A stretch of 61,136 nucleotides of DNA, the filler included, from Bonamia ostreae (taxonomy: Eukaryota): the NCBI GenBank assembly GCA_040357525.1. It is 13 parts of 13 records of this genome, joined end to end, with 100 filler letters (N's around TTAATTAATTAA, not from the genome) between each part and the next. Parts side by side here need not be neighbours in the genome. Positions count along the whole stretch, not along the records: positions 4,756 to 9,409 come from JBDODL010000283.1; positions 9,510 to 14,159 come from JBDODL010000284.1; positions 14,260 to 18,901 come from JBDODL010000285.1; 10 more parts are not named here. The stretch is one strand, 5' to 3'. The notes beneath the pieces were generated by a model, which saw only the letters and a list, made by a program, of their open reading frames with translations, had not been told where the DNA came from and did no database searches. Within the stretch, counting starts at the first letter, position 1. Each line of letters starts with the position of its first letter. Position numbers and translations under genes: made by a program. Positions 1 through 61,136 of this stretch are shown piece by piece.

Positions 1-452
1 GGAGTGCCAGAGTTTGCCCTAACTTTGACCAAAAAGTCAAAAAGATTTTGTCAGAAATTTTGAAATAGCTTTTGCTCGAGGTTAGAATGGACGGCAATTC
101 GCGATTCTGTTTTTTTGTTAAAATTTATTTTTCGGTTTTGCAATGACGGACAAAAATTTAGTGAAATAATTTAAAAATGACAATTTGTCGAATAAACTTT
201 AGAATCTTTAAATTCTTCATTTATGCTTTCGGCGATTTTTGCTGGCGAAATATTTTCGTCTTCGATTTTTTTGATGCCAAATGACTTTCAACGCACAAAA
301 AAACTTTGACAAGAACTGATTTGATTCTTCCAAAGTTTTGAGGTGTCTTCAATGCGGCTTCTATTTCTTCCCCAAAATCTCCTCGTTGATCTTCTTTGAC
401 ATTGTCTTTAGAATCTGTTTATCTAATGAAAACCAATCTTATCCAAAGTCAT
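1..452 (-). CDS. Hypothetical protein, 5' part (3' end unresolved)
   Basis: ATG at 452. A 19-nt GTTTTC...AAACAG intron (415-433) opens the frame MTLDKIDSKDNVKEDQRGDFGEEIEAALK. No recognisable family. Confidence 0.3.
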
Positions 453-649
453 TTCGTTTGGCTAATTTTAAGTGCAGATTTGTAGTCGAATTGCTAAATT
501 TAAAAAATTATCTTTATGGACAAAATCCAAATAAGATATATCTTCGAAAACTGAGTGTTGGCTCGCCCTCAAAAGACGAGTTCAATCCATAACTTTTTCC
601 TGTTGTCGTTTCCAAGCTGACGTCAAAACGGGTGACGTCGGTTTATCTG

Positions 650-1445
650 AACTCCCAATTTGACTGATAATTGTCAATCAAGACATCAATATATTTTTAT
701 AAATGGGGAGATCTGAGTAAACTTGTTAAAAAGGTAATCAACTTTATATATCTCCCAGAGCTGACCGTCCCCCTTAAAAAGCTTATCCAAAATGACATTA
801 GTTTTGTTTTCCGCGCCTTCTCCCACACCCAAAAGCCTTCCATCAAACCCCTTTATCACATAACTTCCATTTTTCAGAACACTATTTTTTTTTGTAAAAA
901 CAGCTGAAAGTTCTGATTTCGGCCTCTGTGCAACAGTGGATAAGTTTTAAGAGCACCCGCTGATTTTTCCCAAGGCACATCCAACGCATATCCAGTGCTT
1001 ATTGAAGTTATCGCGAATTTGTCGTCTTTCACATTTTTTATTCTCCAAAATCTGTCGTTGTTTTTGGGATCGTTGGCCAAGAAGACAGTTTTGTTAGAAG
1101 GATTTGTTTGCAGTATTAGTCCGGTCGATTTTGATTTGATTACGAAGAACTCGGTCAAATCTGTCAATTTTTATTAGATAAAAATGGCTCGAAACTTTTT
1201 TTCATAAAATGCATTGCTTCGATGTCGCCATTCCAAGCGTTTTCTCCCCACAAAGGGAAATTTTGTTTCTCGTTGAGATAAATCGTTTTCGTGTTTATGG
1301 CATAATCGAACGAGGCACATTCTTTGTTGAGCAAACAAGCTTTAGCGCCTTCTTCGATTGTAGAATTTTTTAGAATACCGATCGTGTTTGAAGCAGAAAT
1401 TAGTCTGTTCCGCACAAATATGAATTTTGACAAATCGCGGGACAT
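650..1445 (-). CDS. PAN/apple-like domain + ricin-B (beta-trefoil) lectin domain protein
   Basis: Exon 1 has TIEEGAKACLLNKECASFDY (PAN-like). After a 35-nt intron come ricin-type repeats (IKSKSTGLIL..RFW; ITSISTGYALDV..NQNF), and after a 20-nt intron IKGFDGRLLGV..GQLW. 3' end uncertain. Confidence 0.65.
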
Positions 1446-1633
1446 TTTTCAGGAGTTTCAACAGATTAATGTTTTTTAAATTTGGCTTTCCGAGTTAAAT
1501 AGTTTCAAAAATTTTTAATGTAAAACTACAAAATTAAGGTTTCTAGACTTGTTATTTTTTTTAATAATAATTTGGTTTTTTTCATGATCATAATTTTTTA
1601 AATTCAAAAAATAAAAAAATCTTAAAAAATAAA

Positions 1634-3255
1634 TTATTTAATCTTGTCCAAAGCTTTGTCGATTGACAAAATGACTGAATCGATTACGATTTTGATGTTG
1701 TTATTTCCTAACTTTGAAGTTTGTTTTAATCCTTTTCTGTAAAAATTCAGTTTTCGGTAAATTTTGTCGGAATCCAATTTTAATCCCAAATCCCGCCAAA
1801 CTAACATCAAAATCTCATTTATCGGTTCAAAGTAATTTTCCAAAAACTGTTTTTTGAAATTTTTCGATAACTTGAAATTTGAAAAATTTTTCTCGATTTG
1901 GACAAATTTTGTTTTCGCAGAATCAGTTTGAACAAATTTAGTCCGTTCGTCAGAATTTTTTGTTTTGGCGGAAAAATCCAAAATTTTTTCGCCGCCAAAA
2001 TTTGCGATTTTGAAATTTAGTTCTTTCGAGAAAACAGAATCCGAGTTAGAAGACTGTATTAAAAATAAAGACTTTCTATTTGTTTCCGCAAAAAAAGATT
2101 GAGATTTTTCATATTTTTCCAAATCGGTTTCGTTTTCAATAAACGAAAATTCCTTTCTGTACAAGCGACCGATGTGTTTGTTGAGTTTAAAATCGATTTT
2201 AAACGGAAATTTAAGTTCGCTTTTAATGTCTATTTTTTTAAATCGCATTTTGAGAATTAAACTTTTTTTGAAATCGGTGATTTTTTGTTTGCTGAACAAA
2301 TTATCGTTCTCGAAAGATTGTTTTAGTGCACTTTTATCCGTTTTGTTCAAATTTGGATTGGTCAATTTGAATAGATTGCTTCGCACAAAATGATCCCAAA
2401 AAGTTTGGTCTGTTATCTTCAAAATGTTAGAAAATATTACTAAAATTGGACAAAAACCAAAATTAAAACCGAAAAATTTTGTCAAAAAGACTAAATTCGT
2501 GCTTTAAAAACTTTGCCATTTTTCTGACAAACGAAGAATTGGTGCATTAGAAACAAATCTTCGAATTTTATAAACGCGAAAAATTTGAATTTACTGAAAT
2601 TTGTTTTATAAAGATCGCCGTGCAAAATTTCTATATCAAAATTTTGGCTAAATTTTAAATTCGGACTATTAATCTCTTTCGTGTTTTTGTTTCTCAAAAA
2701 CTTTGTAATTTCAAAACAAACTTTTTCGAAATCGGAAAAATTTTGTTTTGACATTATTCCGCTTTCAACCAAATTTACAAATTTGGCAGAAGCTTTTTTC
2801 GGTCTTTCGGAACTAAAATTTATTGGGTTCTGTTGGTTATGGCAATTTGGCGATTTATCTCTTTGTTCCTTGAAACCAACTTTTGTCGTCTTCGACTTTT
2901 TACTTTTGGGTTTGTAGTTTTTCGATTTATTTTGATTAGAGCCGTTTTTAGAGCTCATTCTAAGGACAAAAAGAGTTTGCTGCAATTTTTTGATCCAAAC
3001 AGACAAATCCGACTCGCTCTTGAAGAAGAAATCTAGTCTTTTCGTGACTCCTTTTTTGTTGTCGAAAGCAATAAGAGCCTGAAAAGTGCTCCCTGCCGCA
3101 GAAAACACTTTTCTGCAAATTTTGATTTTTTCCGAGCGCAAAAACAATGTTTTTTCTTTGCATCTAAATTCGATCGATCTCTTAAAAATGCAAAGCTGAC
3201 CATTAATCCCTCTAAATTTAACCCCCATTGCTCTATGAACAATGTCCTCAACCAT
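1634..3255 (-). CDS. TFIIH p62/Tfb1-like protein (N-terminal PH domain + BSD-like motif)
   Basis: N-terminus VKFRGINGQLCIFKRSIEF...LDFFF resembles the p62 PH domain. Splicing ~2418-2511 gives QKNGK-ITDQTFWDHFVRSNLF, which resembles the BSD FW motif. Confidence 0.55.
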
Positions 3256-3400
3256 TATAATTTAAAGCTGTTTAGCTTTACAAATAATATATGGATATTG
3301 ACTAGTAAAACAATACATTTTTTAATTCGATTAAATTTATTTCTGAAATAAAATCAGAAAAGCATTAAAATGGAAAAAAGATAACAAAGGAATGCCAATT

Positions 3401-4384
3401 TTATTTATTGCTCAACCGTTTAGAGTCTTTTTCCATTCGCCGTTTTTCTTTAATGGCGTTCTTTTTGCTTTTTGCTCGTTCTTCCTCCAAACGCTTGTTT
3501 TTCAAACCACAGAGCGATTTGAAAACGAACAAAACCGCTCCGGCCATTAACGCGGAAATAGCGATGAAAACTGGTATCGGCAAATTCATCCCGACATTTT
3601 CGCCGAGACGGAAACGCGGCTTGAACTTCTTTTTCTCCTCTTCAAACTTTTCCTCTTCTTTTTGTCTTTTTATTTCCTCCGCGCGTTTTCCTTCGTTCTT
3701 CCGATTTCTGCGTTCCAATCGTTTTCGCCTTCTCTCTTTGTTCCGGATCTGCCGCATTTTCTCTTTTTGGTCCATTTCCTTCTTCCTTTGTGTCTTCGTG
3801 AGTTTTTCTTTCTCCTCGATGCGTCTTTTCGCTTTTGCTCTCTCGGCCTCCTTTTCGTCCGAAACTTCTTTTTCTATCGCCAATTTTTCTTCGATTGTAT
3901 TGGCCTTCTCAAAGCCGTTTTCAGCGAGGCGGCGTTCCACTTCTCCAACGCTCAGTCCTTCTAAGTTGTACGAAGCCAATTGCAGCGTAGCGAGATCTTC
4001 TACGTTCGCGCCGATGCCGAAGCCTTTGAGATTCCGGATGGCTTCGTTGTCGGGCGAGTGCTTGGTTGCGTAGTTTAAGAGGTACATGGCGGCCATCTGC
4101 TCGTTTTTGAATATCCGCAGTTTGGCGGGGTCCTCGCCGATGTCGCGGAACATGACGTGCGGATAATATTTCATGTCACCGCTGATGAAGTCGCGAATGT
4201 TTTGGGGCAAATTTGTTTTGCCGTGGAAGAAAATGGCGATTTTTACGGTGTCTTCTTTAATCGATTCCTGTTCGTTGTCGTCGTCTAAGTCGATTGTGTC
4301 AGCGTCGTTCGCTTCCGCGTCTGCGGTTAACGTGGCTGAGAAAAACAGCATTAGATAGCATATGAAAAGTTTTTTTAGCGCCAT
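3401..4384 (-). CDS. Sep15/SelM-like thioredoxin-fold protein with signal peptide, charged coiled coil and C-terminal TM; no CxxU motif
   Basis: Intronless 327-aa ORF. PQNIRDFISGDMKYYPHVMFRDIGEDPAKLRIF and YNLEGLSVGEVERRLAENGF match the SelM/Sep15 pattern. TM segment LPIPVFIAISALMAGAVLFVF. Confidence 0.6.
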   Translation of the reverse strand: MALKKLFICYLMLFFSATLTADAEANDADTIDLDDDNEQESIKEDTVKIAIFFHGKTNLPQNIRDFISGDMKYYPHVMFRDIGEDPAKLRIFKNEQMAAMYLLNYATKHSPDNEAIRNLKGFGIGANVEDLATLQLASYNLEGLSVGEVERRLAENGFEKANTIEEKLAIEKEVSDEKEAERAKAKRRIEEKEKLTKTQRKKEMDQKEKMRQIRNKERRRKRLERRNRKNEGKRAEEIKRQKEEEKFEEEKKKFKPRFRLGENVGMNLPIPVFIAISALMAGAVLFVFKSLCGLKNKRLEEERAKSKKNAIKEKRRMEKDSKRLSNK

Positions 4385-4655
4385 TTGACGAGAAAAGTTA
4401 TGTCGTTTGTCGTAACAAGTTTAGCAGAACCGATTGGCTAAATTTGGTTTGTTGAAAGTATTTAATTTCTGGTCCTTCGAACTTTTCCTGCGCGACAGTT
4501 GCAAAAAATTTTGTGGAAAAGAAGGCAGAAAAACATTTAAAAATGCTATATTTTGAATAAAATGGATTTGCAATTGCTACAAAAATGACTTAAAAAATTG
4601 CTACAAAAAATCAATTAGAACTACAAATCTAAATATACTTTTGGAATTTCGAAAT

Positions 4656-4755
4656 NNNNNNNNNNNNNNNNNNNNNNNNNNNNNNNNNNNNNNNNNNNNT
4701 TAATTAATTAANNNNNNNNNNNNNNNNNNNNNNNNNNNNNNNNNNNNNNNNNNNN
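4656..4755. other. Artificial contig linker N-run/TTAATTAATTAA/N-run (first of 12)
   Basis: The same 12-mer with stops in all six frames, flanked by N runs, occurs at 4700, 9454, 14204, 18946, 23679, 28401, 33117, 37824, 42523, 47196, 51864 and 56524. The intervening contigs are all ~4.6 kb, roughly decreasing in length. Confidence 0.97.
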
Positions 4756-4889
4756 ATACAAACTTAAATTTTCAAATTAAAAAGTGAATTCATCCTTATG
4801 TTCCCCCCTTCTTTTCAAAAAGGAATTTACCATTTTAATCAATAATAATTCTTATAAGATCGCTATATAACGGACATAATAAAGCTTTA

Positions 4890-5573
4890 ATGATGCTTAG
4901 TCAAATAATTTTTGTCTTTCTTTCTTTATTTCAAATAGTTTTGAATCTAGACTTAGTTCTCTGGGGCAAAAACCCGCGAACTTGCATTTCCGAACATTTC
5001 AAAAAAGACCAAGATATCGACATCGAATATGCGACGATCAATGCAGCTCAATTCGATAAAGGAGACTTATATTTCACCGTAACTGATCCTAAGCGATACC
5101 CCATTTATGCGAATGTCAACATTGTGGGAGGCTTCAAATCGACCGCAGAACAAAAAGGCGACTACCAATTTTGCTTCTCCGCAACGTCACTGTCAAGCAA
5201 AAACAGCAACAAGCAAATGGAGATCACAATCGAAATCCTCCAAGAGGACATCGTCGTTAAAAAGGAGCTGGAAAAGTTTGCCAAAGAAGAAAAGGAAATG
5301 GCTCCGATAATCAGAGAACTGAAAGCCATCGAACAGAAAATCGACCGGGCTTATTTTGACATGAGAAAATTGCGCCAATCGATGATATCCATTAACAGCT
5401 ATAACAGTTTTTAGTTATAACAGCCATAATTTAAAAATCCGAACTAAAATGAAGATTCGGCGAATTTCAGAGTGAAGCTACTAGGAATAGTGTCAGTTTT
5501 GGTGTTGTGCGCTCTCAGTTTTTTGCAATTGCGTTTTCTGAGACGTTTTTTCAGAAAGAAGAAGATCATTTAA
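4890..5573 (+). CDS. p24/emp24/TMED cargo receptor (GOLD domain)
   Basis: Signal peptide, GOLD cysteines (TCISE, YQFCF) and coiled coil. A 48-nt intron (5407-5454) gives SANFRVKLLGIVSVLVLCALSFLQLRFLRRFFRKKKII*. Confidence 0.9.
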
Positions 5574-5628
5574 TAAAAAGCAAAAAATTTTTGTAAATAT
5601 CAATTTGTACAATATCAGTCGATATTTT

Positions 5629-7143
5629 TTACTGATCGACTTTGATTTTTTTGAATACGGCCAAATAGGCTGAATGCCATTCTCCCCCACCGAATAGTTT
5701 CTTGATTTCGGAGACTGGCACCACTTCGACGGAATCGTCGTTGTACAAAAACCAGTTGCTCTCGTCCTTCTTCGTCCACGCGACGTAATGGCCTGATTCA
5801 GAATAAGGTCCTTGGTGCGTTATCAAGCTTTCCAACCGGTATCGGCCGGTTTCTTTTTCCTCTGAAATTTCTTTTTTTGAGAGCGATAAATCTGTTAAAA
5901 CTTTTTTTGAGTGCTTCTGTGCAGAAAGAAGTCATTTCGAGATCGCTGTCGACCGGAAAGGAAACCAGTTTCATGATTTTGGCTTTTCTCTGGATTTCTC
6001 TTTTCCAGTAAAAACGGACAAAATGGACGATCAAACAATCGGGCAATCGGTCGATTTTATTCGTTTTTATCCAGCTCAAGTCTTCGGTTGAGTTTTCGCC
6101 GCGTTTTATCAAGTTTTCGGAGAGACCGTCACTGATTCCTTTGAAGAGATGGTCTGTTTTCGCGTTTATGTGGCATTTTATCAACGAGAAATCTGTTTCG
6201 GTTTTCGTTGTGTTCTCGCTCTCGTCGGTGACGCATTTCGTTCTAGATTTTTAGCGTTCGAAAACATGGATTCCATTTTGCCGTCAAAAGTCGATGGCGC
6301 CAACTTGCCTAGTTCTTCCCGAATGGTGTTAACAATGAGGCCAAAACATTCTTCTGCGTCTTGTTGCTTGAAAACGCCATTATTCTCTTGTGCTCGAAGT
6401 TGCGGAAATGTGTTCAACAACATCTTTTTGATTGATAAAATAATCGAAATGGCTCAAATTATTAATTTTAAATTGTAATTTTAAAATTGTTAATTTAAAC
6501 GATCCAAAATTCCTTTGGCTTAACAACAGTTGGACTATTTTCCATCTTCGCAAATACTTTTCCCATTTCCACTAAGAGCAAATTAGCCTTATCAGACTTT
6601 TCGCTCTGTTTTGAATACAGAATCACGGCGTCCTTTATTTCAGTAATACTGAAGATCAATTGAAGCACGCTGTTCATATAACAAGTGTTCGAAATGTTTA
6701 TCAGCCCCTTCGCCGCTCCTTCCAAATGGTCTGTCTTCGTTTCGTCTTCAACAAATTTTATTCTTTTTACTGGTTGCTTTAGCGTCTTTGCGGATCCGAT
6801 CAGCAATATCTTTTGTCCCTTTTAAGATTTAAATTCTTTATATTGTCGCTTTGAAATTTTGTTAATTTTTCGTCTTTGCAATTTTGCCATTTCATCGTGT
6901 GCACAGATTATTTAAATTATTGTACAGTAAACTTCAACGAACGGAAATTAGAATAAAAACGTTTTTAAGAGCTTTGAGATCTTCTTCGGTTTTAATTTTC
7001 TTTCCAGAACTAACCAAAGTTTGTTTATTCACGGGCACGCTCGTCAGCGCATATATGCTATTTTTAAAATCCGCAAGTGATTTCTGTTTGTCGAGTACTA
7101 ATTTGTGTGTTTCCGGTCCGAATTTCAACGTTAGGTCAGTCAT
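5629..7143 (-). CDS. USP14: Ubiquitin-specific protease USP14/Ubp6
   Basis: N-terminal UBL, Cys box GLINISNTCYMNS, QQDAEEC, RFYWKRE..KAKI and His box HQG..SESGHYVAW. Four introns, including 6819-6960 and a 23-nt one. Confidence 0.92.
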
Positions 7144-7720
7144 ACAATGTTGGACGTGAAACTTAGTGGTTTGGCTAAATTAATATTCCATAGTTTAATC
7201 CCGTTTGATCGTAAAGTGGGTTTATTTCGGATTGAAGATAAATTATCCGATTAATATTTTGTAAATTTATTTTGGCATCGTTCGCTTAGAATCTACCGAT
7301 CGAATATTACAGTTAAAAAGTGGAAAATTGTATACAGAAGATTATTTTTATTTGTAAAATGGAAGATTATTTAGCGACAGAGTCAGTTAAGAATTTCCAG
7401 AAATCAAACTGAAAAACAAAGATTTTTATGCCGAACACACTCGATTGCGAATTATTAAACAATTTTCGTGTCATCTGATGAGGGCCGCACATTCAGATTC
7501 TGTGAGCCGCTTAAGACACTCGATATGATCTCGATTGCGCACGGAAATTCGGCTATATTCGCAGTAAATGACCCGATTTTCGCCAATAACAAAAAAAATA
7601 AACTTAACCAACTGTTATTCACCGATTTTTCTATGTTGAAAAGGTAAGCAGACTTTTTGCCTCAAAATTCTCCGAAATACAGCGAATCAAACTAACTCGA
7701 CCTTTTCATTTACAATAATA

Positions 7721-8172
7721 ATGAAGAGCAGTGCCGACGAAAAGGAACGGAAAAGGTTTCATCAACCATTTGTAGACTCGAAAGAAACAGACTTGCTGCA
7801 AGAGCCTCTCGCGAGAAGCACAAGAAGTATGTCCAGGAACTAGAAACCGAATCGGGCAAGATGCGCACTTCTATTTTTATTTTGCAGAAGAAAATTGACG
7901 AGTTACGATATGAGAATGCAATGTTGGCAAGACGAGTGATGAATCAGGGGCAGCAACGATTTTGTTTGCAATGCCGGGAAGGCGTCTCTCGAGACGGCGA
8001 TGAAGGCCAAAACAATCACCTTGCAGAACAGCAATACTACGAAAGATTAGACATGCACTCGCAAATGTTTAGAGCGAGATCTACTGTGAATGAAAGAGGA
8101 TACGGCAATGTATACAAAAACATGAACGTGGGTCAGTCTTATTTGTCAGACGAAATGTTTCAGGATTTCTGA
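7721..8172 (+). CDS. bZIP transcription factor
   Basis: Removing the 20-nt intron 7756-7775 gives KERKRLERNRLAARASREKHKKYVQELE followed by a heptad zipper (LE..M..L..L..L). Confidence 0.88.
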
Positions 8173-8198
8173 AACCGGTCAATGTGATTTTAAATCAA

Positions 8199-8280
8199 TA
8201 TGTACAACATTGTCAACAAAAATCGAAATTTATAAACTCTATGTACAACATTGTCAACAAAAATCGAAATTTATAAACTC
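8199..8280. repeat. ~41-bp direct tandem duplication between convergent genes
   Basis: tatgtacaacattgtcaacaaaaatcgaaatttataaactc occurs twice. Confidence 0.9.
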
Positions 8281-8304
8281 ATTTTGACGAATATGTCCAA
8301 GTTT

Positions 8305-9373
8305 TCATCTTCTGTTTAAAGTCTTCTTTAGTTTTTCTTTTTCCAAGAAATCAAGTACTAGTTTTCTTAAAATTTTTCTGTTCACTCTGCCATGAAAACC
8401 GACAGCATTCACTTTGACAGAATCGGCTCCTTCAACATAATCGAGTAGTTTGTCAAGAATTTTTTCGACAATAGGTTCTTCGTTATCGTATTTGCTCAAG
8501 TTCTCATCTCCTTTAAGCATTCTTTCGAATTTGTCAAGAATCATTTCTATAAAATATTCCTCTTCGCGATGATCATTATCGTCGTGAAGTTTTCCAAATT
8601 GATATTTAAAGTTTTCGCCAATGATTTTTCTCGTTTTGCTGCAAGTTGGTTCACTTGTAGATTTGTTGGGCTTCTCTTTACAGCTTAGTTTTCTTATTGT
8701 ACTAAGCGCATACTGGCAATTGGGTTGGTTTGCCGATTTTCCAGTGAAACCGAGTGGACGTTGTTGAGAGGTTCCAAAAATACCTCTCTCTTCTCTATAT
8801 TTATTGTTCGACGTTCCTTCTGATTTCGTCACTAAAGAATTGCTTTCAGCATAGCTGGGGATTCTTCTAAGCCTTCCCGAAAGATAATCATCAAGATTTT
8901 TAAAACTTGACGAGTTACTTAATTGAAAGTAATTGTAATCGTCTTTTAAATTCTTAGTTTCGTCAAAGAAGCCTTGTTGTCTATTCGAAATACTGTAAAA
9001 TTCTACATAGTTTTCATTTAAAAAAGGGCTGCTTATTTTCTGGGATATTTTTTCCTCGGGTTCTTCCTCATATCTTTGATTGTAAAAAAACGGTTTTGGA
9101 CCGTTATTGCAATAGTCATTAACATTTTTATTAAATTTCTTGTCATTGAGACTCCCGATTTCGCCTTTGTTTTTAGATAAAAGCCTATGAGGATTTTTAA
9201 AATAGTCGAAAATTCCAGTTTTTTCAAACGCGTCAGCTTTTCCATTATTTCTTAGTCTGCTTGAACTACCAGTACGATATCTTGTGCCAGCAAATCCTTT
9301 TGGATGATGTAAGAAAAGAAACCTAGCATCCCGGGTTTATCCGGTGCCCTGATTGCATCTTTTGGTTTACCAT
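8305..9373 (-). CDS. Hypothetical protein (~340 aa)
   Basis: ATG 9373 plus two short introns (26 and 19 nt) join into a long open frame ending at 8305. No family recognised. Confidence 0.5.
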
Positions 9374-9509
9374 GTCCCACAATCTTCTTTAGCGGGATTC
9401 CTGGTGTACNNNNNNNNNNNNNNNNNNNNNNNNNNNNNNNNNNNNNNNNNNNNTTAATTAATTAANNNNNNNNNNNNNNNNNNNNNNNNNNNNNNNNNNN
9501 NNNNNNNNN

Positions 9510-9769
9510 TAATAAAATTAACCTGAAACATCAAAAAGGGCAGCGTAATAGTAATAATTGGAAATTTGATATCGACATTTTTTGGCGTTTTGGTGCTTTG
9601 TTCAATATGTTTCGCATTTGCGTGCGTTTCCTTTTTCCCCTTTTTGTTAAGAGGACGTCGAAGCGATTTTAACAAAATTGAAAATATCGAAGAAACTGAC
9701 AAAGAAATCAGTAAAAATGATTTGAAGTTTTCAGTTATCGGTTCTGATGAAGAGAATAGTGAAAATTAA
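9510..9769 (+). CDS. C-terminal fragment of a single-pass membrane protein
   Basis: Hydrophobic ISTFFGVLVLCSICFAFACVSFFPFLL followed by RGRR and an acidic tail. 5' end cut by the linker. Confidence 0.45.
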
Positions 9770-9863
9770 ATTGCTATTAATTATGTCATTTTTAAATTAT
9801 TTAAATCTCAAGTATGTACAAAAAATTAAATTTGCGATGAATGTAGCCAAAGATTCTTTATTT

Positions 9864-10130
9864 TTATACACGGAAACTATTCTCAGTTTCGATTTCAGAA
9901 AGGTTGTAAATTTTTTCTAATTGGATTTGTCGGTTTTGAAAACATTTTAGACACAAATCGTAGTCGCAGAGATAACAACGAAATCGCGGGATTCTTTTAT
10001 TTTTCGACAAAAATTGTTTTCCGATTCCGCTTAAACATATTTTTTTGTTTTGTGAAATCGTTCCGTTGCAAAACCATCCGTTATCTCTTTTCGTTCCCAA
10101 AGGTATCAGTTCGTGGTTTCTTTCGCATTT
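9864..10130 (-). CDS. Cys/His zinc-binding (ZZ/C1-like) domain protein; 5' end unresolved
   Basis: KCERNHEL..GWFCNG...CLSG...RFRCYLCDYDLCLKC. Confidence 0.6.
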   Translation of the reverse strand, partial: KCERNHELIPLGTKRDNGWFCNGTISQNKKICLSGIGKQFLSKNKRIPRFRCYLCDYDLCLKCFQNRQIQLEKIYNLSEIETENSFRV

Positions 10131-10379
10131 TACAGGTATGTCACTCTATTTTTGTTGGCAACAACGATAATAAATAGTTGGAGCGATAACAATGTTGAAA
10201 TATATAAAATAAAGTGTTGGCCACGGCGATATAAACCTGGTTGTAACAATAATCGTCGCTTTCTGATTTCTCAATCGCTTGTCTATTTTCAAAACTAAAA
10301 GTTTTTCCCATTGTTACCAAAAAACCGAAAAGACTCTTTTCAATAAAACAGATTTTTTAAAGAGACTAGTTTAACCCGA

Positions 10380-10916
10380 ATGACATATCACAACGGATAT
10401 CACCACGAATACCAATGCGAACAGCCAATCGATTATTACGGCCAATGTTACGACCAGCACAAATTTCAGTGTGGACCGCCAGGTCCACCCGGTTGTCCAG
10501 GTCAACCAGGTTTATTGCTATTATAATCATTTTTCAAGTACTTTTTTCAAGTTTTTGTCGTTACCGATTATTTTAGAAGTACTTTTTTATTTATTCTGTT
10601 GCCGCCAATCATTTTTACAATTCGAAAAGGCTGCAGAGGACCAAGAGGATTAGATGGATGTCCCGGTTGCCCGGGAAAAAGAGGTTCTCGAGGATACCCT
10701 GGATGCTCAGGAAGACCTGGCTGTCCTGGAAAAACCGGTTGTCCCGGCCCCAGAGGACACTGTGGTTCAAAAGGCAAAAGTTGCCGCTGCAAGCGTTACA
10801 GAATAGTCTCCTCATCCGAAAACTCTTCTTCTTGCGATGAAAGCCACAGCGATGATTCTTGTTACTACACTTTACGCTGCAGAAAAAAGAACAAAAAGAA
10901 AAAATGCTCATGTTAG
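10380..10916 (+). CDS. Small Cys-rich collagen-like (Gly-X-Y) protein
   Basis: Intron 10510-10629 joins [12 protein letters not shown] to [12 protein letters not shown]..., giving 21 uninterrupted Gly-X-Y triplets. His/Tyr-rich N-terminus; KKKKCSC C-terminus. Confidence 0.8.
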
Positions 10917-12422
10917 TTAGCTTAATAAATGTTAATTTCGTATTTAAAAATGAATTTATTGCAGCGAAACTTCAAAATAAAGTGCTTTCTTCATGTTTTG
11001 GCAGTAATAACAAAATTTCAAGACATTTTTGATTTTCTATTTTGTCAAATTTGAAAACCGATTTCCGATTTGTTAATTTTAGTTTTGTTGTAAACGGCGA
11101 ATTTTCTTTGAAAACAGAAAAATTTATAATTTTTTCAGTTTTGTCGATTAATAATTTTGTGAATTTTGCGATGATTATTAAGAAATCAAAATGTGCGTTA
11201 AAATTTAGCAAGTTTGGACAAAAATAAAAAGTTTTTCGCAACAATTGTTTTTTGCGATTTTGCGATTTTTCGTCGATTTTTGCTTTTTTGTAAAAAAATG
11301 ATTTTTCCTTTTCGTCGCAAAAGTTTTTAATCAAATTTAAAATTGCTTTCTTTTCTATTTTTCTGTTGTTTTCTGTTGTTTTAATTATTTTAAGGAAAAT
11401 AAGAATATTTAAATTCTATTAAATAATAAAAACGTTTTAGATCGACAAAAAAATTTTTAAAACGGCAATCATCAATTTTTTTTAGTGCAAAAACAAATTT
11501 TTCGGAAAAAATGTCAAATTTTTGGAAAAACAATAGAATAACAAAATTCCTTTGCAGATTTGTAAAATTGGCCAACTTTTCAAAATTCGCCAAAAAACAA
11601 AACAATAAAACGATTTTTTTGTTAAAATCATTTCTTTGTACAAACATTCTATAAAATCGCTGAATTTTAATCAAAAATCGCCGTTTTCTGTTAATTTTCC
11701 CCCAAATTTGACTATTTTTAACAAAAATCGAAATTTTCTGCAATTTTATCAAAATTTTTTGAAATTTCTGCTTATTTTCTACAAATCTTAAAAAAATCTG
11801 CAATTTTCGAACATTTTTTGCAATTTTCAAACAATTTCCAGCAAATTTTTGTAATTGGAAAGTAATCCAAAACGCCATTATTTTCAACTTAAAAATTTTA
11901 AAAAGCGCTTTTCGAACAAAAACTAATATCCGTAAAATCATTTTTCTCATTTTAAAAAAAGTGTTTCTGTTGTTACAAACTTTCACAAAAACTTGTATTT
12001 TTAAGACTTTTAACTTTTTTGATCGGAAATATTTCATTTTTTTTATTCTAAATTTTTTGAAAAAACGAACGAAAGAAATTTTGGAGAGATTTTAACTGGA
12101 TTAATAATATTTGTGTTGTTAAAAAATGTGATTGTGAGATGTCATGTCTATTTTTTTAAAAAATTTAAGGCAAATTTCAAAAATGTATTTATTTATCGAC
12201 ATATTTATCAACACACCAAAACAATCTAAAATCAATAAAAATAAAAACTTTGAGCGATTTTTTTCCGCCAAAATTTGTTTATATTCTAAATTCGAGAGGA
12301 AAAGTTTTGTTTTGTGGGGGACCCCAAAAAGATTTTTTTCTAATTTGAAAAAAGGTCTAAAATCCAAATTTCTTTTTCTTGTTGTTTTTATGTCTTTTAT
12401 TTAAAATTCGATGTCATTTTTA

Positions 12423-13900
12423 TTCATTTTTGTCAAAAATTTAACCGAAAATTGGAAAAGACAATAAAAAAGTTTTTCTTTTGGTATCGCCAAATTTCCG
12501 AAGATTTGCCGATTTGCGATTTCTAAAATTTTCCAAAAAATTATCAAAAAAATCGATCGAGTCCATTTCGTTGTTGCAACCCGTTTTTTCGAAAAGTACT
12601 TTATTGTTACTAATTTTGTTCTTCTTTTCCGCTTTGGCAAAACAAAAAAAGGACCATGTTTGTGTTGAAGTCAAAACATCGTAGAATTCCTTATTTTTAA
12701 ATTTGTTTTTTTTATAAAAGACCACTTTATATTTTTCTTTTTTAGACGAAATGAATTTGTTTTTGTCGAAAACGATTTTGTTTTCTTCGATTTTGAAGGA
12801 ATCGCTGTAATTAAACAAAATTGTTCCCATGAACATTAAGAAACTTTCTTGTATCTGCGTTTTTAAAATACTTAATTTTGGCAACAATGATTTTTTCTAC
12901 GAAAATTCTTTTTCGCAACAATAATAAAGTTGTTTTTGGCAACAACAATAAAAAATGTTAATGCGATAAAATAATAACATTGCGAAATTTGCCTTTAAAT
13001 TTCTCTTTCTCAGAAATTCCGGCTTTTTCGGTTTTATTTGTTACAACAACTAATTTTTTGTTACCACTAAAATCTACACATTTTTCATTATCATTTTTAA
13101 AAGCTCTGTCATTTTTATATTTAGAGCGATCCACCAAAATTGGATATTTTAGAGCGCTTTTCGCTCTTAAATTTTTTAATAATGGCTTTGGAGATAATTT
13201 GTTATTAAAAGACGAAAATTTTCGATTGCCATCTTGCAATTTTCGAAATAACGCCATTTTTAATTTTTTTAAAGCTTGAATCGGCATTTGCGGGATCACA
13301 TAATTTTCCGGAAATATTATTTTATCGTTGTCGACATCTATTTTCACCGCCTTTATTTTGTTATTGTTACAAACAAAAACATTTTTTCGTCGGCCAAATA
13401 ATTTTTCGTCGTTGATACAAACGAGAAAAGGAACCGGCGCTTCTAAAAATCCTTCAATTTGGAGCACAGCAAAGGGATATAAACTCCTTGGTACTGCAAC
13501 GGAAATAAAAGAGATAGAAAAATCTCTGTTATTTCTAACAGAAAAGGAACACATTTCGAAAAGAAAATCAGATTTTGTTCGAGCAAAAGACAATTAAAAA
13601 TGGTCATTATGTTTTCGATCGAAACATATTTCAACAAAATCAGTTTCACGTTTGGAATTGGTATTTCCGTTGATGTTTGGCGTCTTAGAAGAATCGTTTT
13701 GTCGGCAATTATTACTTTGATATCAACTGCGTTTTTGGGAGGAACTGAAATTTACAGAGTGATTTAAAGTACCTGGGATTTCTGCGGCAACAAAGGTAAT
13801 GAGTCTTTCGACTTTTTGATAAAGAAAATAATTTTAAGAACTTGGAATTGGCGAATTTGAAAATTCGATTCTGTACAGAATTTTAAGGAATTTTAGAAAC
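12423..13900 (-). CDS. DENN-domain protein (Rab GEF), multi-exon, ends uncertain
   Basis: FNCLLLEQNLIFFS...LLFPLQYQGVYIPLL..KDF/LEAPVPFLVCI and dDENN-like FYDVLTSTQTWSFF. One apparent 1-nt frameshift in a T-run at ~13445. Confidence 0.8.
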
Positions 13901-13920
13901 GTTTCTTTAATATCGATAAG

Positions 13921-14159
13921 AAATTAATAAAAATCGATAAATTTGATCAAAATTAATAAAAAATCGATTAAAAATAATTAAAAAATCAATAAAAAATATT
14001 GATCAAAATTAATTAAAAAATCAGTAAAAATTAATAAAAATCGATAAATTTGATCAAAATTAATAAAAAATCGATTAAAAATAATTAAAAAATCAATAAA
14101 AAATATTGATCAAAATTAATTAAAAAATCAGTAAAAATTAATAAAAATCGATAAATTTG
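13921..14159. repeat. AT-rich tandem repeat (~108-bp unit, >2 copies) at a contig end
   Basis: aaattaataaaaatcgataaatttgatcaaaattaataaaaaatcgatt... is repeated. Confidence 0.85.
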
Positions 14160-14259
14160 NNNNNNNNNNNNNNNNNNNNNNNNNNNNNNNNNNNNNNNNN
14201 NNNTTAATTAATTAANNNNNNNNNNNNNNNNNNNNNNNNNNNNNNNNNNNNNNNNNNNN

Positions 14260-15628
14260 GAGCACGCCTGGCTGGTTGTCCTGGTACGTGGTGAAGTTCT
14301 CCGTCTTCTAGGTGGGGAGGGTCGTGTTACGGGGGATCAAGGTGGTCATGATTCCGCCCGCGGTCTCGATGCCGAGCGAAAGCGGCGTCACGTCGATGAG
14401 CAGCAAGTCGCTCGTCGCTTTCCCGCCAGTCCCGCTCAGAATCGCGGCCTGCACGGTGGCGCCATAGGCCACGGCTTCGTCGGGGTTGATCGAGTGGCAC
14501 GGCTCCTTCCCGTTGAAGAAGGACTTGATCATCTCCTGGATCTTCGGGATGCGCGTGCTGCCGCCGACTAACACGATCTCGTCCACGCGCGCCTTGTCCA
14601 CCTTCGAGTCGCGCAGCACTTGTTGGACTGGGCCGATGCACTTTGCAAAGTCTTCTTGGCACAGGTGCTCGAACTTGGCCCGAGTAATCGACGAGCTGAA
14701 GTCGATCCCGTCGTGGAGAGAGTCGATGTCGACGTGCGCCTGCTTGTTGGAGGAGAGGGTTTTCTTCATGGCCTCGCTCTGCGTTATCAGCTTCCGCATG
14801 GCTCGCTTGTCCTTCGTGATGTCCTTCTTGTGCTTGCGCTGGAACTCGGACGCGAGGTGGTTCACGATCTTCAGGTCGAAGTCCTGCCCGCCGAGGTGCG
14901 TGTCTCCGGCGGTGGCCTTCACCTCGAAGATCCCGTCGTCGATCGCGAGCAGAGACACGTCGAAAGTGCCTCCTCCCAGGTCGAAGATGAGCACGGTCTT
15001 CTCCTTGTCGCTCTTCTTGTCGAGCCCATAAGCGATCGCCGCCGCGGTCGGCTCGTTAATGATCCGCAGAACGTTGAGTCCTGCTATCTTCCCGGCGTCT
15101 TTTGTAGCCTTGCGCTGTTCGTCGTTGAAGTAGGCGGGCACCGTCACGACGGCGTTCTTCACCTCCTGGCCGATCTTCTTGCTGGCCACATCTTTCAAGT
15201 AGCCGAGCAACATGGCCGAGACCTGCTCCGCGCGGAACTGCTGCGTTTTCTTCTGGTGGTTCACCTCGATGACGGGCACGCCGTTCTTGGCCGCCACTTT
15301 GAAGGGCCATGTCTTCATGTCGTTTTGGACGTTCGGGTCGTTGAACGTCCTTCCGATGAGGCGCTTCGCGTCGTAGACGGTGTTGGACGGGTTGCGGTTC
15401 GCCTGGTTTTTGGCCGCGCGGCCGATGAGGCGCTCCTCCTCCGTGAAGGCGATGTACTGAATTTAAGGAGGAAAACAGAGGGCGTGGTGCGTTCTCCGAC
15501 GTCGTTCGCGATGATCTCGGGTTTGCCGTTGACAAAGTGCCCGACGCAGGAGTAAGTCGTCCCCAAGTCGATCCCGATGCCTTTAAATATTTGGGAAAAC
15601 AAGGTCCTTCTGCTTTTTTGTCAGTCAT
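14260..15628 (-). CDS. HSP70: Cytosolic Hsp70 (3' truncated by the contig end; one in-frame TAG at 14308-14310)
   Basis: Removing 20-nt introns 15581-15600 and 15457-15476 gives [23 protein letters not shown]...[18 protein letters not shown]. Also [34 protein letters not shown] and [11 protein letters not shown]. Confidence 0.97.
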
Positions 15629-15798
15629 TGGAAATTGCGAGAATGTTCTGAATGCTAATTTTTAGTGAGAGCTTTATGAAGGGTTTAGCTAATGTTTTTC
15701 GGGCGGCTAAATTTTATTCGATATATAGATTTTTTATTTAGCGAGAGAGCTTTAAAATTTTTTTGTTAAATCGCTTTCCTTAAGAATCTCGAATAGAA

Positions 15799-17683
15799 AT
15801 GTTTTTGTTCGGCAAAAGATTCTTTTCCGGCAGCGCCCTGCAACTCTCCATTGAAAAATTTGTTATTTGCCTAATTTTAGCAAAAAAACGTCTTCGAAGC
15901 CATCAACGTTGCAAGTCCGAAACGACTCAACGTCCTGAAGAGCTTCCAGAACTACGCTCTTCTCGAAGGGAGCTTGCCCGTGGGCTCCGTGGTCGAGTTT
16001 GCGGATGGAAGTTTTGGGATCGTCAACTTTGTCGTAAAAAAACGCGTCCTCGCTCTCACCTTTAATAGAAAGGTCCGAGAAGGCGCCGGAGCCACTGCTC
16101 TGCACAACCGCTTCTTGTTTAAGTTCGAGTTTTCTTCTTTCGGGAGCTGCGTCGACGTTCTCGGTCGCCCAGTTCTCGGCTCCGAACCGGCGAACCGACG
16201 GACGGCTCTCGCACAATTGCTGGAAGACAGGTTCGGCCACAAAAAGGTCTTTCTCGACGTCTCTGGAAGAGAGTGCGTGCCCTTCCTAAAGCGCGTGCGG
16301 CTCAAATCCGTTTACCGGTTCAGAGACCTATTGCTCGACAGTTTTTGCCCGGTGCCGTACGGCTCGAGCCTCGGGATCTTCGGGGACAGGTTCATTTTTA
16401 ATGTTTTCAAATAAGAAAACAAAATCAGAAAAATTGTTAATTTCAAATTCGTTTTTCGGAATTTTCAATTTCTTTTCATAAATCGCAAAAATCGCAAAAA
16501 TTAACAAAATCGCAAAAATGATAATTTCAATTTCTTTTCATAAGAATTTTAAATTCCAGAAACATCTCAATGGCCCGCGTACGCAAAATCCTCGCGACAA
16601 TCGCCAGGAACAACTGCAATCTGGAGTACAGATCCGAAGCCGGGCTCGGCGGAAGAAAGGCCGTCGTAGTGCTCGGCGTGTCCGATTACTCGAACAGCCA
16701 CATCAACCGGCTCCGGAGCGACTTTCTCCGCGCCGCCGGCTCGGACGCGCTGGCCATCGCGAGCGAGAGCACCGCCTCCCCGCTAGAAAAGGTCCTGGTG
16801 CCCCGGGCGGCCTTCGCGGTCGGCGAGTTCCTCAGCCACCACGGCTTCGACGCCTTCGTCGTCCTGGACGATCTGGCCATGCACAGCAAGCAGCGAAACG
16901 AGCTGCTCAGGTTCCTTTCTCCACGGCAGCAAGGCGGTGGGCGACACGAAGCAGACCAACATCTACGCGACGCTCCTCGCGAAGTGCGGCGTCTACGAGA
17001 CGGAGCACGGCGTCGGGTTCTAACCGCAAACCGTAGTTCGCTCACGGCCATCTGCGCCGCCTCGAAGAACGTCGTGGGGAAGACGAACAGGCTGTTCTAC
17101 GACGCCTGGGCCGACTTGGAGTCCAACTGCGACTCTTCGCTGCACTTGGACAAGATCTTCGTCGACACGGACCTCAACTCCGCAAGATTCGCCAAGTTTT
17201 AGTTCCAACCCAGTTTCGTGAGTCCGGCGGCGCGCCCGCACGTGCAGCGGATCGCCGACTACGTCTCGACCTACAAGAGCGTCGACAACGCGCTCAAGCT
17301 GCAGCAGAAAATGGGGCTGGACGAGATGGACATGATGGAGAAAGCGCGGCATCTGAGACGGCAAAGGAAGCTGTTGAGGATGATCAGCGACTTCGACGGC
17401 CTCGCGGAAGAGGAGTCCCTGGCGTTGCTGGTCTCCGTCGGAGCCACGGGGATTCTGGACAGTGTCGCCGAAGAACACGTGCTCGACTTCGGGAACGAGT
17501 TCTTAGCCGAACTGAGGTTTCTCTACAAAGCTTCGAAGGAAAAGTCGCGTTCCGGAGAAAACGAGGAACTTGATTCGCGCGGGAAAACAAATGCCTGCCT
17601 GCGTGTTGCAGGAAATCGCAGCGTTGGCCGATTATGTTTTGAAGGTGAAGCCGTATCTGAGAGGGTGGGCTTTAGTAAAATAA
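15799..17683 (+). CDS. Highly divergent F1-ATP synthase alpha-subunit homolog (~538 aa) with mitochondrial-type presequence and degenerate P-loop
   Basis: Six introns: 15862-15880, 16390-16559, 16911-16929, 17017-17036, 17196-17213 and 17517-17538. Colinear alpha motifs: VVEFADGSFG, VDVLGRPV, LDSFCPVPYG..LGIFGDR, AFAVGEFL, VVLDDL, LLAKCG, GSLTAI. N-terminus MFLFGKRFFS. Confidence 0.8.
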
Positions 17684-18287
17684 AAATTTTGTTTGAAGAA
17701 AAACAAATTTTGATTGTTTTATCGTCTCGAACATAAAATAATAAGAAGGACAAAATAAAACAATTCGAAGAAGGTGTCTGACAGTTTGGGTTAATTATAA
17801 CATTTACGTTTTCATCTTTTGTGCTTTTATTCGATATAGAATGCCTTTATCTTTTGTGCATTTTGTTCTTTTCATCTTTCATCTTGGAATAACATTGAGT
17901 CTTGTTAGGGATACCTCTTTAATCTAAAGGGTTTTTCCAATCAGTGGTCAATTTTTTTTGTGTATAATAAGTTGTTCAGTCTATTCATTTACAATCAACA
18001 TCACTTCTCCATTTTAACTTTCCAATCAAGTTCAACATTTTTTTTATCATTTCTGTAGTTTCGATAGTTAAATCAGTTTGGCATCTGTCTCATAAAAGAC
18101 TATTTCTCTTTCGGAAATAGTCTTTTCTTCTCATAATAGAGAATTCTGGCTTGATCACCGTTGAGACAGATCATTTTCAAAATTTCAATGTTTATTTTCC
18201 AATATAGAATAAATGTTATTTAATATTTTCATTTCAATATTATCTATGTTGTATCTATTAGGTATTAATTAATTGTATTGAACAGAA

Positions 18288-18576
18288 TTGCCAAATCCCA
18301 CAAATTTCAAGACTTATCCAAAATAATCTGTTCGGGATCACAAAAGTCTCCATTCTACGCATATTATCCAAAATCTTCAAAGCCAAAACACGGGGTAAAA
18401 TATATCCACCTCTGCTCCAATTTTATTTAATCTCGACAACTCAGCGCCGAAGTCAGCACCTGAACAGAAGCAATTGATCAACTCCAAATAATTTTGGATA
18501 AATTCAAAAATGAATGCAAACGTTTAGAACTGCGAATATCTACTGAAAACTAAGATAATGTTTTTTGGAATGAGAG
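18288..18576 (+). mobile_element. Degenerate non-LTR retrotransposon (LINE-type) reverse-transcriptase remnant
   Basis: Frameshifted pieces occur in the right order: SRLIQNNL..LSKIFKAKT / GVK / SAPILFNL / DQLQIILDKFKNECKRLELRISTE / TKIMFFG. These match LINE RT motifs (S..F.V.TGVKQG..L(S/A)P.LFN; LQ..L...GL.IS..KTKIM). The YADD segment is missing. Confidence 0.55.
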
Positions 18577-19000
18577 NNNNNNNNNNGTTAATTAAAAAAA
18601 AAATTGCAAAGGTTTTCAACTGCGATTTTATACTTAAATTTGTAATGTGCGGGTATAAAACTATTCTACTTACTCAATTATTGTACTTAATTTGGATTAA
18701 AATTTGACAAACTCCCTCTTTTAAGCTTCATTTCCACAAAATCTTACCCATTTTAAACACGACGGAAATAATAAAATTTTTAAAAAATCAGTTCATCTTT
18801 ATTTTGTAAATTTTCATTTGTGATCTTGAAATAATCGGAACTTAGTTTCATTGTTTGTAATTTTTACAATTTTTTTATTTTGAAGAAGATCATACAAACG
18901 ANNNNNNNNNNNNNNNNNNNNNNNNNNNNNNNNNNNNNNNNNNNNTTAATTAATTAANNNNNNNNNNNNNNNNNNNNNNNNNNNNNNNNNNNNNNNNNNN

Positions 19001-19768
19001 NAAAATTAAATCTGTGAGTAGACCTAAATTCCACTTAAATCCCCTCATTGTGATTTTAGTAGGTCCGTTCAACGGAATCACGCCGCAGTCGGGTCCAAAA
19101 AAATCAAAATCGATTATAATTTTGTGAATATGATTTCTTTCCAAAATTGTTAAATATTGTTTGTCGTTAACGATCGCAACTGTTGCAAATTTTCCAAGAC
19201 TCTTTTCATTTTTAGTAAAAAGAACTTTATATAAACTTTGTATGTTTCCCATCATTTGATAGATGTAACCACAATTCAAATTAAAAACTAAAATCTTCTT
19301 TTCTATCTATGAGAAATTGCAAAAAATGTAAATTCAAATTACTAAAAAGGAAATTAAACATTTGCAAAAATTCTAAAATCGAATAAAAAAATCAACAGGT
19401 TTTTCTGACTTAGAACAAATGAAACTCAAAGTTTTTTCAAAATCTGTTCTATTTGGATTCCCATCTTTTACTATTTTTGTGCCCTTAACACATTTTAGAA
19501 TTTAAACTTTTTTAGAAAAGTGATCTAGAACCCTTTTTTCGACTGAATCTAGGTCCCCCACAATATAATCTGGAATTCTTTTAGAGTTCGAGTCAAAAAT
19601 TAGATTGGCGCCACCGTCGGCCGCATAAATTTGACTTGCGTTTTCGCATAAATATTCAAGGAAAATCTTGCTACAATGATCTTCTTTAATGAATTTAGGA
19701 TCGTTATTTAATACGATCAACGTGTAGTCTTTAAATAGATGTCGCCTCAAAAGTTTGCAAAGTTTCAT
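19001..19768 (-). CDS. TPK1: Thiamine pyrophosphokinase (3' truncated)
   Basis: YAADGGAN, PDYIVGDLDS, DGNPNRTDFEKTL, GPDCGVIPL, TMRGFKWNL. Confidence 0.92.
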
Positions 19769-20066
19769 TTTAGCTTAATGAAACGGGCAATTAGTTTTCG
19801 TGATTATATTGCAAAAAGTTAAAATCCATATTTCGTTTTTGATTGAAATTTCGCATTTGATGGCTGAAAATATTTTTCGTTCTAAAATCTTTTCGCGGTT
19901 TGGAAATGGGTTTGTTATTGTAATTTTTAATTCCGTTACAAAATAATTTTTAATTATTGTGACTTGTTACAGTCCAATTTGTTATCGCTTTTAACGCAAT
20001 CAAATTAATATTTTTAGTAATTTTGTTTTCTGGTAAATAATTTACTAAAATAAGGAAGATATTTAT

Positions 20067-21074
20067 TCAATAATATAAGTATATCGATTTCGTATTCAAA
20101 CTATGATTAAGTTGAACAATTTTATTTATCGAAGAGCAAGATGTATTTTCGTTATATTTGTTCATCCTTAAAAAAGCAATTGATTGCATGTGACAACATA
20201 TTGTAAATTTTGTGCTTGGTAAAATTTTATCAGTATGATAATTATATCTATCAAAACTTCTCTTGAATAGTTTGTATGCAACTAAATTAACGAAATCAAA
20301 TAATTGTGTTTTAATTGTAGGATTTTCTTCGATTAATTTTTTGCCGGAACAAATAAAATTATCAAAAAAGTCTCTTTCAATTAATTTGTCGTATTCAGTT
20401 TTAAATTTTAATTCTGCTTTATTCAAGTCATCGTCAAACTCTAGATCTTCGTTAAATTTATGAAATCTATCGATTGAGTCCGAGGATGCATGATCAGATG
20501 ATAAAAATTTATCGATTAGTAATTGGACAAATTTAGAATTTTTGATCACAGGTTTATTCAATATCGGTAATTGTTTTATTGCTGTTCCTAGAGCTAATAC
20601 ATTTGTATCATTTGGAATTAAATGCTCTTCCATTGCTTTAGTCGCTTTTTCCACGTCATGCTTATTTGAAGATTTTCGAAAAACACCTTCTTCTGGATTT
20701 TCATAAATGAATGACATTGCGTAATCAAATTGTTCAATTTGTTCCTTGACAAATTCAATTTGTTCATTGACAGATTCAATTTGTTTCGCTTTTTTATATT
20801 GATATTCTTTCATCAAATTTAATAAAGCTATAGCGGTCAAAAGGATAAAAGAGAAGAGAATCATGAGAGAGAGAAAATATAAATTTCGATTAATAGTCAC
20901 TTCAAATGCAATCCCATTTAAAATCAATAGAAGAACAATAAAACAGATTGTTATCTAGAGCAAAAATTAGTAAAATTAATAATTTTAATTTGTTAATTCA
21001 AGGTGAAAAACAATTGTGATTTTGTTGATTTTGTTGCTTCTAGAGCTATTATTTGACAAATGCTTTGATTCCAT
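20067..21074 (-). CDS. Hypothetical membrane protein
   Basis: Long ORF with hydrophobic segments near the N-terminus (LYFLSLMILFSFILLTAIALL). Start and exon 1 are uncertain. Confidence 0.45.
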
Positions 21075-22190
21075 GATTTTGGTTTTTTCCAAAAACTATT
21101 AGGATTGAATTAACAAAACTTTTTTTTGAGTAGCAATATTGAGTTCCATAGATTTAAAAACTAAATTTTGGTTGGTTTTTCAAGTAACCGGCACATAAAT
21201 TTATTAACAAAAAATTAATGCTCTTTTTAAAACCAAGTTCATTTCTTCAGTTGAACTTTGAATTTCGATTTTAAAATTTTATTGTTTATTTTAGTCTCGA
21301 GAAGGAGACTAAACAAGATCGCCCACATGAACTCGAACATCAAAGGACGAAATCATTCTTCATTTTCCAATCGATAAAAAAATTTTGCAGACAATAAAAA
21401 ATTTCCAATCGATAAATTTCACCACAAGAAATATAGAGGTACCAAAAGAAGTTCTGATGATTTTAAATTTTGGATAACATAGAAATAACGGGAAAAATCA
21501 CGTACTATTTTGCAAAAATGGGGGATCGAAAGACTACATTTATTTTAATTTTTACGTTGTTTTGGGAACGACTGATTTGTTTACGTAATTTAATTTCACG
21601 TTTAATATTTTTGTTGCAACAGAAATTCACATTTTTAACAGGGCATGATTTTTTAATAGTTTTAAGTAGAAATTTTTTTTATAAATTTTGTTAATGTCAT
21701 TGTTTTATTCAATAAGTTGTTTTTCCAAAAGACGATTATATTGTTTTTGATCCAACTTATTCCAAATAAAAACGTTTTTAATTATAGATAAAAAGGTATT
21801 GTCAAAAACAAAAAAAATAACTAAAAATATAAATGTAAAAAATCTACCAAAAATATCATCTAAAAATAAAGGTGGGCTCTCCATTTTAAAATTTATATTT
21901 TGTAATTGACGAAAAAGTGTTTGATAGGGATAAAGTCCCTATGTCATTGGCGATTATTTTTCTAAGATATCGAAAAATATAAAAAATGAAATCATTAAAT
22001 GGGCATGAAAAAAATAATTTACTAAAGAAAATAATTTATCTTACTTTAAAAATATTTTAATAACAGATCAAATACCTCAAACCAAAAAAATTATTCTTTG
22101 TCAAGATTTAAGTCGACCCCAATTCTGACAGGCGCCACAATTTCATATCTTTTAAACATTTCTGATATAATAGCAAGCTAAAGTTTAAAA

Positions 22191-23634
22191 ATGGGCCCGG
22201 AAAACAAAATCCCTCACTTTTCAAGAAATACAACACAAGACAGTAAAGTGCATTTGTCCAAAACTGACAAAACACGCTTCAAATCACAAAAATCGCCCAA
22301 ACAAGAAATTTCCGATTTTGCCGGAAAAAAATATAGTTCTAGTTTTCAAAAAATCTCTATATTCAATTCCATTATTGGCAAAAATTTGAAAATTTTAAAA
22401 AAGATGGAAACGAGCCAAATGATCTAAATTATAAAAATGGACATTTACCGAAACGCTTTGGCGTTCTGTCCTTAAATGTAATTTTTTGCTAAAATTAGAA
22501 AAAGGAAAGACACAAAAGTATCGTCAATAGTTATCACACGAAAGTCTGTTCGGACGAAAAATCCAACAAATGTCCATACGACTTTTTCAAATGTTTTGAC
22601 TCTCATGAACCCAATTACATCCGCAGAGTTCCGTTCAAAGTTCTTAAATTTTTAAATTTAATTTTGACTTTTTTTTGTTTAATAAATTTTTTTATATTTT
22701 CCATCAAAAATTTTAAATTTTTAATTACATCAATATTATTGTTTAATAAAATATTGACTTTTTTTTTGTTTAATTACATCAAAAATTTTTAAATTTGAAT
22801 AATTTTTAAATTTCTAATTTTTGGAATTTTTAACTTTATCGTCAAAAGACAATTAACGGATGGAATTACAATTTCGAAATGTGTTATTTTTCAGAAAAGG
22901 GACTAAAATGTTCAAGTGGTTCGTCTTGTGTGTATTCGCACAGTAACGATGTTAATAAAAAGCTAAAATTTAAAATTTGTTTTAAAAGACGAAAATTTAA
23001 TATTTTTAATTTTTATCAAATCGAAAATTTTTGACAATTATCAAAAAGCTAAATTTTATTAAAATTTAGGAAAAATTTTACCATCCGGATGTTTTCAAAA
23101 AATCCCTTTGCAGTTCTTTTACATCAAACATCTCTTGTCCGCGTGGAAACTTTTGTTTCAGAGCGCATGGAAAAGATGATATTAGTTCTTTAAGCGATAA
23201 CGATTTTTTAGTTTCCAACAAAAATATTTTGTTTTTAAAATTTAGCTTTTTTCTAAAATTTTCGTTGTTGATTTTAAATTTGTTTATAGAGCCAAAAAAT
23301 CAACTTTAAAAATTTTTCCAAAAACTGAATCAAAATCTTCCCAAAATAACGATTTCGTAAAATTGACGGTCCATAATGCGACAAAAGTTTTTTATATAAA
23401 TGCTAAATTTTAAAGGATCCTAATTTTTATATGTTTGAATATAAAACAAAGCCTTGTTTAAACGTGCCTTGTAACAATATGCGATGTTGTACTAATTATC
23501 ATCACGAACAAGAACGCAGAAGATCTCCTCGGAATTATAAATATTCTGCTGAACCATGTGCGGCGTATTTAAAAATGACTAACTTAATTTTTGTTCAATC
23601 GATAAATTTTATATTTGTTCAAAATCGATAAATT
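22191..23634 (+). CDS. Unkempt-like CCCH zinc-finger RNA-binding protein (3' truncated)
   Basis: Spliced exons give YHTKVC..CPY..CFDSH..IRRVP, YHPDVFKKSLC..CPRGNFCFRAH and YKTKPCLNVPCNNMRCCTNYHHEQERRRSP..YSAEPC. Confidence 0.8.
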
Positions 23635-23734
23635 NNNNNNNNNNNNNNNNNNNNNNNNNNNNNNNNNNNNNNNNNNNNTTAATTAATTAANNNNNNNNNN
23701 NNNNNNNNNNNNNNNNNNNNNNNNNNNNNNNNNN

Positions 23735-26700
23735 ATGGTGTTGTTTGCGGAGAATGTGGAGGAAATATGCACTATGATCCAATTACTGCTAAATGTTACA
23801 AATGTGGACCTTTTATGGTACCAGATCAGAATTTAATCGATTGCTGTTTTTATTATAGTTGTTTGTTCATGTTTCAAAATTTATTATCTGCAAATTTGAT
23901 TTTTTGTTTCGTAATCCATTTAATCTACGGTTCCTGTTTACATGATCCAACCATGTAATCATTGTTACAAATCCTAAAGGGCTAACCCTTCCATTCCCAA
24001 TGTCTCCCTTTAGTTTCAAAGTTTAAATTGCGTCGACTACACACACGCCTTTGAATATTTACACTACCAGGTGTGAACTGAAGAGGACGATCAAGGCGTT
24101 GGTTAGGATTTGTTTCCTATATGACACCGTCTCTCATCAGAAAGGCAAAAATTAAAAAAAAATAGGAAAAACAATTCTATTATTTAAAAAGTGACATGCA
24201 GTGGAGATCAACATCCGATTGAAGGAGCTGCAAAATGTGGATCGTGTTCGCCAAGTCAATTTTTTAACACTATAAAATTGGATTGCAATGAATGCGATAG
24301 CAAAAGTATAGTTTCCATAGATAAAAGAAGCTGCAGTTTTAAATTTTTACTTTAATTGAAGTTGAATGTGATTTGTTGTCTTACCCGATTAAAAGCGGAT
24401 CAGAATGTGGCTACTGTGACATGAACACATTCTATTCGCAAAAGGAAAAGTCTTGTGTCGAGTGCCCTCAAAACGAGGCTCCTTTTAAGGATAGATCTGG
24501 TTGCCGTTTTTTTAATAAATATTTTTATCCGTTTACTAAATTGCAAAGCGAATATAAAATTTGCCGAAAGAAGACAGTTGAATAAAAATTGAAAATATTT
24601 TTAAAAAATAGAAAATTGTGCAAAAACAAACAAATTTGCTTTAAATGGTGAGACAACATGTTCAAATTGTCCATTGAATAAAATTTACAATTCAAAACGA
24701 AGAGAATGTGTCGATTGTGACGATAATTCAGTTCCCAGTTCAAACCAAACGTCCTGTGGTTTAATTGAACATTATTCAATATGTAAACAATCAAAATAAT
24801 TAATATTTCATGATAAATAATACGTACTCTGGATTTTGTATCTGTTAAAGTCGTGTCGAAAATTTCCTTTCTGGCTCAGATCACTTTAATGAGTTGAAAA
24901 TCTAAAAAATAAAAAGATATTTGTCCTGTTGGTACTTTCCCAATAGCATCCGGAAAAACTTGTGGAATATGCGCAAATGGTTTCTATCCCGATTCAATTA
25001 CTAAAAATTGTCTACTTTGCACTGATACAGCTGACAATGAATTTTGTGGTTTTATTTTTAAGTTATATTTTTGCAGAAAAATGTCCTTCGAAAACTTACA
25101 GAATGAAAAATGGAAAATGCTCTTTGTGTCCAAAACATCAAATTTTGAACATTGTTACGAATTTATGCGAAGAATGTCCTTTGTTTCAAGTTCCCAACGA
25201 AGATCAATCAATTTGCGGTTATTATTTTATTTTTATAATGTAAATGTTTTATATTAACAAAGTAATGTTAATTAATTAATATTTAAAGAGATTTGTGAAG
25301 AAGGAGAATATCCTATCGAAAAAGGTATGAAATGTGGAGTATGTGAAAAACACTATTATTATAAGGAGTCTTCGTTAATTTGCGAAAAATGCAACGATAA
25401 ATCCATTTCTGTTATAGCCAATATTCCCATTTGTCGTTTTAAAAATTTACATTGCAATAATAAAAAGAAAAATGTGAAGATAAAATGTATCCAATCGAAA
25501 AAGGAACAAAATGTGGGCAGTGTTCAATAGGACAAATTTATGATAAATTTACTTTAGAGTGTCTATCTTGTAACAACGACCAAATACCAGACGAAAATAA
25601 TCTTATGTGTGGTTACTATTTTAAAAACTAACAGTAATCCATATGAAAAAATCAATTTTCTTTAACATTGATCGCTAGTAATTTAAACTCAACAAAAAAG
25701 AAAAATGTGCTCAAGGGTTTTTCCCAATAAATTTCGAATGCAAAGAATGCCCATTGCAATTTATTTACAATCCATCATTTCTTCAATGCCAACAATGTCC
25801 AATTAAAACAGTTCCAAATTACGAACAAACCTTATGCGGTTCAAATTTTTTTCTTGTTATCACTCAAGAATATCATTATTTTTTATTTTAACAAAGTCAT
25901 TATTTATAATCTGGAAAAATATTCATGATCACTCAAAAATTTTCCTGATTATTGTTACCATCTTAAAAAAAAGTTGCTTGTGAAAAAAACAAACAAGCAG
26001 TAAAAAACGGAACGGAATGCAAAAAATGCTCAGCCAATCAGTTTTATGATACCCAAAAAAGAGATTGTTTTTTATGTGAAAGCAACAGTGTACCAAATTT
26101 ATCGAAGACGAGCTGCTGTTTCATTTAAATAAATATTTTAGCCGAATGCAACGATAACGAATTTGTTATTAGAAACGGAACCTTTTGCGGTTTGTGCCCA
26201 GATGGTCAATATAGAAACAACGGAATTTGTGAAAAATGTCCATTTCTGTCTATTCCGAAAGAAGATCAAACCGGCTGCATGCTTTGTCCTCCAGGAAATT
26301 ACGCAGACGCAAATCTCTCTGCATGTCTCCCCTGCAAACAGCATTTGTTTCTTAATGTCACGTCAGGAAACTGCGAAGAGTGTTTGGAAAACAAATTTCC
26401 CAATGAAGACAATACTGATTGCAGTTTTTAATTTTTTTTGGATTCAGAGTTTAAACAACATTTATTTTCACTTTCCTCATTTTGAGCATTTTAACAATTC
26501 GTTTGCCATTTAAAGTTATTGTTTGCCCCGATCAATATTGGCCTAATTTGGATGCCTGGCAATGTTTAAAGAAACCGCTTATTCGACTGACATGGTGGCA
26601 ACACATAACGATTGCTTGGCTTGCGTTGGCAACAATCGTTTTGTTGGGTATTTTTATTTTTTGGAATTATCCGTTTTACGAGTCAGTAGATTTGCCATTT

Positions 26701-26799
26701 GCGCCAGATGAAGATTTCTCTGATTATTACACTGACGTTGAAATAAAGAATGTAGAAGTTTTTCTTAACGAACAGGATATTTTAGTTGTAGAAGATTAA
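23735..26799 (+). CDS. Cys-rich repeat (GCC2/GCC3, furin/VSP-like) type-I surface protein, one repeat per exon; 5' truncated
   Basis: At least 12 six-Cys modules (C-x~12-CxxC-x~12-CxxC-x~12-C), TM HITIAWLALATIVLLGIFIFW and an acidic Tyr-containing tail. Confidence 0.88.
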
Positions 26800-27034
26800 A
26801 TGCCCAAATCTTATTATTGTTCGTATTTAAGTCAATCTTAACATGTGGATCTATTTTCTTTTTATATTAGTTACAATTTTAGATTATAATAATTTATATT
26901 TTGTTACAAACTCACAATGAGAATAAAAATTGTTCTAAAAATCAAACTGTTATAAATTTGATAATAGAAATGTTAAAAATTTTATAATAAAATCACGCAA
27001 TTTATTTTCCATGCAAAATTTAAATTATGAAAAA

Positions 27035-28306
27035 ATGGGATATCTTATTTGCTTCCTATTTATTTGTATTCCTCATTGTTATTCTCAAAACACACCAGTT
27101 TATAGTTTTGTTTTAAGATATGTAGTACAAACCAAAAAAATATTAACAAGTAAATTAAACATGTACTTTAAAAATTATCATAAAAAGGCGATAAAGTCTA
27201 TCTAGACACAACAACAATAAGAAATGACTGTTTAGACACAGACGGCAACAGAGTAATCTTTGCAAAGTGCGCTGAAAACAACAAAAATTTATTTTATTTC
27301 ACATCAGCATTCATTGGATCAATTAAACATTCGAAATCTAACAAATGTGTTTCTGTGGATGGTGATGACAATCTAGTGCTTACTATTTTAGAAGAAGATT
27401 GCAAAGATTTTGTTATTTATGATAATAACATCATCTTGCAACAAAAATTGTTTAGTTATTCAATAATGAACAAAAAAATGATTGCCTTTATAACTGGCGA
27501 CACGGAAGAATTTGTAATATTTAAGAACAAAATAGTTGTCCCACCTCCTGAAATTCTAAAGATCAGTTACTTTGGGGTTGAGGAAGAACCAAAAGAAATG
27601 ACTATAAAAATGATGAAACCGCGGTATCTAGAAATTTACAAAAATATTGAATTTCTAATCTATAATTCTGACATCGAGGAAGCATTAATTTTCGACCCAT
27701 TTGAAGAATTAACGTTGACAAAGGGGGATTTCAATTTTTTAAAAGCATTTAAATTGCGTTTTAGAAACAAAATAACGGGTCTGATGTCCGTAGAGCATCA
27801 TCAGAAGCCAACTTGTTACAGAGACTGTGGGGGTACAAATTGTTTTAAGACGGGGAAAACGTGTGAGAAATGCGAAGGAAATTTTTATATGAATTTACTT
27901 TTGGAGACTTGTGATAGATGTCCTGATAATATGGTGCCAGATGACGAAAATTCTGATTGCAGTTTAAATTTTTAATAGACTTTAAAATTTAGTTAAATGT
28001 TTACCGGGAATGAGACCGATAAAAAACGGGACAATATGTGGATATTGTGAAGATAACATGTACTACAATTATATAGAAGAAGAATGTCACTTTTGTGATG
28101 GCTTGACAAGTATTCCGAATTCAACAGTAGACGGATGCAGTTTCGAAACTAACTTTAAAAAGTATTTTGCAACAATGATGAATATGCTATTGAAGGAGGC
28201 ACAAGATGTGGAAAATGCAACGGAGTTAATCTTTATAATCCTGCTAAAAGAGAGTGTAAAACATGTCCAGAAAACAGCGCCTTAAACATGAAATCATTCG
28301 AATGCT
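27035..28306 (+). CDS. Paralogous surface protein: signal peptide, ricin-B-like domain, possible FN3-like region, then Cys-rich repeat exons; 3' truncated
   Basis: MGYLICFLFICIPHCYS; NDCLDTDGNRVIFAKC..IKHSKSNKCVSV. Repeat exons 27993-28139 and 28163-28306. Confidence 0.75.
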
Positions 28307-28770
28307 GTCTCAAAAATTTTAAAATTACAATTTAATTTTTTTGTAATTGTTTAAAANNNNNNNNNNNNNNNNNNNNNNNNNNNNNNNNNNNNNNNNNNNN
28401 TTAATTAATTAANNNNNNNNNNNNNNNNNNNNNNNNNNNNNNNNNNNNNNNNNNNNAATTAACAACTTCTGATAACTCTTATCTAGAAATGTTTAAAACA
28501 CCAATATCTTCGAAAAACGAAGCATTTATTGGGAAATTAAAATTTGATAATGGTTAACGTTTAATGGAAAATAGGATTAAACGGTTAACACTTAATGGAC
28601 AGTAGGATAAAATGGTTCACATTTGATTCTGCCATTATTTGGATAAAGTAGAAAGAGGATTTAAATTTTTATTGGTGTAGAAAAATTCCCAAACCCAAAA
28701 CTAGGAAAGACAACATATATAACTGATATTCAAACCAAATCTAAAAATAAACATAAGACAACAAACTTAA

Positions 28771-30043
28771 ATGTCTTTTTTAATGAACATTTTGATATTG
28801 GAAGGGTTATTGTTTGCAACAATTACAAGCACTGGCGATTTAGAATACTTGCCGTATGACGGGAAATCTGATTACAACAACTTTGACCACGGATTAGAAA
28901 ATATGGGCTTCAAGCCATTGGTTGATAGGAATCAGGCGGAAAGTCGCATAATTAAGTGCGCGAGCTCGGAAGATCGTTTCCTTTGCAATGGAAATATAAT
29001 GCGAGATTGGGTTTACACGCGCAATCCATTAAACCCTCCCGATGTTCTGTATTCCCAAATTCCCGATCTCAGCGAATGCGATTGTGTAAGTTTTTAGTTC
29101 TTCAAAACAATTTTGTCCTTTAAAATGTTACGAACTGTACTTTTGTGCCATTTTGGTAAAAATCGATGTAAAATTATTGTTTGAAGACAAAGAGAAATGG
29201 CTTTCAGAAAACCAGCACTGCCCCTTAAGCACTCCCTTGGGAAACCATGTCGCCGTGAAAGGCAATTTGTATCTTAAAAAAGACGCATTCGCGCACGAAA
29301 TTTGTTATCACAATCTAACGATAAAAACTTTGGTCGAATGCAGAAATGGGCGAAAAGTTGCTAGCGAGGGAAATCGCTGCGCCACGAGAAGAGGAACCCG
29401 CGCCTTTTGTCAAAATAAAGATTTGCCTGTCTTCGTAGTAACCCAACAATTTCCGGTCACTTACAAAACGGTCGGCTCTTCGATGAATGCCAGGTGTGAA
29501 AATGGCTACGCCGAATTTAAGCTCTTCTGCCAACAAAATGGCATTTTAGAACCCCAGATCAACGGAAAGAAAGTCAACATGACGGATGTTTGCAGCCAGA
29601 TTTGTTCTGAAAGAGAAAGAACTCTTTTCCTAGAAAGAAGTGCTTTCACAAACAAAGTCAAATCCGAACCTCGATCTGTTGAACCTCTCCAAAGCGATAG
29701 GGAAGCAGAGCCCGTCTGTTATGTCAGAAGTGGATGGAAGTTTCGATCGATCAACCGATCAAGTTGCGCCGAAGCACCAAAACACCAATTTGGTATTAAA
29801 GAGAAGGAGTTAGCTCATTGCAAAAATGCCCGGAGCGGAGAGATTTGCCAATTTGGATGTGTAATGTATATGAAGCAAATCGGGCAATTTGTTTGCTTTA
29901 ATGGGATTTGGATTTCAACTCACGATCCAGTATGCACCATTGCGTCATATGCTCGAGGAGTTATAGCACTTATTTTGGGAGTTTTAGTTTATGTCGGGAT
30001 TTACAGATTTACTTTGGATAGAGATATATTAATTATTGAATAA
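28771..30043 (+). CDS. Cys-rich type-I membrane protein with a membrane-proximal sushi/CCP-like domain
   Basis: Signal peptide and one intron at ~29090-29186. CAEAP...CKNARSGEICQFGC..MKQIGQFVCFNGIW....PVC precedes TM GVIALILGVLVYVGIY. Confidence 0.7.
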
Positions 30044-30315
30044 ATGGGTGTCTTTATAAATCGTCTTTTTATTTTTTGACGATTTTTTATTGTTTTCTAT
30101 AAACGCCTTCTTTAGACTAAAATTTCAGTCTTCGGCAATTATTGCAATATTTTGCAATTTTAGATTTGTTTCTCTTACAACATTTTAGTTTTGTGCAATT
30201 TTTACAATTTTTCGCGCTCCCATTTCGCTTTAGGTTTATCCGCAATCCTTAACAAAACGAAATCGCAAAAGTTAACAAATCTTAAACAGACAGATATATT
30301 TACAATAAGAAATTA

Positions 30316-31964
30316 ATGGCCAGATCATTTTTTCTATACTCTTTCTTAACAATCTATACAATTTATATAATTATCGGCATCAAATTCTTAAAAGTGCACC
30401 GTGAAAAATTGCCTGAAACCGCAAAACTAGTTATATAAAAAAAATTCAGAAAAAAAGTTTCAATGTTCCTCTAGACATTAATCTGCACTTCATAGGATTT
30501 ACTGGTAATTTTGTAAAAGACGTTGACACCCAGTCTCAAAAATTATCTTTATTTATCAACGAAAAGGCGAAAAAAAATTTGCTCGTAAAAATGCATTTTT
30601 TCACTTCAAAAGAAATCCCAAACAAAAAATTAGAAGGAATTAACAATTTTTATGTCGTAACAAACAAAGAAAGTAGCAGAAAATTTCAAAATATAAATTC
30701 AACCTGGACTTTATTGGAAGACTCTTCAGCCATTTTAAAAATCGACCAAAATTGTTTTTTAAGTAATAAAAAAGTTGAAATTGGACGATTTTGGGACGAT
30801 TTTGTAGATTTTTTGAAAAATAAAATCTTTCTGACGAAGAATAAAACGACTGTAAATAATTCGAAGACTTTCGATTTGTTGAACGAAAACAAATACATTT
30901 TTTCGTTTTCTTTGTTGAACTCTTTGCCTTCAGATCTCGTTTTCACGTGGAATTTTGATGACATCTATCAAAGTTAAAATTTTGCAATAAAAGAGTACTT
31001 GAGAACGTTTTTGGATAAAATGTCGTTTTTGGATATAAAAATTGACGCGCAAATAAAGAATTACGGCCAGATATCGAAAAATCGATATTTGTTCGATTCA
31101 AAAGATTCAAAATTCTATCTGAAAAAGAAGAACTTGAACAGTTTCATCGGCAAAACGCGATGGAATTCAAGTGAATTTTTAATTTAACAAAAAGAATCGT
31201 TAGACCCGGAATACCAAACGGTCAATTTTCTGGTTTTCGTTCCGCCATTGGAAAAGCAACCTTTGGAAATAAGAACCACTAAAAACAAAGCAAAAGCGTT
31301 CATTGTGCCGAAATGGGGTGGCGTGACGATCTGGAACGTCCCGAAAAGTGCTCGAAGTCAGTGCAAAAACAATATTTGTTTTGTCCAATCTGAGGAGTTT
31401 TTGCCTCAAATGGAAACTTTTGCTTATCAGATCAGACTAATGCTTGGTTTAGAAGACAACGGTGGCGCCAATGGTTTCAATGGTTTGATATTAAATATGG
31501 CAATGTCGATACAATTTTTCTACTTTATAACGAAAAATCAAAATTTTAATTTTTGAGAAATGGAATTACAGGCGATTTGTATCGAAAGAATACTCAGAAA
31601 CATAAAAAAGTTTAAAGAAAAAATATTCTCTCTTTATACACAATTTGATACTCTTCAGCAGTTACCGATTCGGAAAGAAGTCTCTCTTCTTATACGGAAA
31701 TCTATGGACCACTACGAAAATGTTTGTAAAATCAATTGAAAGGCTGAAAAAGAATGCGCCGAGTCAGATTTGAAAAACTGTCTAAAAAGTTCAATGAGCG
31801 CTTTGGAACTAATTTCTAAAGCGTACTTTGATTCTTCGATCGTGTCAAAATTATATTTTTCGACCGAATATGTTTTGACCATTTTTGCGCCTTATTTAAT
31901 CATCGCCACTATTCCCGTTTTAAAGGCGGTTTTTGCGGATGTAAAGAAATGGATGAGAAATTAA
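30316..31964 (+). CDS. PIGS: GPI transamidase subunit PIG-S/Gpi17
   Basis: N-terminal TM, AFIVPKWGGVTIWN, QIRLMLGL and C-terminal AYFDSSIVSKLYFSTEYVLTIFAPYLIIATIPVL. Confidence 0.85.
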
Positions 31965-33299
31965 ATTTGTAAGATTTTTGTTCAGAAAAAGTTTCTAAGA
32001 TTATTTTCCTAAACTTTTTGAGGCAAAATTTATTATCGTTGAAAATGCAAATTTTTCCGGTTAAGCGATAATCAGAAAACAATAAAAACGATTATAATAA
32101 GATAATCTGAAAATACGAAATCCCGATTATTTTGCTAAATCGGTAAAAATACTAAAGTTAGAAATTTAGTCATACGAAGAATCGCTATTTTTATAAAAAG
32201 TTTTGTTTTGGGAATCGTCAAAATAACTTCTTTTCTGACATATCCACCATGGCGGTTTTTTTACTTTACTTTTCGTAGGTTTATCAGGCCATTTTCCCGA
32301 TTTTTTAAAACTGTCAGAAATGCTTTTTGTTCTCGTTTTGCTTTTTGATTTCTTTTTATTTTTGCTTTTTAAAGATTTACTATTTGATTTTTCGCTCTTT
32401 TTATACGGTTTTAAAGTTTCTTCTTTGTTGCTGAAATCGCCGTCTTTTTGATGTTACAAAAAAGATCATTAATATTCCAAAAACATTGTTACCGGATGTT
32501 AAAAACATGAACTTCGGATGTTTTTGTCTGTGGCATATCCATCAACTTTCGACATTGAGGAAATCTTTAAATTGCGTTTCTTCATTAGTTCTTTTAAACA
32601 TTTCCGTAAATTTGGAAAGTACTTTCTTAATTCTTCGTCTTTTTTGGTGGCGTTTTTAATATTGATTTCCGAATCATTTTGCAAAATATTGTCTCTGTTA
32701 TCAATAGCGATGACCAAATCATTTTCTGAACTATTTCCATTGTCAACTAAAATGTTTTCTTCAGTACTTTCAAAATTATTGTAACAAAAATAATTTTGAA
32801 AATTTTTCCTCTCCATTTTTTTTTAATCAGTTTGTCTTTTTCTTCGACGTTTTCAATAAGTTCCGCAATTTGGTCTGATCCTGTCTTCAACTTGGATTTT
32901 AATGTTCTTTTTTCTATTCTGTTTTTGGCTAGTTTAGAGTTTAGGAAGGATATTGTTTGAAGAATCTTTGTCACATGTTGTTTTTCAAGTGACGAGTTTT
33001 TGACTATGTCTTCTATAAAATTTGCAATATTATTTTGTTACATTTTAGAACATGTTTTTTTTTTAATTTTTTNNNNNNNNNNNNNNNNNNNNNNNNNNNN
33101 NNNNNNNNNNNNNNNNTTAATTAATTAANNNNNNNNNNNNNNNNNNNNNNNNNNNNNNNNNNNNNNNNNNNNTTAAAAAGTGAAATAAAAAATTGCGAAA
33201 AAAATCGATCGTTTTTAAAATTGAAATTTCAGAAAATTGTTAAATTACTAAATTTGTTCAAACTACAAATTTGACCAATTAATAACAAAACTCAAAATA

Positions 33300-34500
33300 A
33301 CAACAAAAACATGAATATTCAACGACAAATAATTTTCATTAGCGCGGATTAAAGCTTCTTTGTGGAGATTGGTTTTGTCCATGCCGTCTGAATATCTTGA
33401 TTTGTGAATATTGCGATTCGTTGTAGCCAAATCGCCCAAACTATTGTAATCGCCATTTGAAGCTGTGTAAGGAGAAGAAGGAATGTCATTATTCTTTAAA
33501 TAATCGATTTATATTTTCGAAAGAAAATTCAAAATTTTCACATTTTTAAAATAATCTCAATATATTAGATAACAAAATTAAAAGACCGATGGAAAATGGT
33601 TCATTTTAAATTTAAACCTTAACTTTTATAGTAAAGTTATATATCTTCTTAATTTCGTCCGGCAATTCCCAGCTCGTTTTGTTTTCCGACGCGTTGTAAA
33701 AATAAATTTTTGGTGCTTCAGGGTCGTCAATGACCCACCATTCTGTTTTTGGAATGCGCTGGCTTTTCTTTTGACGATTTGATTTGTTCTTTTTCGTTTC
33801 TGTGTTACGTGCACTTTTTATTTCGCATTTGGCCGTTTTTACAAAATTAAATTTTTTCGTTTTTTAGCGTTTATTTAGTAAAAACGCTGTTTCTTCGAGT
33901 GGTTTTGTGTTTTTGAAATCGATGGGCATTTTGATGCCAGTTTTGTTTCTCTGTCATTTATAATATTTTATTTTTGCCAAAACAATCGCTTTTTAATAAT
34001 TTGCAAATTTTTGCGTAAACAATCGCTTTTTAATATTTGCATAAACAATCGTTTTTTAATAATTTGCAAATTTTTGCGTAAACAATCGTTTTTTAATAAT
34101 TTGCAAATTTTTGTGTAAACAATCGCTTTTTAATGTTTGCAAATTTTTGCGTAAACAATCGTTTTTTAATAATTTGCAAATTTTTGCGTAAACAATCGCT
34201 TTTTAATAATTTGCAAATTTTTGCAATTCAATCAAATTTTCGATAAAAAACGATTTTTAAAATAGCGTCCAAATTTTCTTTTACAAAATCTTCTGGCAAT
34301 CTCCAACATGTCGTTTTCAAAGCGGCATTATAAAAATACACTTTCTCGTTATTTTCGCTAATGATCCACCACTCCGATCTCTCGATCTGCACGCTCTTCT
34401 TCCCGTCCTTTCTGATTTCCTCTTTTTCATCCTACACGAAAATATAAAAATATCAAACCTTTATTATTTTTGGTTCAATAATGCCCTTATTTTCCGTCAT
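33300..34500 (-). CDS. Tandem WW-domain protein
   Basis: SEWWIISENNEKVYFYNAALKTTCWRLP and TEWWVIDDPEAPKIYFYNASENKTSWELP. 3' end uncertain. Confidence 0.75.
33979..34225. repeat. Intronic minisatellite (~36-bp unit, ~7 copies)
   Basis: aaacaatcgctttttaataatttgcaaatttttgcgt is repeated with variants. Confidence 0.9.
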
Positions 34501-34796
34501 AAAATGTTATGGCAGCGTGTAATAATACTTTTCTTTATCTTGCATATTTTTATACGAGCACTTTTATAAAATTAAACGGCTTTGCAACTTTTCGTTTCGT
34601 TTTATTAAATTATGTAATAAAACTAAAATTTGACGAAAAGTTTTATATTTGTTTTAATAAAATTTCAAATACGAATGGAGTATTTTTAACAAAAAACGTA
34701 TTTTAACAAAGATTCGATCAAATCTCAATAAACTAAATTTCTTTGTGAGCGAAAATTTTAAAATTTGTTGAGATTCAAATTTACAAAATAAATTTA

Positions 34797-36888
34797 CTAA
34801 TTAATCGCATTGAAATTTCTTTTGATGTACATTCTCTTAAAATGGTTTCGTCTTTGGAAAACAACAAAGAGTACGAAAAGAACCGAAAAAGCGCAGAAAA
34901 AGTAAAAGAATAAAACAATAAAAATAGAGATGGAAGCACACGTCATTTCGATATCCCACTCTCCATAAACATCACAAATTGGATATTTTCCTAGCTTCAC
35001 ATATCCTTGCGCACATTTTACTTTACAAATCGATCCAATCGAAGCGTTGTCACAGTAAAAATTTGCGTTTTTCAATTTTAATAAAGCGCTCAATTTACAT
35101 TTATCTAAAAATGGCAAATTAACTTTCTCTACAGAAATTGTAGATCTTTTTGTTGTTGTTGAAACTAAAATCGTTTTGTATATCGTTTGTTTTTGGTAAC
35201 AAAGTGCTTTCAATTTCGTTTGTTTTTGTTGCCTTCTCACAGCTCGAAATATTGATCCATTGCCATTTTCTTTCAAAAAAGACGCAACTCGGCGTTCCCG
35301 TTTTAAAAACAAACCCGTTTGGACAAGATAAAAAACAATCGTTGTTGTTACATATCCTTACTGAATTTAGTATTCCTGGTTTTTCAGTACAAGTAACTAT
35401 TTTTTGAAGTTTATTTTATTGTTACCAACAAAAACTTTTATTACAAGAAGGTACATGATGCCATTCAGCCTTCGTCATATCAGAATTCATTTCACATTTT
35501 ACCGGTTGTCCATTATTTGAAAGAATGTAAGTGCGTTCGCACTTAACGTCACAAGTTTTACCGATTTCTTTGTTTCTACAATCTTCATTCAGTATTAATC
35601 TATTTCCGTTTGGATTTTCGCTACATTTTGCTAAGAAATTAAAGTTTTTTAGAAATTTTCTAGCAAAAACTGGCAACTCAAACTTTATTAATCAGAAACC
35701 TCTGACACAAGAAGGCAACAATGTCCACATGGAACTGTTGTCGCTATAGTTAAAAACGCATTTGACGATAGACTTATCTTGTTTTTCAATTTCGTAGAAT
35801 GGGTGACAAGTTACTTTTATGCAATTGAACTCATTTCTTTTGTTACCACACAATCCACTACTTTTTTCGATCGACGCGTTTTGAATCAGTTTTGTGTCTA
35901 ATTCTGGACAGTTTACTTTACAAAAATTAATTAGTTGAAGCATTGAGGCGTTTGTTTTGTACGCATTTTTTATACTTATCTAGAAATTGAAACATGTGCA
36001 CTACAAACCTTCATGGCAAATATCTTCAACTCTCCAAACTCCAATGGAATTTTCAGCTAGTTCGCAAACAGGATTTCGTCCATTCTTTACAAAATTGTTG
36101 GCACACAAAACGTCGCAATTCTCTGAAACCTTTTTTCCGCTACAAAAAGTTCTTTCCGCGTTTGGTACAATCGGCAAACTATTGCAGAAAATCGGTGCAC
36201 ATTTCTTTATATATCGCCATTCTGGGTTGGTATTTCTGTTTGCGAATGAGCATCTCAATTTTCTGAATCTGGTACCAATTAATTTATATCCGTAAAGACA
36301 TTCGACATTTATTTCAGTGGATGGATGAATGTTATTTAAATTAATGACGTTTTCGGAATTCGGAATTGTTAATGGTGGACATGTTTCTTTTTTGACAAGA
36401 ATATTTTTGTTAATTTACAACTTTTGATGCAAAATGTATTAATATTTGTCCAAGTGCCCAGTTCATCGTTTGGGTTTAACAAAACACAGCGAATGCTTTT
36501 CCTTGACGGTTTATAGAACTTTTTGCAACCAACAAAACATTCCGAACCGATTTTTAGAAAATTGCATTTATTAAAATCTTTCATTCCTTCAATTTTCGTT
36601 ATTCTTTGGCATTGTTCTTTTTAATTAAATTTTTAAACTTTTATTACATTTTGGCAGATTCTGCCATTTTCCTGATTTTGAACATTTTGCAATCTTCTAA
36701 TTAATCTTAAAAACATTGTTGCCATCCAAAATAGAAGTAGAATCACATGAGATAATGCAATTACCTCCAAACAGAGTCTTTCCGCATTCGATTTTAGACG
36801 TTTCTGAAATGTTTTCGATTTGTATGTTTTCACAAATTCGCTGCGAAATTAGATTTCTCAAGAAAATGAGCAAAAAGAAAATTTGCAT
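34797..36888 (-). CDS. Multi-sushi (CCP, ~8 modules) type-I membrane protein
   Basis: Signal MQIFFLLIFLRNLIS. Repeated C..C..C.GY/F...C...W.....C modules, mostly separated by phase-1 introns. TM ISIFIVLFFYFFCAFSVLFVLFVVF. Confidence 0.82.
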
Positions 36889-37108
36889 TTTCGGTTAATT
36901 TTTTAAAATTACCGTTAAATAAATTTTTGTACATTTTTACACAAAAATTAATATAAACGAAATTGTTTGGAGGAATATGAAATTTAAAATAAAATTTACA
37001 GAAAAAATTAAAGGTTCAATTGTCAAGTTGTTTCAAATAGGGGAAAAATTTTGTTTATTTTGAAAATATTTTGCAAAAGTAGAAGACGAAAGTAATAATA
37101 GAAAAGAT

Positions 37109-37779
37109 TTATTTAAATAACAGAAAAGTAATAATAATGAAAGACGCCGAAACGAAAATAAAATTTGAGCAAAATATCAAGAAGGCCAAAATTATTAAAT
37201 ATTTTCTCTTTTTGCAGTTATTTTTACCAACACAAAAATTCCTTTTTAAAAAGTGTCCGTTTTTCGACTTTTTCGTTTTAGCAAATATTTGTTTATTAAA
37301 ATTGCAAATTTGATATTTCGGATCCAATTTTTTATTTTCCACGCAAACTGGTAAAGAAGACCATTTTAAGTTCTTAGTTGAATCGTCTAAAATGCACTTT
37401 ATTTCACTGTTGCCAATAATTTTGAAATTGTTGTTACATGTAACAACGATTTCTGTCCCATATTCAAAATTTTGTGTTTCGGGCAAATCTGAGTTCAGTA
37501 TTGTAATTTTTGGGCATTTTTCTATTTATAAATTTTTTAAATTGTAATTTATAAATCGAAAATTTTGTAAAATTGACAAATTTCAACTTTTAACACAATT
37601 TTCGCCAATATTCCAAACATCTAGAAAATAGCACATAGCGAAGGGATTTTTAGTTTCATATCCAATCACACATTCGAATTTGCACAATCCATACAAAAGC
37701 GTCCCGTCGCAATCCTCAAACTTTTTAATTCCATTAGAAGATGTTGGTGCTTTGCATTCAAATTTGCTATCTGATAATA
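37109..37779 (-). CDS. Second tandem sushi/CCP membrane protein (5' truncated)
   Basis: CKAP..CDGTLLYGLCKFECVIGY..C..W and CPKI..FEYGTEIVVTCNNNFKIIGNSEIKC..KWSSLPVC, with a hydrophobic C-terminus. Confidence 0.8.
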
Positions 37780-37919
37780 NNNNNNNNNNNNNNNNNNNNN
37801 NNNNNNNNNNNNNNNNNNNNNNNTTAATTAATTAANNNNNNNNNNNNNNNNNNNNNNNNNNNNNNNNNNNNNNNNNNNNAAAACTTTTGTCGATTTTTAA
37901 AATTTTAATATAAAAAGAA

Positions 37920-39026
37920 CATTTTTTACGTCAACTCAACAGAATCTGAAAACGGAGAAAATGTTCGGATAGTTGCCGAATTTGCGGGGATGTCCTGGTC
38001 TATCAACGCAAAATTTGTTGACCCGAACAAAATAACTTCCTTTACACAAAAACTATTCAAAAAGTCTAAAACGAGATTAAGAGCGCCCAACAAGCGCAGA
38101 ATCCATAATTCCTTAAAAAGTCCAATGGAACATATAAGCACTGTACGAACAAACAACCGCTATTTTACAAGAGAAAAGTCAGCTACAAATTTATTAAAGC
38201 TCATTGAAAAGAAATTTTATAATTTTTCTACCGTTTTTTTACATTTTGAAAAATAAGATTTAAATATTAAAATGTAAAAAAGTTATAAAATCAAAATTGA
38301 AAATTCGAAAAATTTAAATTTCAATAATAAAAAATTTGAAAGAGAAAATTGAGCAAAAAACAGATACACAAAAAACTTTTATCGCTAATTAAAAACAATC
38401 AAATCGTAAATCTCCGAATAATTTACGAATTGACTAAATCTCTTCCAAAAGCGAAAAGAATTTTGGACGATTTTTTCCAAAAGAATAAAAGCAAATTTGT
38501 CAGTTTTCACGTTGAAGACAATCTGCTTTTGGAATATCTGGGCAGAATTAAAAAACAGTCGTCGTATCAAGAAAAATTGGAGAAACTTGGAGTCGACAAA
38601 GAAAAAGCAGAAAAACTGGTAAATCTGCATTTGGACAGAACGAGAGAAATTTTGGCTGAGCCAAAAAAATCTGAAAATTTTGCGGTTCCGTCGAAACGAA
38701 AAATAGCGCCTCCGCCGAGAAAATTGATTCCGCCGCCGCCTCCGCCGATACCGAAATCTGAAGAGTTGCGACAAAATTTGGAGAAAGAAATCAATCTGAA
38801 AGAATCCAATTTGGAGATCGCGTTAAAACCAGTGACGGTCAATTTGGCAGGGAAGAAGAAATTTGTGTCAGAAATCAATTCAAGAAAAATTCGAAAAATA
38901 AAGAAAAAAGAGTGTTTGAACTGCAAAGCGAAAATGCACATTGCGAAGAAAATCTGCAAAAATTGCGGCGCCGATATGGTCAGAAAAAAAGTCGCTCATC
39001 TGTCGAGTTTCATAAATCCAAACTGA
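37920..39026 (+). CDS. Hypothetical protein with polyproline tract and C-terminal CxxC..CxxC zinc ribbon (5' truncated)
   Basis: PPPRKLIPPPPPPIP; CLNCKAKMHIAKKICKNCG. Confidence 0.55.
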
Positions 39027-39240
39027 CATTCGTCTTTAGCTTTTCCGGATTTTTGTTGCATATATGTTTTAAGGGTCGTTTTTGGATTAATATAAAATAA
39101 ACTGTTGTTGCGCGAATTTTAGTAAAAGGGTGGTATTTCAGAATCAGTTAATTTTAGGAAAAATGGAAATAAAAACTGTTTGGAAAAAATGATTTTTGCA
39201 AATTTAAAAGTACCGAATTTTAGTGAAACGATACTATTTA

Positions 39241-39650
39241 ATGCAGTTCAGAGATCCAAACGCAAAAATAACAAAGAAATCAAAAATGGTGGATAATAAC
39301 AAGCAATTAGCGCTAAAAAATTCTGAACTTAAAAATACAAATATTCGACTTTCTCGCGAAATAAGAGTTTTAAGACATCAAGTAACGCTTCTTCAAAACA
39401 GAATTTCCTACGAAAGAAATGAAAATAAAAATATCAAAGTTAAAATTACAAATTTTTCCCGCGAAAATTAAATTTCTAAATGCAAAAAGAATTTCTATCA
39501 ACGTAAAATAGACGATTTGGAGTTAAAACTGTCTAAAAAACGAGAAAACGACATTTCACATGTTAAAAAAACAACAATTTTACATCTTTTTAAAAAATTA
39601 AAATTGTTGAAAAGTGTTTTAAGACAAAACGATGAAATTATAAATAAAAT
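39241..39650 (+). CDS. Short coiled-coil protein, possibly shugoshin-N-like
   Basis: DNNKQLALKNSELKNTNIRLSREIRVLRHQVTLLQ resembles the Shugoshin_N pattern. No C-terminal SGO motif seen. Confidence 0.3.
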
Positions 39651-39786
39651 AAATTCCAATTTTTTATTGCAAAATCGATAATGAAATCGCCTATTTAATC
39701 TATTTTAAAAAATTAAAAAAACTGAAATATCAAATCCAATCTACTTTTTGGTAAAGTAACTAAAAAACAGTAAAAAAAATTTAATA

Positions 39787-40134
39787 ATGGCAAAAAAACT
39801 ATTCTTCTACATTCTCTCATTCTTATTCATATTTGCAAAATCAAACGAATATACTTTTTGCTCAGCACCGAAAATTCCGTTTGGCTACATCGATCAAAGT
39901 TGTGGAAAAGTTCTTTCCCCAAGAGAAAAATGCAAATTCTTTTGTAACCCGTTATTCAAATCTTCTTTGAAAGAAATAAAGTGCAACGAAGAAGGCGAAA
40001 TTGAACATCTCCCAAATTGCGTTTTCGACGTTTATTGGTTTGTACTCAGTTCAAATTTTGCCTTTCTTGCTTTTATTTTCTTTATTTCGGTTATTGGGGT
40101 AATCTTCAGCTATAAAAAAACAAAAAGTAAATAA
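39787..40134 (+). CDS. Single-sushi type-I membrane protein
   Basis: Signal peptide, CSAPKIPFG..C..CKFFC..IKCNEEG..LPNC, TM and a basic tail. Confidence 0.8.
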   Translation: MAKKLFFYILSFLFIFAKSNEYTFCSAPKIPFGYIDQSCGKVLSPREKCKFFCNPLFKSSLKEIKCNEEGEIEHLPNCVFDVYWFVLSSNFAFLAFIFFISVIGVIFSYKKTKSK

Positions 40135-40345
40135 ATTATTCAATCTTTCCATTCCTACAAATTTTAAATTTATTAAGTGCAAATAATTTTACGCAACTCA
40201 AATTTTTTATAAGAGCGTCACTAAAAAGGGTGAACATTTATTCAAAAATAGAGGTATGTGCAAAAGTGTACATGTAACCGAAAATAAAATGGCGAAACAA
40301 AATTTAGATCTTGTTTCGACGTTTGAAACATAAAATTTTTAAGAT

Positions 40346-41607
40346 TTAATAAAGACCATTTCCGAAAACGAGATCATAGGATCTGCTCCGAATATAGTTC
40401 GACGAACCGTTGTATCTGTTTCTCGGGTTACTTGAGACCATCCCAATGTGCTGAACGACGCTCGGAAAGAAAACATATTCCTTCAGATTCCTTTTCGAAC
40501 CGTACCACTTAATCGCTCTGTCGACAGGCACATTTCGATCCGAAACAATGGCCATGTTCACGATATATCTCGAAATCGACGCCATCTTTTCCGTCTGGTA
40601 CAAATTCGCCACCGCTGTCAAGTGCGATTCAAATTTGTAGACGCCCGCGCCCGTTGCGTAGAACTGCTCGAATTTGCTTAATCGCCGATGCGCATTTGAC
40701 GCGAAAATCATCGTCAAAAAAATCGCGAACAGTGAAAATTGCAACAAAATCGATTTTCGAGAAAAGAACGATGAGGACGATCCGAAAGTTACCATGTACA
40801 TCGCGAAGACGCTCACAGATGATAACAGAACACAAAAAGACGCGATATTGAAGATTTCGTTGATGGAGTACCCGAAAAACTGCTCTGAATTGAACAACTT
40901 GATCCAGAGCCAGTCGTCGCAGTCTTTAGAAAAGGGGTGGAAATGACGTGACAGGAAGAGAAAGAGGTTCCGTGCGACGAGAATGTCGTCTTGCAAGACG
41001 AGAGAATGGCTAGACTTGGTCTCCGAACAGATTTTCATTGCAGCTGCGTAAGATTTCGCCTCTTTCGCACGCCAAGTGCTGGTTTTGAAATATAAGAAGG
41101 GATATGACAGATTGTGAAGATTGATAATTGTGAGATTGCGCCATCCGCGGTATTTTTGGAGAGCGATGTGGTTTTTTGCCTTTTCTTCCGAGTTTAGGAT
41201 AAATAATTTGTATTTTGGTTGATTTGGTGATTTTTTCAGTTCTTCGAGGGCTTTGTTCAATGACAAAAGTGTCTATTTATAAAGAGTTGTAACAATGTTG
41301 AATAAAGTTTTTTGTTTTTGAGTATTTTGAAAGAATTTAAAAGAGCAAATATGATTTTGTGGAAGTTATAAAATACTTTGTCTAGATAAGTAGGAGTTCT
41401 TTTACATGTAACGACAACAACGCAATAGTCCAATCTCTGTTTGGGATTAATGTTTGAGATTGTTTCCAAATCTTCGGAATGAGAATTCATTTGCTTTTTG
41501 AGAGATTTGACGTGACTTTTGAAAACTAAAAATGACTTGTAACCGCCATTTAAGACGAAAAATGTTAAACAACTCATAACAATGACGCTGTAAAATACCT
41601 TCTTCAT
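40346..41607 (-). CDS. PGAP4/TMEM246-like GT-A glycosyltransferase
   Basis: N-terminal TM, CVVVVTCKR..YL, LVLQDD, WLWIKLF...FFGY, two internal TMs and FFPSVVQHIG.SS. Confidence 0.65.
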
Positions 41608-41719
41608 TACTTTTTTAAACTTTAGCAATTTTTTAGCATTGCAACAATGTCCTGTTTTCAAATTGTAATTGCAAATTATGAAACAACCGAAATTGAAAAA
41701 ATTAAAAATCAATTTCAAT

Positions 41720-42236
41720 TTACAGATTATTCTCAAAATCTTCTTTCTTAGTAACCACCAAGCCATCCTCCAACTTTTCCGCGCCGACAAATTTTGCGAC
41801 AAAGTCCAAATCTTCCATCGCCTCTTCAGCCTCTCTGTTATTTGGTTTCATAAAATTGGGACACCACAATGGAATGGCGTGGGGGCACCTCACGCGGATC
41901 TGCCTCCAAATGTAAGCAAACAACAGAGAACTGTACAACAAGACTGCGCCAACGACATTGCCCCATTTCAGAAAAGACAACCCGAGCAAAATCCCGGGGA
42001 TGACGAAAAATGTCAACGAAATGAAGAGGAAGCCATATAATCTGTTTTTGCTTATTTTATAGCCAAGTGCTTGCGCACTAACAATCGGCAAAGAACGAAA
42101 ATAAGGAATGGGGTAAATAAGAAGAATTCCGAAAAAATTGAATAAGAAATGACAGATGGCGATCTGTATTCCTTCTTGAACGCCTTCTCCAATTGCAGCC
42201 AAAAAAGCTGTTATTGTTGTGCCGACGTTGGCGCCT
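41720..42236 (-). CDS. Na+-dependent phosphate cotransporter SLC34/NptA, last exon
   Basis: GANVGTTITAFLAA....QIAICHFLFNFFGILLIYPIP..LPI..AQALG. Confidence 0.88.
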
Positions 42237-42278
42237 TTTATTGTAAAATTTTTTGCTGTTGTATTTTTGAGCTGGTCC

Positions 42279-42478
42279 AACAAAATGAGGCACAAACAAA
42301 AATCGACGACAAAAACAACTAAAAAGTACTTTAAACAAAATGAGGCACAAACAAAAATCGACGACAAAAACAACAACTAAAAAGTACTTTAAACAAAATA
42401 ATGTACAAACAAAAATCGACAACAACAACTAAAAAGTACTTTAAACAAAATGAGGCACAAACAAAAATCGACGACAAA
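42279..42478. repeat. Intronic tandem repeat (~55-58-bp unit)
   Basis: aacaaaatgaggcacaaacaaaaatcgacgacaaaaacaactaaaaagtacttta, about 3.5 copies. Confidence 0.9.
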
Positions 42479-43175
42479 NNNNNNNNNNNNNNNNNNNNNN
42501 NNNNNNNNNNNNNNNNNNNNNNTTAATTAATTAANNNNNNNNNNNNNNNNNNNNNNNNNNNNNNNNNNNNNNNNNNNNGAAAAGACAATTGAAAAAATAC
42601 TCCGATTTTTTATGGAGTTTGATAAGCCGAACAAATATAAAAAGGAAATAGAGCTTTTAAGAAACGAATCAAAGATATTAGACAAAAAGTTGGATCGAGA
42701 GTTCAAGTCGATGCGAGAAAATGTTATTGAAGCTAAGTCAGATCATTTATATTAAATTTTATTCAAAATTTTCTTAAAAATTCTAAAAAGATTTCTCTAA
42801 AAAATAAAGAATATCGATGTTATGCAAATTCTAAGGCCAAATTGATAAATTTTAAATCGATAAACTTTATTCTTTAAAATTTTAATAAGTCAAATTTTAA
42901 ATCGATAAATTAACCAGAAAAAAAATCAATTCAACAAAAACGAATCAAAAACTATTCACAATTAAATGACATAAGAACAATAAGAACAAATGGCGACATA
43001 AGAACAAAGCCCAATTAAATGACGAAAGTACGTTTGGGAAAGGACATCGACCTGTCCAAGAAGTTTTAACGAGGTAAAGTCTCCCATTGTTGTATCCACT
43101 CAACTGACTATCGACCAAAAATTCGATTTTTCTGAAAAGGGATGTCTAAATTTTATTATTATATAAACAACATTT

Positions 43176-43692
43176 ATGAGCGGGATAACGCAAGATTGGA
43201 ACGTTGTGAAGTTAAGGAAGTCTAAACAACCAAAAAAAGCTACTCTGAAAGAGGCGGAAAGAAAAAACCAGGTCTACCAAGTCAAAAAAGGTTTTAAGAT
43301 GCCATTTAAAGCAAATGCCGGCGGACAACGCAAACTTGAAAACACAAATATGAAAGCCCTTAAAGATGAAGAAGACATTAACAATTTTAAACGTTTCTTA
43401 AGTGCTAAATTTTGATGTTTTGGAACCATTTTTATAACGGAAACTTAAATAAAGACAATACAATCAGCCACAGTTTCAAAGTCGCTCTACAAAAAGCGCG
43501 GATGCAAAACAAAATGAGCCAAACAGAATTGGCCCAAGTTCTAACTTGTAAAAATCAAAGAAAGCGAATTTGAAGCCGGCCATTGTGAATTCTTACGAAT
43601 CCGGAAAGGCAATTCCGAATCCTCAAATAATAGCAAAGTTTGAACGGATTCTTAAAGTTAAGTTGCCTCGAAACAAAAAAGCGAATAATTAA
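43176..43692 (+). CDS. MBF1: Multiprotein bridging factor 1 (MBF1/EDF1)
   Basis: [59 protein letters not shown]. Three introns. Confidence 0.93.
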
Positions 43693-43811
43693 ATTGTAAT
43701 CAGCAACAAACAACTTTTAAAGACATAAATTTCAAATCGACAATATTATATGATCAACTTATAATTGTACTAGAAATATATCAATAGCTTTAACGAACAA
43801 AAATCCGTATA

Positions 43812-44324
43812 ATGGTATTAGTGACAGGAAGCCAGAAAAGAGCTAAGCAATTATTTGAAAGACTGAACAAAGTTCTACAGAAAAAGGCGAATAACGACCT
43901 TTTAGCGGTGAATCCTACGATAGCGTATTTTAAAGCCCAATTTGAAATGATAAAATCGAAGGACAGCATAAAAAATCTCGACCAAATCGAATTAGCGCTT
44001 TATAAATGGGAAAATTTTATAAAGAAAATAGACAAACCTCACGTTTCTGGCGTTAGAATCTGCAAAGCGCCTGTTTTGCAAAACATGGGGCAAAAGTCTA
44101 AGAATCAATTTAATTCGCTCAAAAAAACGGTCGAAATAAAAGAAGCACCTCATATAAACCCAAACTCGTCAACCGAAAAATTGTCTAAAATTTCAAAAAA
44201 ATTTGACGAAAAAATCGGTGCAAAAAACAATAAACAAAAATTCGTAGAAATCGATGGATATAAAAACAAAGAACCGACAAGATATGGAGATTGGGAGTTG
44301 AAAGGACGGACAACTGATTTTTGA
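43812..44324 (+). CDS. SDHAF4: Succinate dehydrogenase assembly factor 4 (Sdh8/DUF1674) with LYR-like N-terminal extension
   Basis: C-terminal EIDG..NKEPTRYGDWELKGRTTDF signature. Confidence 0.85.
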   Translation: MVLVTGSQKRAKQLFERLNKVLQKKANNDLLAVNPTIAYFKAQFEMIKSKDSIKNLDQIELALYKWENFIKKIDKPHVSGVRICKAPVLQNMGQKSKNQFNSLKKTVEIKEAPHINPNSSTEKLSKISKKFDEKIGAKNNKQKFVEIDGYKNKEPTRYGDWELKGRTTDF

Positions 44325-44643
44325 ATTTAATTCTTTTCTTCAAATTTTATTCTTCAATAATCAACTCTCTCACAACAAATTCATTATTTTTAGCATTTTC
44401 GTACAAAATAAGCTCCAGTTGTACCAATTCCTAAAGTAAATAAAAATGTCATAAACGTAACAGATATCAGATCAATGTCACTATTGTCAGTAACCAGTAA
44501 AGTTTTAGGAAACATTCATCTTGACATCAGTTTAGAAACAACAGCATCGAGATTCGAACTCATCGACATATTGAAATTAATATTGAAATTAACTTTTCCA
44601 AAGCAACGCAAAAATTAAAAAAATCAATATTGAAAAAATCAGT

Positions 44644-46224
44644 TTAATTTTCCATTTCAGTTTCTTCGTTCGGGGGAGGTACAAACCAAGACAAGCGACC
44701 TCTCTGCCAATCATGCAATATCATCCTCGCACAGTTATTTACATCCGGCTCTCCGCCTTTTAGCAGTTTCCCCGACTTCTTCGCAAATTCTGCCAGAAAT
44801 TGCTCGGGATCCACCCATTCAAACTCGCCGTAAGCTCTTTCCAGAAATTCTTTTTTGACGCGCTTCAGAATTTCCGGAATGTACTGCTCTGGATTTTCGA
44901 CGTTCTCGACTCTAACAACCCCCTTCAAAACGATTTCAGCGTCTGAATCCGAATTGGGGCAGACTACGCCAGGACAGTCGACGAGATAAATTTGTTTGAA
45001 CAAAGTAACGTATTGCCATACTTTCGTTTCGCCGGCGATCGGCGCCACCTTACAGACTTTCTTCTTTTTGAGCGCGTTGATGATCGAGCTTTTCCCGACA
45101 TTCGGATAACCCACAAGTCCCACAGAAATCTGTTTCCGGTGAGAATTCAATTTTGAGTACTGTCGCAACAGCTTTATTAGCGAGCCCTTTCCTTTAAGAG
45201 AAATTTAATAAATTTATCGATTTTTCGAAAATTTAATGTTGTTACAGGCGACGCTTCGAATAGATAAGATTTATTAAAATTTGCCGTTTTAGCATTTTAA
45301 CCATTTCTAAATAAGAATTAAATTTCGAAAAACGCGTTTTTGCCAATTTTAAATATTTTGAACATCGCCAATATATTAAAAACCAAAAGGCCGTTTGATG
45401 GAAGCGTGGAAAGCAATTGCTGGGAAATCTTTGGACAGAATCCTCAGCCATTGGCGAACGGCCCAATTTGGGATGAGGTCGCACTTGTTCAAAACGAAGA
45501 CCATGTTTTTGTGGCAGTCCTTTTTGCGGAAAATCTTTTCGATGTGTTCGGATCTGGTGCCGACGGGGTTTCGCGCATCCAAAACCTGCAGCACAACATC
45601 GGAACTGTCTATCACTTTATACAGCTCGCTCCAAATCCGCTTCGACTGGCCCTTGGAGAAAATGCTTTCCCGCGCTGATTCTGAAATTTGGGCAAAGTCG
45701 TCGTCGTTGTCACTTCTCGTGCTTTTTTGGGTCTTTTGATCAAACTCGGAATGACTTTTGCGAACAGCTTTCGCGAGATCTGTCATGTTTTCGAAACTTA
45801 ATTTCGGGCGTTTTCTGGTCGATTTTGAGCCAAACGTCTGTTCGAAAGTTTCCGTCTCCAAAATTTTGCTGTTTTTCTGCTTTTTGGGCTCCTGTAACAA
45901 AGAAAGGGGCAGTTTCCGCTTTTTCAGGACGATTTTGAAGGGATCGTGCGCTTGGAGGTCCATCGCTTCTTTGAACTCGTCGAGGCTGTTCTGGGAGATG
46001 ACTCTCGTGTTACCGAACCATCTGCGGTCCGGTTGTATTTTCGCTGATGAACCCGTGTCTTTTCCGACGAGGAGAGATTTTGGCTGGTTTTTGAGGAGCG
46101 CTCCTTTTTTGTTTCGAATTGTCTTTTGTTTGTGCAGTCGAAGCCGTTTGGCGGTCGCTGTGTCTCGCTGCGCATTCAACTTGTTTAGTTTTTTGTTTCG
46201 GGGAGCCAAAAGAGTTTTAGACAT
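44644..46224 (-). CDS. NOG2: Nucleolar GTP-binding protein 2 (Nog2/GNL2)
   Basis: PDRRWFGNTR, KGQSKRIWSELYKVIDSSDVV, NKCDL, GYPNVGKSS and DCPG. One intron at ~45193-45383. Confidence 0.96.
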
Positions 46225-46340
46225 TGCGATTAAATATAGTCAACGGGATTCAATATATTGGAATTTTGTATGACTTTTAACATATCGAATTTGTTTAATC
46301 TCTTTACTTAGCCAATTTATTTTTAGCTCTTGAAAGCTTT

Positions 46341-47151
46341 ATGTATTCCTTTTACAAACAGACACATTTCGGCACGAGCATAGAGAATTCCGAGAGAGGC
46401 CATTTCTTCGACTCCAAATCGGAAGTCGTCGCCGTTTCAAAGGGAAACGTACTGGAAGTTTACACCGTTCGGAAAAACAGCAGAAACGACTACAAACTGC
46501 ATTTGACCGGCAGTTATTCTTTCTTCGCTCTAATAAAATGCTTCTGGTTCGCAAAAATTATTTTTGTCAGTTTCGCCAAATTTGCGGGGCATTCGAGAGA
46601 CTCCATTCTACTCGGCTTTGAGAACTCAATGATGTCCATAATCAAATTCAACAAAGCCACTAACGACATCAGAACGATATCAATGCACACTTTCGACCGA
46701 CATTACCGCAATGTTTTCTTTTCTAAATTTATCTGTTGCAGGAAGGATATAGGTCACAGCATTTTAGATATCTCGCGGTGACAGATCCTTTAAACCGCTG
46801 CACAGTAATGTCGGTTTCCGAGTCCAAAGTTTTAGTAATGCCTTTGACCAACAATAATCTCACCTTTCTGAAAAATCAGCGGCGGTTAGTTGAACATAGG
46901 TAAAATTGCGAAATTTAAAAATCGCTAAAATTAAATAGAGATTTGGAACCGGACGAAATAAAAACATCTTCGATAATAAAAGAAAAGTCTATGTTTCTCA
47001 TCGATTTAATTGGGCTCAATATAAAAGAAATAAAAGACATTAAGTTTCTACACGGATATGACCAGCCGTCTATTATTGTACTCCATTCTGCTAAACGCGC
47101 TTGGATGGGGTCCATTTTACATATTTTTGACATCAACATCACTTTTAAAAT
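46341..47151 (+). CDS. CPSF1: CPSF160 (CPSF1) N-terminal part, 3' truncated
   Basis: RDSILLGF..MMSII.F....IRTISMHTF, TDPLNRC, IKEIKDIKFLHGYDQPSIIVLH. Confidence 0.88.
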
Positions 47152-47251
47152 NNNNNNNNNNNNNNNNNNNNNNNNNNNNNNNNNNNNNNNNNNNNTTAAT
47201 TAATTAANNNNNNNNNNNNNNNNNNNNNNNNNNNNNNNNNNNNNNNNNNNN

Positions 47252-47982
47252 TGAAACGTTTTTACAAAATATAGCGAGTAGTTACAAAAACAAAATATCA
47301 TCACGTCGGGATATTATTTGAAGAAAAGCACATTCCCCCAGAAATCAAAAAAAAATTTGCTCTGCCGAGTTCGGGAAAAATAATTTTTGTCGCTCATATG
47401 ATTTCAGAAGGAATGAGAGTTGACAAAGTTGCCGATTTTTTGAACGTCAAAGGTACCAGACTTGCTTTTCGACATTTGAATGTCGACCGAACCGACGAAA
47501 TGATTAACGGCGCTCAAAATTTTCTTAAAGTTTTCATTAAAAAATTTTTCATTTTTTGTGCAAATTTTTTATGTGTCAAATTTTGCTTTTTGTACAAATT
47601 AATTTTTTGAATATTTTCAGTTTAAAAAATTTTTTGAAGAAACATTCTGAAACGCCGTACGAAAAAAGTTTTGTTCAAATGTTTAAATCCGCTTACGACG
47701 GAATTGGCGGCACAAACAAAAAAGAAGATTTAAGTTCGTTGTTTTGCAGTGAAATGATGGCTAAAATTTTCCAAGTTTCAGCTTTTTCGTTATTACTTTG
47801 TTTCACATTTTTCTGATTACTTTGTTAAAAAGGACATGGGATTGTTGACGCCATCCTCAAAAGGCGGTTTAGTTTGCAATGAATATGCTCCCAGAGACTT
47901 TACATCCGAGAGGGAACTCCCTCTGCTAAAGAATGCAACTTTGGAAGATGAGGTGTTGCTTTATGATGTAGATGAGCTTTAA
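47252..47982 (+). CDS. Permuted papain-like NlpC/P60 (YiiX/YaeF) amidase family protein, 5' truncated
   Basis: KYHHVGI (catalytic His) precedes PYE...DLSSLFCSEMMAKIFQ (catalytic Cys) and NEYAPRDF. Confidence 0.75.
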
Positions 47983-48069
47983 TCCACATTTTTATTAATG
48001 TCATTTAATTCATAATTTTTTGAATCGATTCAATTTTAGAATCAATTTTGTCAAAAATATGTTTTAGTT

Positions 48070-49732
48070 TTATGTTCGAATCGACTTCAAGAATGTCGTT
48101 ATTCCTTCCCGTTTTTCGGCACCAACCAGTTCCAAGTTTAGTGATATCGTTTATTGTTCTGCTCAAGCTTTCTTTGTTAAAATTTAGTAATTTTGGGAAA
48201 ATAAAATTGTCACAAAACGAGCATTAAAATTATTGTTGAAATTTCTTACAAGGTTCCTTTCTTTCAGAGTCTTCGCCAAGTTTTTGAAGGAAATTTTAGT
48301 TCGTTTCGACAATATTAAAAATCTTATGTTATTTCGACAAAAACTCGTTTACGGATCGAACGAATTCTTTTAATTTGGATATCTTTAATATCTCTTTTCT
48401 TTCGTTTTCAAACTTATTTAACTCATTAGCCATTTCGGATTTTCTTTTAATCTTTGTTACAATTGATTTAATTGAAAATCCCTAATAGTTTTTGAGTTAG
48501 AATGTTCTGAAAAGTTTTTAAACAGCAATGTCAATGTTATAAAATTTGACATTTCGCTTTTTGCGGTTTAAAACAACATTGAACAAAAAGCTTTAAAAAT
48601 CCGAAACACAGTAATGGTAAAAATTGTTTTCAAAACACCTTATCAATCAATTTTTGGCTTATGCCCTTTATCTTGCTTCGAACGTTTTTTGTTTCCTTTT
48701 TACTCTTCGAAATTCTTTTAACGCTCAATCGACTTTTGAGCGCATCGCTGGCCAAACAACTAAAATGCGATTTCTCGATAACGGGCAAATTGCCTGAAAC
48801 CGGTTCCCCTTCGACTTCGATCGGCTCCGGTAAATCGATGTCGTCTATCGGAAATTTTGCGTGCCATTCGTTATATTTCGTGACGTCTATTTTCACAAAA
48901 TTTCCTCTTTCCAGAAATTTCTATTAAAATGTGAAAAAGAACATCGTGTTCATTTTCAACAATTTTCAACAATCTCTCATAAAATACCCTTTCGCGAAAC
49001 TTTCGGATTTTTTGGTCTATGAAAAAGCTCTTATTTAAAATCGAGTTGCCGTCAAAAAGATGTACGAGTTGAACTACTAAAGTTTTGATCATTCTCCAAC
49101 CATCTTTTTGTAAAACGGATTTTACGCGTTATTAACCAAAAACCGCTTTTTTCCTTTTTGGAAATATATTTTGCGATAATGGCTTCGGGCACAACTTTCG
49201 CTATTCGGAGAACGTCTATTTTTCCAAAATTCCTAAATTTTGGAAATGACAACTTTTTGGTTTGGAATTCAACCGACAACTTTATTTCGTCGATTGGGAC
49301 TAACTTTTTGTCGCGAAAAAAATAGAGCGACATGCAATTTTCGATGGCTCGAAAGATTTTTAATAACCGGAGAAAGCTCAACGGGAGAATTGGATTAGTC
49401 CGTATTTTTAGTTTTTGTTGGTCGTTTTCAACAGTTTGGAGACTTCGATGTTTTCTATATTGTTCAAGTAATTCTTTGCCGTCGATTTTTGTTGTTTCGA
49501 CAATGTTTCGTTTTTCGTTTTTTAGTGCGACATTTTTAGTTTTTGGATTGCTCAAAGCTTTTATCTTAAATTGTTTTGCAAAAACTTTTCGTAGTAATCT
49601 TAAATGGCGATTATTGCCATTTTTTAAACTTTTAGTTTGCAATTTTGTTAAATTTTTAGTTTGGAAATCTTCTTTTAAGTTTTTGGAGTGCCTAAAATAG
49701 GTTTTTATGTTTTTCTGGGAATCGGAGGCCAT
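48070..49732 (-). CDS. CDT1: DNA replication licensing factor CDT1
   Basis: LPLSFLRLLKIFRAIE...IKLSVE.QTKKNF...IAKVVPEA; WHAKFPID; KGISQKLIDK. Confidence 0.75.
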
Positions 49733-49897
49733 TTTTATTAAATGTCGCTCGTTAGATTATAAATACTAAATTTTGAACTTATCGGTTTTGTCTAATATTA
49801 AATTTAATGAGTTCTCTAGAGTTATGAGCTGTTTGACAATATTAAGACGACTAGATTTAAAACGACTAAATGGAAAAAAGTGCAAAAACATCCGATT

Positions 49898-50696
49898 TTA
49901 ATTTAATCTGTGCACTTGATTATCGTCCAAATAAAAGTCCACATCGATATTGAACTCTTTAGCCAAACATCTTTAGCCAAAAATTTAGCCGAAATTTTGA
50001 TTTAAAAACGGGGGAATGAAACGGCCTCCCAAATAATGCGCACCGAAAAAATATTTGGCGCACAATTTGGGAGCCGATAACGACACCAAAACAGTCGGAT
50101 CTATCCTTATTTCTTCTTTTACTCCCGAAAAACCTTTTTCGACGTCCCATCCGGAAGGAACGTCGATCGAGACGATCGGAACTTTGGTCCGAGCCAAAAA
50201 CTGCCATAAAATGTATTCTAAAATTACTTTCAAAATGCCATAAAAAGGTTCGCGGGGCAAAGCTTTAAATCCGAATCCGAAAATAGCGTCGACGATAATG
50301 TCGAATTGTTGGTCCGAGTCGGTTTCTAGGGCCGATGCGAACTCCTTGTCGTCTAAAAAGGGAATTCCCATTATTTTGCATTGTTCGACCAAATTCTAGA
50401 TTTTGTTAATAAACGGCAAAATCTTTTCTTTCCAAATTTGGTTTTGGGTAATAAATCGATGGTCGGAATGTTTTAAAATTGCTCAAATGTCTTGACGCTA
50501 CCAACCCGTCGCCCCCGTTATTGCCAGGTCCACAAACAAAAAGCACTTTTTTTGGACTGTTTTTAGTTTTAAAATGTCTAAATATGGCGGAAGCTACACT
50601 AAGCCCCGCTAATTCCATCAATTGTTCTATCGAAAATCCGATTTTGAAGAGCTTTAAATCGAGTTGTTTCGACAGTTCTTGTGTCAAATATTGCAT
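49898..50696 (-). CDS. NAXE: NAD(P)H-hydrate epimerase (YjeF_N)
   Basis: [49 protein letters not shown]. Confidence 0.95.
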
Positions 50697-50832
50697 TTTT
50701 GATTTTTGTTCAAATTTAGCAAATTTTATAAAATGGACTTTTTATAATTTAGCAAAATTTTGGACTTTTTTCCGCATTTTGCGAAACAACAATATTGTCA
50801 TTTTTTAAAATTTTCGAAAAATTAGCAAATAA

Positions 50833-51819
50833 ATGTCAAAATTTTTAAATATTGTTGAAACAAATGATCATCAAATGTTGCTTGAGCTGATAAAATCTTT
50901 CGTTTCAAATTATCTCGATGATTTTAACATTCCGATTGTTTTTTAAAACGATTTGTGAAAATTTATCAAAAATAAAAAATTATTTTGCGCAAAATTAAAA
51001 AACGAAAATAACGTAAAAATAATTTAAAAATAATGTAAAAATAACGACTATTTGTAAAAAAGATAGCAAGAACGGAAACGAATTCAAAAATCGACAATTT
51101 TAAAAAACGACTTTTAGATAAAAACAGAAATAATATTTTATCAACAAAAAATATAATTTTTCATGTCCAGTTTTTTAAAGTTTTGGAGACGATATTTTTT
51201 AATCTGTCCAATTTTAATTCGAAAAATAGACGATTTTTAACGCAAAGAGTTTAAATTTTTCAGATTTTAAAATTTTTCATATAAAAAATTACGATTTTAA
51301 GGGAATTTATTACGAACTAAAAAAATTTTTTTCTTCCCAAAACGAACTAAACGAAATATTGAACGGTTTCTATTTTAGAAAATAAAGACATTTCAACCGT
51401 TTTAAAAGTTACCAGATTGTCTTTATTTATTTCGTCTGAATCGCGAGCTTTTGTTTACGGGAAAATTTTATTTTCAGACGAGAAATCTCAAGTTTTAGAA
51501 AAATGTTTTCCGCGGCCACTTTCGATTGATCGTTTTTTGGTTCAAAAACAATTTGTCATCGAAACTAATGCAAAGTTTATCGTTGTCGTCGAAAAAATGG
51601 TTTTTATTTTCGCAATTTTTTTCTAAAAATATTTAGACCGTCTTCAAAACATTGATGAGCACAAATTTTGTAAATAAAAATTGCATTATTGTAACTGGAC
51701 AAGGATATCCGTCTTTGATGTGTAGAAAATTTGTCAAAAAAATATTTGAACAAACTTCTCTCCCAATTTTCGGTTATTTTTTTAATTTGCGAATTTGCAA
51801 TTTTTTTTAATTTTATTTT
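50833..51819 (+). CDS. SPO11: SPO11 / topoisomerase VI A homolog, 3' truncated
   Basis: Spliced TQR-GIYY (catalytic Tyr region 51302-51313), SQNELN, R.SLFISSESRAFVYG and Toprim FIVVVEK-TVF...IIVTGQGYPS..CRKFV. Confidence 0.82.
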
Positions 51820-51919
51820 NNNNNNNNNNNNNNNNNNNNNNNNNNNNNNNNNNNNNNNNNNNNTTAATTAATTAANNNNNNNNNNNNNNNNNNNNNNNNN
51901 NNNNNNNNNNNNNNNNNNN

Positions 51920-52784
51920 TTTGCAAAAAGTTGTTTTGAGATTTTTAAGCAAATTCGGCTTTCCAGAGAGTAGATTTTTGTGCGAAAAAATATCAAAAGC
52001 GATTTTGTTCTATTCCACCGATCACTATGGTTTGCGTGTTGTGAAGGCTTTACTTGATACGAACGAAAGCGAAGAATTAATGGGCCTATATTTAGCCATT
52101 GCAAAGCACACTGAGAAATTGGTCCAAGACCAATTTGGAAATTACATTGTTCAAGTTTTTTCTCAAGATGCAAGCTCAAATATATTAATGTCAAATTTTG
52201 TCATTTTCTACAACTTAAATTTAAGCATGCACTTGAAACAAGTCCGAACAAAGTAAAAGAAATGGTAAAATTGAACATGTTGGGGAAATTTGTAGCTTAC
52301 TCGAAGCAAAAATTTAGCTCCAACGTCGTAGAAAAATGTCTTAAAGTTTCAGACGCAAAATGGCAGCGAAATATCGTCCGAGAACTCATCTTCTTTCCGT
52401 GGGAGTTGATAAATGACAAATATGGAAATTATTGTTTGCAAACTGCTCTTTCTGTTTGCGACAAAGATTTATGCGAAGAATTTGCTAAAGCTGTTTATCC
52501 TTCTCTGTCAAGATTAGTTTTTTTTTCGATTTTTAATTTTTAAAATTTATTTTCGATTTTTAGATTTTTTAAAGAAATTTAAAGATTATTTTAGAAAAAT
52601 AAAATTATCTAAATCTTGTTTTTTAATGTGTTCATAATTAAAATCTTGTTTACAATCTTGTTTTTTATTATTAAATGCGCGATATTTGTCATTTTTATAA
52701 TTAAAATAAAAACAAAAGAGAGAAAATGTTAAAGTGAAATGGGTAAATTTGTTGGAAGCAGCAAAACTGAAACACCAAAATTGA
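51920..52784 (+). CDS. Pumilio/PUF repeat protein, C-terminal part
   Basis: DHYGLRVVK, QDQFGNYIVQ, SKQKFSSNVVEKCL, NDKYGNYCLQ. Confidence 0.9.
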
Positions 52785-52819
52785 TTGTACGAAGATAAAT
52801 TTTACTTCTGCTTAAATTT

Positions 52820-53747
52820 TTAATTTTCATTTCAAAAAATCGCCTTAATATAAAAAATTGTATCTCCAAAAATCCAAGTTTGAAAACTAAACAGCCATCC
52901 GTTAATAAATTTTTTCGGAAAATAAATCCGAAGATAATGGAAGCTTTCCCGAAAACGTTTATTGAACTGAACAAATCGGAAAATTCCGATCTTGCCGCGG
53001 CCATTAATTTGGAGAAACCGGCCACATCGTCTGAAGAAGCGGTAATTACAAACAAATCAGTTCAATAACCAAACAATGGCGGAACTGCTTTCAATGCTCA
53101 AACAACTGCAGAAAATCTGCAACGGCACTATAAAAACAGCGGAAGGTTTCGCCGTTTAAGTAAAAGATTTGCTTAAAAAAGAAAAAAATTTTGGGCGTAA
53201 AAAGAAGATTTGCAGTGCAAAAGAAGAAACATTAAAAAACAATGTGTAAACAATTTAACTAGTAAAATAGACAGCAAAGCGCAAAGTGCAAAATGTCGTC
53301 AGATTCACAAAGAAACAAAAAAAATTGCAAAATCCTTTTTTCTCGAAAGTTCGAGAACAAATCGATTCTTCCATTTTCGCAATGGTCTTCTCCCAATTGC
53401 AAGGAGCCAATCCTAAAACGAAATTTACGGAATCTAATTGAAGAAAAGTCAATCGTTCGAAAACTACCAAAGCTAGCTTTAAGTGCCACGGAACAAGTTT
53501 TCGTAACGTAAAAAATTGTTCTTTCAAAACGTCTTTCGAGTTTCGGTTTGTGTCGTTTTTGGGGCGTTTGAAGCTTTCGTTTCCGTTCGGTTTTCTGTGT
53601 TTCTTCTTTTTGTGAACTTTTCTTTTTGTAATTGTGTCAAAACTGTGGAGTTGTCAGTTCTTTCGCGAACTGTCTGACCGGATAATAAGTTAATTCCGCT
53701 TCTGTCGAATTTGGTGTTTCTGGTTTAATCGATGCAACTAAAGCCAT
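52820..53747 (-). CDS. Hypothetical protein (multi-exon)
   Basis: ATG 53747 starts MALVASIKPETPNSTEAELTYYPVRQF..., with further open frames downstream. No family recognised. Confidence 0.35.
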
Positions 53748-54041
53748 TTATAAGCTGATTCGCAAAAATTGTATTTGCAAAATTTTTGTTTTTTGTGTTC
53801 AATTCAATTTCTCGTTTCTTATGTTTCGTAAATGCGAATTGCTAAAAATCTATTTGAAAACCAAAAAACGAAAAGGGAAAAAATTACAAAACTTCCTACA
53901 AATCTCTTATCTAGAAATGGTTAAAACTCAATGACGACATATCTTCAAAAATGGAAATTGGAGAGATTATATATTTACCGACTAAAAACGAAAAATTACA
54001 GAAATACAAAATTATAAACATATTTATTTAAAAAATTATAA

Positions 54042-54934
54042 ATGGCTAGCTCAAATTCTCCCAAAGTTCCCCTAAACAAAATCGACACAAGGCTCAAAAC
54101 GGCTAAAATTCCCGTTATTCTTATCGCAGGCGGGACGTTTTCGCCGATTACGAATTTGCATCTGCGGATGTTCGGTTTTATCTCCGCTATTTAAAGAGGA
54201 CGCGAAGAATTTTATGGGCTCCAAAAACGGCGAATATCAAATAATCGGCGGTTTCATTTCCCCTGTCCACGACGAATATCCAAAAGTTTTTAAATGGTTT
54301 CGCTTAAACGGGTCGTCTTGGCCAAAAAATTTCGTTTCGGTTAATTGGCGTTTGCAACAAAAAGAAAAAATTGCACTCGAAACATCGCGTGAAAATGGCG
54401 CAATTGGCCGTAAGCGATTCAAATTGGATCGAAGTTTCGACGCTGGAAGTAAAAAATTCCAAATGGATGAGCACTCGGGAAGTGATTTCCGCCCACATAA
54501 AAATATTCAGACAACACTTGCCGCTCGCGCTGAAAGGTTTTCAAAGCAAAACNNNNNNNNNNNNNNNNNNNNNNNNNNNNNNNNNNNNNNNNNNNNNNNN
54601 NNNNNNNNNNNNNNNNNNNNNNNNNNNNNNNNNNNNNNNNNNNNNNNNNNNNACCTTGAGCTGCTCATCGATTCCATTCCGATTTTGCGAAAGAATAAAG
54701 TTTTTAATAATCGATTTTCGCCGTTCAATTTGGCAAAATCTATCTTAACGCAAAATAGAAAGATATTGTAACGGTCCCGAGCCTTATAGAAAACAATATG
54801 AGCTCTACAAAAATCAGGTTTGAAGTTAAAATCTGAATGTTTATAGAAAGATTATTCGAATGGGGATGTCGGTAAAGTACTTGATTCCGGATTCTGTAAT
54901 TGATTATATCAAACGAAACGAAATTTTAAAATAA
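54042..54934 (+). CDS. NMNAT: Nicotinamide mononucleotide adenylyltransferase (spans an internal N gap)
   Basis: GTFSPITNLHLRMF, ISPVHDEY, HRVKMAQLA...WIEV, SVKYLIPDSVIDYI. Confidence 0.93.
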
Positions 54935-55233
54935 TTTTACGTTTTTTTGTCAAATTTTAAAATGCTGATGTCGCACCGATTTTGCGTGATGCAATTTTTT
55001 CAATTGTAAAAATATTTTCGACATTTAAAAAATTTAATTTGTACCAGAAATTTCAAATATTTAGACGATTTTGTCAACATAATATTTTTCTTGATCGTTT
55101 TTGATAGTTAAAAAGTTTTGAAAAGTTTTTCAATAAATTATAGAGAGCTATTTTCCAATTAACGCGAAAATCTCGTTAAAGAGCAAATTTTAAAATAAAT
55201 TTTCAGTTTGAAAATAAATTTAAAAAACAAAAT

Positions 55234-56479
55234 CTACAAATCATTTAATAACTTCGAATTCTGCTCAAAAAGCGACTTCAAAACAGTTTTAATCTGCGGA
55301 AGAGAAAGCGTTGTGTATCTTAGATTAGTCAAATGTTCAACAAGACTAAAGGCTTTTCTCTTTTTTTTGCAATTTGCAATTTTGTCGTTACGTTTTATCA
55401 CTACCCGCAAACAAAAGATTAAAAACTGCGTTCTTCGAATCTGTTTTAGACCTTCCTTCTGTTTTTCTGTGCAATTCTTCCATATAAGCTCTAGCTTCAC
55501 ACACTACTTCGCTCGGAAAACCAGTGATTTCTGTGAAAAGTAAATTTGAGCGAATTTGTAATATTCGTTCAAAAGTAAAGGATATGTAACAAACCAGCGA
55601 TGTGGATGCCGTACCCGATCTTTTTCTTCGACTCTTCTGGCGAATCTTCGTTTTCCACAACTTTGAACGAATATTTGAATCCGTTTTCATCGATTTGGAC
55701 GTTGAGCACTTTATTTCTGACGTTCGGATAAAAGGAAGCCAACTCGCACAACTCGAAAAAATGGGTCGAAAACAAGACGTTGCAACGTTTTTCGGCCAAC
55801 TTTTGTTCGCTATTGAAACTTTTTCGGCGGAGGCCCAAGCAACAGAAGTCCCGTCAGTCGAAGATGTGGCTCTCCCGAGTTCGTCGATGACGATAAGACT
55901 GTTGTCGTTGGCGTTGTTGAGGATATTGGCGGCTTCAGACATTTCTTTGAAAAATGTCGACTTGTTTTCAGACAGGCTTTCAACGTTCGGGAACCCTATT
56001 TGATTTGAGCTCGAAACTTGTCAGAATGCTATCGATGATGCGGAACGAAGCGTTTTCTGCTGGCACAAAACTCTTATTTTTAAATCTGCAAAGAAACTCC
56101 AATGTGCGCCATTATCGCCAAAACACAAATTTGCTTCAAATAAGTCGATTTTCCGCTCTGCAATTAGACGAAAAAACTGCGTTTGGGCCAGTTATCAGGT
56201 GAAAATTAAAATTGTCGCTCTGAAAAAAATCGTTCGGCACAAACTGTTCAATGCTCAGAACCTCTATCACCGGGTGCCGTCCCTGGCGTATCGAGACCAC
56301 TCCGTCTTCTGAGAATTTTGGTCGTTTATAGTTTGGGCGATGTAGAGCTAGCAACGCGAAGGACGTCTTTTCGATTATGTTTGAAACCAGCATGTCCAAT
56401 AAGGCGACTGCTTCTGATGCCAATTGAAGCCCTTTGTTAATTTTATAACTTTGTGCGACGGTTGCACTAATGTTTGAAG
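55234..56479 (-). CDS. MSH4: MutS homolog 4 (meiotic), ATPase domain, 5' truncated
   Basis: ASEAVALLDML-TSF, GRHPV, ITGPNA-SGKSTYLKQ, STFFKEM, NANDNSLIVIDELGRATSSTDG and STHF. At least five 20-25-nt introns. Confidence 0.8.
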
Positions 56480-56856
56480 NNNNNNNNNNNNNNNNNNNNN
56501 NNNNNNNNNNNNNNNNNNNNNNNTTAATTAATTAANNNNNNNNNNNNNNNNNNNNNNNNNNNNNNNNNNNNNNNNNNNNTTGTAATAAATGGCAGCGATT
56601 TTTGGAAAAATTTTTTAATATTGTAATATTTATTTCTTTGTAATAATTTTCTTATTGATATTAAATTTATCCACCACACCCAACAAATACTTTGAAAAAT
56701 AAATATTCTTAAAAGTTTTAAGTATTCCTTCAATGTTTTTACAATTTTAAATAAGTGTCACAAAAATAAAACAACATCACATGACCCGACGAACAAAGAT
56801 AACTTCGTTTCAAAGTTCATTATCAAAGATTCGCTAATCCAACCGCCACAACGGCG

Positions 56857-57438
56857 ATGAAAACAATGACGGACAACAAACTCGAAAAAAACGTCTTCCA
56901 ATCCTTCCGCCGCCTCTCAGTGCTGGCGCACGTCACGAAGCGCTTCGGATCTAACGTCGTTATGGAACGATCAAAGCACGACATAACCGTCTTAAAAAAC
57001 ATCAAAAACTGCTGTTTTTGCAAGTTCTGTTGCAAAGTCTTCGCCAAGCTCCCAGATTTAAACCGACATTTGCGCACTCACACGGGAGAGCGTCCTTACG
57101 AATGCGACGTGTGTTCAAAGGCGTTCAGTGACAAGAGAAATTTAATGCATCACAATCAAGTGCACACGAAGAGCCGCCCCTTTGTTTGTGACGCATGCGA
57201 CAAGGCTTTTGCGCGAATGTCACACTTGAAACTGCATTTCAAGACGCACGAGAGCGAAGGTTTATACCGCTGCGAGATGTGTCTGAAAAGACTGGATACA
57301 AAGGAAGAACTGCGATTGCACCGGGAAAGACATGAAGCAGGGAATGGTGCATATAGATGTAGACACTGCAAGGTGTATTACAGGTTGTACCACAGTTTCC
57401 AGCAGCATTTGAAAACTGCGCATGGGACGGAAGACTGA
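56857..57438 (+). CDS. C2H2 zinc-finger protein (5 fingers)
   Basis: CxxC..HxxxH repeats with an HTGERPY linker. Confidence 0.93.
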   Translation: MKTMTDNKLEKNVFQSFRRLSVLAHVTKRFGSNVVMERSKHDITVLKNIKNCCFCKFCCKVFAKLPDLNRHLRTHTGERPYECDVCSKAFSDKRNLMHHNQVHTKSRPFVCDACDKAFARMSHLKLHFKTHESEGLYRCEMCLKRLDTKEELRLHRERHEAGNGAYRCRHCKVYYRLYHSFQQHLKTAHGTED

Positions 57439-58285
57439 TTTTATGTTTTACTGTAAATTATTGTTGTCTTTTTAGGGAAATTTTTAAACTTTTGGTTAAC
57501 GTTTATCAATTATACAAAAGTAATTTTATAAAATTTGAAAATAAACTTTTTGAAAATTTGAAAATTAACGTCGTTCACAAAAGTAGATTTGCGAAAATAA
57601 AAATTTTACAAAAGAGAATTTTTGCGATTTTTAGAAAAAATTATTACTTGCAAAAACCAGACATTTTTTAAAGATAAAGTTTTCATTCATAAATTTTTTG
57701 CCATAAGCGAATTTGCTTCATTTTTAGTATATCGAACATGCGTCTTTGCTTCTATTGATATTTTCTTTAAAATTAAAAATGCGCACCTTTTTCGGAATTA
57801 TAGAACGCAGCAAAAAATTATAAATTTCAGTCAATTCGTTCAGTCAGTTCAATAATTTTCATTTATTCTTTAATAAAAAATTAATATGTTAGTAATAATA
57901 TTGGTAAGTTTTGTAAGTGCCATTAAAGTTTAAAAAAATTATTTAAAAACTGATGGCAACTTTTAAAAACGACGACAATAAATAATCTTTAAAATAATAT
58001 TTAAAATTTTTAAAAATGGAATAAAAGGGACCAAAATCCAAAGAAACATAAAATCAACAGTTAAAAATTATTTAAAAACAAATAAAACCTTTAAAAACAA
58101 ATCAACTAAAAATTATTTAAAGCTCGTAAAACATTAAAATATATTATAAACCCTTAATCACAAAGCTAGTTTCGAAAAATACTGAAATCGTGTAAAAATC
58201 GTTCATATATTGCAATAAAATTTACTTTTACTCTAATTAAAACTTTAATTTTATTATAGCGTAAAACTAAATCGATAAACCCAAT

Positions 58286-58881
58286 ATGACAACGAGCTTT
58301 AGCGACAACTGCCACTCCGCTTATTCAGAATTTAAGACAAAAGACATCAAAACAAATTACCTCGTTTTTTCAGTCGAAAAAAACGGGTCGAACCACAAAA
58401 TCGACGTTTCCCGGAAAGGAGAAGACGGTCTAACGGGCTTAAAAGATTTACTGAGCAGCGAATACGATGACAAGGTCGCTTTTGCTGTTATTCGTGTTAA
58501 CGGAGTCGACAACAAAAACGAACTTGTTTCAACGCGCAATAAGTTTATCTTCATTTGCTTCGTCGGCTCCAAAACGCCCGTTCGTGTTAGAGGTGCAGCC
58601 TCATTTTTGTCACCGCAGGTTCAGAACTTTTTGGGTTCTTTTGTTCAGTACACGAGTTTTTTATAATTGCGTCATTAACGATTTTTTAATGTTGGCAATA
58701 TCAAATTTTGTTTGTGACAAAATTAAATTTTCGGAAAGTGAATGTGACTGGAGCGGAAATTGATGAGAGTTTGAACACAAAACATATCGGGAAAATGTTG
58801 TTGAAATTTGGCGGAGCACATAAACCTGAGTATTATGATTTTGGTGACGGCCAAACTATTAAAGTCAAAGATTTGTATTGA
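58286..58881 (+). CDS. Coactosin-like ADF-H actin-binding protein
   Basis: TNYLVF, GLTGLKDLL, RNKFIFICFVG..P..RG. Intron 58657-58738, then LLKFGGAHKPEYYDFG. Confidence 0.85.
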
Positions 58882-58990
58882 GTAAACGATGCAACCTAAT
58901 TTCTTTTTTTGTTGTCTAAAAAATTTGTTCTAAAACACAATTTTATATTGTTCCATCTGTTGTAAAAAAATTGTGGTACAGATAAATTTA

Positions 58991-60600
58991 ATGAAAACAA
59001 AAAATGGATCAAAATTTAAAAAGCTGCGATTAATGATAATGAGCAAATTTTTGATTGACCAAACATCGATAAAATTCTACAAAAGAAAAAGAATGTTGTT
59101 GTTTCGATTTATGGTCGAAAAATTAAATCTGGAGAAAAATAAATATGCTTTGAAAAACGCAGAAATGGATAATGTTGCTTTGTTTTATTTGTTGGCAAAA
59201 TCAAATCTTTCTCGTGAAAATGAAGAGAAAAATATGATTATTTCAAAATTAAGTTTTTGGTTTAAGTGATAAATTTTTGGTTCAAATTTACAAAAATTTT
59301 AATTTTGAAACGATAAATAATTTAAAAAAATGAACGATAAAATAGAGCATAAATCATGTTGTTTGGCAAATTCAAGAGATAAATTGGTTTTAAATTTGCA
59401 TAAAAGTCAAAACAGGGAAAATGATTTAAAAAATTTATTGACAAAATATAAAAACAGAAAAAATGGATGGGCGAAAATTAAAAGAAAAACATTTTCTTCG
59501 ATTTTTGACGTTTTTAAATTAAATATTAAAAATTTGATCAAAACTTGAAAAAATATTAAAGGAATTTAAAATTTTAAATAAAAAGACAAGAGACAGAACA
59601 TCTTTTATAATAATATTGTTAACAAAATTATCATCAAATTTTAGCGAGAAAGAATTTGCGGAATTTAAAAATCAAAAGGATTTTTCTGTTTTTCTGAAAA
59701 ATATGGTAAATTCCAGCCTTTCCAAACAAATTAATTTGTTTGTTAATAATCAGAGTTTTCAAAAACATATTGTTTTTAATTTTAAAATTTGCAAATTTTG
59801 ATAAAAATAATAATTATTAAAAAATAACCAAATCGACAAAAATTTGTATTAATTAAGATAATAAAAAGATAAATTTATTGCGAAGAAAAAATGATTTGCT
59901 ATTAAAGAAAATGAGAGATGTTGAAGAACAAATTAATATTTACAGATTAAATAATCTTAAGTTAAAATGTTTTGGAAGAATGAAATCAAAAATAATCAAA
60001 ATTTACTGTTTTCGGGAAATATTGGCTCACAAAAATATCAGTTTTTAATTAAAAAATTTCAGTCTTTTAACAAAATAATTTAATTGTAAAAAGGTAAAAT
60101 ATTGATAAAACTGATGGAAACAAATAAATCTAAAAATCTAATTAATCGAAAACATGGATGGAGCACTTTAAAATCTTATTTTTTGCCTCAATATGCCAAT
60201 GAGGCTAGATATAAATGCAACAAACTTTTGTTACTGGAAGAACTTTATTTCAAGAAAAAAATGATTGATGTTCGCTCTGAAAACGAATCTCTTTGGAATA
60301 AAAATGTTTTGAAAGATTTTATCCTCGATTTTTGTAATTTTATCATTTTTGCAGATTAAAAATTTTTTTACATTCGTCTTAACAAAGAAACAATTACAAA
60401 TACAATTACAACGACTAAAATTAAACTCGACGCAACAAAAAAACGATATGAAATGTTTAAGGTACTTGACAAAGTTACCAGTAATGGAAAGAGGCAAAGG
60501 ATGGAAGAAACTGAGAAAATTGTATCTTGAAAATACACAAAATGATTCGAAAATTGATAATATCAAAAAGTTGTTGCAAAATTATTTAAATCGACCTTGA
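58991..60600 (+). CDS. Hypothetical Lys/Asn-rich multi-exon protein
   Basis: A chain of short + strand ORFs separated by GTT..AG-like breaks. No family recognised. Confidence 0.3.
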
Positions 60601-61136
60601 AATGTGATTTTATGTTCAAACCTTTTCTATTGTTACAATGTATCCAGATAAAGTAACAAAAATATTTAATTAATAACAGAAAAGCCAATCATATTTTGCG
60701 CCATATCCCATTTACCCCTCTCCAAATCATAAGAGAATAGTGGCGGAAGATAATTTGCTCCCAAATCATTCGCTATCAATTCCAAATCGAAACTTTTCGA
60801 TTCTCCCTTTTCTATTTTTCTTTAAACAAAGCGGTTTTGCAAAATTATTGCGTTATTAAAAAATTTAATTTGCGCCATTAAAATGAAAACCCGATGTACA
60901 CTACTTTACTAAGACAAACAACAAATTTTTTTTCAGCCATTGAACCATTTTTCAAAAACTGAAAATCAAAATTTAACAATTGCGGCAATGTCATAATTTT
61001 TGAATTATTAGAATTTGATTTTAAATTGATTTTGTCATTTCTATCAGAAAACGAAGCGACTTCAAATGTAAAGTCTTTCCCCAATTTGTTTAAAGGTTGC
61101 TCTATGAACAAACATATATCCATTCTCTTGTTTTTC

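Follow-up and report, generated by a model that had tools for sequence, protein, structure and literature searches.

Genes and introns in the window

The window, i.e. the whole stretch of DNA analysed here (61,136 nucleotides, filler included), joins 13 scaffolds of Bonamia ostreae (Rhizaria, Haplosporida), a parasite of oysters. Nineteen introns, distributed over seven genes on five of the 13 scaffolds, are supported by RNA-like contigs, public gene models, homology-checked junctions, or codon-phase (GC3) and ORF evidence:

6819..6960, minus strand: USP14-like deubiquitinase intron 1, 142 nt, GTTT ... AAG (1-nt boundary ambiguity)
6424..6500, minus strand: USP14-like intron 2, 77 nt, GTTT ... 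AAG
6243..6265, minus strand: USP14-like intron 3, 23 nt, GTTT ... TAG
5871..5901, minus strand: USP14-like intron 4, 31 nt, GTTT ... AAG
7756..7775, plus strand: bZIP gene intron, 20 nt, GTTT ... TAG
15581..15600, minus strand: cytosolic Hsp70 intron 1, 20 nt, GTTT ... AAG
15457..15476, minus strand: cytosolic Hsp70 intron 2, 20 nt, GTTT ... CAG
15862..15880, plus strand: F1-ATPase alpha-like intron 1, 19 nt, GTTA ... TAG
16390..16559, plus strand: alpha-like intron 2, 170 nt, GTTC ... CAG
16911..16929, plus strand: alpha-like intron 3, 19 nt, GTTC ... CAG
17017..17036, plus strand: alpha-like intron 4, 20 nt, GTTC ... TAG
17196..17213, plus strand: alpha-like intron 5, 18 nt, GTTT ... CAG
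45192..45383, minus strand: GNL2/Nog2 GTPase intron, 192 nt, GTTT ... AAG (boundaries from the gene finder)
50396..50414, minus strand: NAXE/YjeF_N intron, 19 nt, GTTT ... TAG
56158..56177, minus strand: MutS (msh4-named) intron inside the P-loop, 20 nt, GTTT ... CAG
56073..56097, minus strand: MutS intron, 25 nt, GTTT ... AAG
55996..56017, minus strand: MutS intron, 22 nt, GTTT ... TAG (1-nt boundary ambiguity)
55800..55819, minus strand: MutS intron, 20 nt, GTTT ... AAG, absent from the public model
55531..55594, minus strand: MutS intron, 64 nt, GTTT ... CAG

Most of the introns are near the shortest workable length (13 of 19 at 18–25 nt); one measures 31 nt and a minority of five span 64–192 nt. 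The six mini-introns quoted in an earlier, sequence-only reading (7756–7775, 15581–15600, 15457–15476, 15862–15880, 17017–17036 and 17196–17213) have the coordinates, strands and lengths given there (20, 20, 20, 19, 20 and 18 nt), and 16911–16929 is an addition which that reading had missed. For its statement that the same pattern holds in every contig there is independent evidence on only five of the 13 scaffolds, the remainder being represented by model-based candidates. Candidate introns outside the supported set include:

9297..9322, minus strand: candidate intron, 26 nt, GTTT ... AAG (single frame-joining candidate, also from the donor-blind gene finder)
30430..30449, plus strand: candidate intron in the PIG-S gene region, 20 nt, GTTA ... 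CAG (single candidate between adjacent ORFs)
30973–30993 and 31722–31742: candidate introns of the same kind, each the single candidate between adjacent ORFs

Among the candidate junctions, the one at 31171–31194 would require GTG as its donor if the alternative, a 54-nt intron starting GTT, does not apply, and another, at 13727 or 13684, may need a GTA donor.

Evidence for intron removal

Contigs from public runs were compared with the piece 14260–18576. Run X1 is DNA; runs X3 and X6 are termed RNA-like, their kind not being on record (the entry "RNA?" for X3 is a guess, that for X6 reads "?"). At the scaffold end, three positions in 14310–14329 disagree with X1 and X3 alike and represent assembly errors. 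Of the 18–25-nt GT-AG introns proposed from the sequence, three, together with the 170-nt intron, are absent from the RNA-like contigs and retained in X1. In the Hsp70 gene a 1049-nt X6 contig spans 14459–15527 minus exactly 15457–15476, a segment for which X1 displays a deletion in 0 of depth 20.6, and the X3 loose end at 15477 equals 15448–15456, i.e. the sequence beyond the intron. Likewise, the X3 loose ends at 15580 (three contigs) and 15600 (two contigs) correspond to sequence beyond 15581–15600; all of these loose ends comprise 8–9 letters. In the alpha-like gene a 426-nt X3 contig spans 15614–16058 minus exactly 15862–15880 (X1 deletion in 0 of depth 11.3), and three X3 contigs, with a shorter side of just 28 letters, carry the joint 16386>16557 of the 170-nt intron (cut +3, GT..AG ends), where the GC3 phase change is consistent with 170 mod 3.

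The other three of the six quoted introns (17017–17036, 17196–17213 and 7756–7775), together with 16911–16929, rest on evidence other than RNA-like contig bridges. The GC-rich codon position of the alpha-like gene moves from class 0 to class 1 at 16911–16929, is occupied by G/C at class 1 in 29 of 29 cases in the segment 16930–17016, and regains class 0 at 17017–17036, in agreement with removals of 19 and 20 nt; alignment of the unspliced ORF to PDB F1-alpha fades at about residue 127–141, the donor of intron 3 lying at residue 129. For 17196–17213 the basis is an in-frame stop: the sole stop (TAG, 17200–17202) between the same-frame ORFs 16525–17199 and 17203–17733 sits inside the intron, and the GC3 class is the same on either side, as required by 18 mod 3 = 0. 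Excision of 7756–7775, which is selected also by the donor-blind finder, restores the bZIP domain by linking an ATG exon with a basic stretch (7724–7755) to the bZIP ORF 7696–8169, whose Pfam bZIP_1 match on its own begins at profile position 9, without an upstream in-frame ATG.

Homologue alignments run unbroken over one Hsp70 junction, five in MutS, three of four in USP14, and those of GNL2 and NAXE. The Hsp70 alignment is gap-free over TTPS/YIAF (15457–15476); the junction of intron 1, the excision of which links the ATG exon to the next exon, is N-terminal to the homologue-aligned region. Two public B. ostreae proteins, MES1919419.1 (P0241) and MES1919455.1 (P0244), map exactly onto the window. 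The former delineates all four USP14-like introns: the first two junctions are unbroken in the alignment to P0242, the third intron is found also by the donor-blind finder, and the fourth, based on the mapping, falls in the variable insert of the family. P0244 delineates the MutS introns 56158–56177, where alignment to P0254 and P0252 is unbroken over GPNA/SGKST, 56073–56097 (unbroken over AHIG/SFVPA), 55996–56017 (likewise unbroken) and 55531–55594, the junction of which is unbroken against homologues once the frame is corrected. This correction concerns 55800–55819: the public protein is out of frame around it, and AWASAEK/LAEK..LFSTHFFEL is in register with MutS homologues only if these 20 nt are removed. 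The human GNL2 alignment follows ORF 45379–46239 to residue 290 and ORF 44647–45204 from residue 290 onward. Between the two NAXE ORFs 50396–50414 is the sole GT-AG candidate of ≤40 nt, and PDB alignments stop at chain residue 118 (ORF residue 102 of 109 kept) and restart at 125.

There is very little room for doubt that the nuclear genes of B. ostreae contain true GT-AG spliceosomal introns at these places. That the segments instead reflect minor misassemblies, indels between strains, excision from the DNA or recoding during translation is exceedingly improbable: the assembly does err at the scaffold end and the kinds of X3 and X6 are not on record, but every segment absent from these runs is kept in the DNA run, each of the 19 is bounded by GT and AG and follows a common internal pattern, 15 of 19 lengths are not multiples of three, and the X3 word depth of ~1e5 over the Hsp70 exons versus ~1e2 in the flank is as expected of RNA, contig depth being a poor measure.

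Splice signals of short and long introns

The donor is indeed GTT(T), in place of the usual GTA or GTG, in long and short introns alike, as the sequence-only reading had suggested; also its description of 3' ends that lack a polypyrimidine tract and are often A-rich, some with YTAA, held for the supported set. T occupies +3 in 19 of 19 donors, including five of five long ones, and in 12 of 12 when counted on RNA-like contigs or public models alone; GTTT accounts for 15 of 19. Position +5 is G in a single intron (1/19) and +6 is T in 9/19. Eight of the 19, in addition to the four seen in RNA-like contigs, are contained in the gene models that NCBI holds for B. ostreae, and have the same donor. 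The donor-blind gene finder gave GTT in 14 of its 19 predicted introns (p 0.015), and GTT was found in 32 of the 48 junctions for which the frame-rescuing GT-AG candidates have a single +3 letter (p 0.002).

Towards the 3' end, A is present at –8 and at –7 in 12/19 introns each, and –3 is never G (0/19). A makes up 40% and pyrimidines 54% of positions –12 to –4, and no polypyrimidine tract separates the A-rich stretch from the AG in the 19 introns; pyrimidines sit right after the donor instead. AAAG ends were observed in 6/19, and YTAA within the last 16 nt in 10/19. A single transformed 5' signal, G-U-U-(U)-(Y), is common to short and long introns, and both length classes have an A-rich stretch centred 7–8 nt before the 3' end and an NAG end.

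The U at +3 is very probably a true recognition signal. Base composition alone could be invoked in a genome that is T-rich after GT, as T follows GT in 46% of cases in the window and four frame-joining GTT candidates turned out to be coding sequence; still, 19/19 against a background of 0.464 (binomial p 4.6e-7), 12/12 in the strict subset (p 1e-4) and the parallel enrichment of T at +4 (15/19 versus 0.48, p 0.006) make this highly improbable.

Recognition of the intron start

A literature search found no printed description of tiny GTT introns in Bonamia. The closest precedents, judged from the available portions of the papers cited, are the GUUUGU donor of Entamoeba with its co-evolved U1 and the 16–17-nt introns of mikrocytids. 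Entamoeba has GUUUGU(U) donors and a U1 pairing site ACAAAC in place of the usual ACUUAC (Davis et al. 2007 via Roy & Bowser, bioRxiv 10.1101/2022.06.08.495308), with possible extra pairing to U6 ACAGA (same preprint). It shares with Bonamia a U at +3/+4 in nearly every donor, a donor unable to pair with standard U1, and a branch-like A-rich motif that lies close to the 3' end with fairly constant spacing. However, Entamoeba fixes +5G, +6U and +7U, is intron-poor (4–5 introns per gene fragment in Bonamia), has introns that are not described as ultra-short, and has a known U1.

The mikrocytids Mikrocytos mackini and Paramikrocytos canceri likewise belong to the class Ascetosporea and have introns of lower-limit length and conserved sequence, together with a reduced spliceosome of which U2, U4 and U6 are the only snRNAs identified (PMC10245619). 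Their introns are only 16 nt (217/224) or 17 nt, few, and none in metabolic genes, unlike the 18–25-nt and 31–192-nt introns of Bonamia, which occur also in chaperone and ATP-synthase-like genes. Among other systems, again from the available text, the Bigelowiella natans nucleomorph (18–21 nt; PMC10245619, PMC2222250) comes close to Bonamia in intron length and likewise packs many introns into each gene, but it is the relic nucleus of a green alga, and its intron lengths keep to a narrow range that includes no long ones. The heterotrich Stentor (15–16 nt) and Paramecium (20–35 nt) splice ultra-short GT-AG introns with a functional spliceosome, yet are free-living with another length mode; the portions of PMC10245619, PMC13644364 and PMC2222250 at hand report no +3 U rule for these ciliates. 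In myxobolid myxozoans and Dicyema (median 22–27 nt; PMC13644364) the splice-site motifs are reduced, the A's preceding AG are weakly conserved and the pyrimidine tract is absent or very short; these organisms are animals, with a 5' motif reported as "GTa" rather than GTT.

A donor with U at +3/+4 and without +5 G would form approximately two Watson–Crick pairs with the 5' end of an unaltered U1, so few that recognition of the intron start could not rest on canonical pairing. The GUUU donor would be read mainly via +2 to +4 pairing with an ordinary U6 ACAGA box, with which GUUU can pair better according to the preprint (bioRxiv 10.1101/2022.06.08.495308), and U6 therefore need not be altered. 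Canonical U1 pairing is probably not used. Early recognition could then depend on a U1 with a co-evolved, A-rich ...AAAC 5' end, as in Entamoeba, or dispense with a U1 step, for which the related mikrocytids, where U1 was not found, would be a possible case; both routes are tentative, and we place equal weight on them. The A's at –8/–7 may constitute the branch site, the 3' AG then being picked by distance, as a U2AF65-type tract would not fit. These U1, U6 and U2AF steps are all inferred, as are the altered U1 or U6 and the reduced U2AF65 dependence put forward in the sequence-only reading. In the window, snRNA genes gave 0 Rfam matches at the gathering score, a looser sRNA search (E ≤ 1) gave one chance-level match only, and no spliceosomal protein genes were found; the RSE1-like ORF 46299–46778 was rejected as such a gene, as it matches CPSF1 and not SF3B3. 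In PMC11069148, "mRNA splicing, via spliceosome" figures in the supplementary sheet "B.ostr. losses" with 9/328 versus 77/12517 (FDR 0.0064), but these losses may be assembly gaps, given that the B. ostreae assembly is fragmentary and the genome paper itself warns of possibly missing genes.

Alternatively, the introns may be real and the donor atypical with nothing rewired; standard U1 and U6 would be retained and the mismatch tolerated with the aid of proteins and of a fixed geometry over short distances. Thecamonas, Mamiellales and budding yeasts are in this position: the same preprint reports standard U1 in Thecamonas, five Mamiellales and 69 Saccharomycotina with atypical donors, and an atypical donor alone does thus not predict a rewired U1. 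The genome paper moreover calls B. ostreae introns canonical, and "U1 snRNA binding" is among the orthogroups of the "B.ostr. gains" sheet (1/145). Those lineages, however, depart from the consensus at one position or two, where the preference is partial, whereas Bonamia combines +3U in 19/19 with +4U in 15/19 and +5G in 1/19; about two pairs would be left with standard U1, and the one lineage sharing +3U/+4U, Entamoeba, does have a compensating U1. We consider this alternative unlikely. The best overall explanation, to which we assign a probability of roughly 0.7, is that B. ostreae has GUUU-donor introns whose start would be recognized without canonical U1 pairing. In that sense, introns starting with GTT point to an unusual recognition of the intron start in this parasite.

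Removal of introns in the Hsp70 and F1-ATPase alpha-like genes

The window comprises 15 sequence stretches in 61,136 bases, separated by runs of N and one 12-letter spacer, and is not a single locus; two of its joins are gaps inside scaffolds, giving 13 scaffolds of ~4.6 kb each, with a G+C content of ~33%. All six introns proposed in the sequence-only reading were found as strings at their coordinates. The features of the piece 14260-18576, for which contigs of public sequencing runs were compared, are the following.

15457-15476, strand -, intron of the cytosolic Hsp70 gene
15581-15600, strand -, intron of the cytosolic Hsp70 gene
15799-17736, strand +, F1-ATPase alpha-like gene
15862-15880, strand +, intron of the alpha-like gene
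16390-16559, strand +, 170-nt intron of the alpha-like gene
16911-16929, strand +, 19-nt intron of the alpha-like gene, identified from a codon-phase shift and absent from the earlier list
17017-17036, strand +, 20-nt intron of the alpha-like gene
17196-17213, strand +, 18-nt intron of the alpha-like gene

The segment 15457-15476 is exactly missing from a 1049-nt contig of run X6, and 15862-15880 is exactly missing from a 426-nt contig of run X3. Likewise, position 16389 is joined to 16560 in three X3 contigs, leaving out the 170-nt GT..AG segment, with an anchor of just 28 letters on the shorter side. X3 also has loose ends at 15477, 15580 and 15600, each of 8-9 letters, that correspond to the sequence across 15457-15476 and 15581-15600. 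Conversely, the DNA run X1 retains every segment that is absent from the X3 and X6 contigs. Precise removal set against retention in DNA was observed for four of the 19 introns supported in this study (15457-15476, 15581-15600, 15862-15880 and 16390-16559), and three of the six proposed introns are borne out in this way. X3 and X6 are termed RNA-like only, as neither run is on record as RNA (the kind is guessed or not given); the X3 word depth over the Hsp70 exons is ~1000 times that of the flank, which is an RNA-like pattern, contig depth itself being a poor measure. For 16911-16929, 17017-17036 and 17196-17213, no bridging or skipping contig was found among those shown for this piece.

The same comparison revealed differences between the assembly and the runs. 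At the scaffold end 14308-14329, the X1 and the X3 contigs disagree with the assembly at positions 14310, 14319 and 14329, and since the X1/X3 letter at 14310 turns the terminal stop of the Hsp70 reading frame into a sense codon, this stop is probably an assembly error. Within Hsp70, whose best relatives (diatoms, fungi and plants) are at most 69% identical, the other letter at 14965 (A>G) and 15073 (G>A) accounts for about half of the X3 depth, and an X6 contig carries both; these variants reflect allelic or strain differences or a second copy of the gene. In the non-coding flank at 18315-18361, a low-depth X3 contig contains insertions of one and 14 letters, and a loose end in the further run X11 has the same 14, which is an indel between isolates or an assembly error.

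Introns placed by codon phase, homology and public gene models

The G+C content at third codon positions reaches 85-100% in Hsp70 (14311-15456) and in the alpha-like gene (16560-17560), in a genome of 33% G+C, a codon bias that is perhaps tied to high expression. As a consequence of this bias the reading frame is visible without recourse to homology. In the alpha-like gene, where ~90% of third codon positions are G or C, the G+C-rich position falls in coordinate class 0 over 16560-16910, moves to class 1 over 16930-17016 (29/29 bases G or C) and is back at class 0 from 17037. These shifts exactly match the removal of 19 nt (16911-16929) and 20 nt (17017-17036), and both introns are therefore supported, the latter having been proposed before. 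The 18-nt segment 17196-17213, also among the earlier proposals, holds the only stop between two open reading frames of the same frame, and its removal leaves the phase unchanged, as required.

The alpha-like gene itself diverges strongly: it scores 24.4 with Pfam ATP-synt_ab, below the cut-off of 29.5, its best PDB match has an E-value of 6e-4, and a PDB search with the frame of the middle exon returned nothing relevant. The 170-nt intron lies at the expected place of the P-loop, and the spliced reading there is without a recognisable Walker A motif.

The remaining one of the six proposed introns, 7756-7775, was upheld by a domain match, as its removal links a short ATG exon encoding basic residues to a bZIP domain; left in place, the Pfam match begins only at profile position 9. 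Further introns were obtained from public gene models. P0241 (MES1919419.1, 'deubiquitinating enzyme [Bonamia ostreae]') maps residue for residue onto the piece 4756-9409 when introns are allowed, yielding introns of 142, 77, 23 and 31 nt in a USP14-like gene. Similarly, P0244 (MES1919455.1, 'MutS protein msh4 [Bonamia ostreae]') maps onto 51920-56479 with four introns of 20, 25, 22 and 64 nt. Alignments with unrelated homologues show no gap at the Hsp70 junction that lies inside the aligned region, at three of four junctions in USP14 and at five in MutS. The fifth of these MutS introns is missing in P0244:

55800-55819, strand -, 20-nt intron of the MutS gene

With this segment retained, P0244 runs past AWASAEK for ~70 residues out of the MutS frame (55595-55994, strand -); with it removed, the MutS alignment carries on through the ATPase domain. 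A 192-nt intron in a GNL2 gene was placed where the PDB alignments halt and resume, at residue 290 of human GNL2, and a 19-nt intron in a NAXE gene was placed likewise. In total the supported set contains 19 introns from seven genes on five scaffolds, with five introns in the MutS fragment, five in the alpha-like gene and four in USP14, and is a small and non-random sample.

Four candidates obtained in the MutS gene by joining open reading frames (55819-55843, 55646-55668, 55504-55521 and 56017-56046) were rejected as introns, being coding by homology. Because these candidates are coding sequence, ORF-joining is unreliable here, and the GTT candidates on other scaffolds were consequently left out of the supported set. 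The proposal that the same pattern holds in every contig thus stands for the five of 13 scaffolds that carry supported introns; elsewhere there are GTT candidates, which were not counted. A GTT mini-intron pattern across every scaffold is likely.

Pfam matches to a collagen triple-helix repeat (Gly-X-Y, Cys-rich), Sushi, ricin-B lectin and Cys-rich receptor-like domains were obtained in the reading frames listed below, whose products may, from these matches, be surface or host-contact proteins; C2H2 zinc-finger Pfam matches also occur in the window. An origin in a reduced parasitic animal (myxozoan or dicyemid), suggested by the collagen, Sushi and C2H2 matches, was rejected in view of the Hsp70 relatives and of the exact fit of two B. 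ostreae proteins to the window.

10370-10913, strand +, ORF with a match of this group
37112-37525, strand -, ORF with a match of this group
877-1170, strand -, ORF with a match of this group
27184-27972, strand +, ORF with a match of this group
26129-26428, strand +, ORF with a match of this group

Splice signals of the supported introns

The introns, of the GT-AG kind, are removed precisely; their donor reads G-U-U-(U)-(Y), they close with NAG, and an A-rich stretch lies ~7-8 nt ahead of the 3' end. All 19 start with GT and end with AG, and their lengths are 18, 19 (three times), 20 (six times), 22, 23, 25, 31, 64, 77, 142, 170 and 192 nt, so that 13 of the 19 belong to the 18-25-nt class. 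Position +3 is T in every case (binomial p 4.6e-7 against 46.4% T after GT in the window), and the same is true of all 12 introns whose support comes from RNA-like contigs or public models alone (p 1e-4). T also occupies +4 in 15/19 (background 0.48, p 0.006), +5 is a pyrimidine in 15/19 and G in a single intron, and +6 is T in nine. The long introns obey the same donor rule, with GTT in 5/5, in agreement with the GTT(T) donor read earlier for short and long introns alike. At the 3' end, A is found in 12/19 introns at each of positions -8 and -7, G never occurs at -3, and YTAA is present within the last 16 nt of 10/19. The region -12 to -4 is 40% A, and pyrimidines instead sit on the 5' side of the intron (67% over +4 to +10); the claimed lack of a polypyrimidine tract in the usual sense is thereby confirmed.

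Two donor-blind tests, both weaker than the statistics of the 19 introns, gave the same tendency. A gene finder applying an equal penalty to all GTN donors predicted GTT in 14/19 introns (p 0.015), this codon-usage gene finder being weak and its retrained version having drifted towards GC-rich genes, and of the 48 frame-rescuing junctions for which +3 is limited to one letter, 32 had T (p 0.002). When all 256 pairs of boundary dinucleotides were compared over 345 frame-rescue junctions, GT-AG ranked 8th by ratio, above the 95th percentile and not as an outlier. Two candidate junctions have possible non-GTT donors (GTG or GTA).

With +3 T in 19/19 and +5 G in 1/19, the introns do not match the U2-type consensus of GTRAGT-type U1 pairing and a polypyrimidine tract. 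This mismatch marks an atypical member of the U2-type class rather than a non-member. None of the 19 has a U12-type extended donor, positions +3 to +5 being T, then T, C or A, and then mostly a pyrimidine.

Recognition of the intron start and relation to other lineages

A donor that carries U at both +3 and +4 and lacks G at +5 can form no more than about two pairs with the standard U1 5' end (ACUUAC), from which we infer that the usual U1 pairing cannot define these introns. Tentatively, with a probability of about two in five, and on the basis of these donors and of known systems, we propose that in Bonamia, and perhaps in all Haplosporida or Ascetosporea, recognition of the intron start has moved off canonical U1 pairing, through either a compensating A-rich U1 5' end or direct reading of GUUU by U6 without U1, and that the 18-25-nt introns represent a stage before the 16-nt introns of mikrocytids. 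In the mechanism that we consider probable, the donor would be read mainly via U6 at +2 to +4, and the preceding step would either use a co-evolved U1 or dispense with U1, both about equally likely. The A residues at -8/-7 are the candidate branch site, and the 3' AG would be chosen by distance, because the gap of 5-6 nt is too small for a U2AF65-type tract. An Rfam search of the window gave no matches, and so no snRNA gene, and a relaxed search gave one bacterial sRNA match at chance level; no tRNA genes were found in the window.

The rewiring interpretation is plausible and has a precedent. Entamoeba has GUUUGU donors matched by a U1 with ACAAAC, and the authors of that preprint note that GUUU may pair better with an unchanged U6 ACAGA (bioRxiv 10.1101/2022.06.08.495308). 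Our literature search for a lineage-wide donor of the GUUUGU type returned Entamoeba alone. The Bonamia introns share with Entamoeba the U at +3 (19/19) and +4 (15/19), but differ in having neither the +5 G (1/19) nor a fixed +6 U (T in 9/19); moreover, Entamoeba is intron-poor, whereas Bonamia is intron-rich, with 4-5 introns in each of the MutS, alpha-like and USP14-like genes, and the lineages are unrelated. The same preprint provides the ground for the main alternative, which we consider unlikely but of real weight, namely that a standard U1 is kept and the mismatched donor merely tolerated, as is described there for Thecamonas, Mamiellales and yeasts (bioRxiv 10.1101/2022.06.08.495308).

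A second possible route is seen in the related mikrocytids, whose introns are 16-17 nt long (PMC10245619) and in which, among the snRNAs, U2, U4 and U6 alone have been identified. B. ostreae belongs to the Haplosporida (Rhizaria, Ascetosporea). Other ultra-short systems include the Bigelowiella nucleomorph (18-21 nt) and heterotrich ciliates (15-16 nt), both cited in PMC10245619, myxobolid myxozoans and Dicyema, with a median intron of 22-27 nt and the donor logo 'GTa' (PMC13644364), and Paramecium, a further such lineage. As in the mikrocytid, nucleomorph, heterotrich and myxobolid systems, most Bonamia introns are shorter than ~30 nt (13/19 at 18-25 nt). Unlike the near-fixed lengths of these systems, Bonamia also has introns of 31, 64, 77, 142, 170 and 192 nt.

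In its passage on introns, the genome paper calls those of B. ostreae canonical, with a mean of two per mRNA (PMC11069148), and the word 'intron' is absent from the text of its four supplementary files that were searched. It does not occur in the Bonamia transcriptome paper either, and no printed description of Bonamia or haplosporidian introns was found in the literature outside subscription journals (which hold, for example, older haplosporidian actin gene work). The introns are already implicit in public gene models; the mini-intron observation is confirmed and extended here. As background only, a table in the supplement of PMC11069148 lists 'mRNA splicing, via spliceosome' as enriched among the losses of B. 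ostreae (9/328 vs 77/12517, FDR 0.0064); the assembly is incomplete. An RSE1-like reading frame in the window was considered as the U2 protein SF3B3 and rejected, as it is CPSF1:

46299-46778, strand +, N-terminal beta-propeller of CPSF1, the cleavage and polyadenylation factor (PDB E 5e-11)
46713-46741, candidate 29-nt intron starting with GTTT, which follows the CPSF1 match

These results bear both on research into intron and spliceosome evolution and on the practical annotation of B. ostreae. Default gene finders misread genes of this kind, as one of the two mapped public models lacks a 20-nt intron and runs out of frame, and such errors affect gene counts and inferred 'losses' in an economically important oyster pathogen. 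Few lineages give material on the limit of intron length and on how a spliceosome finds a 5' site unable to pair with U1. Bonamia would add an intron-rich lineage in which introns of 18-25 nt and 60-200 nt follow one donor rule, adjoining the mikrocytids, and its position beside them makes the order of donor change, shortening and spliceosome loss testable by comparison. A compensating U1, if true, would make Bonamia the second lineage in which an snRNA and the splice site co-evolved independently, and the first such lineage with a genome rich in introns. If the shift in recognition is true, the short introns of Bonamia would preserve a stage that came before the fixed 16-nt introns of mikrocytids.

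Follow-up and report, generated by a model that had tools for sequence, protein, structure and literature searches.

Nucleotide sites of F1 alpha and related subunits

The alpha subunit of the F1 ATPase (ATP5F1A, Atp1 or AtpA) carries non-catalytic nucleotide sites that are among the most conserved features in bioenergetics, and their purpose in vivo is still debated from laboratory mutants. Alpha also provides an arginine finger, which we take to be R376 of the Escherichia coli subunit, that reaches the catalytic site of beta. Loss of the arginine finger in E. coli alpha cripples catalysis.

A precedent for a non-catalytic subunit without a P-loop is given by the A- and V-type enzymes, for which the motif SGSGLPHN (ncA1V1) is reported at this place (PMC10656485), and subunit B of the bacterial V-type enzymes named there does not bind nucleotide (PMC10656485; PMC4171097). 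The second precedent is an engineered one. In the Bacillus enzyme the alpha double mutation K175A/T176A (delta-NC) is reported to abolish non-catalytic nucleotide binding with a normal initial ATPase rate, the steady-state rate being 2.7-13% of the wild type through MgADP inhibition; the alpha3beta3gamma complex with this nucleotide-free alpha still assembles and turns over initially (PMC4171097). The retarian atp1 gene is reported to be encoded in the mitochondrion in Foraminifera and Radiolaria (PMC10127745).

Gene structure and splicing

An alpha-like gene has been analysed in a window of 61,136 nucleotides of DNA from the AT-rich protist Bonamia ostreae, which is the whole stretch studied and is made up of 13 contigs and the linkers between them; the true context of the gene is a single contig of 4.6 kb. 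The gene lies at 15799-17683 on the + strand. Its seven exons, joined across six introns, give a product of 538 residues with an open frame that runs to a TAA codon, in agreement with the size proposed in the earlier note on this DNA. The features of the gene and of its Hsp70 neighbour are as follows.

15799-15861, + strand: exon 1, from the first ATG downstream of an in-frame stop; a presequence-like extension, after which the alpha-like N-terminus begins
15862-15880, + strand: intron 1, 19 nt, GTT..TAG; missing from one 426-nt contig of the run with spliced forms
15881-16389, + strand: exon 2; codes for a beta-barrel-like domain at the N-terminus, then for the nucleotide-binding domain as far as G-D-R
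16390-16559, + strand: intron 2, 170 nt, 21% GC, GTT..CAG; splits the R codon of GDR; joint seen in 3 contigs
16382-16389 and 16560-16575, + strand: place of Walker A, GGG GAC AG-A AAC ATC TCA ATG GCC (hyphen at the exon junction), read as GDRNISMA
16560-16910, + strand: exon 3; nucleotide-binding core; the Walker-B strand VVLDD lies at 16858-16872
16911-16929, + strand: intron 3 (predicted), 19 nt, GTT..CAG; from codon phase
16930-17016, + strand: exon 4; stands where the RRPPGREAYPGDVFY..LLERA block would be
17017-17036, + strand: intron 4 (predicted), 20 nt, GTT..TAG; from codon phase
17037-17195, + strand: exon 5; GSLTA strand and IF.DT.L motif retained, PTNVISITDGQ block replaced
17196-17213, + strand: intron 5 (putative), 18 nt, GTT..CAG; from sequence only; in frame, with an in-frame TAG
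17214-17516, + strand: exon 6; C-terminal helical domain
17517-17538, + strand: intron 6 (putative, placement uncertain), 22 nt, GTT..AAG; from sequence; the frame must change by +1 for translation to end at the TAA of 17681-17683
17539-17683, + strand: exon 7 and TAA stop; from sequence; RNA depth drops past about 17715
14260-15628, - strand: Hsp70, cytosolic-type; PF00012 E-value 6.8e-169; truncated by the contig end
15581-15600 and 15457-15476, - strand: Hsp70 introns, 20 nt each, with RNA support; loose ends at 15580/15600 and 15477 are spliced junctions

The splicing data are contigs, not raw reads, of one public run, in which spliced forms are present and for which the RNA label is a guess; a second run contained almost nothing of this stretch. 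Three of these contigs join 16386 to 16557 and skip 170 nt; with the cut shifted by +3 the skipped stretch is bounded by GT..AG and equals the intron 16390-16559. The depth of the spliced contigs at this intron is 10485 and that of the single unspliced contig is 270 (about 2.6%), the latter showing 0 differences from the window across 16361-16543. The contigs cover all the seven exons, and introns 1 and 2 (2 of the 6) are removed in them. None of the tiny introns beginning at 16911, 17017, 17196 and 17517 is listed as left out in the contigs of the run. The two tiny introns of Hsp70 are likewise unlisted, their junctions appearing as loose ends only, and the absence of the four tiny introns from the listing therefore says little.

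Codon usage bears on these smaller introns. With intron 3 spliced, exon 4 has a GC3 of 1.00, as against 0.41 when read through, and the frame shift at this intron is predicted because the codon phase is otherwise lost. Exon 5 has a GC3 of 0.94 in the phase given by splicing of intron 4 and 0.42 otherwise, and GC3 weakly favours intron 6 (0.57 versus 0.40), within which an RNA variant lies at 17531. An alternative for intron 5 is read-through, with the TAG in 17196-17213 serving as a sense codon. In hhalign the spliced model scores 49.3 and the read-through model 49.5, so that the tiny introns are not separable by score.

Introns of 170 and 192 nt share this assembly with introns of 18-20 nt, which does not suit a chlorarachniophyte nucleomorph, an origin that the short introns had brought to mind. 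In mikrocytids all introns are of 16-17 nt and ATP synthase is absent (PMC10245619); a mikrocytid origin is rejected on this ground, the window also bearing an SDHAF4-like ORF.

Relationship to F1 alpha

Colinearity with F1 alpha over the full length, which the earlier note had asserted, is borne out by a profile comparison. Against a profile of 81 gamma-proteobacterial alpha subunits (the contig scan used gave only gamma-proteobacterial sequences, with 73-98% identity) hhalign aligns residues 14-534 of the product with 1-503 of the template at a score of 49.3 (E-value 9.8e-6), and 25 shuffled controls give a mean of 15.6, a standard deviation of 2.6 and a maximum of 22.5. Among four E. coli relatives alpha ranks highest with 35.1, followed by FliI (22.3), beta (21.7) and Rho (18.5).

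Individual exons were also used as queries. Exon 3 matches PF00006 of Pfam with an E-value of 6.9e-6 and 26.3 bits, under the cut-off of 29.5, and TIGR00962 is matched by the exon pieces at 13.8 bits against a threshold of 484 bits. The NCBIfam scores of exon 3 are 23.8 bits for F0F1 alpha and 16.5 bits for V-type B, the top match being an alpha-like family of the Mycoplasma gliding ATPase that is ahead by 0.8 bit. The best PDB match of this exon is the F1 alpha 2r9v_A (E-value 5.6e-4); of the best eight distinct PDB sequences six are F1 alpha and two are A-type subunit B, and the E-value for A/V-type B (0.015) is near those of several alphas. In direct comparison with E. coli alpha, exon 3 reaches a z-score of 10 against residues 185-275, the segment of exon 2 before the P-loop place 4.2 against residues 95-185 (0 of 200 shuffles reach it) and exon 6 a z-score of 2.3 against residues 380-513 (6 of 200 shuffles).

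The outer domains have leads in the ESM Atlas, where the nearest clusters carry PF02874 (ATP-synt_ab_N; 0.91, 194 of 256 features) for the N-terminal piece, exon 2, and PF00306 (ATP-synt_ab_C; 0.94, 27 of 30 hits) for the C-terminal piece, exon 6. Nothing real was found for the N-terminal piece in Pfam, NCBIfam or PDB sequence searches, nor for the C-terminal domain in Pfam (17215-17682, read through) or in NCBIfam and PDB (17215-17514); Pfam sees one of the three domains, the middle one, below threshold. AlphaFold2 run on exon 2 without an alignment gave a pLDDT of 32.3, which is unusable. Identity to alpha is about 23-25% (23% for E. coli alpha), and 57 of the 215 columns that are invariant across the 81 gamma-proteobacterial alphas are kept.

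These comparisons support a protein of F1-alpha type that is colinear with alpha across all three domains. F1 alpha appears to be its nearest relative when set against beta, FliI, Rho and V-type B, by small margins; the comparison with V-type B rests on PDB and NCBIfam scores, and that with the other three on hhalign. The product belongs to the same length class as F1 alpha (538 residues versus 513), has the same order of domains, and opens its P-loop place with G-D-R as alpha does. Also shared with alpha are the DD of Walker B, the strand GSLTA, the motif IF.DT.L and motifs of the C-terminal helices. The N-terminus MFLFGKRFFSGSA, of 13 residues, precedes residue 14, the first to be aligned to E. 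coli alpha. This extension looks like a presequence, as is also found in mitochondrial F1 alpha, and suggests mitochondrial targeting.

Searches for relatives returned only the locus itself or nothing. With 16561-17199 as query in a representative protein search, and with the C-terminal piece, only ORFs of the contig itself were matched; a word-based search of longer proteins for relatives of exon 2 gave zero, and a metagenome scan matched 597 pattern stretches with 0 relatives among them. No description of a P-loop-less F1 alpha was found in the literature titles and abstract openings searched.

The nucleotide site

The stretch GDRNISMA stands opposite G169-T176 of E. coli alpha (GDRQTGKT), and phmmer, MAFFT and hhalign all align the two ungapped. 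Across the RNA-confirmed junction the Gly, Lys and Thr of Walker A are Ser, Met and Ala, departing from the consensus of alpha. The claim that the motif reads GDR-NISMA over intron 16390-16559 is confirmed by the 3 contigs that join 16389 to 16560. A hidden exon or another splice in this intron had been named as what could overturn it; the intron encodes GK[ST] in no frame and the joint of 16389 to 16560 is the only one reported, so that the claim is not refuted. The full pattern GxxxxGK[ST] is absent from every frame of the 170-nt intron and from its surroundings, and the sole GKT strings, at 17077 and 17581, are far from the P-loop place.

The Walker-B aspartates (D261/D262 of E. coli) are retained, VVLDDL standing opposite IIYDDL. 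The RRPPGREAYPGDVFY and PTNVISITDGQ blocks of alpha are replaced by SKAVGDTKQTNIY; DAWADLESNCDSS, and both replacements are present in the spliced translation as had been described. At the place of R376 no arginine is found in any of the alignments, in a stretch that aligns with low confidence: MAFFT gives a gap, hhalign a Phe when 17196-17213 is kept or a gap when it is spliced out, and an ungapped reading of this low-confidence region gives a Pro, three residues upstream of an Arg. The unmatched arginine, taken with the need for the finger in catalysis, makes a canonical catalytic partnership with beta doubtful.

As read from the predicted protein, the nucleotide pocket is dismantled. The protein differs from F1 alpha in Walker A, in the two replaced blocks and in the unmatched arginine finger, and such a replacement of the P-loop is very unusual for an F1 alpha, a subunit that is otherwise conserved.

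Codon usage, variants and neighbourhood

The GC3 of the alpha-like gene is 0.78. That of the neighbouring Hsp70 is 0.88, and 15 other ORFs of the window range from 0.22 to 0.56. The variants in the confidently placed exons, 3 of 3, are synonymous and fall in third positions. The gene is not decaying, judging from this Hsp70-like codon usage and these synonymous variants, and a codon bias of this strength suggests that the protein is abundant and not a rare factor. The earlier claim that it is not a pseudogene is upheld by the same evidence together with the 538-codon open frame and the spliced contigs.

The Hsp70 and alpha-like genes are placed head to head, with a gap of 170 nt from ATG to ATG. 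The best matches of the Hsp70 come from mixed lineages with 67-69% identity and point to no one lineage. Since the Hsp70 keeps 69% identity to its best matches and the alpha-like protein about 23-25% to alpha, the divergence of the latter is far above the general rate of the lineage. An SDHAF4-like ORF (DUF1674) is also present in the window.

Possible roles of the alpha-like protein

The reading that we lean towards, while holding it at somewhat less than an even chance, is that of a nuclear, spliced and expressed gene for an extremely divergent structural subunit of F1-alpha type, which is nucleotide-free in the manner of V/A-type B. The protein is probably imported into mitochondria. It keeps the three-domain architecture of alpha, with an N-terminal barrel, a RecA-like core bearing the Walker-B aspartates and GSLTA, and a C-terminal helical bundle; it would have ceased to bind nucleotide and may act as a purely structural partner of a beta-type subunit in a hexameric head. 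Such a state would be the one at which V/A-type subunit B arrived long ago. That it is the only F1 alpha of the organism, giving a mitochondrial ATP synthase whose non-catalytic subunits carry no nucleotide and whose alpha lacks the canonical arginine finger, is a narrower proposal and somewhat unlikely.

Nearly as likely as the structural subunit, and likewise tentative, is a neofunctionalised paralog standing beside a canonical alpha such as a mitochondrial atp1, which would serve in the organelle as a pseudo-ATPase scaffold, assembly helper or regulator and not as a stoichiometric F1 subunit. The divergence, out of proportion to that of Hsp70, argues for it, as do the replaced nucleotide-contact blocks and the arginine finger that is unmatched in its low-confidence stretch. 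We know of no alpha-derived pseudo-ATPase paralog in eukaryotes, however, and none is found in the literature titles and abstract openings searched; the strong codon bias suits an abundant protein and the N-terminus still aligns from residue 1 of alpha. Walker A of F1 alpha is reported to be conserved in an alignment of 1520 sequences from four families of headpiece subunits (PMC10656485), which again favours a paralog. With atp1 reported as mitochondrial in Foraminifera and Radiolaria, a nuclear alpha-like gene can be extra in some lineages (PMC10127745); if the organism is retarian, a mitochondrial atp1 is expected and the nuclear gene would be an extra copy, but this argument is conditional on the lineage of the organism.

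Further explanations fit less well. A decaying relic, the functionless remnant of an ATP synthase under loss, could account for the very low identity and for the disappearance of the most conserved motifs; it is improbable given 538 codons open across 6 introns, removal of 2 of the 6 introns in RNA contigs that span all seven exons, a GC3 in the class of Hsp70 and exon variants that are all synonymous. It is improbable, too, that the protein is no alpha at all and represents a divergent V/A-type B, an FliI-like ATPase or an alpha-like subunit of a gliding motor. The PDB E-value for A/V-type B and the lead of the Mycoplasma family in NCBIfam point that way; against it stand the predominance of F1 alpha, headed by 2r9v_A, in the PDB, the F0F1 alpha score above that of V-type B, the G-D-R opening of the motif, which is that of alpha, and the hhalign ranking of alpha above beta, FliI and Rho. 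An artefact of the gene model, with Walker A restored in a different splice form or an assembly error of the contig at the intron, would be helped by the use of contigs of one run, as contigs drop rare variants. It is highly improbable in view of the sole joint reported in 3 contigs, the unspliced contig that matches the window without a difference, and the intron that has GK[ST] in none of its frames.

Comparison with known systems

For a structural subunit of F1-alpha type, V/A-type B would be the nearest analogue of how it works, both being non-catalytic paralogs of the same fold without the Walker A consensus, the motif of B being SGSGLPHN (PMC10656485). The alpha-like protein differs from B in its higher score to F-type alpha, in GDR and in its presequence-like N-terminus. 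Membership of V/A-type subunit B has been rejected, the motif being GDRNISMA and not SGSGLPHN and the scores to B lying below those to alpha; a B-like function, if present, is convergence and not membership of that branch.

In the delta-NC alpha of Bacillus the equivalent two residues are hit, which here are changed from Lys to Met and from Thr to Ala. Delta-NC is a laboratory double mutant of an otherwise canonical subunit, whereas the alpha-like protein is natural and has diverged in the whole pocket and much else. An enzyme with a P-loop-less alpha would sustain ATP hydrolysis poorly. The earlier interpretation as an F1-alpha-type protein without the Walker A Lys and Thr, and not a pseudogene, stands; its example of an ATPase that holds the membrane potential is disfavoured because the K175A/T176A alpha suffers MgADP inhibition and its reported steady-state rate is 2.7-13% of the wild type (PMC4171097).

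If the protein is the sole alpha, a natural F-type enzyme would have converged on the state of V/A-type B, and the conserved non-catalytic sites would be dispensable in nature. If it is a paralog, eukaryotes would possess an alpha-derived pseudo-ATPase.

Gene structure and splicing

The spliced frame of the F1 alpha-like gene is open for 538 codons over 7 exons and 6 introns and ends with a TAA stop codon.

Features of the alpha-like gene and of its Hsp70 neighbour
14260-18901: contig carrying both genes, 4,642 bases
15457-15476 and 15581-15600, minus strand: Hsp70 introns, 20 nt each, from loose ends of X1 contigs
15799-15861, plus strand: alpha-like exon 1
15881-16389, plus strand: alpha-like exon 2
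16560-16910, plus strand: alpha-like exon 3
16930-17016, plus strand: alpha-like exon 4
17037-17195, plus strand: alpha-like exon 5
17196-17213, plus strand: putative intron 5, 18 nt, in frame; its removal costs only a TAG
17214-17516, plus strand: alpha-like exon 6
17517-17538, plus strand: putative intron 6, the last, of least certain placement
17539-17683, plus strand: alpha-like exon 7

Splicing has been assessed with contigs of a single public run (X1, its RNA label being a guess), which lose rare variants; since X1 contains spliced forms, it holds transcripts. Intron 1 (15862-15880, 19 nt) is absent from one 426-nt X1 contig. A joint from 16386 to 16557, skipping 170 nt, is found in three X1 contigs, and the GT..AG lies three places to the right of this cut, exactly at the intron 16390-16559 that the earlier note had predicted. 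One X1 contig retains this intron with 0 differences; its depth is about 2.6% of that reached by the joined contigs, and contig depth is not used here as a rank of expression. The X1 loose ends at 15477 and 15580/15600 are the spliced junctions of the two Hsp70 introns. X1 contigs thus back three tiny introns (15457-15476, 15581-15600 and 15862-15880), and with three sightings on this contig introns of 19-20 nt are real in the organism.

The predicted introns 16911-16929 and 17017-17036 are absent from the X1 splice tables and are strongly backed by codon phase, the exon after the former having a GC3 of 1.00 in the spliced phase versus 0.41 when read through, and that after the latter 0.94 versus 0.42. 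The putative introns 17196-17213 and 17517-17538 bear only on a loop and the C-terminal tail. Two intron size classes are seen, 18-20 nt and 170-192 nt (15457-15476, 15581-15600, 15862-15880, 16390-16559, 45192-45383), and GTT opens all examined introns, of which 4 are predicted and 5 confirmed or defined by homology. Intron 2 also carries short direct repeats (16440-16545), with two TTCAATTTCTTTTCATAA-like and three AAATCGCAAAA-like units.

All three variants of X1 contigs in confident exons (16288, 16342 and 16599) are synonymous and at third positions; a fourth, 17531, falls inside the putative last intron. GC3 is 0.78 in the alpha-like gene and 0.88 in Hsp70, and ranges from 0.22 to 0.56 in 15 other measured ORFs of the window. 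The frame open over six introns, the synonymous variants and the high GC3 together mark a gene that is well expressed and under selection rather than decaying, in line with the earlier suggestion that it is not a pseudogene.

Homology to the F1 alpha subunit

Searched as exon pieces, the protein matches PF00006 with an E-value of 6.9e-6 (26.3 bits, under the 29.5 cut-off), the N and C domains being unmatched in Pfam. The top solved structure for this query is the Thermotoga F1 alpha (2r9v_A, E-value 5.6e-4), the match being confined to the surroundings of Walker B, and in NCBIfam F0F1 alpha scores 23.8 bits versus 16.5 for V-type B. The spliced protein has further been aligned by hhalign with a profile of E. 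coli atpA and 80 gamma-proteobacterial alphas. Residues 14-534 align with profile positions 1-503 (score 49.3, E-value 9.8e-6, 25% identity), and 25 shuffles of the protein reach a maximum of 22.5 (mean 15.6, sd 2.6), which upholds the proposed colinearity with F1 alpha. Single-sequence hhalign scores are 35.1 for alpha, 22.3 for FliI, 21.7 for beta and 18.5 for Rho. Segment-wise local alignments to alpha are highest on the diagonal, with z of 4.2 for the pre-P-loop segment, 10 for Walker B and 2.3 for the C domain; pairwise alignment of the N domain and of the end of the nucleotide domain is not significant. Protein-language-model neighbours, which are leads and not tests, agree with the alignment, giving PF02874 for the N piece (0.91, 194/256 features) and PF00306 for the C piece (0.94, 27/30 hits). 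From these comparisons we conclude that the product is of the alpha type and carries each of the three domains. It retains 57 of the 215 columns invariant among 81 alphas, with 23% identity to E. coli alpha, and is extraordinarily divergent.

Loss of the P-loop and other conserved features

The spliced codons GGG GAC AG|A AAC ATC TCA ATG GCC encode GDRNISMA, which aligns ungapped with GDRQTGKT (G169-T176) of E. coli alpha in phmmer, MAFFT and hhalign, so that Gly174, Lys175 and Thr176 are replaced by Ser, Met and Ala. GK[ST] is encoded in no frame of the 170-nt intron 2, and where GKT does occur in the locus, it is far from the Walker A place. No hidden exon or other splice giving GxxxxGKT is found in the contigs of the single run X1, from which rare variants are lost, and the reported loss of the P-loop stands.

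The pre-P-loop run D..P...G....I.GDR, the Walker-B strand P.A..A.GEF...G.DA.VV.DDL, GSLTA, IF.DT.L and several C-terminal helix motifs are retained. Walker A is gone together with the RRPPGREAYPGDVFY and PTNVISITDGQ blocks, which we take to belong to the nucleotide pocket. The arginine finger of alpha, R376 in E. coli, is important in F1. No alignment places an arginine opposite it, in a stretch aligned with low confidence: MAFFT gives a gap, hhalign a Phe when 17196-17213 is kept and a gap when it is spliced out, and an ungapped manual reading a Pro, with an Arg three residues on.

Genomic setting and lineage

The window consists of 13 separate contigs of 4,557-4,655 bases, ordered by size and joined by N44-TTAATTAATTAA-N44 linkers (4656-4755, 9410-9509, 14160-14259, 18902-19001 and eight further places). 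Genes on either side of a linker are therefore not syntenic, and the real context of the alpha-like gene is the 4.6 kb of its own contig. Here it lies head to head with Hsp70, with an ATG-to-ATG spacing of 170 nt (15629-15798), and an X1 contig (15614-16058) spans from it into the first Hsp70 exon. The GC content of this contig is 47.9% versus 27-37% in neighbouring contigs because two GC3-rich genes sit on it; its non-coding GC (21-31%) is similar to that of the rest of the window. The NOG2 gene, on a different contig, has a 192-nt intron that begins with GTT, as do all introns on the alpha-like gene's contig. With the similar non-coding GC, this makes one organism plausible as the source of the 13 contigs. 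The ORF 43794-44324 (plus strand) has a C-terminus matching DUF1674 (PF07896, E-value 6e-11), the family of succinate dehydrogenase assembly factor 4. Complex II is retained by the organism if this contig shares the source of the alpha-like gene. The preceding contig ends in a long AT-rich tandem repeat (13960-14159, viewed on the minus strand) with a period of about 100 nt and units resembling TTTTAATCGATTTTTTATTAATTTTGATCAAATTTATCGA.

A full HMMER pass over 1.84 billion representative sequences matched only the contig's own ORF, word-based searches gave no match or the contig's own ORFs alone, and a metagenome scan gave no relative. At 1.84 billion sequences a match needs about 50 bits by our estimate, and canonical alphas, at about 23 bits, fall below this level, so that the null search means just the lack of a close ortholog. 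The neighbouring Hsp70, of cytosolic type (14311-15456, minus strand), shares only 67-69% identity with its 120 best database matches, a mixture of diatoms, fungi and plants, which suggests a fast-evolving eukaryotic lineage without close relatives in the collection. The divergence of the alpha-like protein (23-25% identity) far exceeds this general rate.

Hsp70 has an in-frame TAG (14308-14310, minus strand) within the conserved RNTT.PT-K-K motif, with conserved sequence beyond it. The motif pattern matched 28 of 122 proteins, all 28 with Lys at this place, and no difference is listed for X1 contigs at this point. Three origins of the TAG are conceivable: misassembly, at 50 nt from the end of the contig, a nonsense allele, or reassignment of the codon. 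A second in-frame TAG (17200-17202) lies inside the putative 18-nt intron of the alpha-like gene.

Functional implications

As described in PMC4171097, the alpha K175A/T176A mutant loses non-catalytic nucleotide binding, still forms alpha3beta3gamma and has a normal initial rate, but MgADP inhibition lowers its steady-state ATP hydrolysis to 2.7-13% of wild type; the same paper states that in bacterial V-type enzymes subunit B does not bind nucleotide. Across 1520 aligned sequences from the four families of headpiece subunits, F1 alpha, F1 beta and V/A-type A share a conserved Walker A, and V/A-type B alone has a different motif, SGSGLPHN (PMC10656485). Our leading, still tentative, reading is that a remodelled head contains the protein as a structural subunit of alpha type that binds no nucleotide, whose proposed likeness to V/A-type B is the nucleotide-free state, and which may have become B-like by convergence. 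Such a head would disfavour sustained hydrolysis, and this counts against the ATPase holding membrane potential that had been offered as an example, given the mutant rates in PMC4171097.

A neofunctionalised paralog alongside a canonical alpha is nearly as likely as the structural subunit. As atp1 is mitochondrion-encoded in Foraminifera and Radiolaria according to PMC10127745, a mitochondrial atp1 with a nuclear paralog would be possible if the organism belongs to these groups. Decay of the gene, for which the missing nucleotide motifs might speak, is improbable beside its open frame and synonymous variants; a protein from another branch of the family is a shade less probable, alpha scoring above FliI, beta and Rho, and an artefact of the gene model, with the junction at the P-loop seen in three contigs, is the least credible.

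Among the papers that the literature searches listed, no title or abstract start describes an F1 alpha that lacks Walker A in nature. Within the weight that a 4.6-kb context allows, a P-loop-less alpha-like gene is of real interest to bioenergetics.

Follow-up and report, generated by a model that had tools for sequence, protein, structure and literature searches.

The window, the whole stretch of 61,136 nucleotides that was analysed, consists of 13 short contigs with N-spacers between them. Two genes (A and B), in tandem on the plus strand, lie on the 4.6-kb contig at 23735-28356 and encode 15 six-Cys modules (Table 1). Whether it is searched with a protein profile or a DNA profile of the module, the window yields these 15 modules, all of them on this one of the 13 contigs. 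No decayed cassettes were found in the long introns by the protein profile, the DNA profile or a count of CxxC motifs, and Rfam returned zero matches over the whole window. The source of the window is an AT-rich eukaryote with tiny introns.

Table 1. Exons and module-ending donors of the two genes.
Feature	Position	Strand	Description
Gene A first visible exon	23735-23845	+	cut by contig start; C-terminal two thirds of a module; profile E 8.6e-14
Gene A single-module exon 1 of 9	24192-24335	+	144 nt
Gene A single-module exon 2 of 9	24362-24505	+	144 nt
Gene A single-module exon 3 of 9	24612-24758	+	147 nt
Gene A single-module exon 4 of 9	24917-25048	+	132 nt
Gene A single-module exon 5 of 9	25077-25217	+	141 nt
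Gene A single-module exon 6 of 9	25289-25435	+	147 nt
Gene A single-module exon 7 of 9	25468-25611	+	144 nt
Gene A single-module exon 8 of 9	25701-25838	+	138 nt
Gene A single-module exon 9 of 9	25974-26117	+	144 nt
Gene A double-module exon	26142-26423	+	282 nt, 12 Cys
Gene A last exon	26516-26799	+	2-Cys juxtamembrane piece, one TM helix, acidic tail, TAA stop
Gene B exon 1	27035-27104	+	start codon and hydrophobic signal-peptide-like segment
Gene B exon 2	27188-27961	+	N-terminal domain of ~210 residues and first module, no intron between
Gene B single-module exon	27993-28139	+	147 nt
Gene B single-module exon	28163-28306	+	144 nt
Gene B module-ending donors	27961, 28139, 28306	+	one base past last Cys codon

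The 12 exons of gene A splice into a single open frame of 651 codons that contains 73 Cys and ends with the TAA at 26799; the alternative frames of the spliced gene hold 26 and 51 stops. The introns cannot be read through, nine of the 11 having lengths that are not multiples of three and the other two containing in-frame stops. At least 12 repeats are present; the contig begins inside gene A and therefore lacks its head. Each of the nine single-module exons carries six Cys and matches the module profile with E between 1e-13 and 1e-19, and the GT-AG, phase-1 introns that separate them measure 26, 106, 158, 28, 71, 32, 89 and 135 nt. The double-module exon keeps the usual two-residue linker at its inner boundary, and thus an intron is precisely absent there. 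In the last exon the TM helix reaches a Kyte-Doolittle maximum of 2.64 (19-residue window) and is followed by a tail of 43 residues, 13 of them acidic and one basic. With six N-glycosylation sequons in addition, gene A would encode a type I membrane protein composed of at least 12 repeats, a membrane helix and an acidic cytoplasmic tail.

The start of gene B lies 235 nt downstream of the gene-A stop. Its first exon is followed by a phase-1 intron of 83 nt, its first module matches the profile with E 4.9e-14, and introns of 31 and 23 nt precede the two single-module exons. A further donor occurs at 28307, before the end of the contig at 28356; gene B is therefore cut at its 3′ end, and its 378 stop-free spliced codons run off the contig. 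The N-terminal domain matches Pfam Ricin_B_lectin over residues 12-62 only (E 2.9e-05, 24.7 bits, cut-off 29), and its single-sequence structural model, with a pLDDT of 34.5, is unusable for a check of the beta-trefoil fold. A protein search for homologues of the long exon returned only the window's own 169-residue ORF, and no related loci were found in metagenome contigs. These features are consistent with a signal peptide and possibly a lectin-like head, carried on a module stalk like that of gene A. The module type is thus seen in two protein contexts within the 13 contigs of the window, a TM-tailed array and an array with a lectin-like head.

Conceivably the locus is non-functional, the genes being pseudogenes in decay or the product of a misassembled repeat array. 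Contig ends truncate both genes, and the assembly is fragmented and mixed, with one window contig at 49-50% GC and the remaining contigs at 26-39%. However, the spliced frames are long and free of stops, the six Cys are intact in all 14 complete modules, and all splice sites are intact. Moreover, of the sampled words of the stretch, 0.95 and 0.91 are present in two DNA runs that come from separate studies, one of which runs may be the source sample; a further DNA run has 0.30 of them. A non-functional locus is extremely improbable.

The splice sites follow a strict rule. Every module-ending donor falls exactly one base past the last Cys codon (14 of 14, 11 in gene A including 23845 and three in gene B), and every module acceptor lies 5 nt upstream of the first Cys codon (12 of 12). 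All 10 internal exons of gene A have lengths divisible by three, with AG before and GT after them. All introns are GT-AG, and phase 1 was read at all 15 junctions (14 introns and the final gene-B donor); module exons measure 132-282 nt and introns 23-346 nt in the two genes. Domain and exon thus coincide, with phase-1 introns on both sides, and all internal exons are symmetric. The 15 junctions should not be counted as independent, since an exon-plus-intron unit that is duplicated in tandem carries its phase along. The rule is also seen in a Sushi-domain gene on the contig at 33173-37779, where phase 1 was read at domain edges for 5/5 donors and 5/6 acceptors; housekeeping introns in the window are of mixed phase (two of phase 0, one of phase 1). 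All 17 introns inferred in the window begin with GTT, a type of donor for which a literature search gave no lead, and eight of them are 20-32 nt long.

The gene structure does permit isoforms, with 50 of 55 non-adjacent forward exon joins remaining open and the other five creating a TAA or TAG at the junction. The claim of the first-pass annotation that any subset of cassettes could be skipped thus stands for the reading frame but fails for those five joins. Its statements on donor position and on exon lengths in gene A are borne out in every instance. That each gene-A module has its own exon is true of the nine single-module exons, the double exon being one that the annotation had itself listed, and the TM/tail exon that was said to follow is present and now has coordinates. 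The tandem paralog obeys the rule in donors and phase, as proposed, but its first module shares an exon with the N-terminal domain.

The module is about 47 residues long and has six Cys, with two CxxC pairs. No alignment column is invariant apart from the six Cys, and the modules are 21-43% identical to the first one, in agreement with the earlier description of conserved cysteines among divergent residues. In a Pfam scan of eight exon pieces, with exons submitted singly, no exon reached a gathering score. The double exon nevertheless matches three related models below their cut-offs: TNFR_ELAPOR1_6th (E 2.5e-06, 27.7 bits, cut-off 33.2), NCD3G (E 3.3e-05, 24.1 bits, cut-off 38.9) and Ephrin_rec_like (E 1.5e-04, 21.9 bits, cut-off 23.1), the last of which also matched another exon at 17.7 bits. 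A profile built from 14 modules, run against 1.84 billion representatives, found 1423 proteins at E <= 1e-3, and 17 of 20 matches scanned carry Ephrin_rec_like, NCD3G or TNFR_ELAPOR1, 15 of the 20 carrying Ephrin_rec_like itself. Homology at the profile level was found with hhalign, which aligned the 14 modules with 61 bona fide Ephrin_rec_like repeats, drawn from two strong Ephrin_rec_like proteins, over 33 columns that keep the CxxC pairs aligned (probability 85.5%, E 5.8e-06).

Structural comparison leads to the same family. The AlphaFold2 model of the double-module exon (pLDDT 90.6) contains short strands only, as in the small beta-hairpin, disulfide-rich fold of TNFR-like repeats. Its top structural match is the TNFR-like repeat of ELAPOR1 (Z 6.1, rmsd 1.2 A over 49 residues, or one whole module), followed by the Cys-rich domains of class C GPCRs and by 4-1BB; a Chlamydomonas mastigoneme protein and members of the TNFR family are also among the top matches. 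For a domain this small, a Z of 6.1 is an intermediate value. Foldseek, run with the same model, gave no match at E <= 0.001. The weak Pfam matches, the profile search, the hhalign alignment and the model together place the modules in the TNFR-like / Ephrin_rec_like (GCC2_GCC3) repeat superfamily. The closest relatives are about 33-35% identical. The homologue search with the double exon yielded no longer proteins, that with the closest relative, P0021, returned only itself (one contig, one source), and no loci related to P0021 were found in metagenome contigs.

The locus probably comprises two tandem genes for TNFR-like repeat glycoproteins, of ordinary class 1-1 architecture and with no dedicated diversification device. 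Both products would enter the secretory pathway and become glycoproteins, and they are probably Cys-rich, surface-exposed proteins; the TM helix, acidic tail and six sequons of gene A and the hydrophobic N-terminus of gene B favor this topology. The extracellular part may form a disulfide-bonded rod of six-Cys repeats, which could serve in an adhesion molecule or receptor as a stalk that holds a binding head off the membrane. The array would have grown long ago by tandem duplication of an exon together with its phase-1 intron, one intron being precisely lost later to give the double exon. Splicing is assumed to be constitutive.

The age of the copies is relevant to the claim that cassettes could be swapped between paralogs. 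DNA identity among module exons is 43-60% (mean 51%), compared with 47 +/- 3% for shuffled exons. The best score between two introns is 18, against a maximum of 20 for shuffled sequences, and no intron pair rises above the shuffled controls. The module tree, which spans the two paralogs, is a star in which none of 11 inner branches is supported, and trees therefore neither show nor exclude mosaicism between the paralogs. As judged from these comparisons, the module copies are old and diverged. Since exon identity is near the shuffled level, the introns are unrelated and the tree is a star, neither gene A itself nor the comparison of genes A and B bears a trace of recent duplication, of exchange or of gene conversion, and the proposed swapping gains nothing from these data.

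It has to be considered whether symmetric cassettes are now skipped, duplicated or exchanged between paralogs, yielding surface variants by which a parasite would evade immunity. The phase-1 junctions and the large majority of open joins would allow it, the residues between the cysteines are very divergent, and there are paralogs in tandem, although only two of them. Yet near-identical cassettes, intron similarity and structure in the tree are all lacking, and the modules occur on a single window contig of the 13. The exon rule itself is obeyed by the unrelated Sushi gene, and phase 1-1 domain exons are described as the general rule among modular proteins of the extracellular space (passages of PMC8001218, PMC7259759 and PMC6335736). 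Furthermore, introns of 23-32 nt and ratios of intron to exon length below 1, as seen here, do not favor exon skipping according to a passage of PMC6335736. Ongoing variation of this kind is quite improbable, and nothing in the data shows an antigen-shuffling system. It is highly improbable that the source is an animal-type parasite with ultra-short introns in which a large family of TNFR-like repeats, with cassettes skipped or exchanged, gives rise to combinatorial surface stalks. Overall, the Cys-rich repeats and symmetric phase 1-1 exons of the first-pass annotation hold, but the candidate diversification role that it drew from them found no support in the tests run.

Regulated skipping of cassettes that tunes protein length occurs in many repeat proteins. 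A limited version could operate here, one or a few cassettes being skipped according to stage or tissue and the length of the stalk thereby adjusted, with no antigenic variation. The exon structure preserves the frame, and symmetric exons that arose by exon duplication are reportedly prone to skipping (a passage of PMC6335736). On the other hand, the introns are very short, and a reviewer's comment in the same source holds that skipped exons mostly avoid protein domains. Regulated splicing of this sort is unlikely.

The preferred reading, two ordinary repeat glycoprotein genes, makes the locus a well-resolved case of a known design, in which an extracellular repeat protein grows by tandem duplication of phase 1-1 domain exons. 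Its host genome has introns among the shortest known, and the locus is a marker that an exon-per-domain architecture outlasts extreme intron shrinkage. It should also be useful as a training case for gene models, because ORF callers break the array into about 14 pieces. If cassette skipping or exchange were true, the genes would exemplify antigen diversification, based on splicing or recombination, from whole folded domains. The importance would then be far greater. We know of no surface-variation mechanism that has been defined in poorly studied parasites with such genomes; the present data give no indication of one.

Several parasite systems invite comparison, and some of them lend weight to surface variation. 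In the passages cited from PMC3152765, the SICAvar genes of Plasmodium knowlesi are likewise multi-exon and encode a run of variable Cys-rich modules that precedes a TM segment and a cytoplasmic tail. SICAvar, however, has up to 108 members and switches between them, whereas two genes are seen in the 13 contigs here; its TM and tail are on separate exons, whereas here they share one; and the TNFR-like modules are set beside it by description, not by sequence. The micro-exon genes of Schistosoma (passages of PMC4015677 and 10.1101/2023.06.21.545858), whose products are secreted or membrane proteins of a parasite, also have symmetric exons, which can be removed in frame and are skipped. Their exons are 3-81 bp long between long introns, lack folded domains, and are proven by cDNA to be skipped, as these sources describe them; here exons of 132-282 bp between tiny introns each hold a whole domain.

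Giardia VSPs had been cited as known CxxC-repeat surface proteins, and they do share with gene A an ectodomain rich in CxxC with a single TM helix behind it (VSP description in a passage of PMC11792419). By that description, however, the VSP tail is short and conserved, in contrast to the long acidic tail of gene A; the genes here are, unlike VSP genes, intron-rich; and the Giardia VSP model of Pfam had no match at E <= 1 among the eight exon pieces. The same paper reports VSP-annotated Cys-rich proteins of the myxozoan Sphaerospora molnari, proposed as immune-evasion factors, which offers surface variation a published parallel in one candidate group of organisms. A further point in its favor is that, among 51 animal genomes, introns below 30 nt are described only in parasitic myxobolids and a dicyemid (a passage of PMC13644364), and nearly half of the window introns fall at 20-32 nt. 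For myxozoans and Dicyema, however, that account gives a 'GTa' donor, as against GTT in all 17 introns inferred in the window, which is therefore assigned to neither group.

The class 1-1 modules of metazoan extracellular mosaic proteins follow Patthy's exon-shuffling rule. The genes described here resemble them in that each exon holds one autonomously folding, disulfide-rich domain flanked by phase-1 introns, and in that an intron of the same phase stands directly behind the signal peptide (passages of PMC8001218). They differ in their introns, which go down to 23-32 nt and have GTT donors, and in an array that looks internally tandem-duplicated rather than built from different types of module. 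The six-Cys unit itself is that of Ephrin_rec_like / GCC2_GCC3 (PF07699), ELAPOR1, NCD3G and apicomplexan CRMP/BboGDP, which likewise are surface or membrane proteins. In apicomplexans the GCC2_GCC3 proteins are described, in passages of PMC9843837, as a small conserved family of four members and not as variant antigens, which also argues against a variant-surface role here. Unlike CRMP/BboGDP, which have 8-10 membrane helices in that description, the gene-A product would cross the membrane once and have a stalk of repeats only, and the gene-B product would differ further in its possible lectin head.

Gene A and gene B, the two tandem plus-strand genes of six-Cys modules on contig 23735-28356, are confirmed, with small corrections, to have the layout described by the first-pass annotation, in which nearly every module forms an exon of its own. 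The ten internal exons of gene A said to be multiples of three are all so, each preceded by AG and followed by GT, and each contains six Cys, or twelve in the 282-nt double exon at 26142-26423. Gene A comprises 12 exons and 11 GT-AG introns (24-346 nt); when spliced it forms a single open frame, 651 codons long and ending in TAA, that encodes 73 Cys, and the alternative frames contain 26 and 51 stops. Read-through is impossible at any of the 11 introns, nine having lengths that are not multiples of three and two carrying in-frame stops. Gene B begins with an ATG at 27035, 235 nt downstream of gene A. Its three introns measure 83, 31, and 23 nt, a fourth donor lies at 28307, and the spliced frame stays free of stops for 378 codons up to the contig end.

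The rule that a donor falls one base past the last Cys codon of a module holds at 14 of 14 module-ending donors, and 12 of 12 module-opening acceptors lie 5 nt ahead of the first Cys codon. Because both positions are fixed, the linker between modules is constantly two residues long. The double exon keeps this linker, and thus the intron is precisely absent between its two modules. Phase 1 is found at every junction of the two genes, including the one behind the signal peptide of gene B; phase-1 introns are described as favoured in that position in a review by Patthy (PMC8001218).

The suggestion that any subset of cassettes could be skipped stands in part: the frame is kept, but a stop is created at the junction in 5 of 55 non-adjacent joins. 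Module exons span 132-282 nt and their flanking introns are mostly shorter than the exons, a setting that, as a general argument, does not favour exon skipping (PMC6335736). Skipped exons mostly avoid protein domains, according to a reviewer's comment (PMC6335736). Limited, regulated exon skipping seems unlikely.

The seventeen introns predicted in the window share the donor GTT (T at +4 in 14) and an A-rich stretch before the AG, and eight of them measure only 20-32 nt. In a survey of 51 animal genomes, the sole animals reported to have introns shorter than 30 nt are parasitic myxobolid myxozoans and Dicyema japonicum, and the GC content given for Henneguya salminicola is 29% (PMC13644364). 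The donor described there for these short-intron animals, 'GTa', differs from the GTT of the window. Sushi domains and C2H2 fingers encoded in the window suit a gene set of animal type, and a parasite is a plausible source.

We file the modules under the TNFR-like/Ephrin_rec_like (formerly GCC2_GCC3) superfamily. Single exons give weak, sub-cut-off, but mutually consistent Pfam matches to TNFR_ELAPOR1_6th, NCD3G, Ephrin_rec_like, and TNFR_c6. A 14-module profile, searched against 1.84 billion representative proteins, matched 1423 at E ≤ 1e-3, of which 11 reach E ≤ 1e-30; when 20 of the 150 matches listed were scanned with Pfam, 17 contained Ephrin_rec_like, NCD3G, or TNFR_ELAPOR1 domains (Ephrin_rec_like itself in 15), the other three being a chitin-binding protein, a protein without any family match, and one whose only match, to Fin, looks spurious. 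Two strong Ephrin_rec_like proteins served as an independent source of 61 repeats, and comparison with these by hhalign gave a probability of 85.5% (E 5.8e-06); the CxxC pairs align in register, and the exon ends where the Pfam unit has its last Cys. A model of the double exon, built from an alignment of 19 short relatives, has a pLDDT of 90.6 and short strands only. Foldseek returned nothing for this model at E ≤ 0.001, and its list, entirely above that value, is uniform: TNFR family, Cys-rich domains of class C GPCRs, ELAPOR1, EphA4, meckelin, and a Chlamydomonas mastigoneme. With a second structural aligner, the top match was an ELAPOR1 repeat (Z 6.1, rmsd 1.2 A over 49 residues, one whole module).

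Among the matches listed, the nearest outside relatives are two proteins of the representative library, P0021 and P0112, which are only about 33-35% identical to the modules (48 and 40 bits for the best-scoring module of each). P0021 has three modules and P0112 two, each set in one open frame, and therefore the presence of introns between modules varies across the wider family. In both, an AT-rich apparent intron read-through directly follows the module-final Cys plus Gly; this would fit a phase-1 donor in the matching position in another organism, there with multi-module exons. A scan of metagenome contigs for loci related to the long exon of gene B or to P0021 found none.

A layout of one domain per exon is ordinary for genes of extracellular domains, because the class 1-1 rule is general and a second gene in the window matches it. 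Animal extracellular and transmembrane proteins assembled by exon shuffling are reported all to use class 1-1 modules (PMC8001218; PMC7259759). In the Sushi gene, elsewhere in the window, all five donors read are found two codons and one base past the last Cys of the domain, and five of six acceptors read lie 5 nt ahead of the first Cys, in phase 1. Not every intron of this genome is in phase 1: of three housekeeping introns placed by conserved protein motifs, two in a MutS-like gene are phase 0 and one in a nucleolar-GTPase-like gene is phase 1.

The claim of conserved Cys amid divergent residues is borne out: no column but those of the six Cys is invariant, and the modules are 21-43% identical to the first one. 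Protein and DNA profiles agree on 15 modules, all on contig 23735-28356, and neither detects decayed modules in long introns; intron 1 of gene A yielded no module remnant, and the other introns have a GC content of 0.10-0.25. The copies are ancient and saturated, since exon identity, intron scores, and tree are all near random or unsupported. Pairs drawn from the 14 module exons are 43-60% identical in DNA (mean 51%), and shuffled exons give 47 ± 3% (maximum 55%); the best local score between introns is 18, and shuffled introns reach 20. A maximum-likelihood tree of the 14 modules has support on none of its 11 inner branches, and the three gene B modules neither cluster nor pair with particular gene A modules. 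The proposed duplication or swapping of cassettes between the paralogs thus finds no sign of recent duplication, conversion, or exchange in these three comparisons.

Gene A is predicted to encode a type I membrane glycoprotein, its N-terminal head lost at the contig edge, because a 2-Cys piece is followed by a single helix of strong hydrophobicity and a very acidic tail of 43 residues (13 acidic, 1 basic), and six N-glycosylation sequons are present. The tail (26669-26799) carries tyrosine-based Y-x-x-hydrophobic patterns, which may be candidate signals for endocytosis or sorting. In gene B, a hydrophobic N-terminus precedes a head of about 210 residues, which scores 24.7 bits against the ricin-B-lectin Pfam family, below the cut-off of 29, and has no relatives in the searchable protein collection. 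An adhesion or receptor role may be envisaged for both genes, in which a rigid stalk of repeats would hold a binding head.

The window is not a single locus: its 13 unlinked contigs run from 4655 down to 4557 bases, longest first, and features on either side of a spacer (N44-TTAATTAATTAA-N44) are unlinked. Two extra N runs lie at 18577-18586 and 54553-54652. AT-rich sequence makes up twelve of the contigs (GC 0.26-0.39 in 2-kb windows); the contig at 14260-18901, with GC 0.49-0.50 and an HSP70 ORF, stands apart and may come from a second organism in the assembly, either a host or a contaminant. An Rfam scan of the whole window gave no match.

Features located in the window, in order of position
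Feature	Position	Strand	Details
HSP70 ORF, eukaryote-type	14308-15462	minus	intron-free, 384 residues
Gene A, first exon	ends 23845	plus	5'-cut by contig
Gene A, intron 1	23846-24191	plus	346 nt, by far the longest; GC 0.33, near exon GC 0.36
Gene A, last exon	26516-26799	plus	2-Cys piece, hydrophobic helix, tail, TAA
Sushi/CCP-like multi-domain gene(s)	33173-37779	minus	one Cys-rich domain per exon, TM helix at end; Pfam Sushi E 7e-07
Nucleolar-GTPase-like gene, intron	45192-45383	minus	phase 1, 192 nt
MutS-like gene, intron	56073-56097	minus	phase 0, 25 nt
MutS-like gene, intron	56158-56177	minus	phase 0, 20 nt
C2H2 zinc-finger ORF	56803-57438		at least three classical fingers, TGERPY-type linkers; Pfam zf-C2H2 E 9.9e-15

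Genes A and B are an ordinary example, cleanly resolved, of a known extracellular repeat design. That their cassette exons serve combinatorial antigen diversification in a parasite, as the first-pass annotation proposed, is very improbable; no positive support for it was found. Apicomplexan GCC2_GCC3 proteins are described as stage-specific surface proteins that form a small, conserved family with four members (PMC9843837). If the source is a myxozoan, a published parallel is the proposal that VSP-annotated Cys-rich proteins of Sphaerospora molnari are immune-evasion factors (PMC11792419). The nearest analogues of the diversification idea are the SICAvar genes of P. knowlesi, described as multi-exon genes with series of variable Cys-rich modules and up to 108 members (PMC3152765), and the micro-exon genes of Schistosoma, whose symmetric exons are reported to yield up to seven splice variants by exon skipping (PMC4015677). 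What genes A and B have in common with them is an exon plan of symmetric or modular type. The SICAvar and micro-exon systems work through many family members, through switching, and through isoforms that have been observed; in the 13 contigs of the window, the modules occur in genes A and B only.
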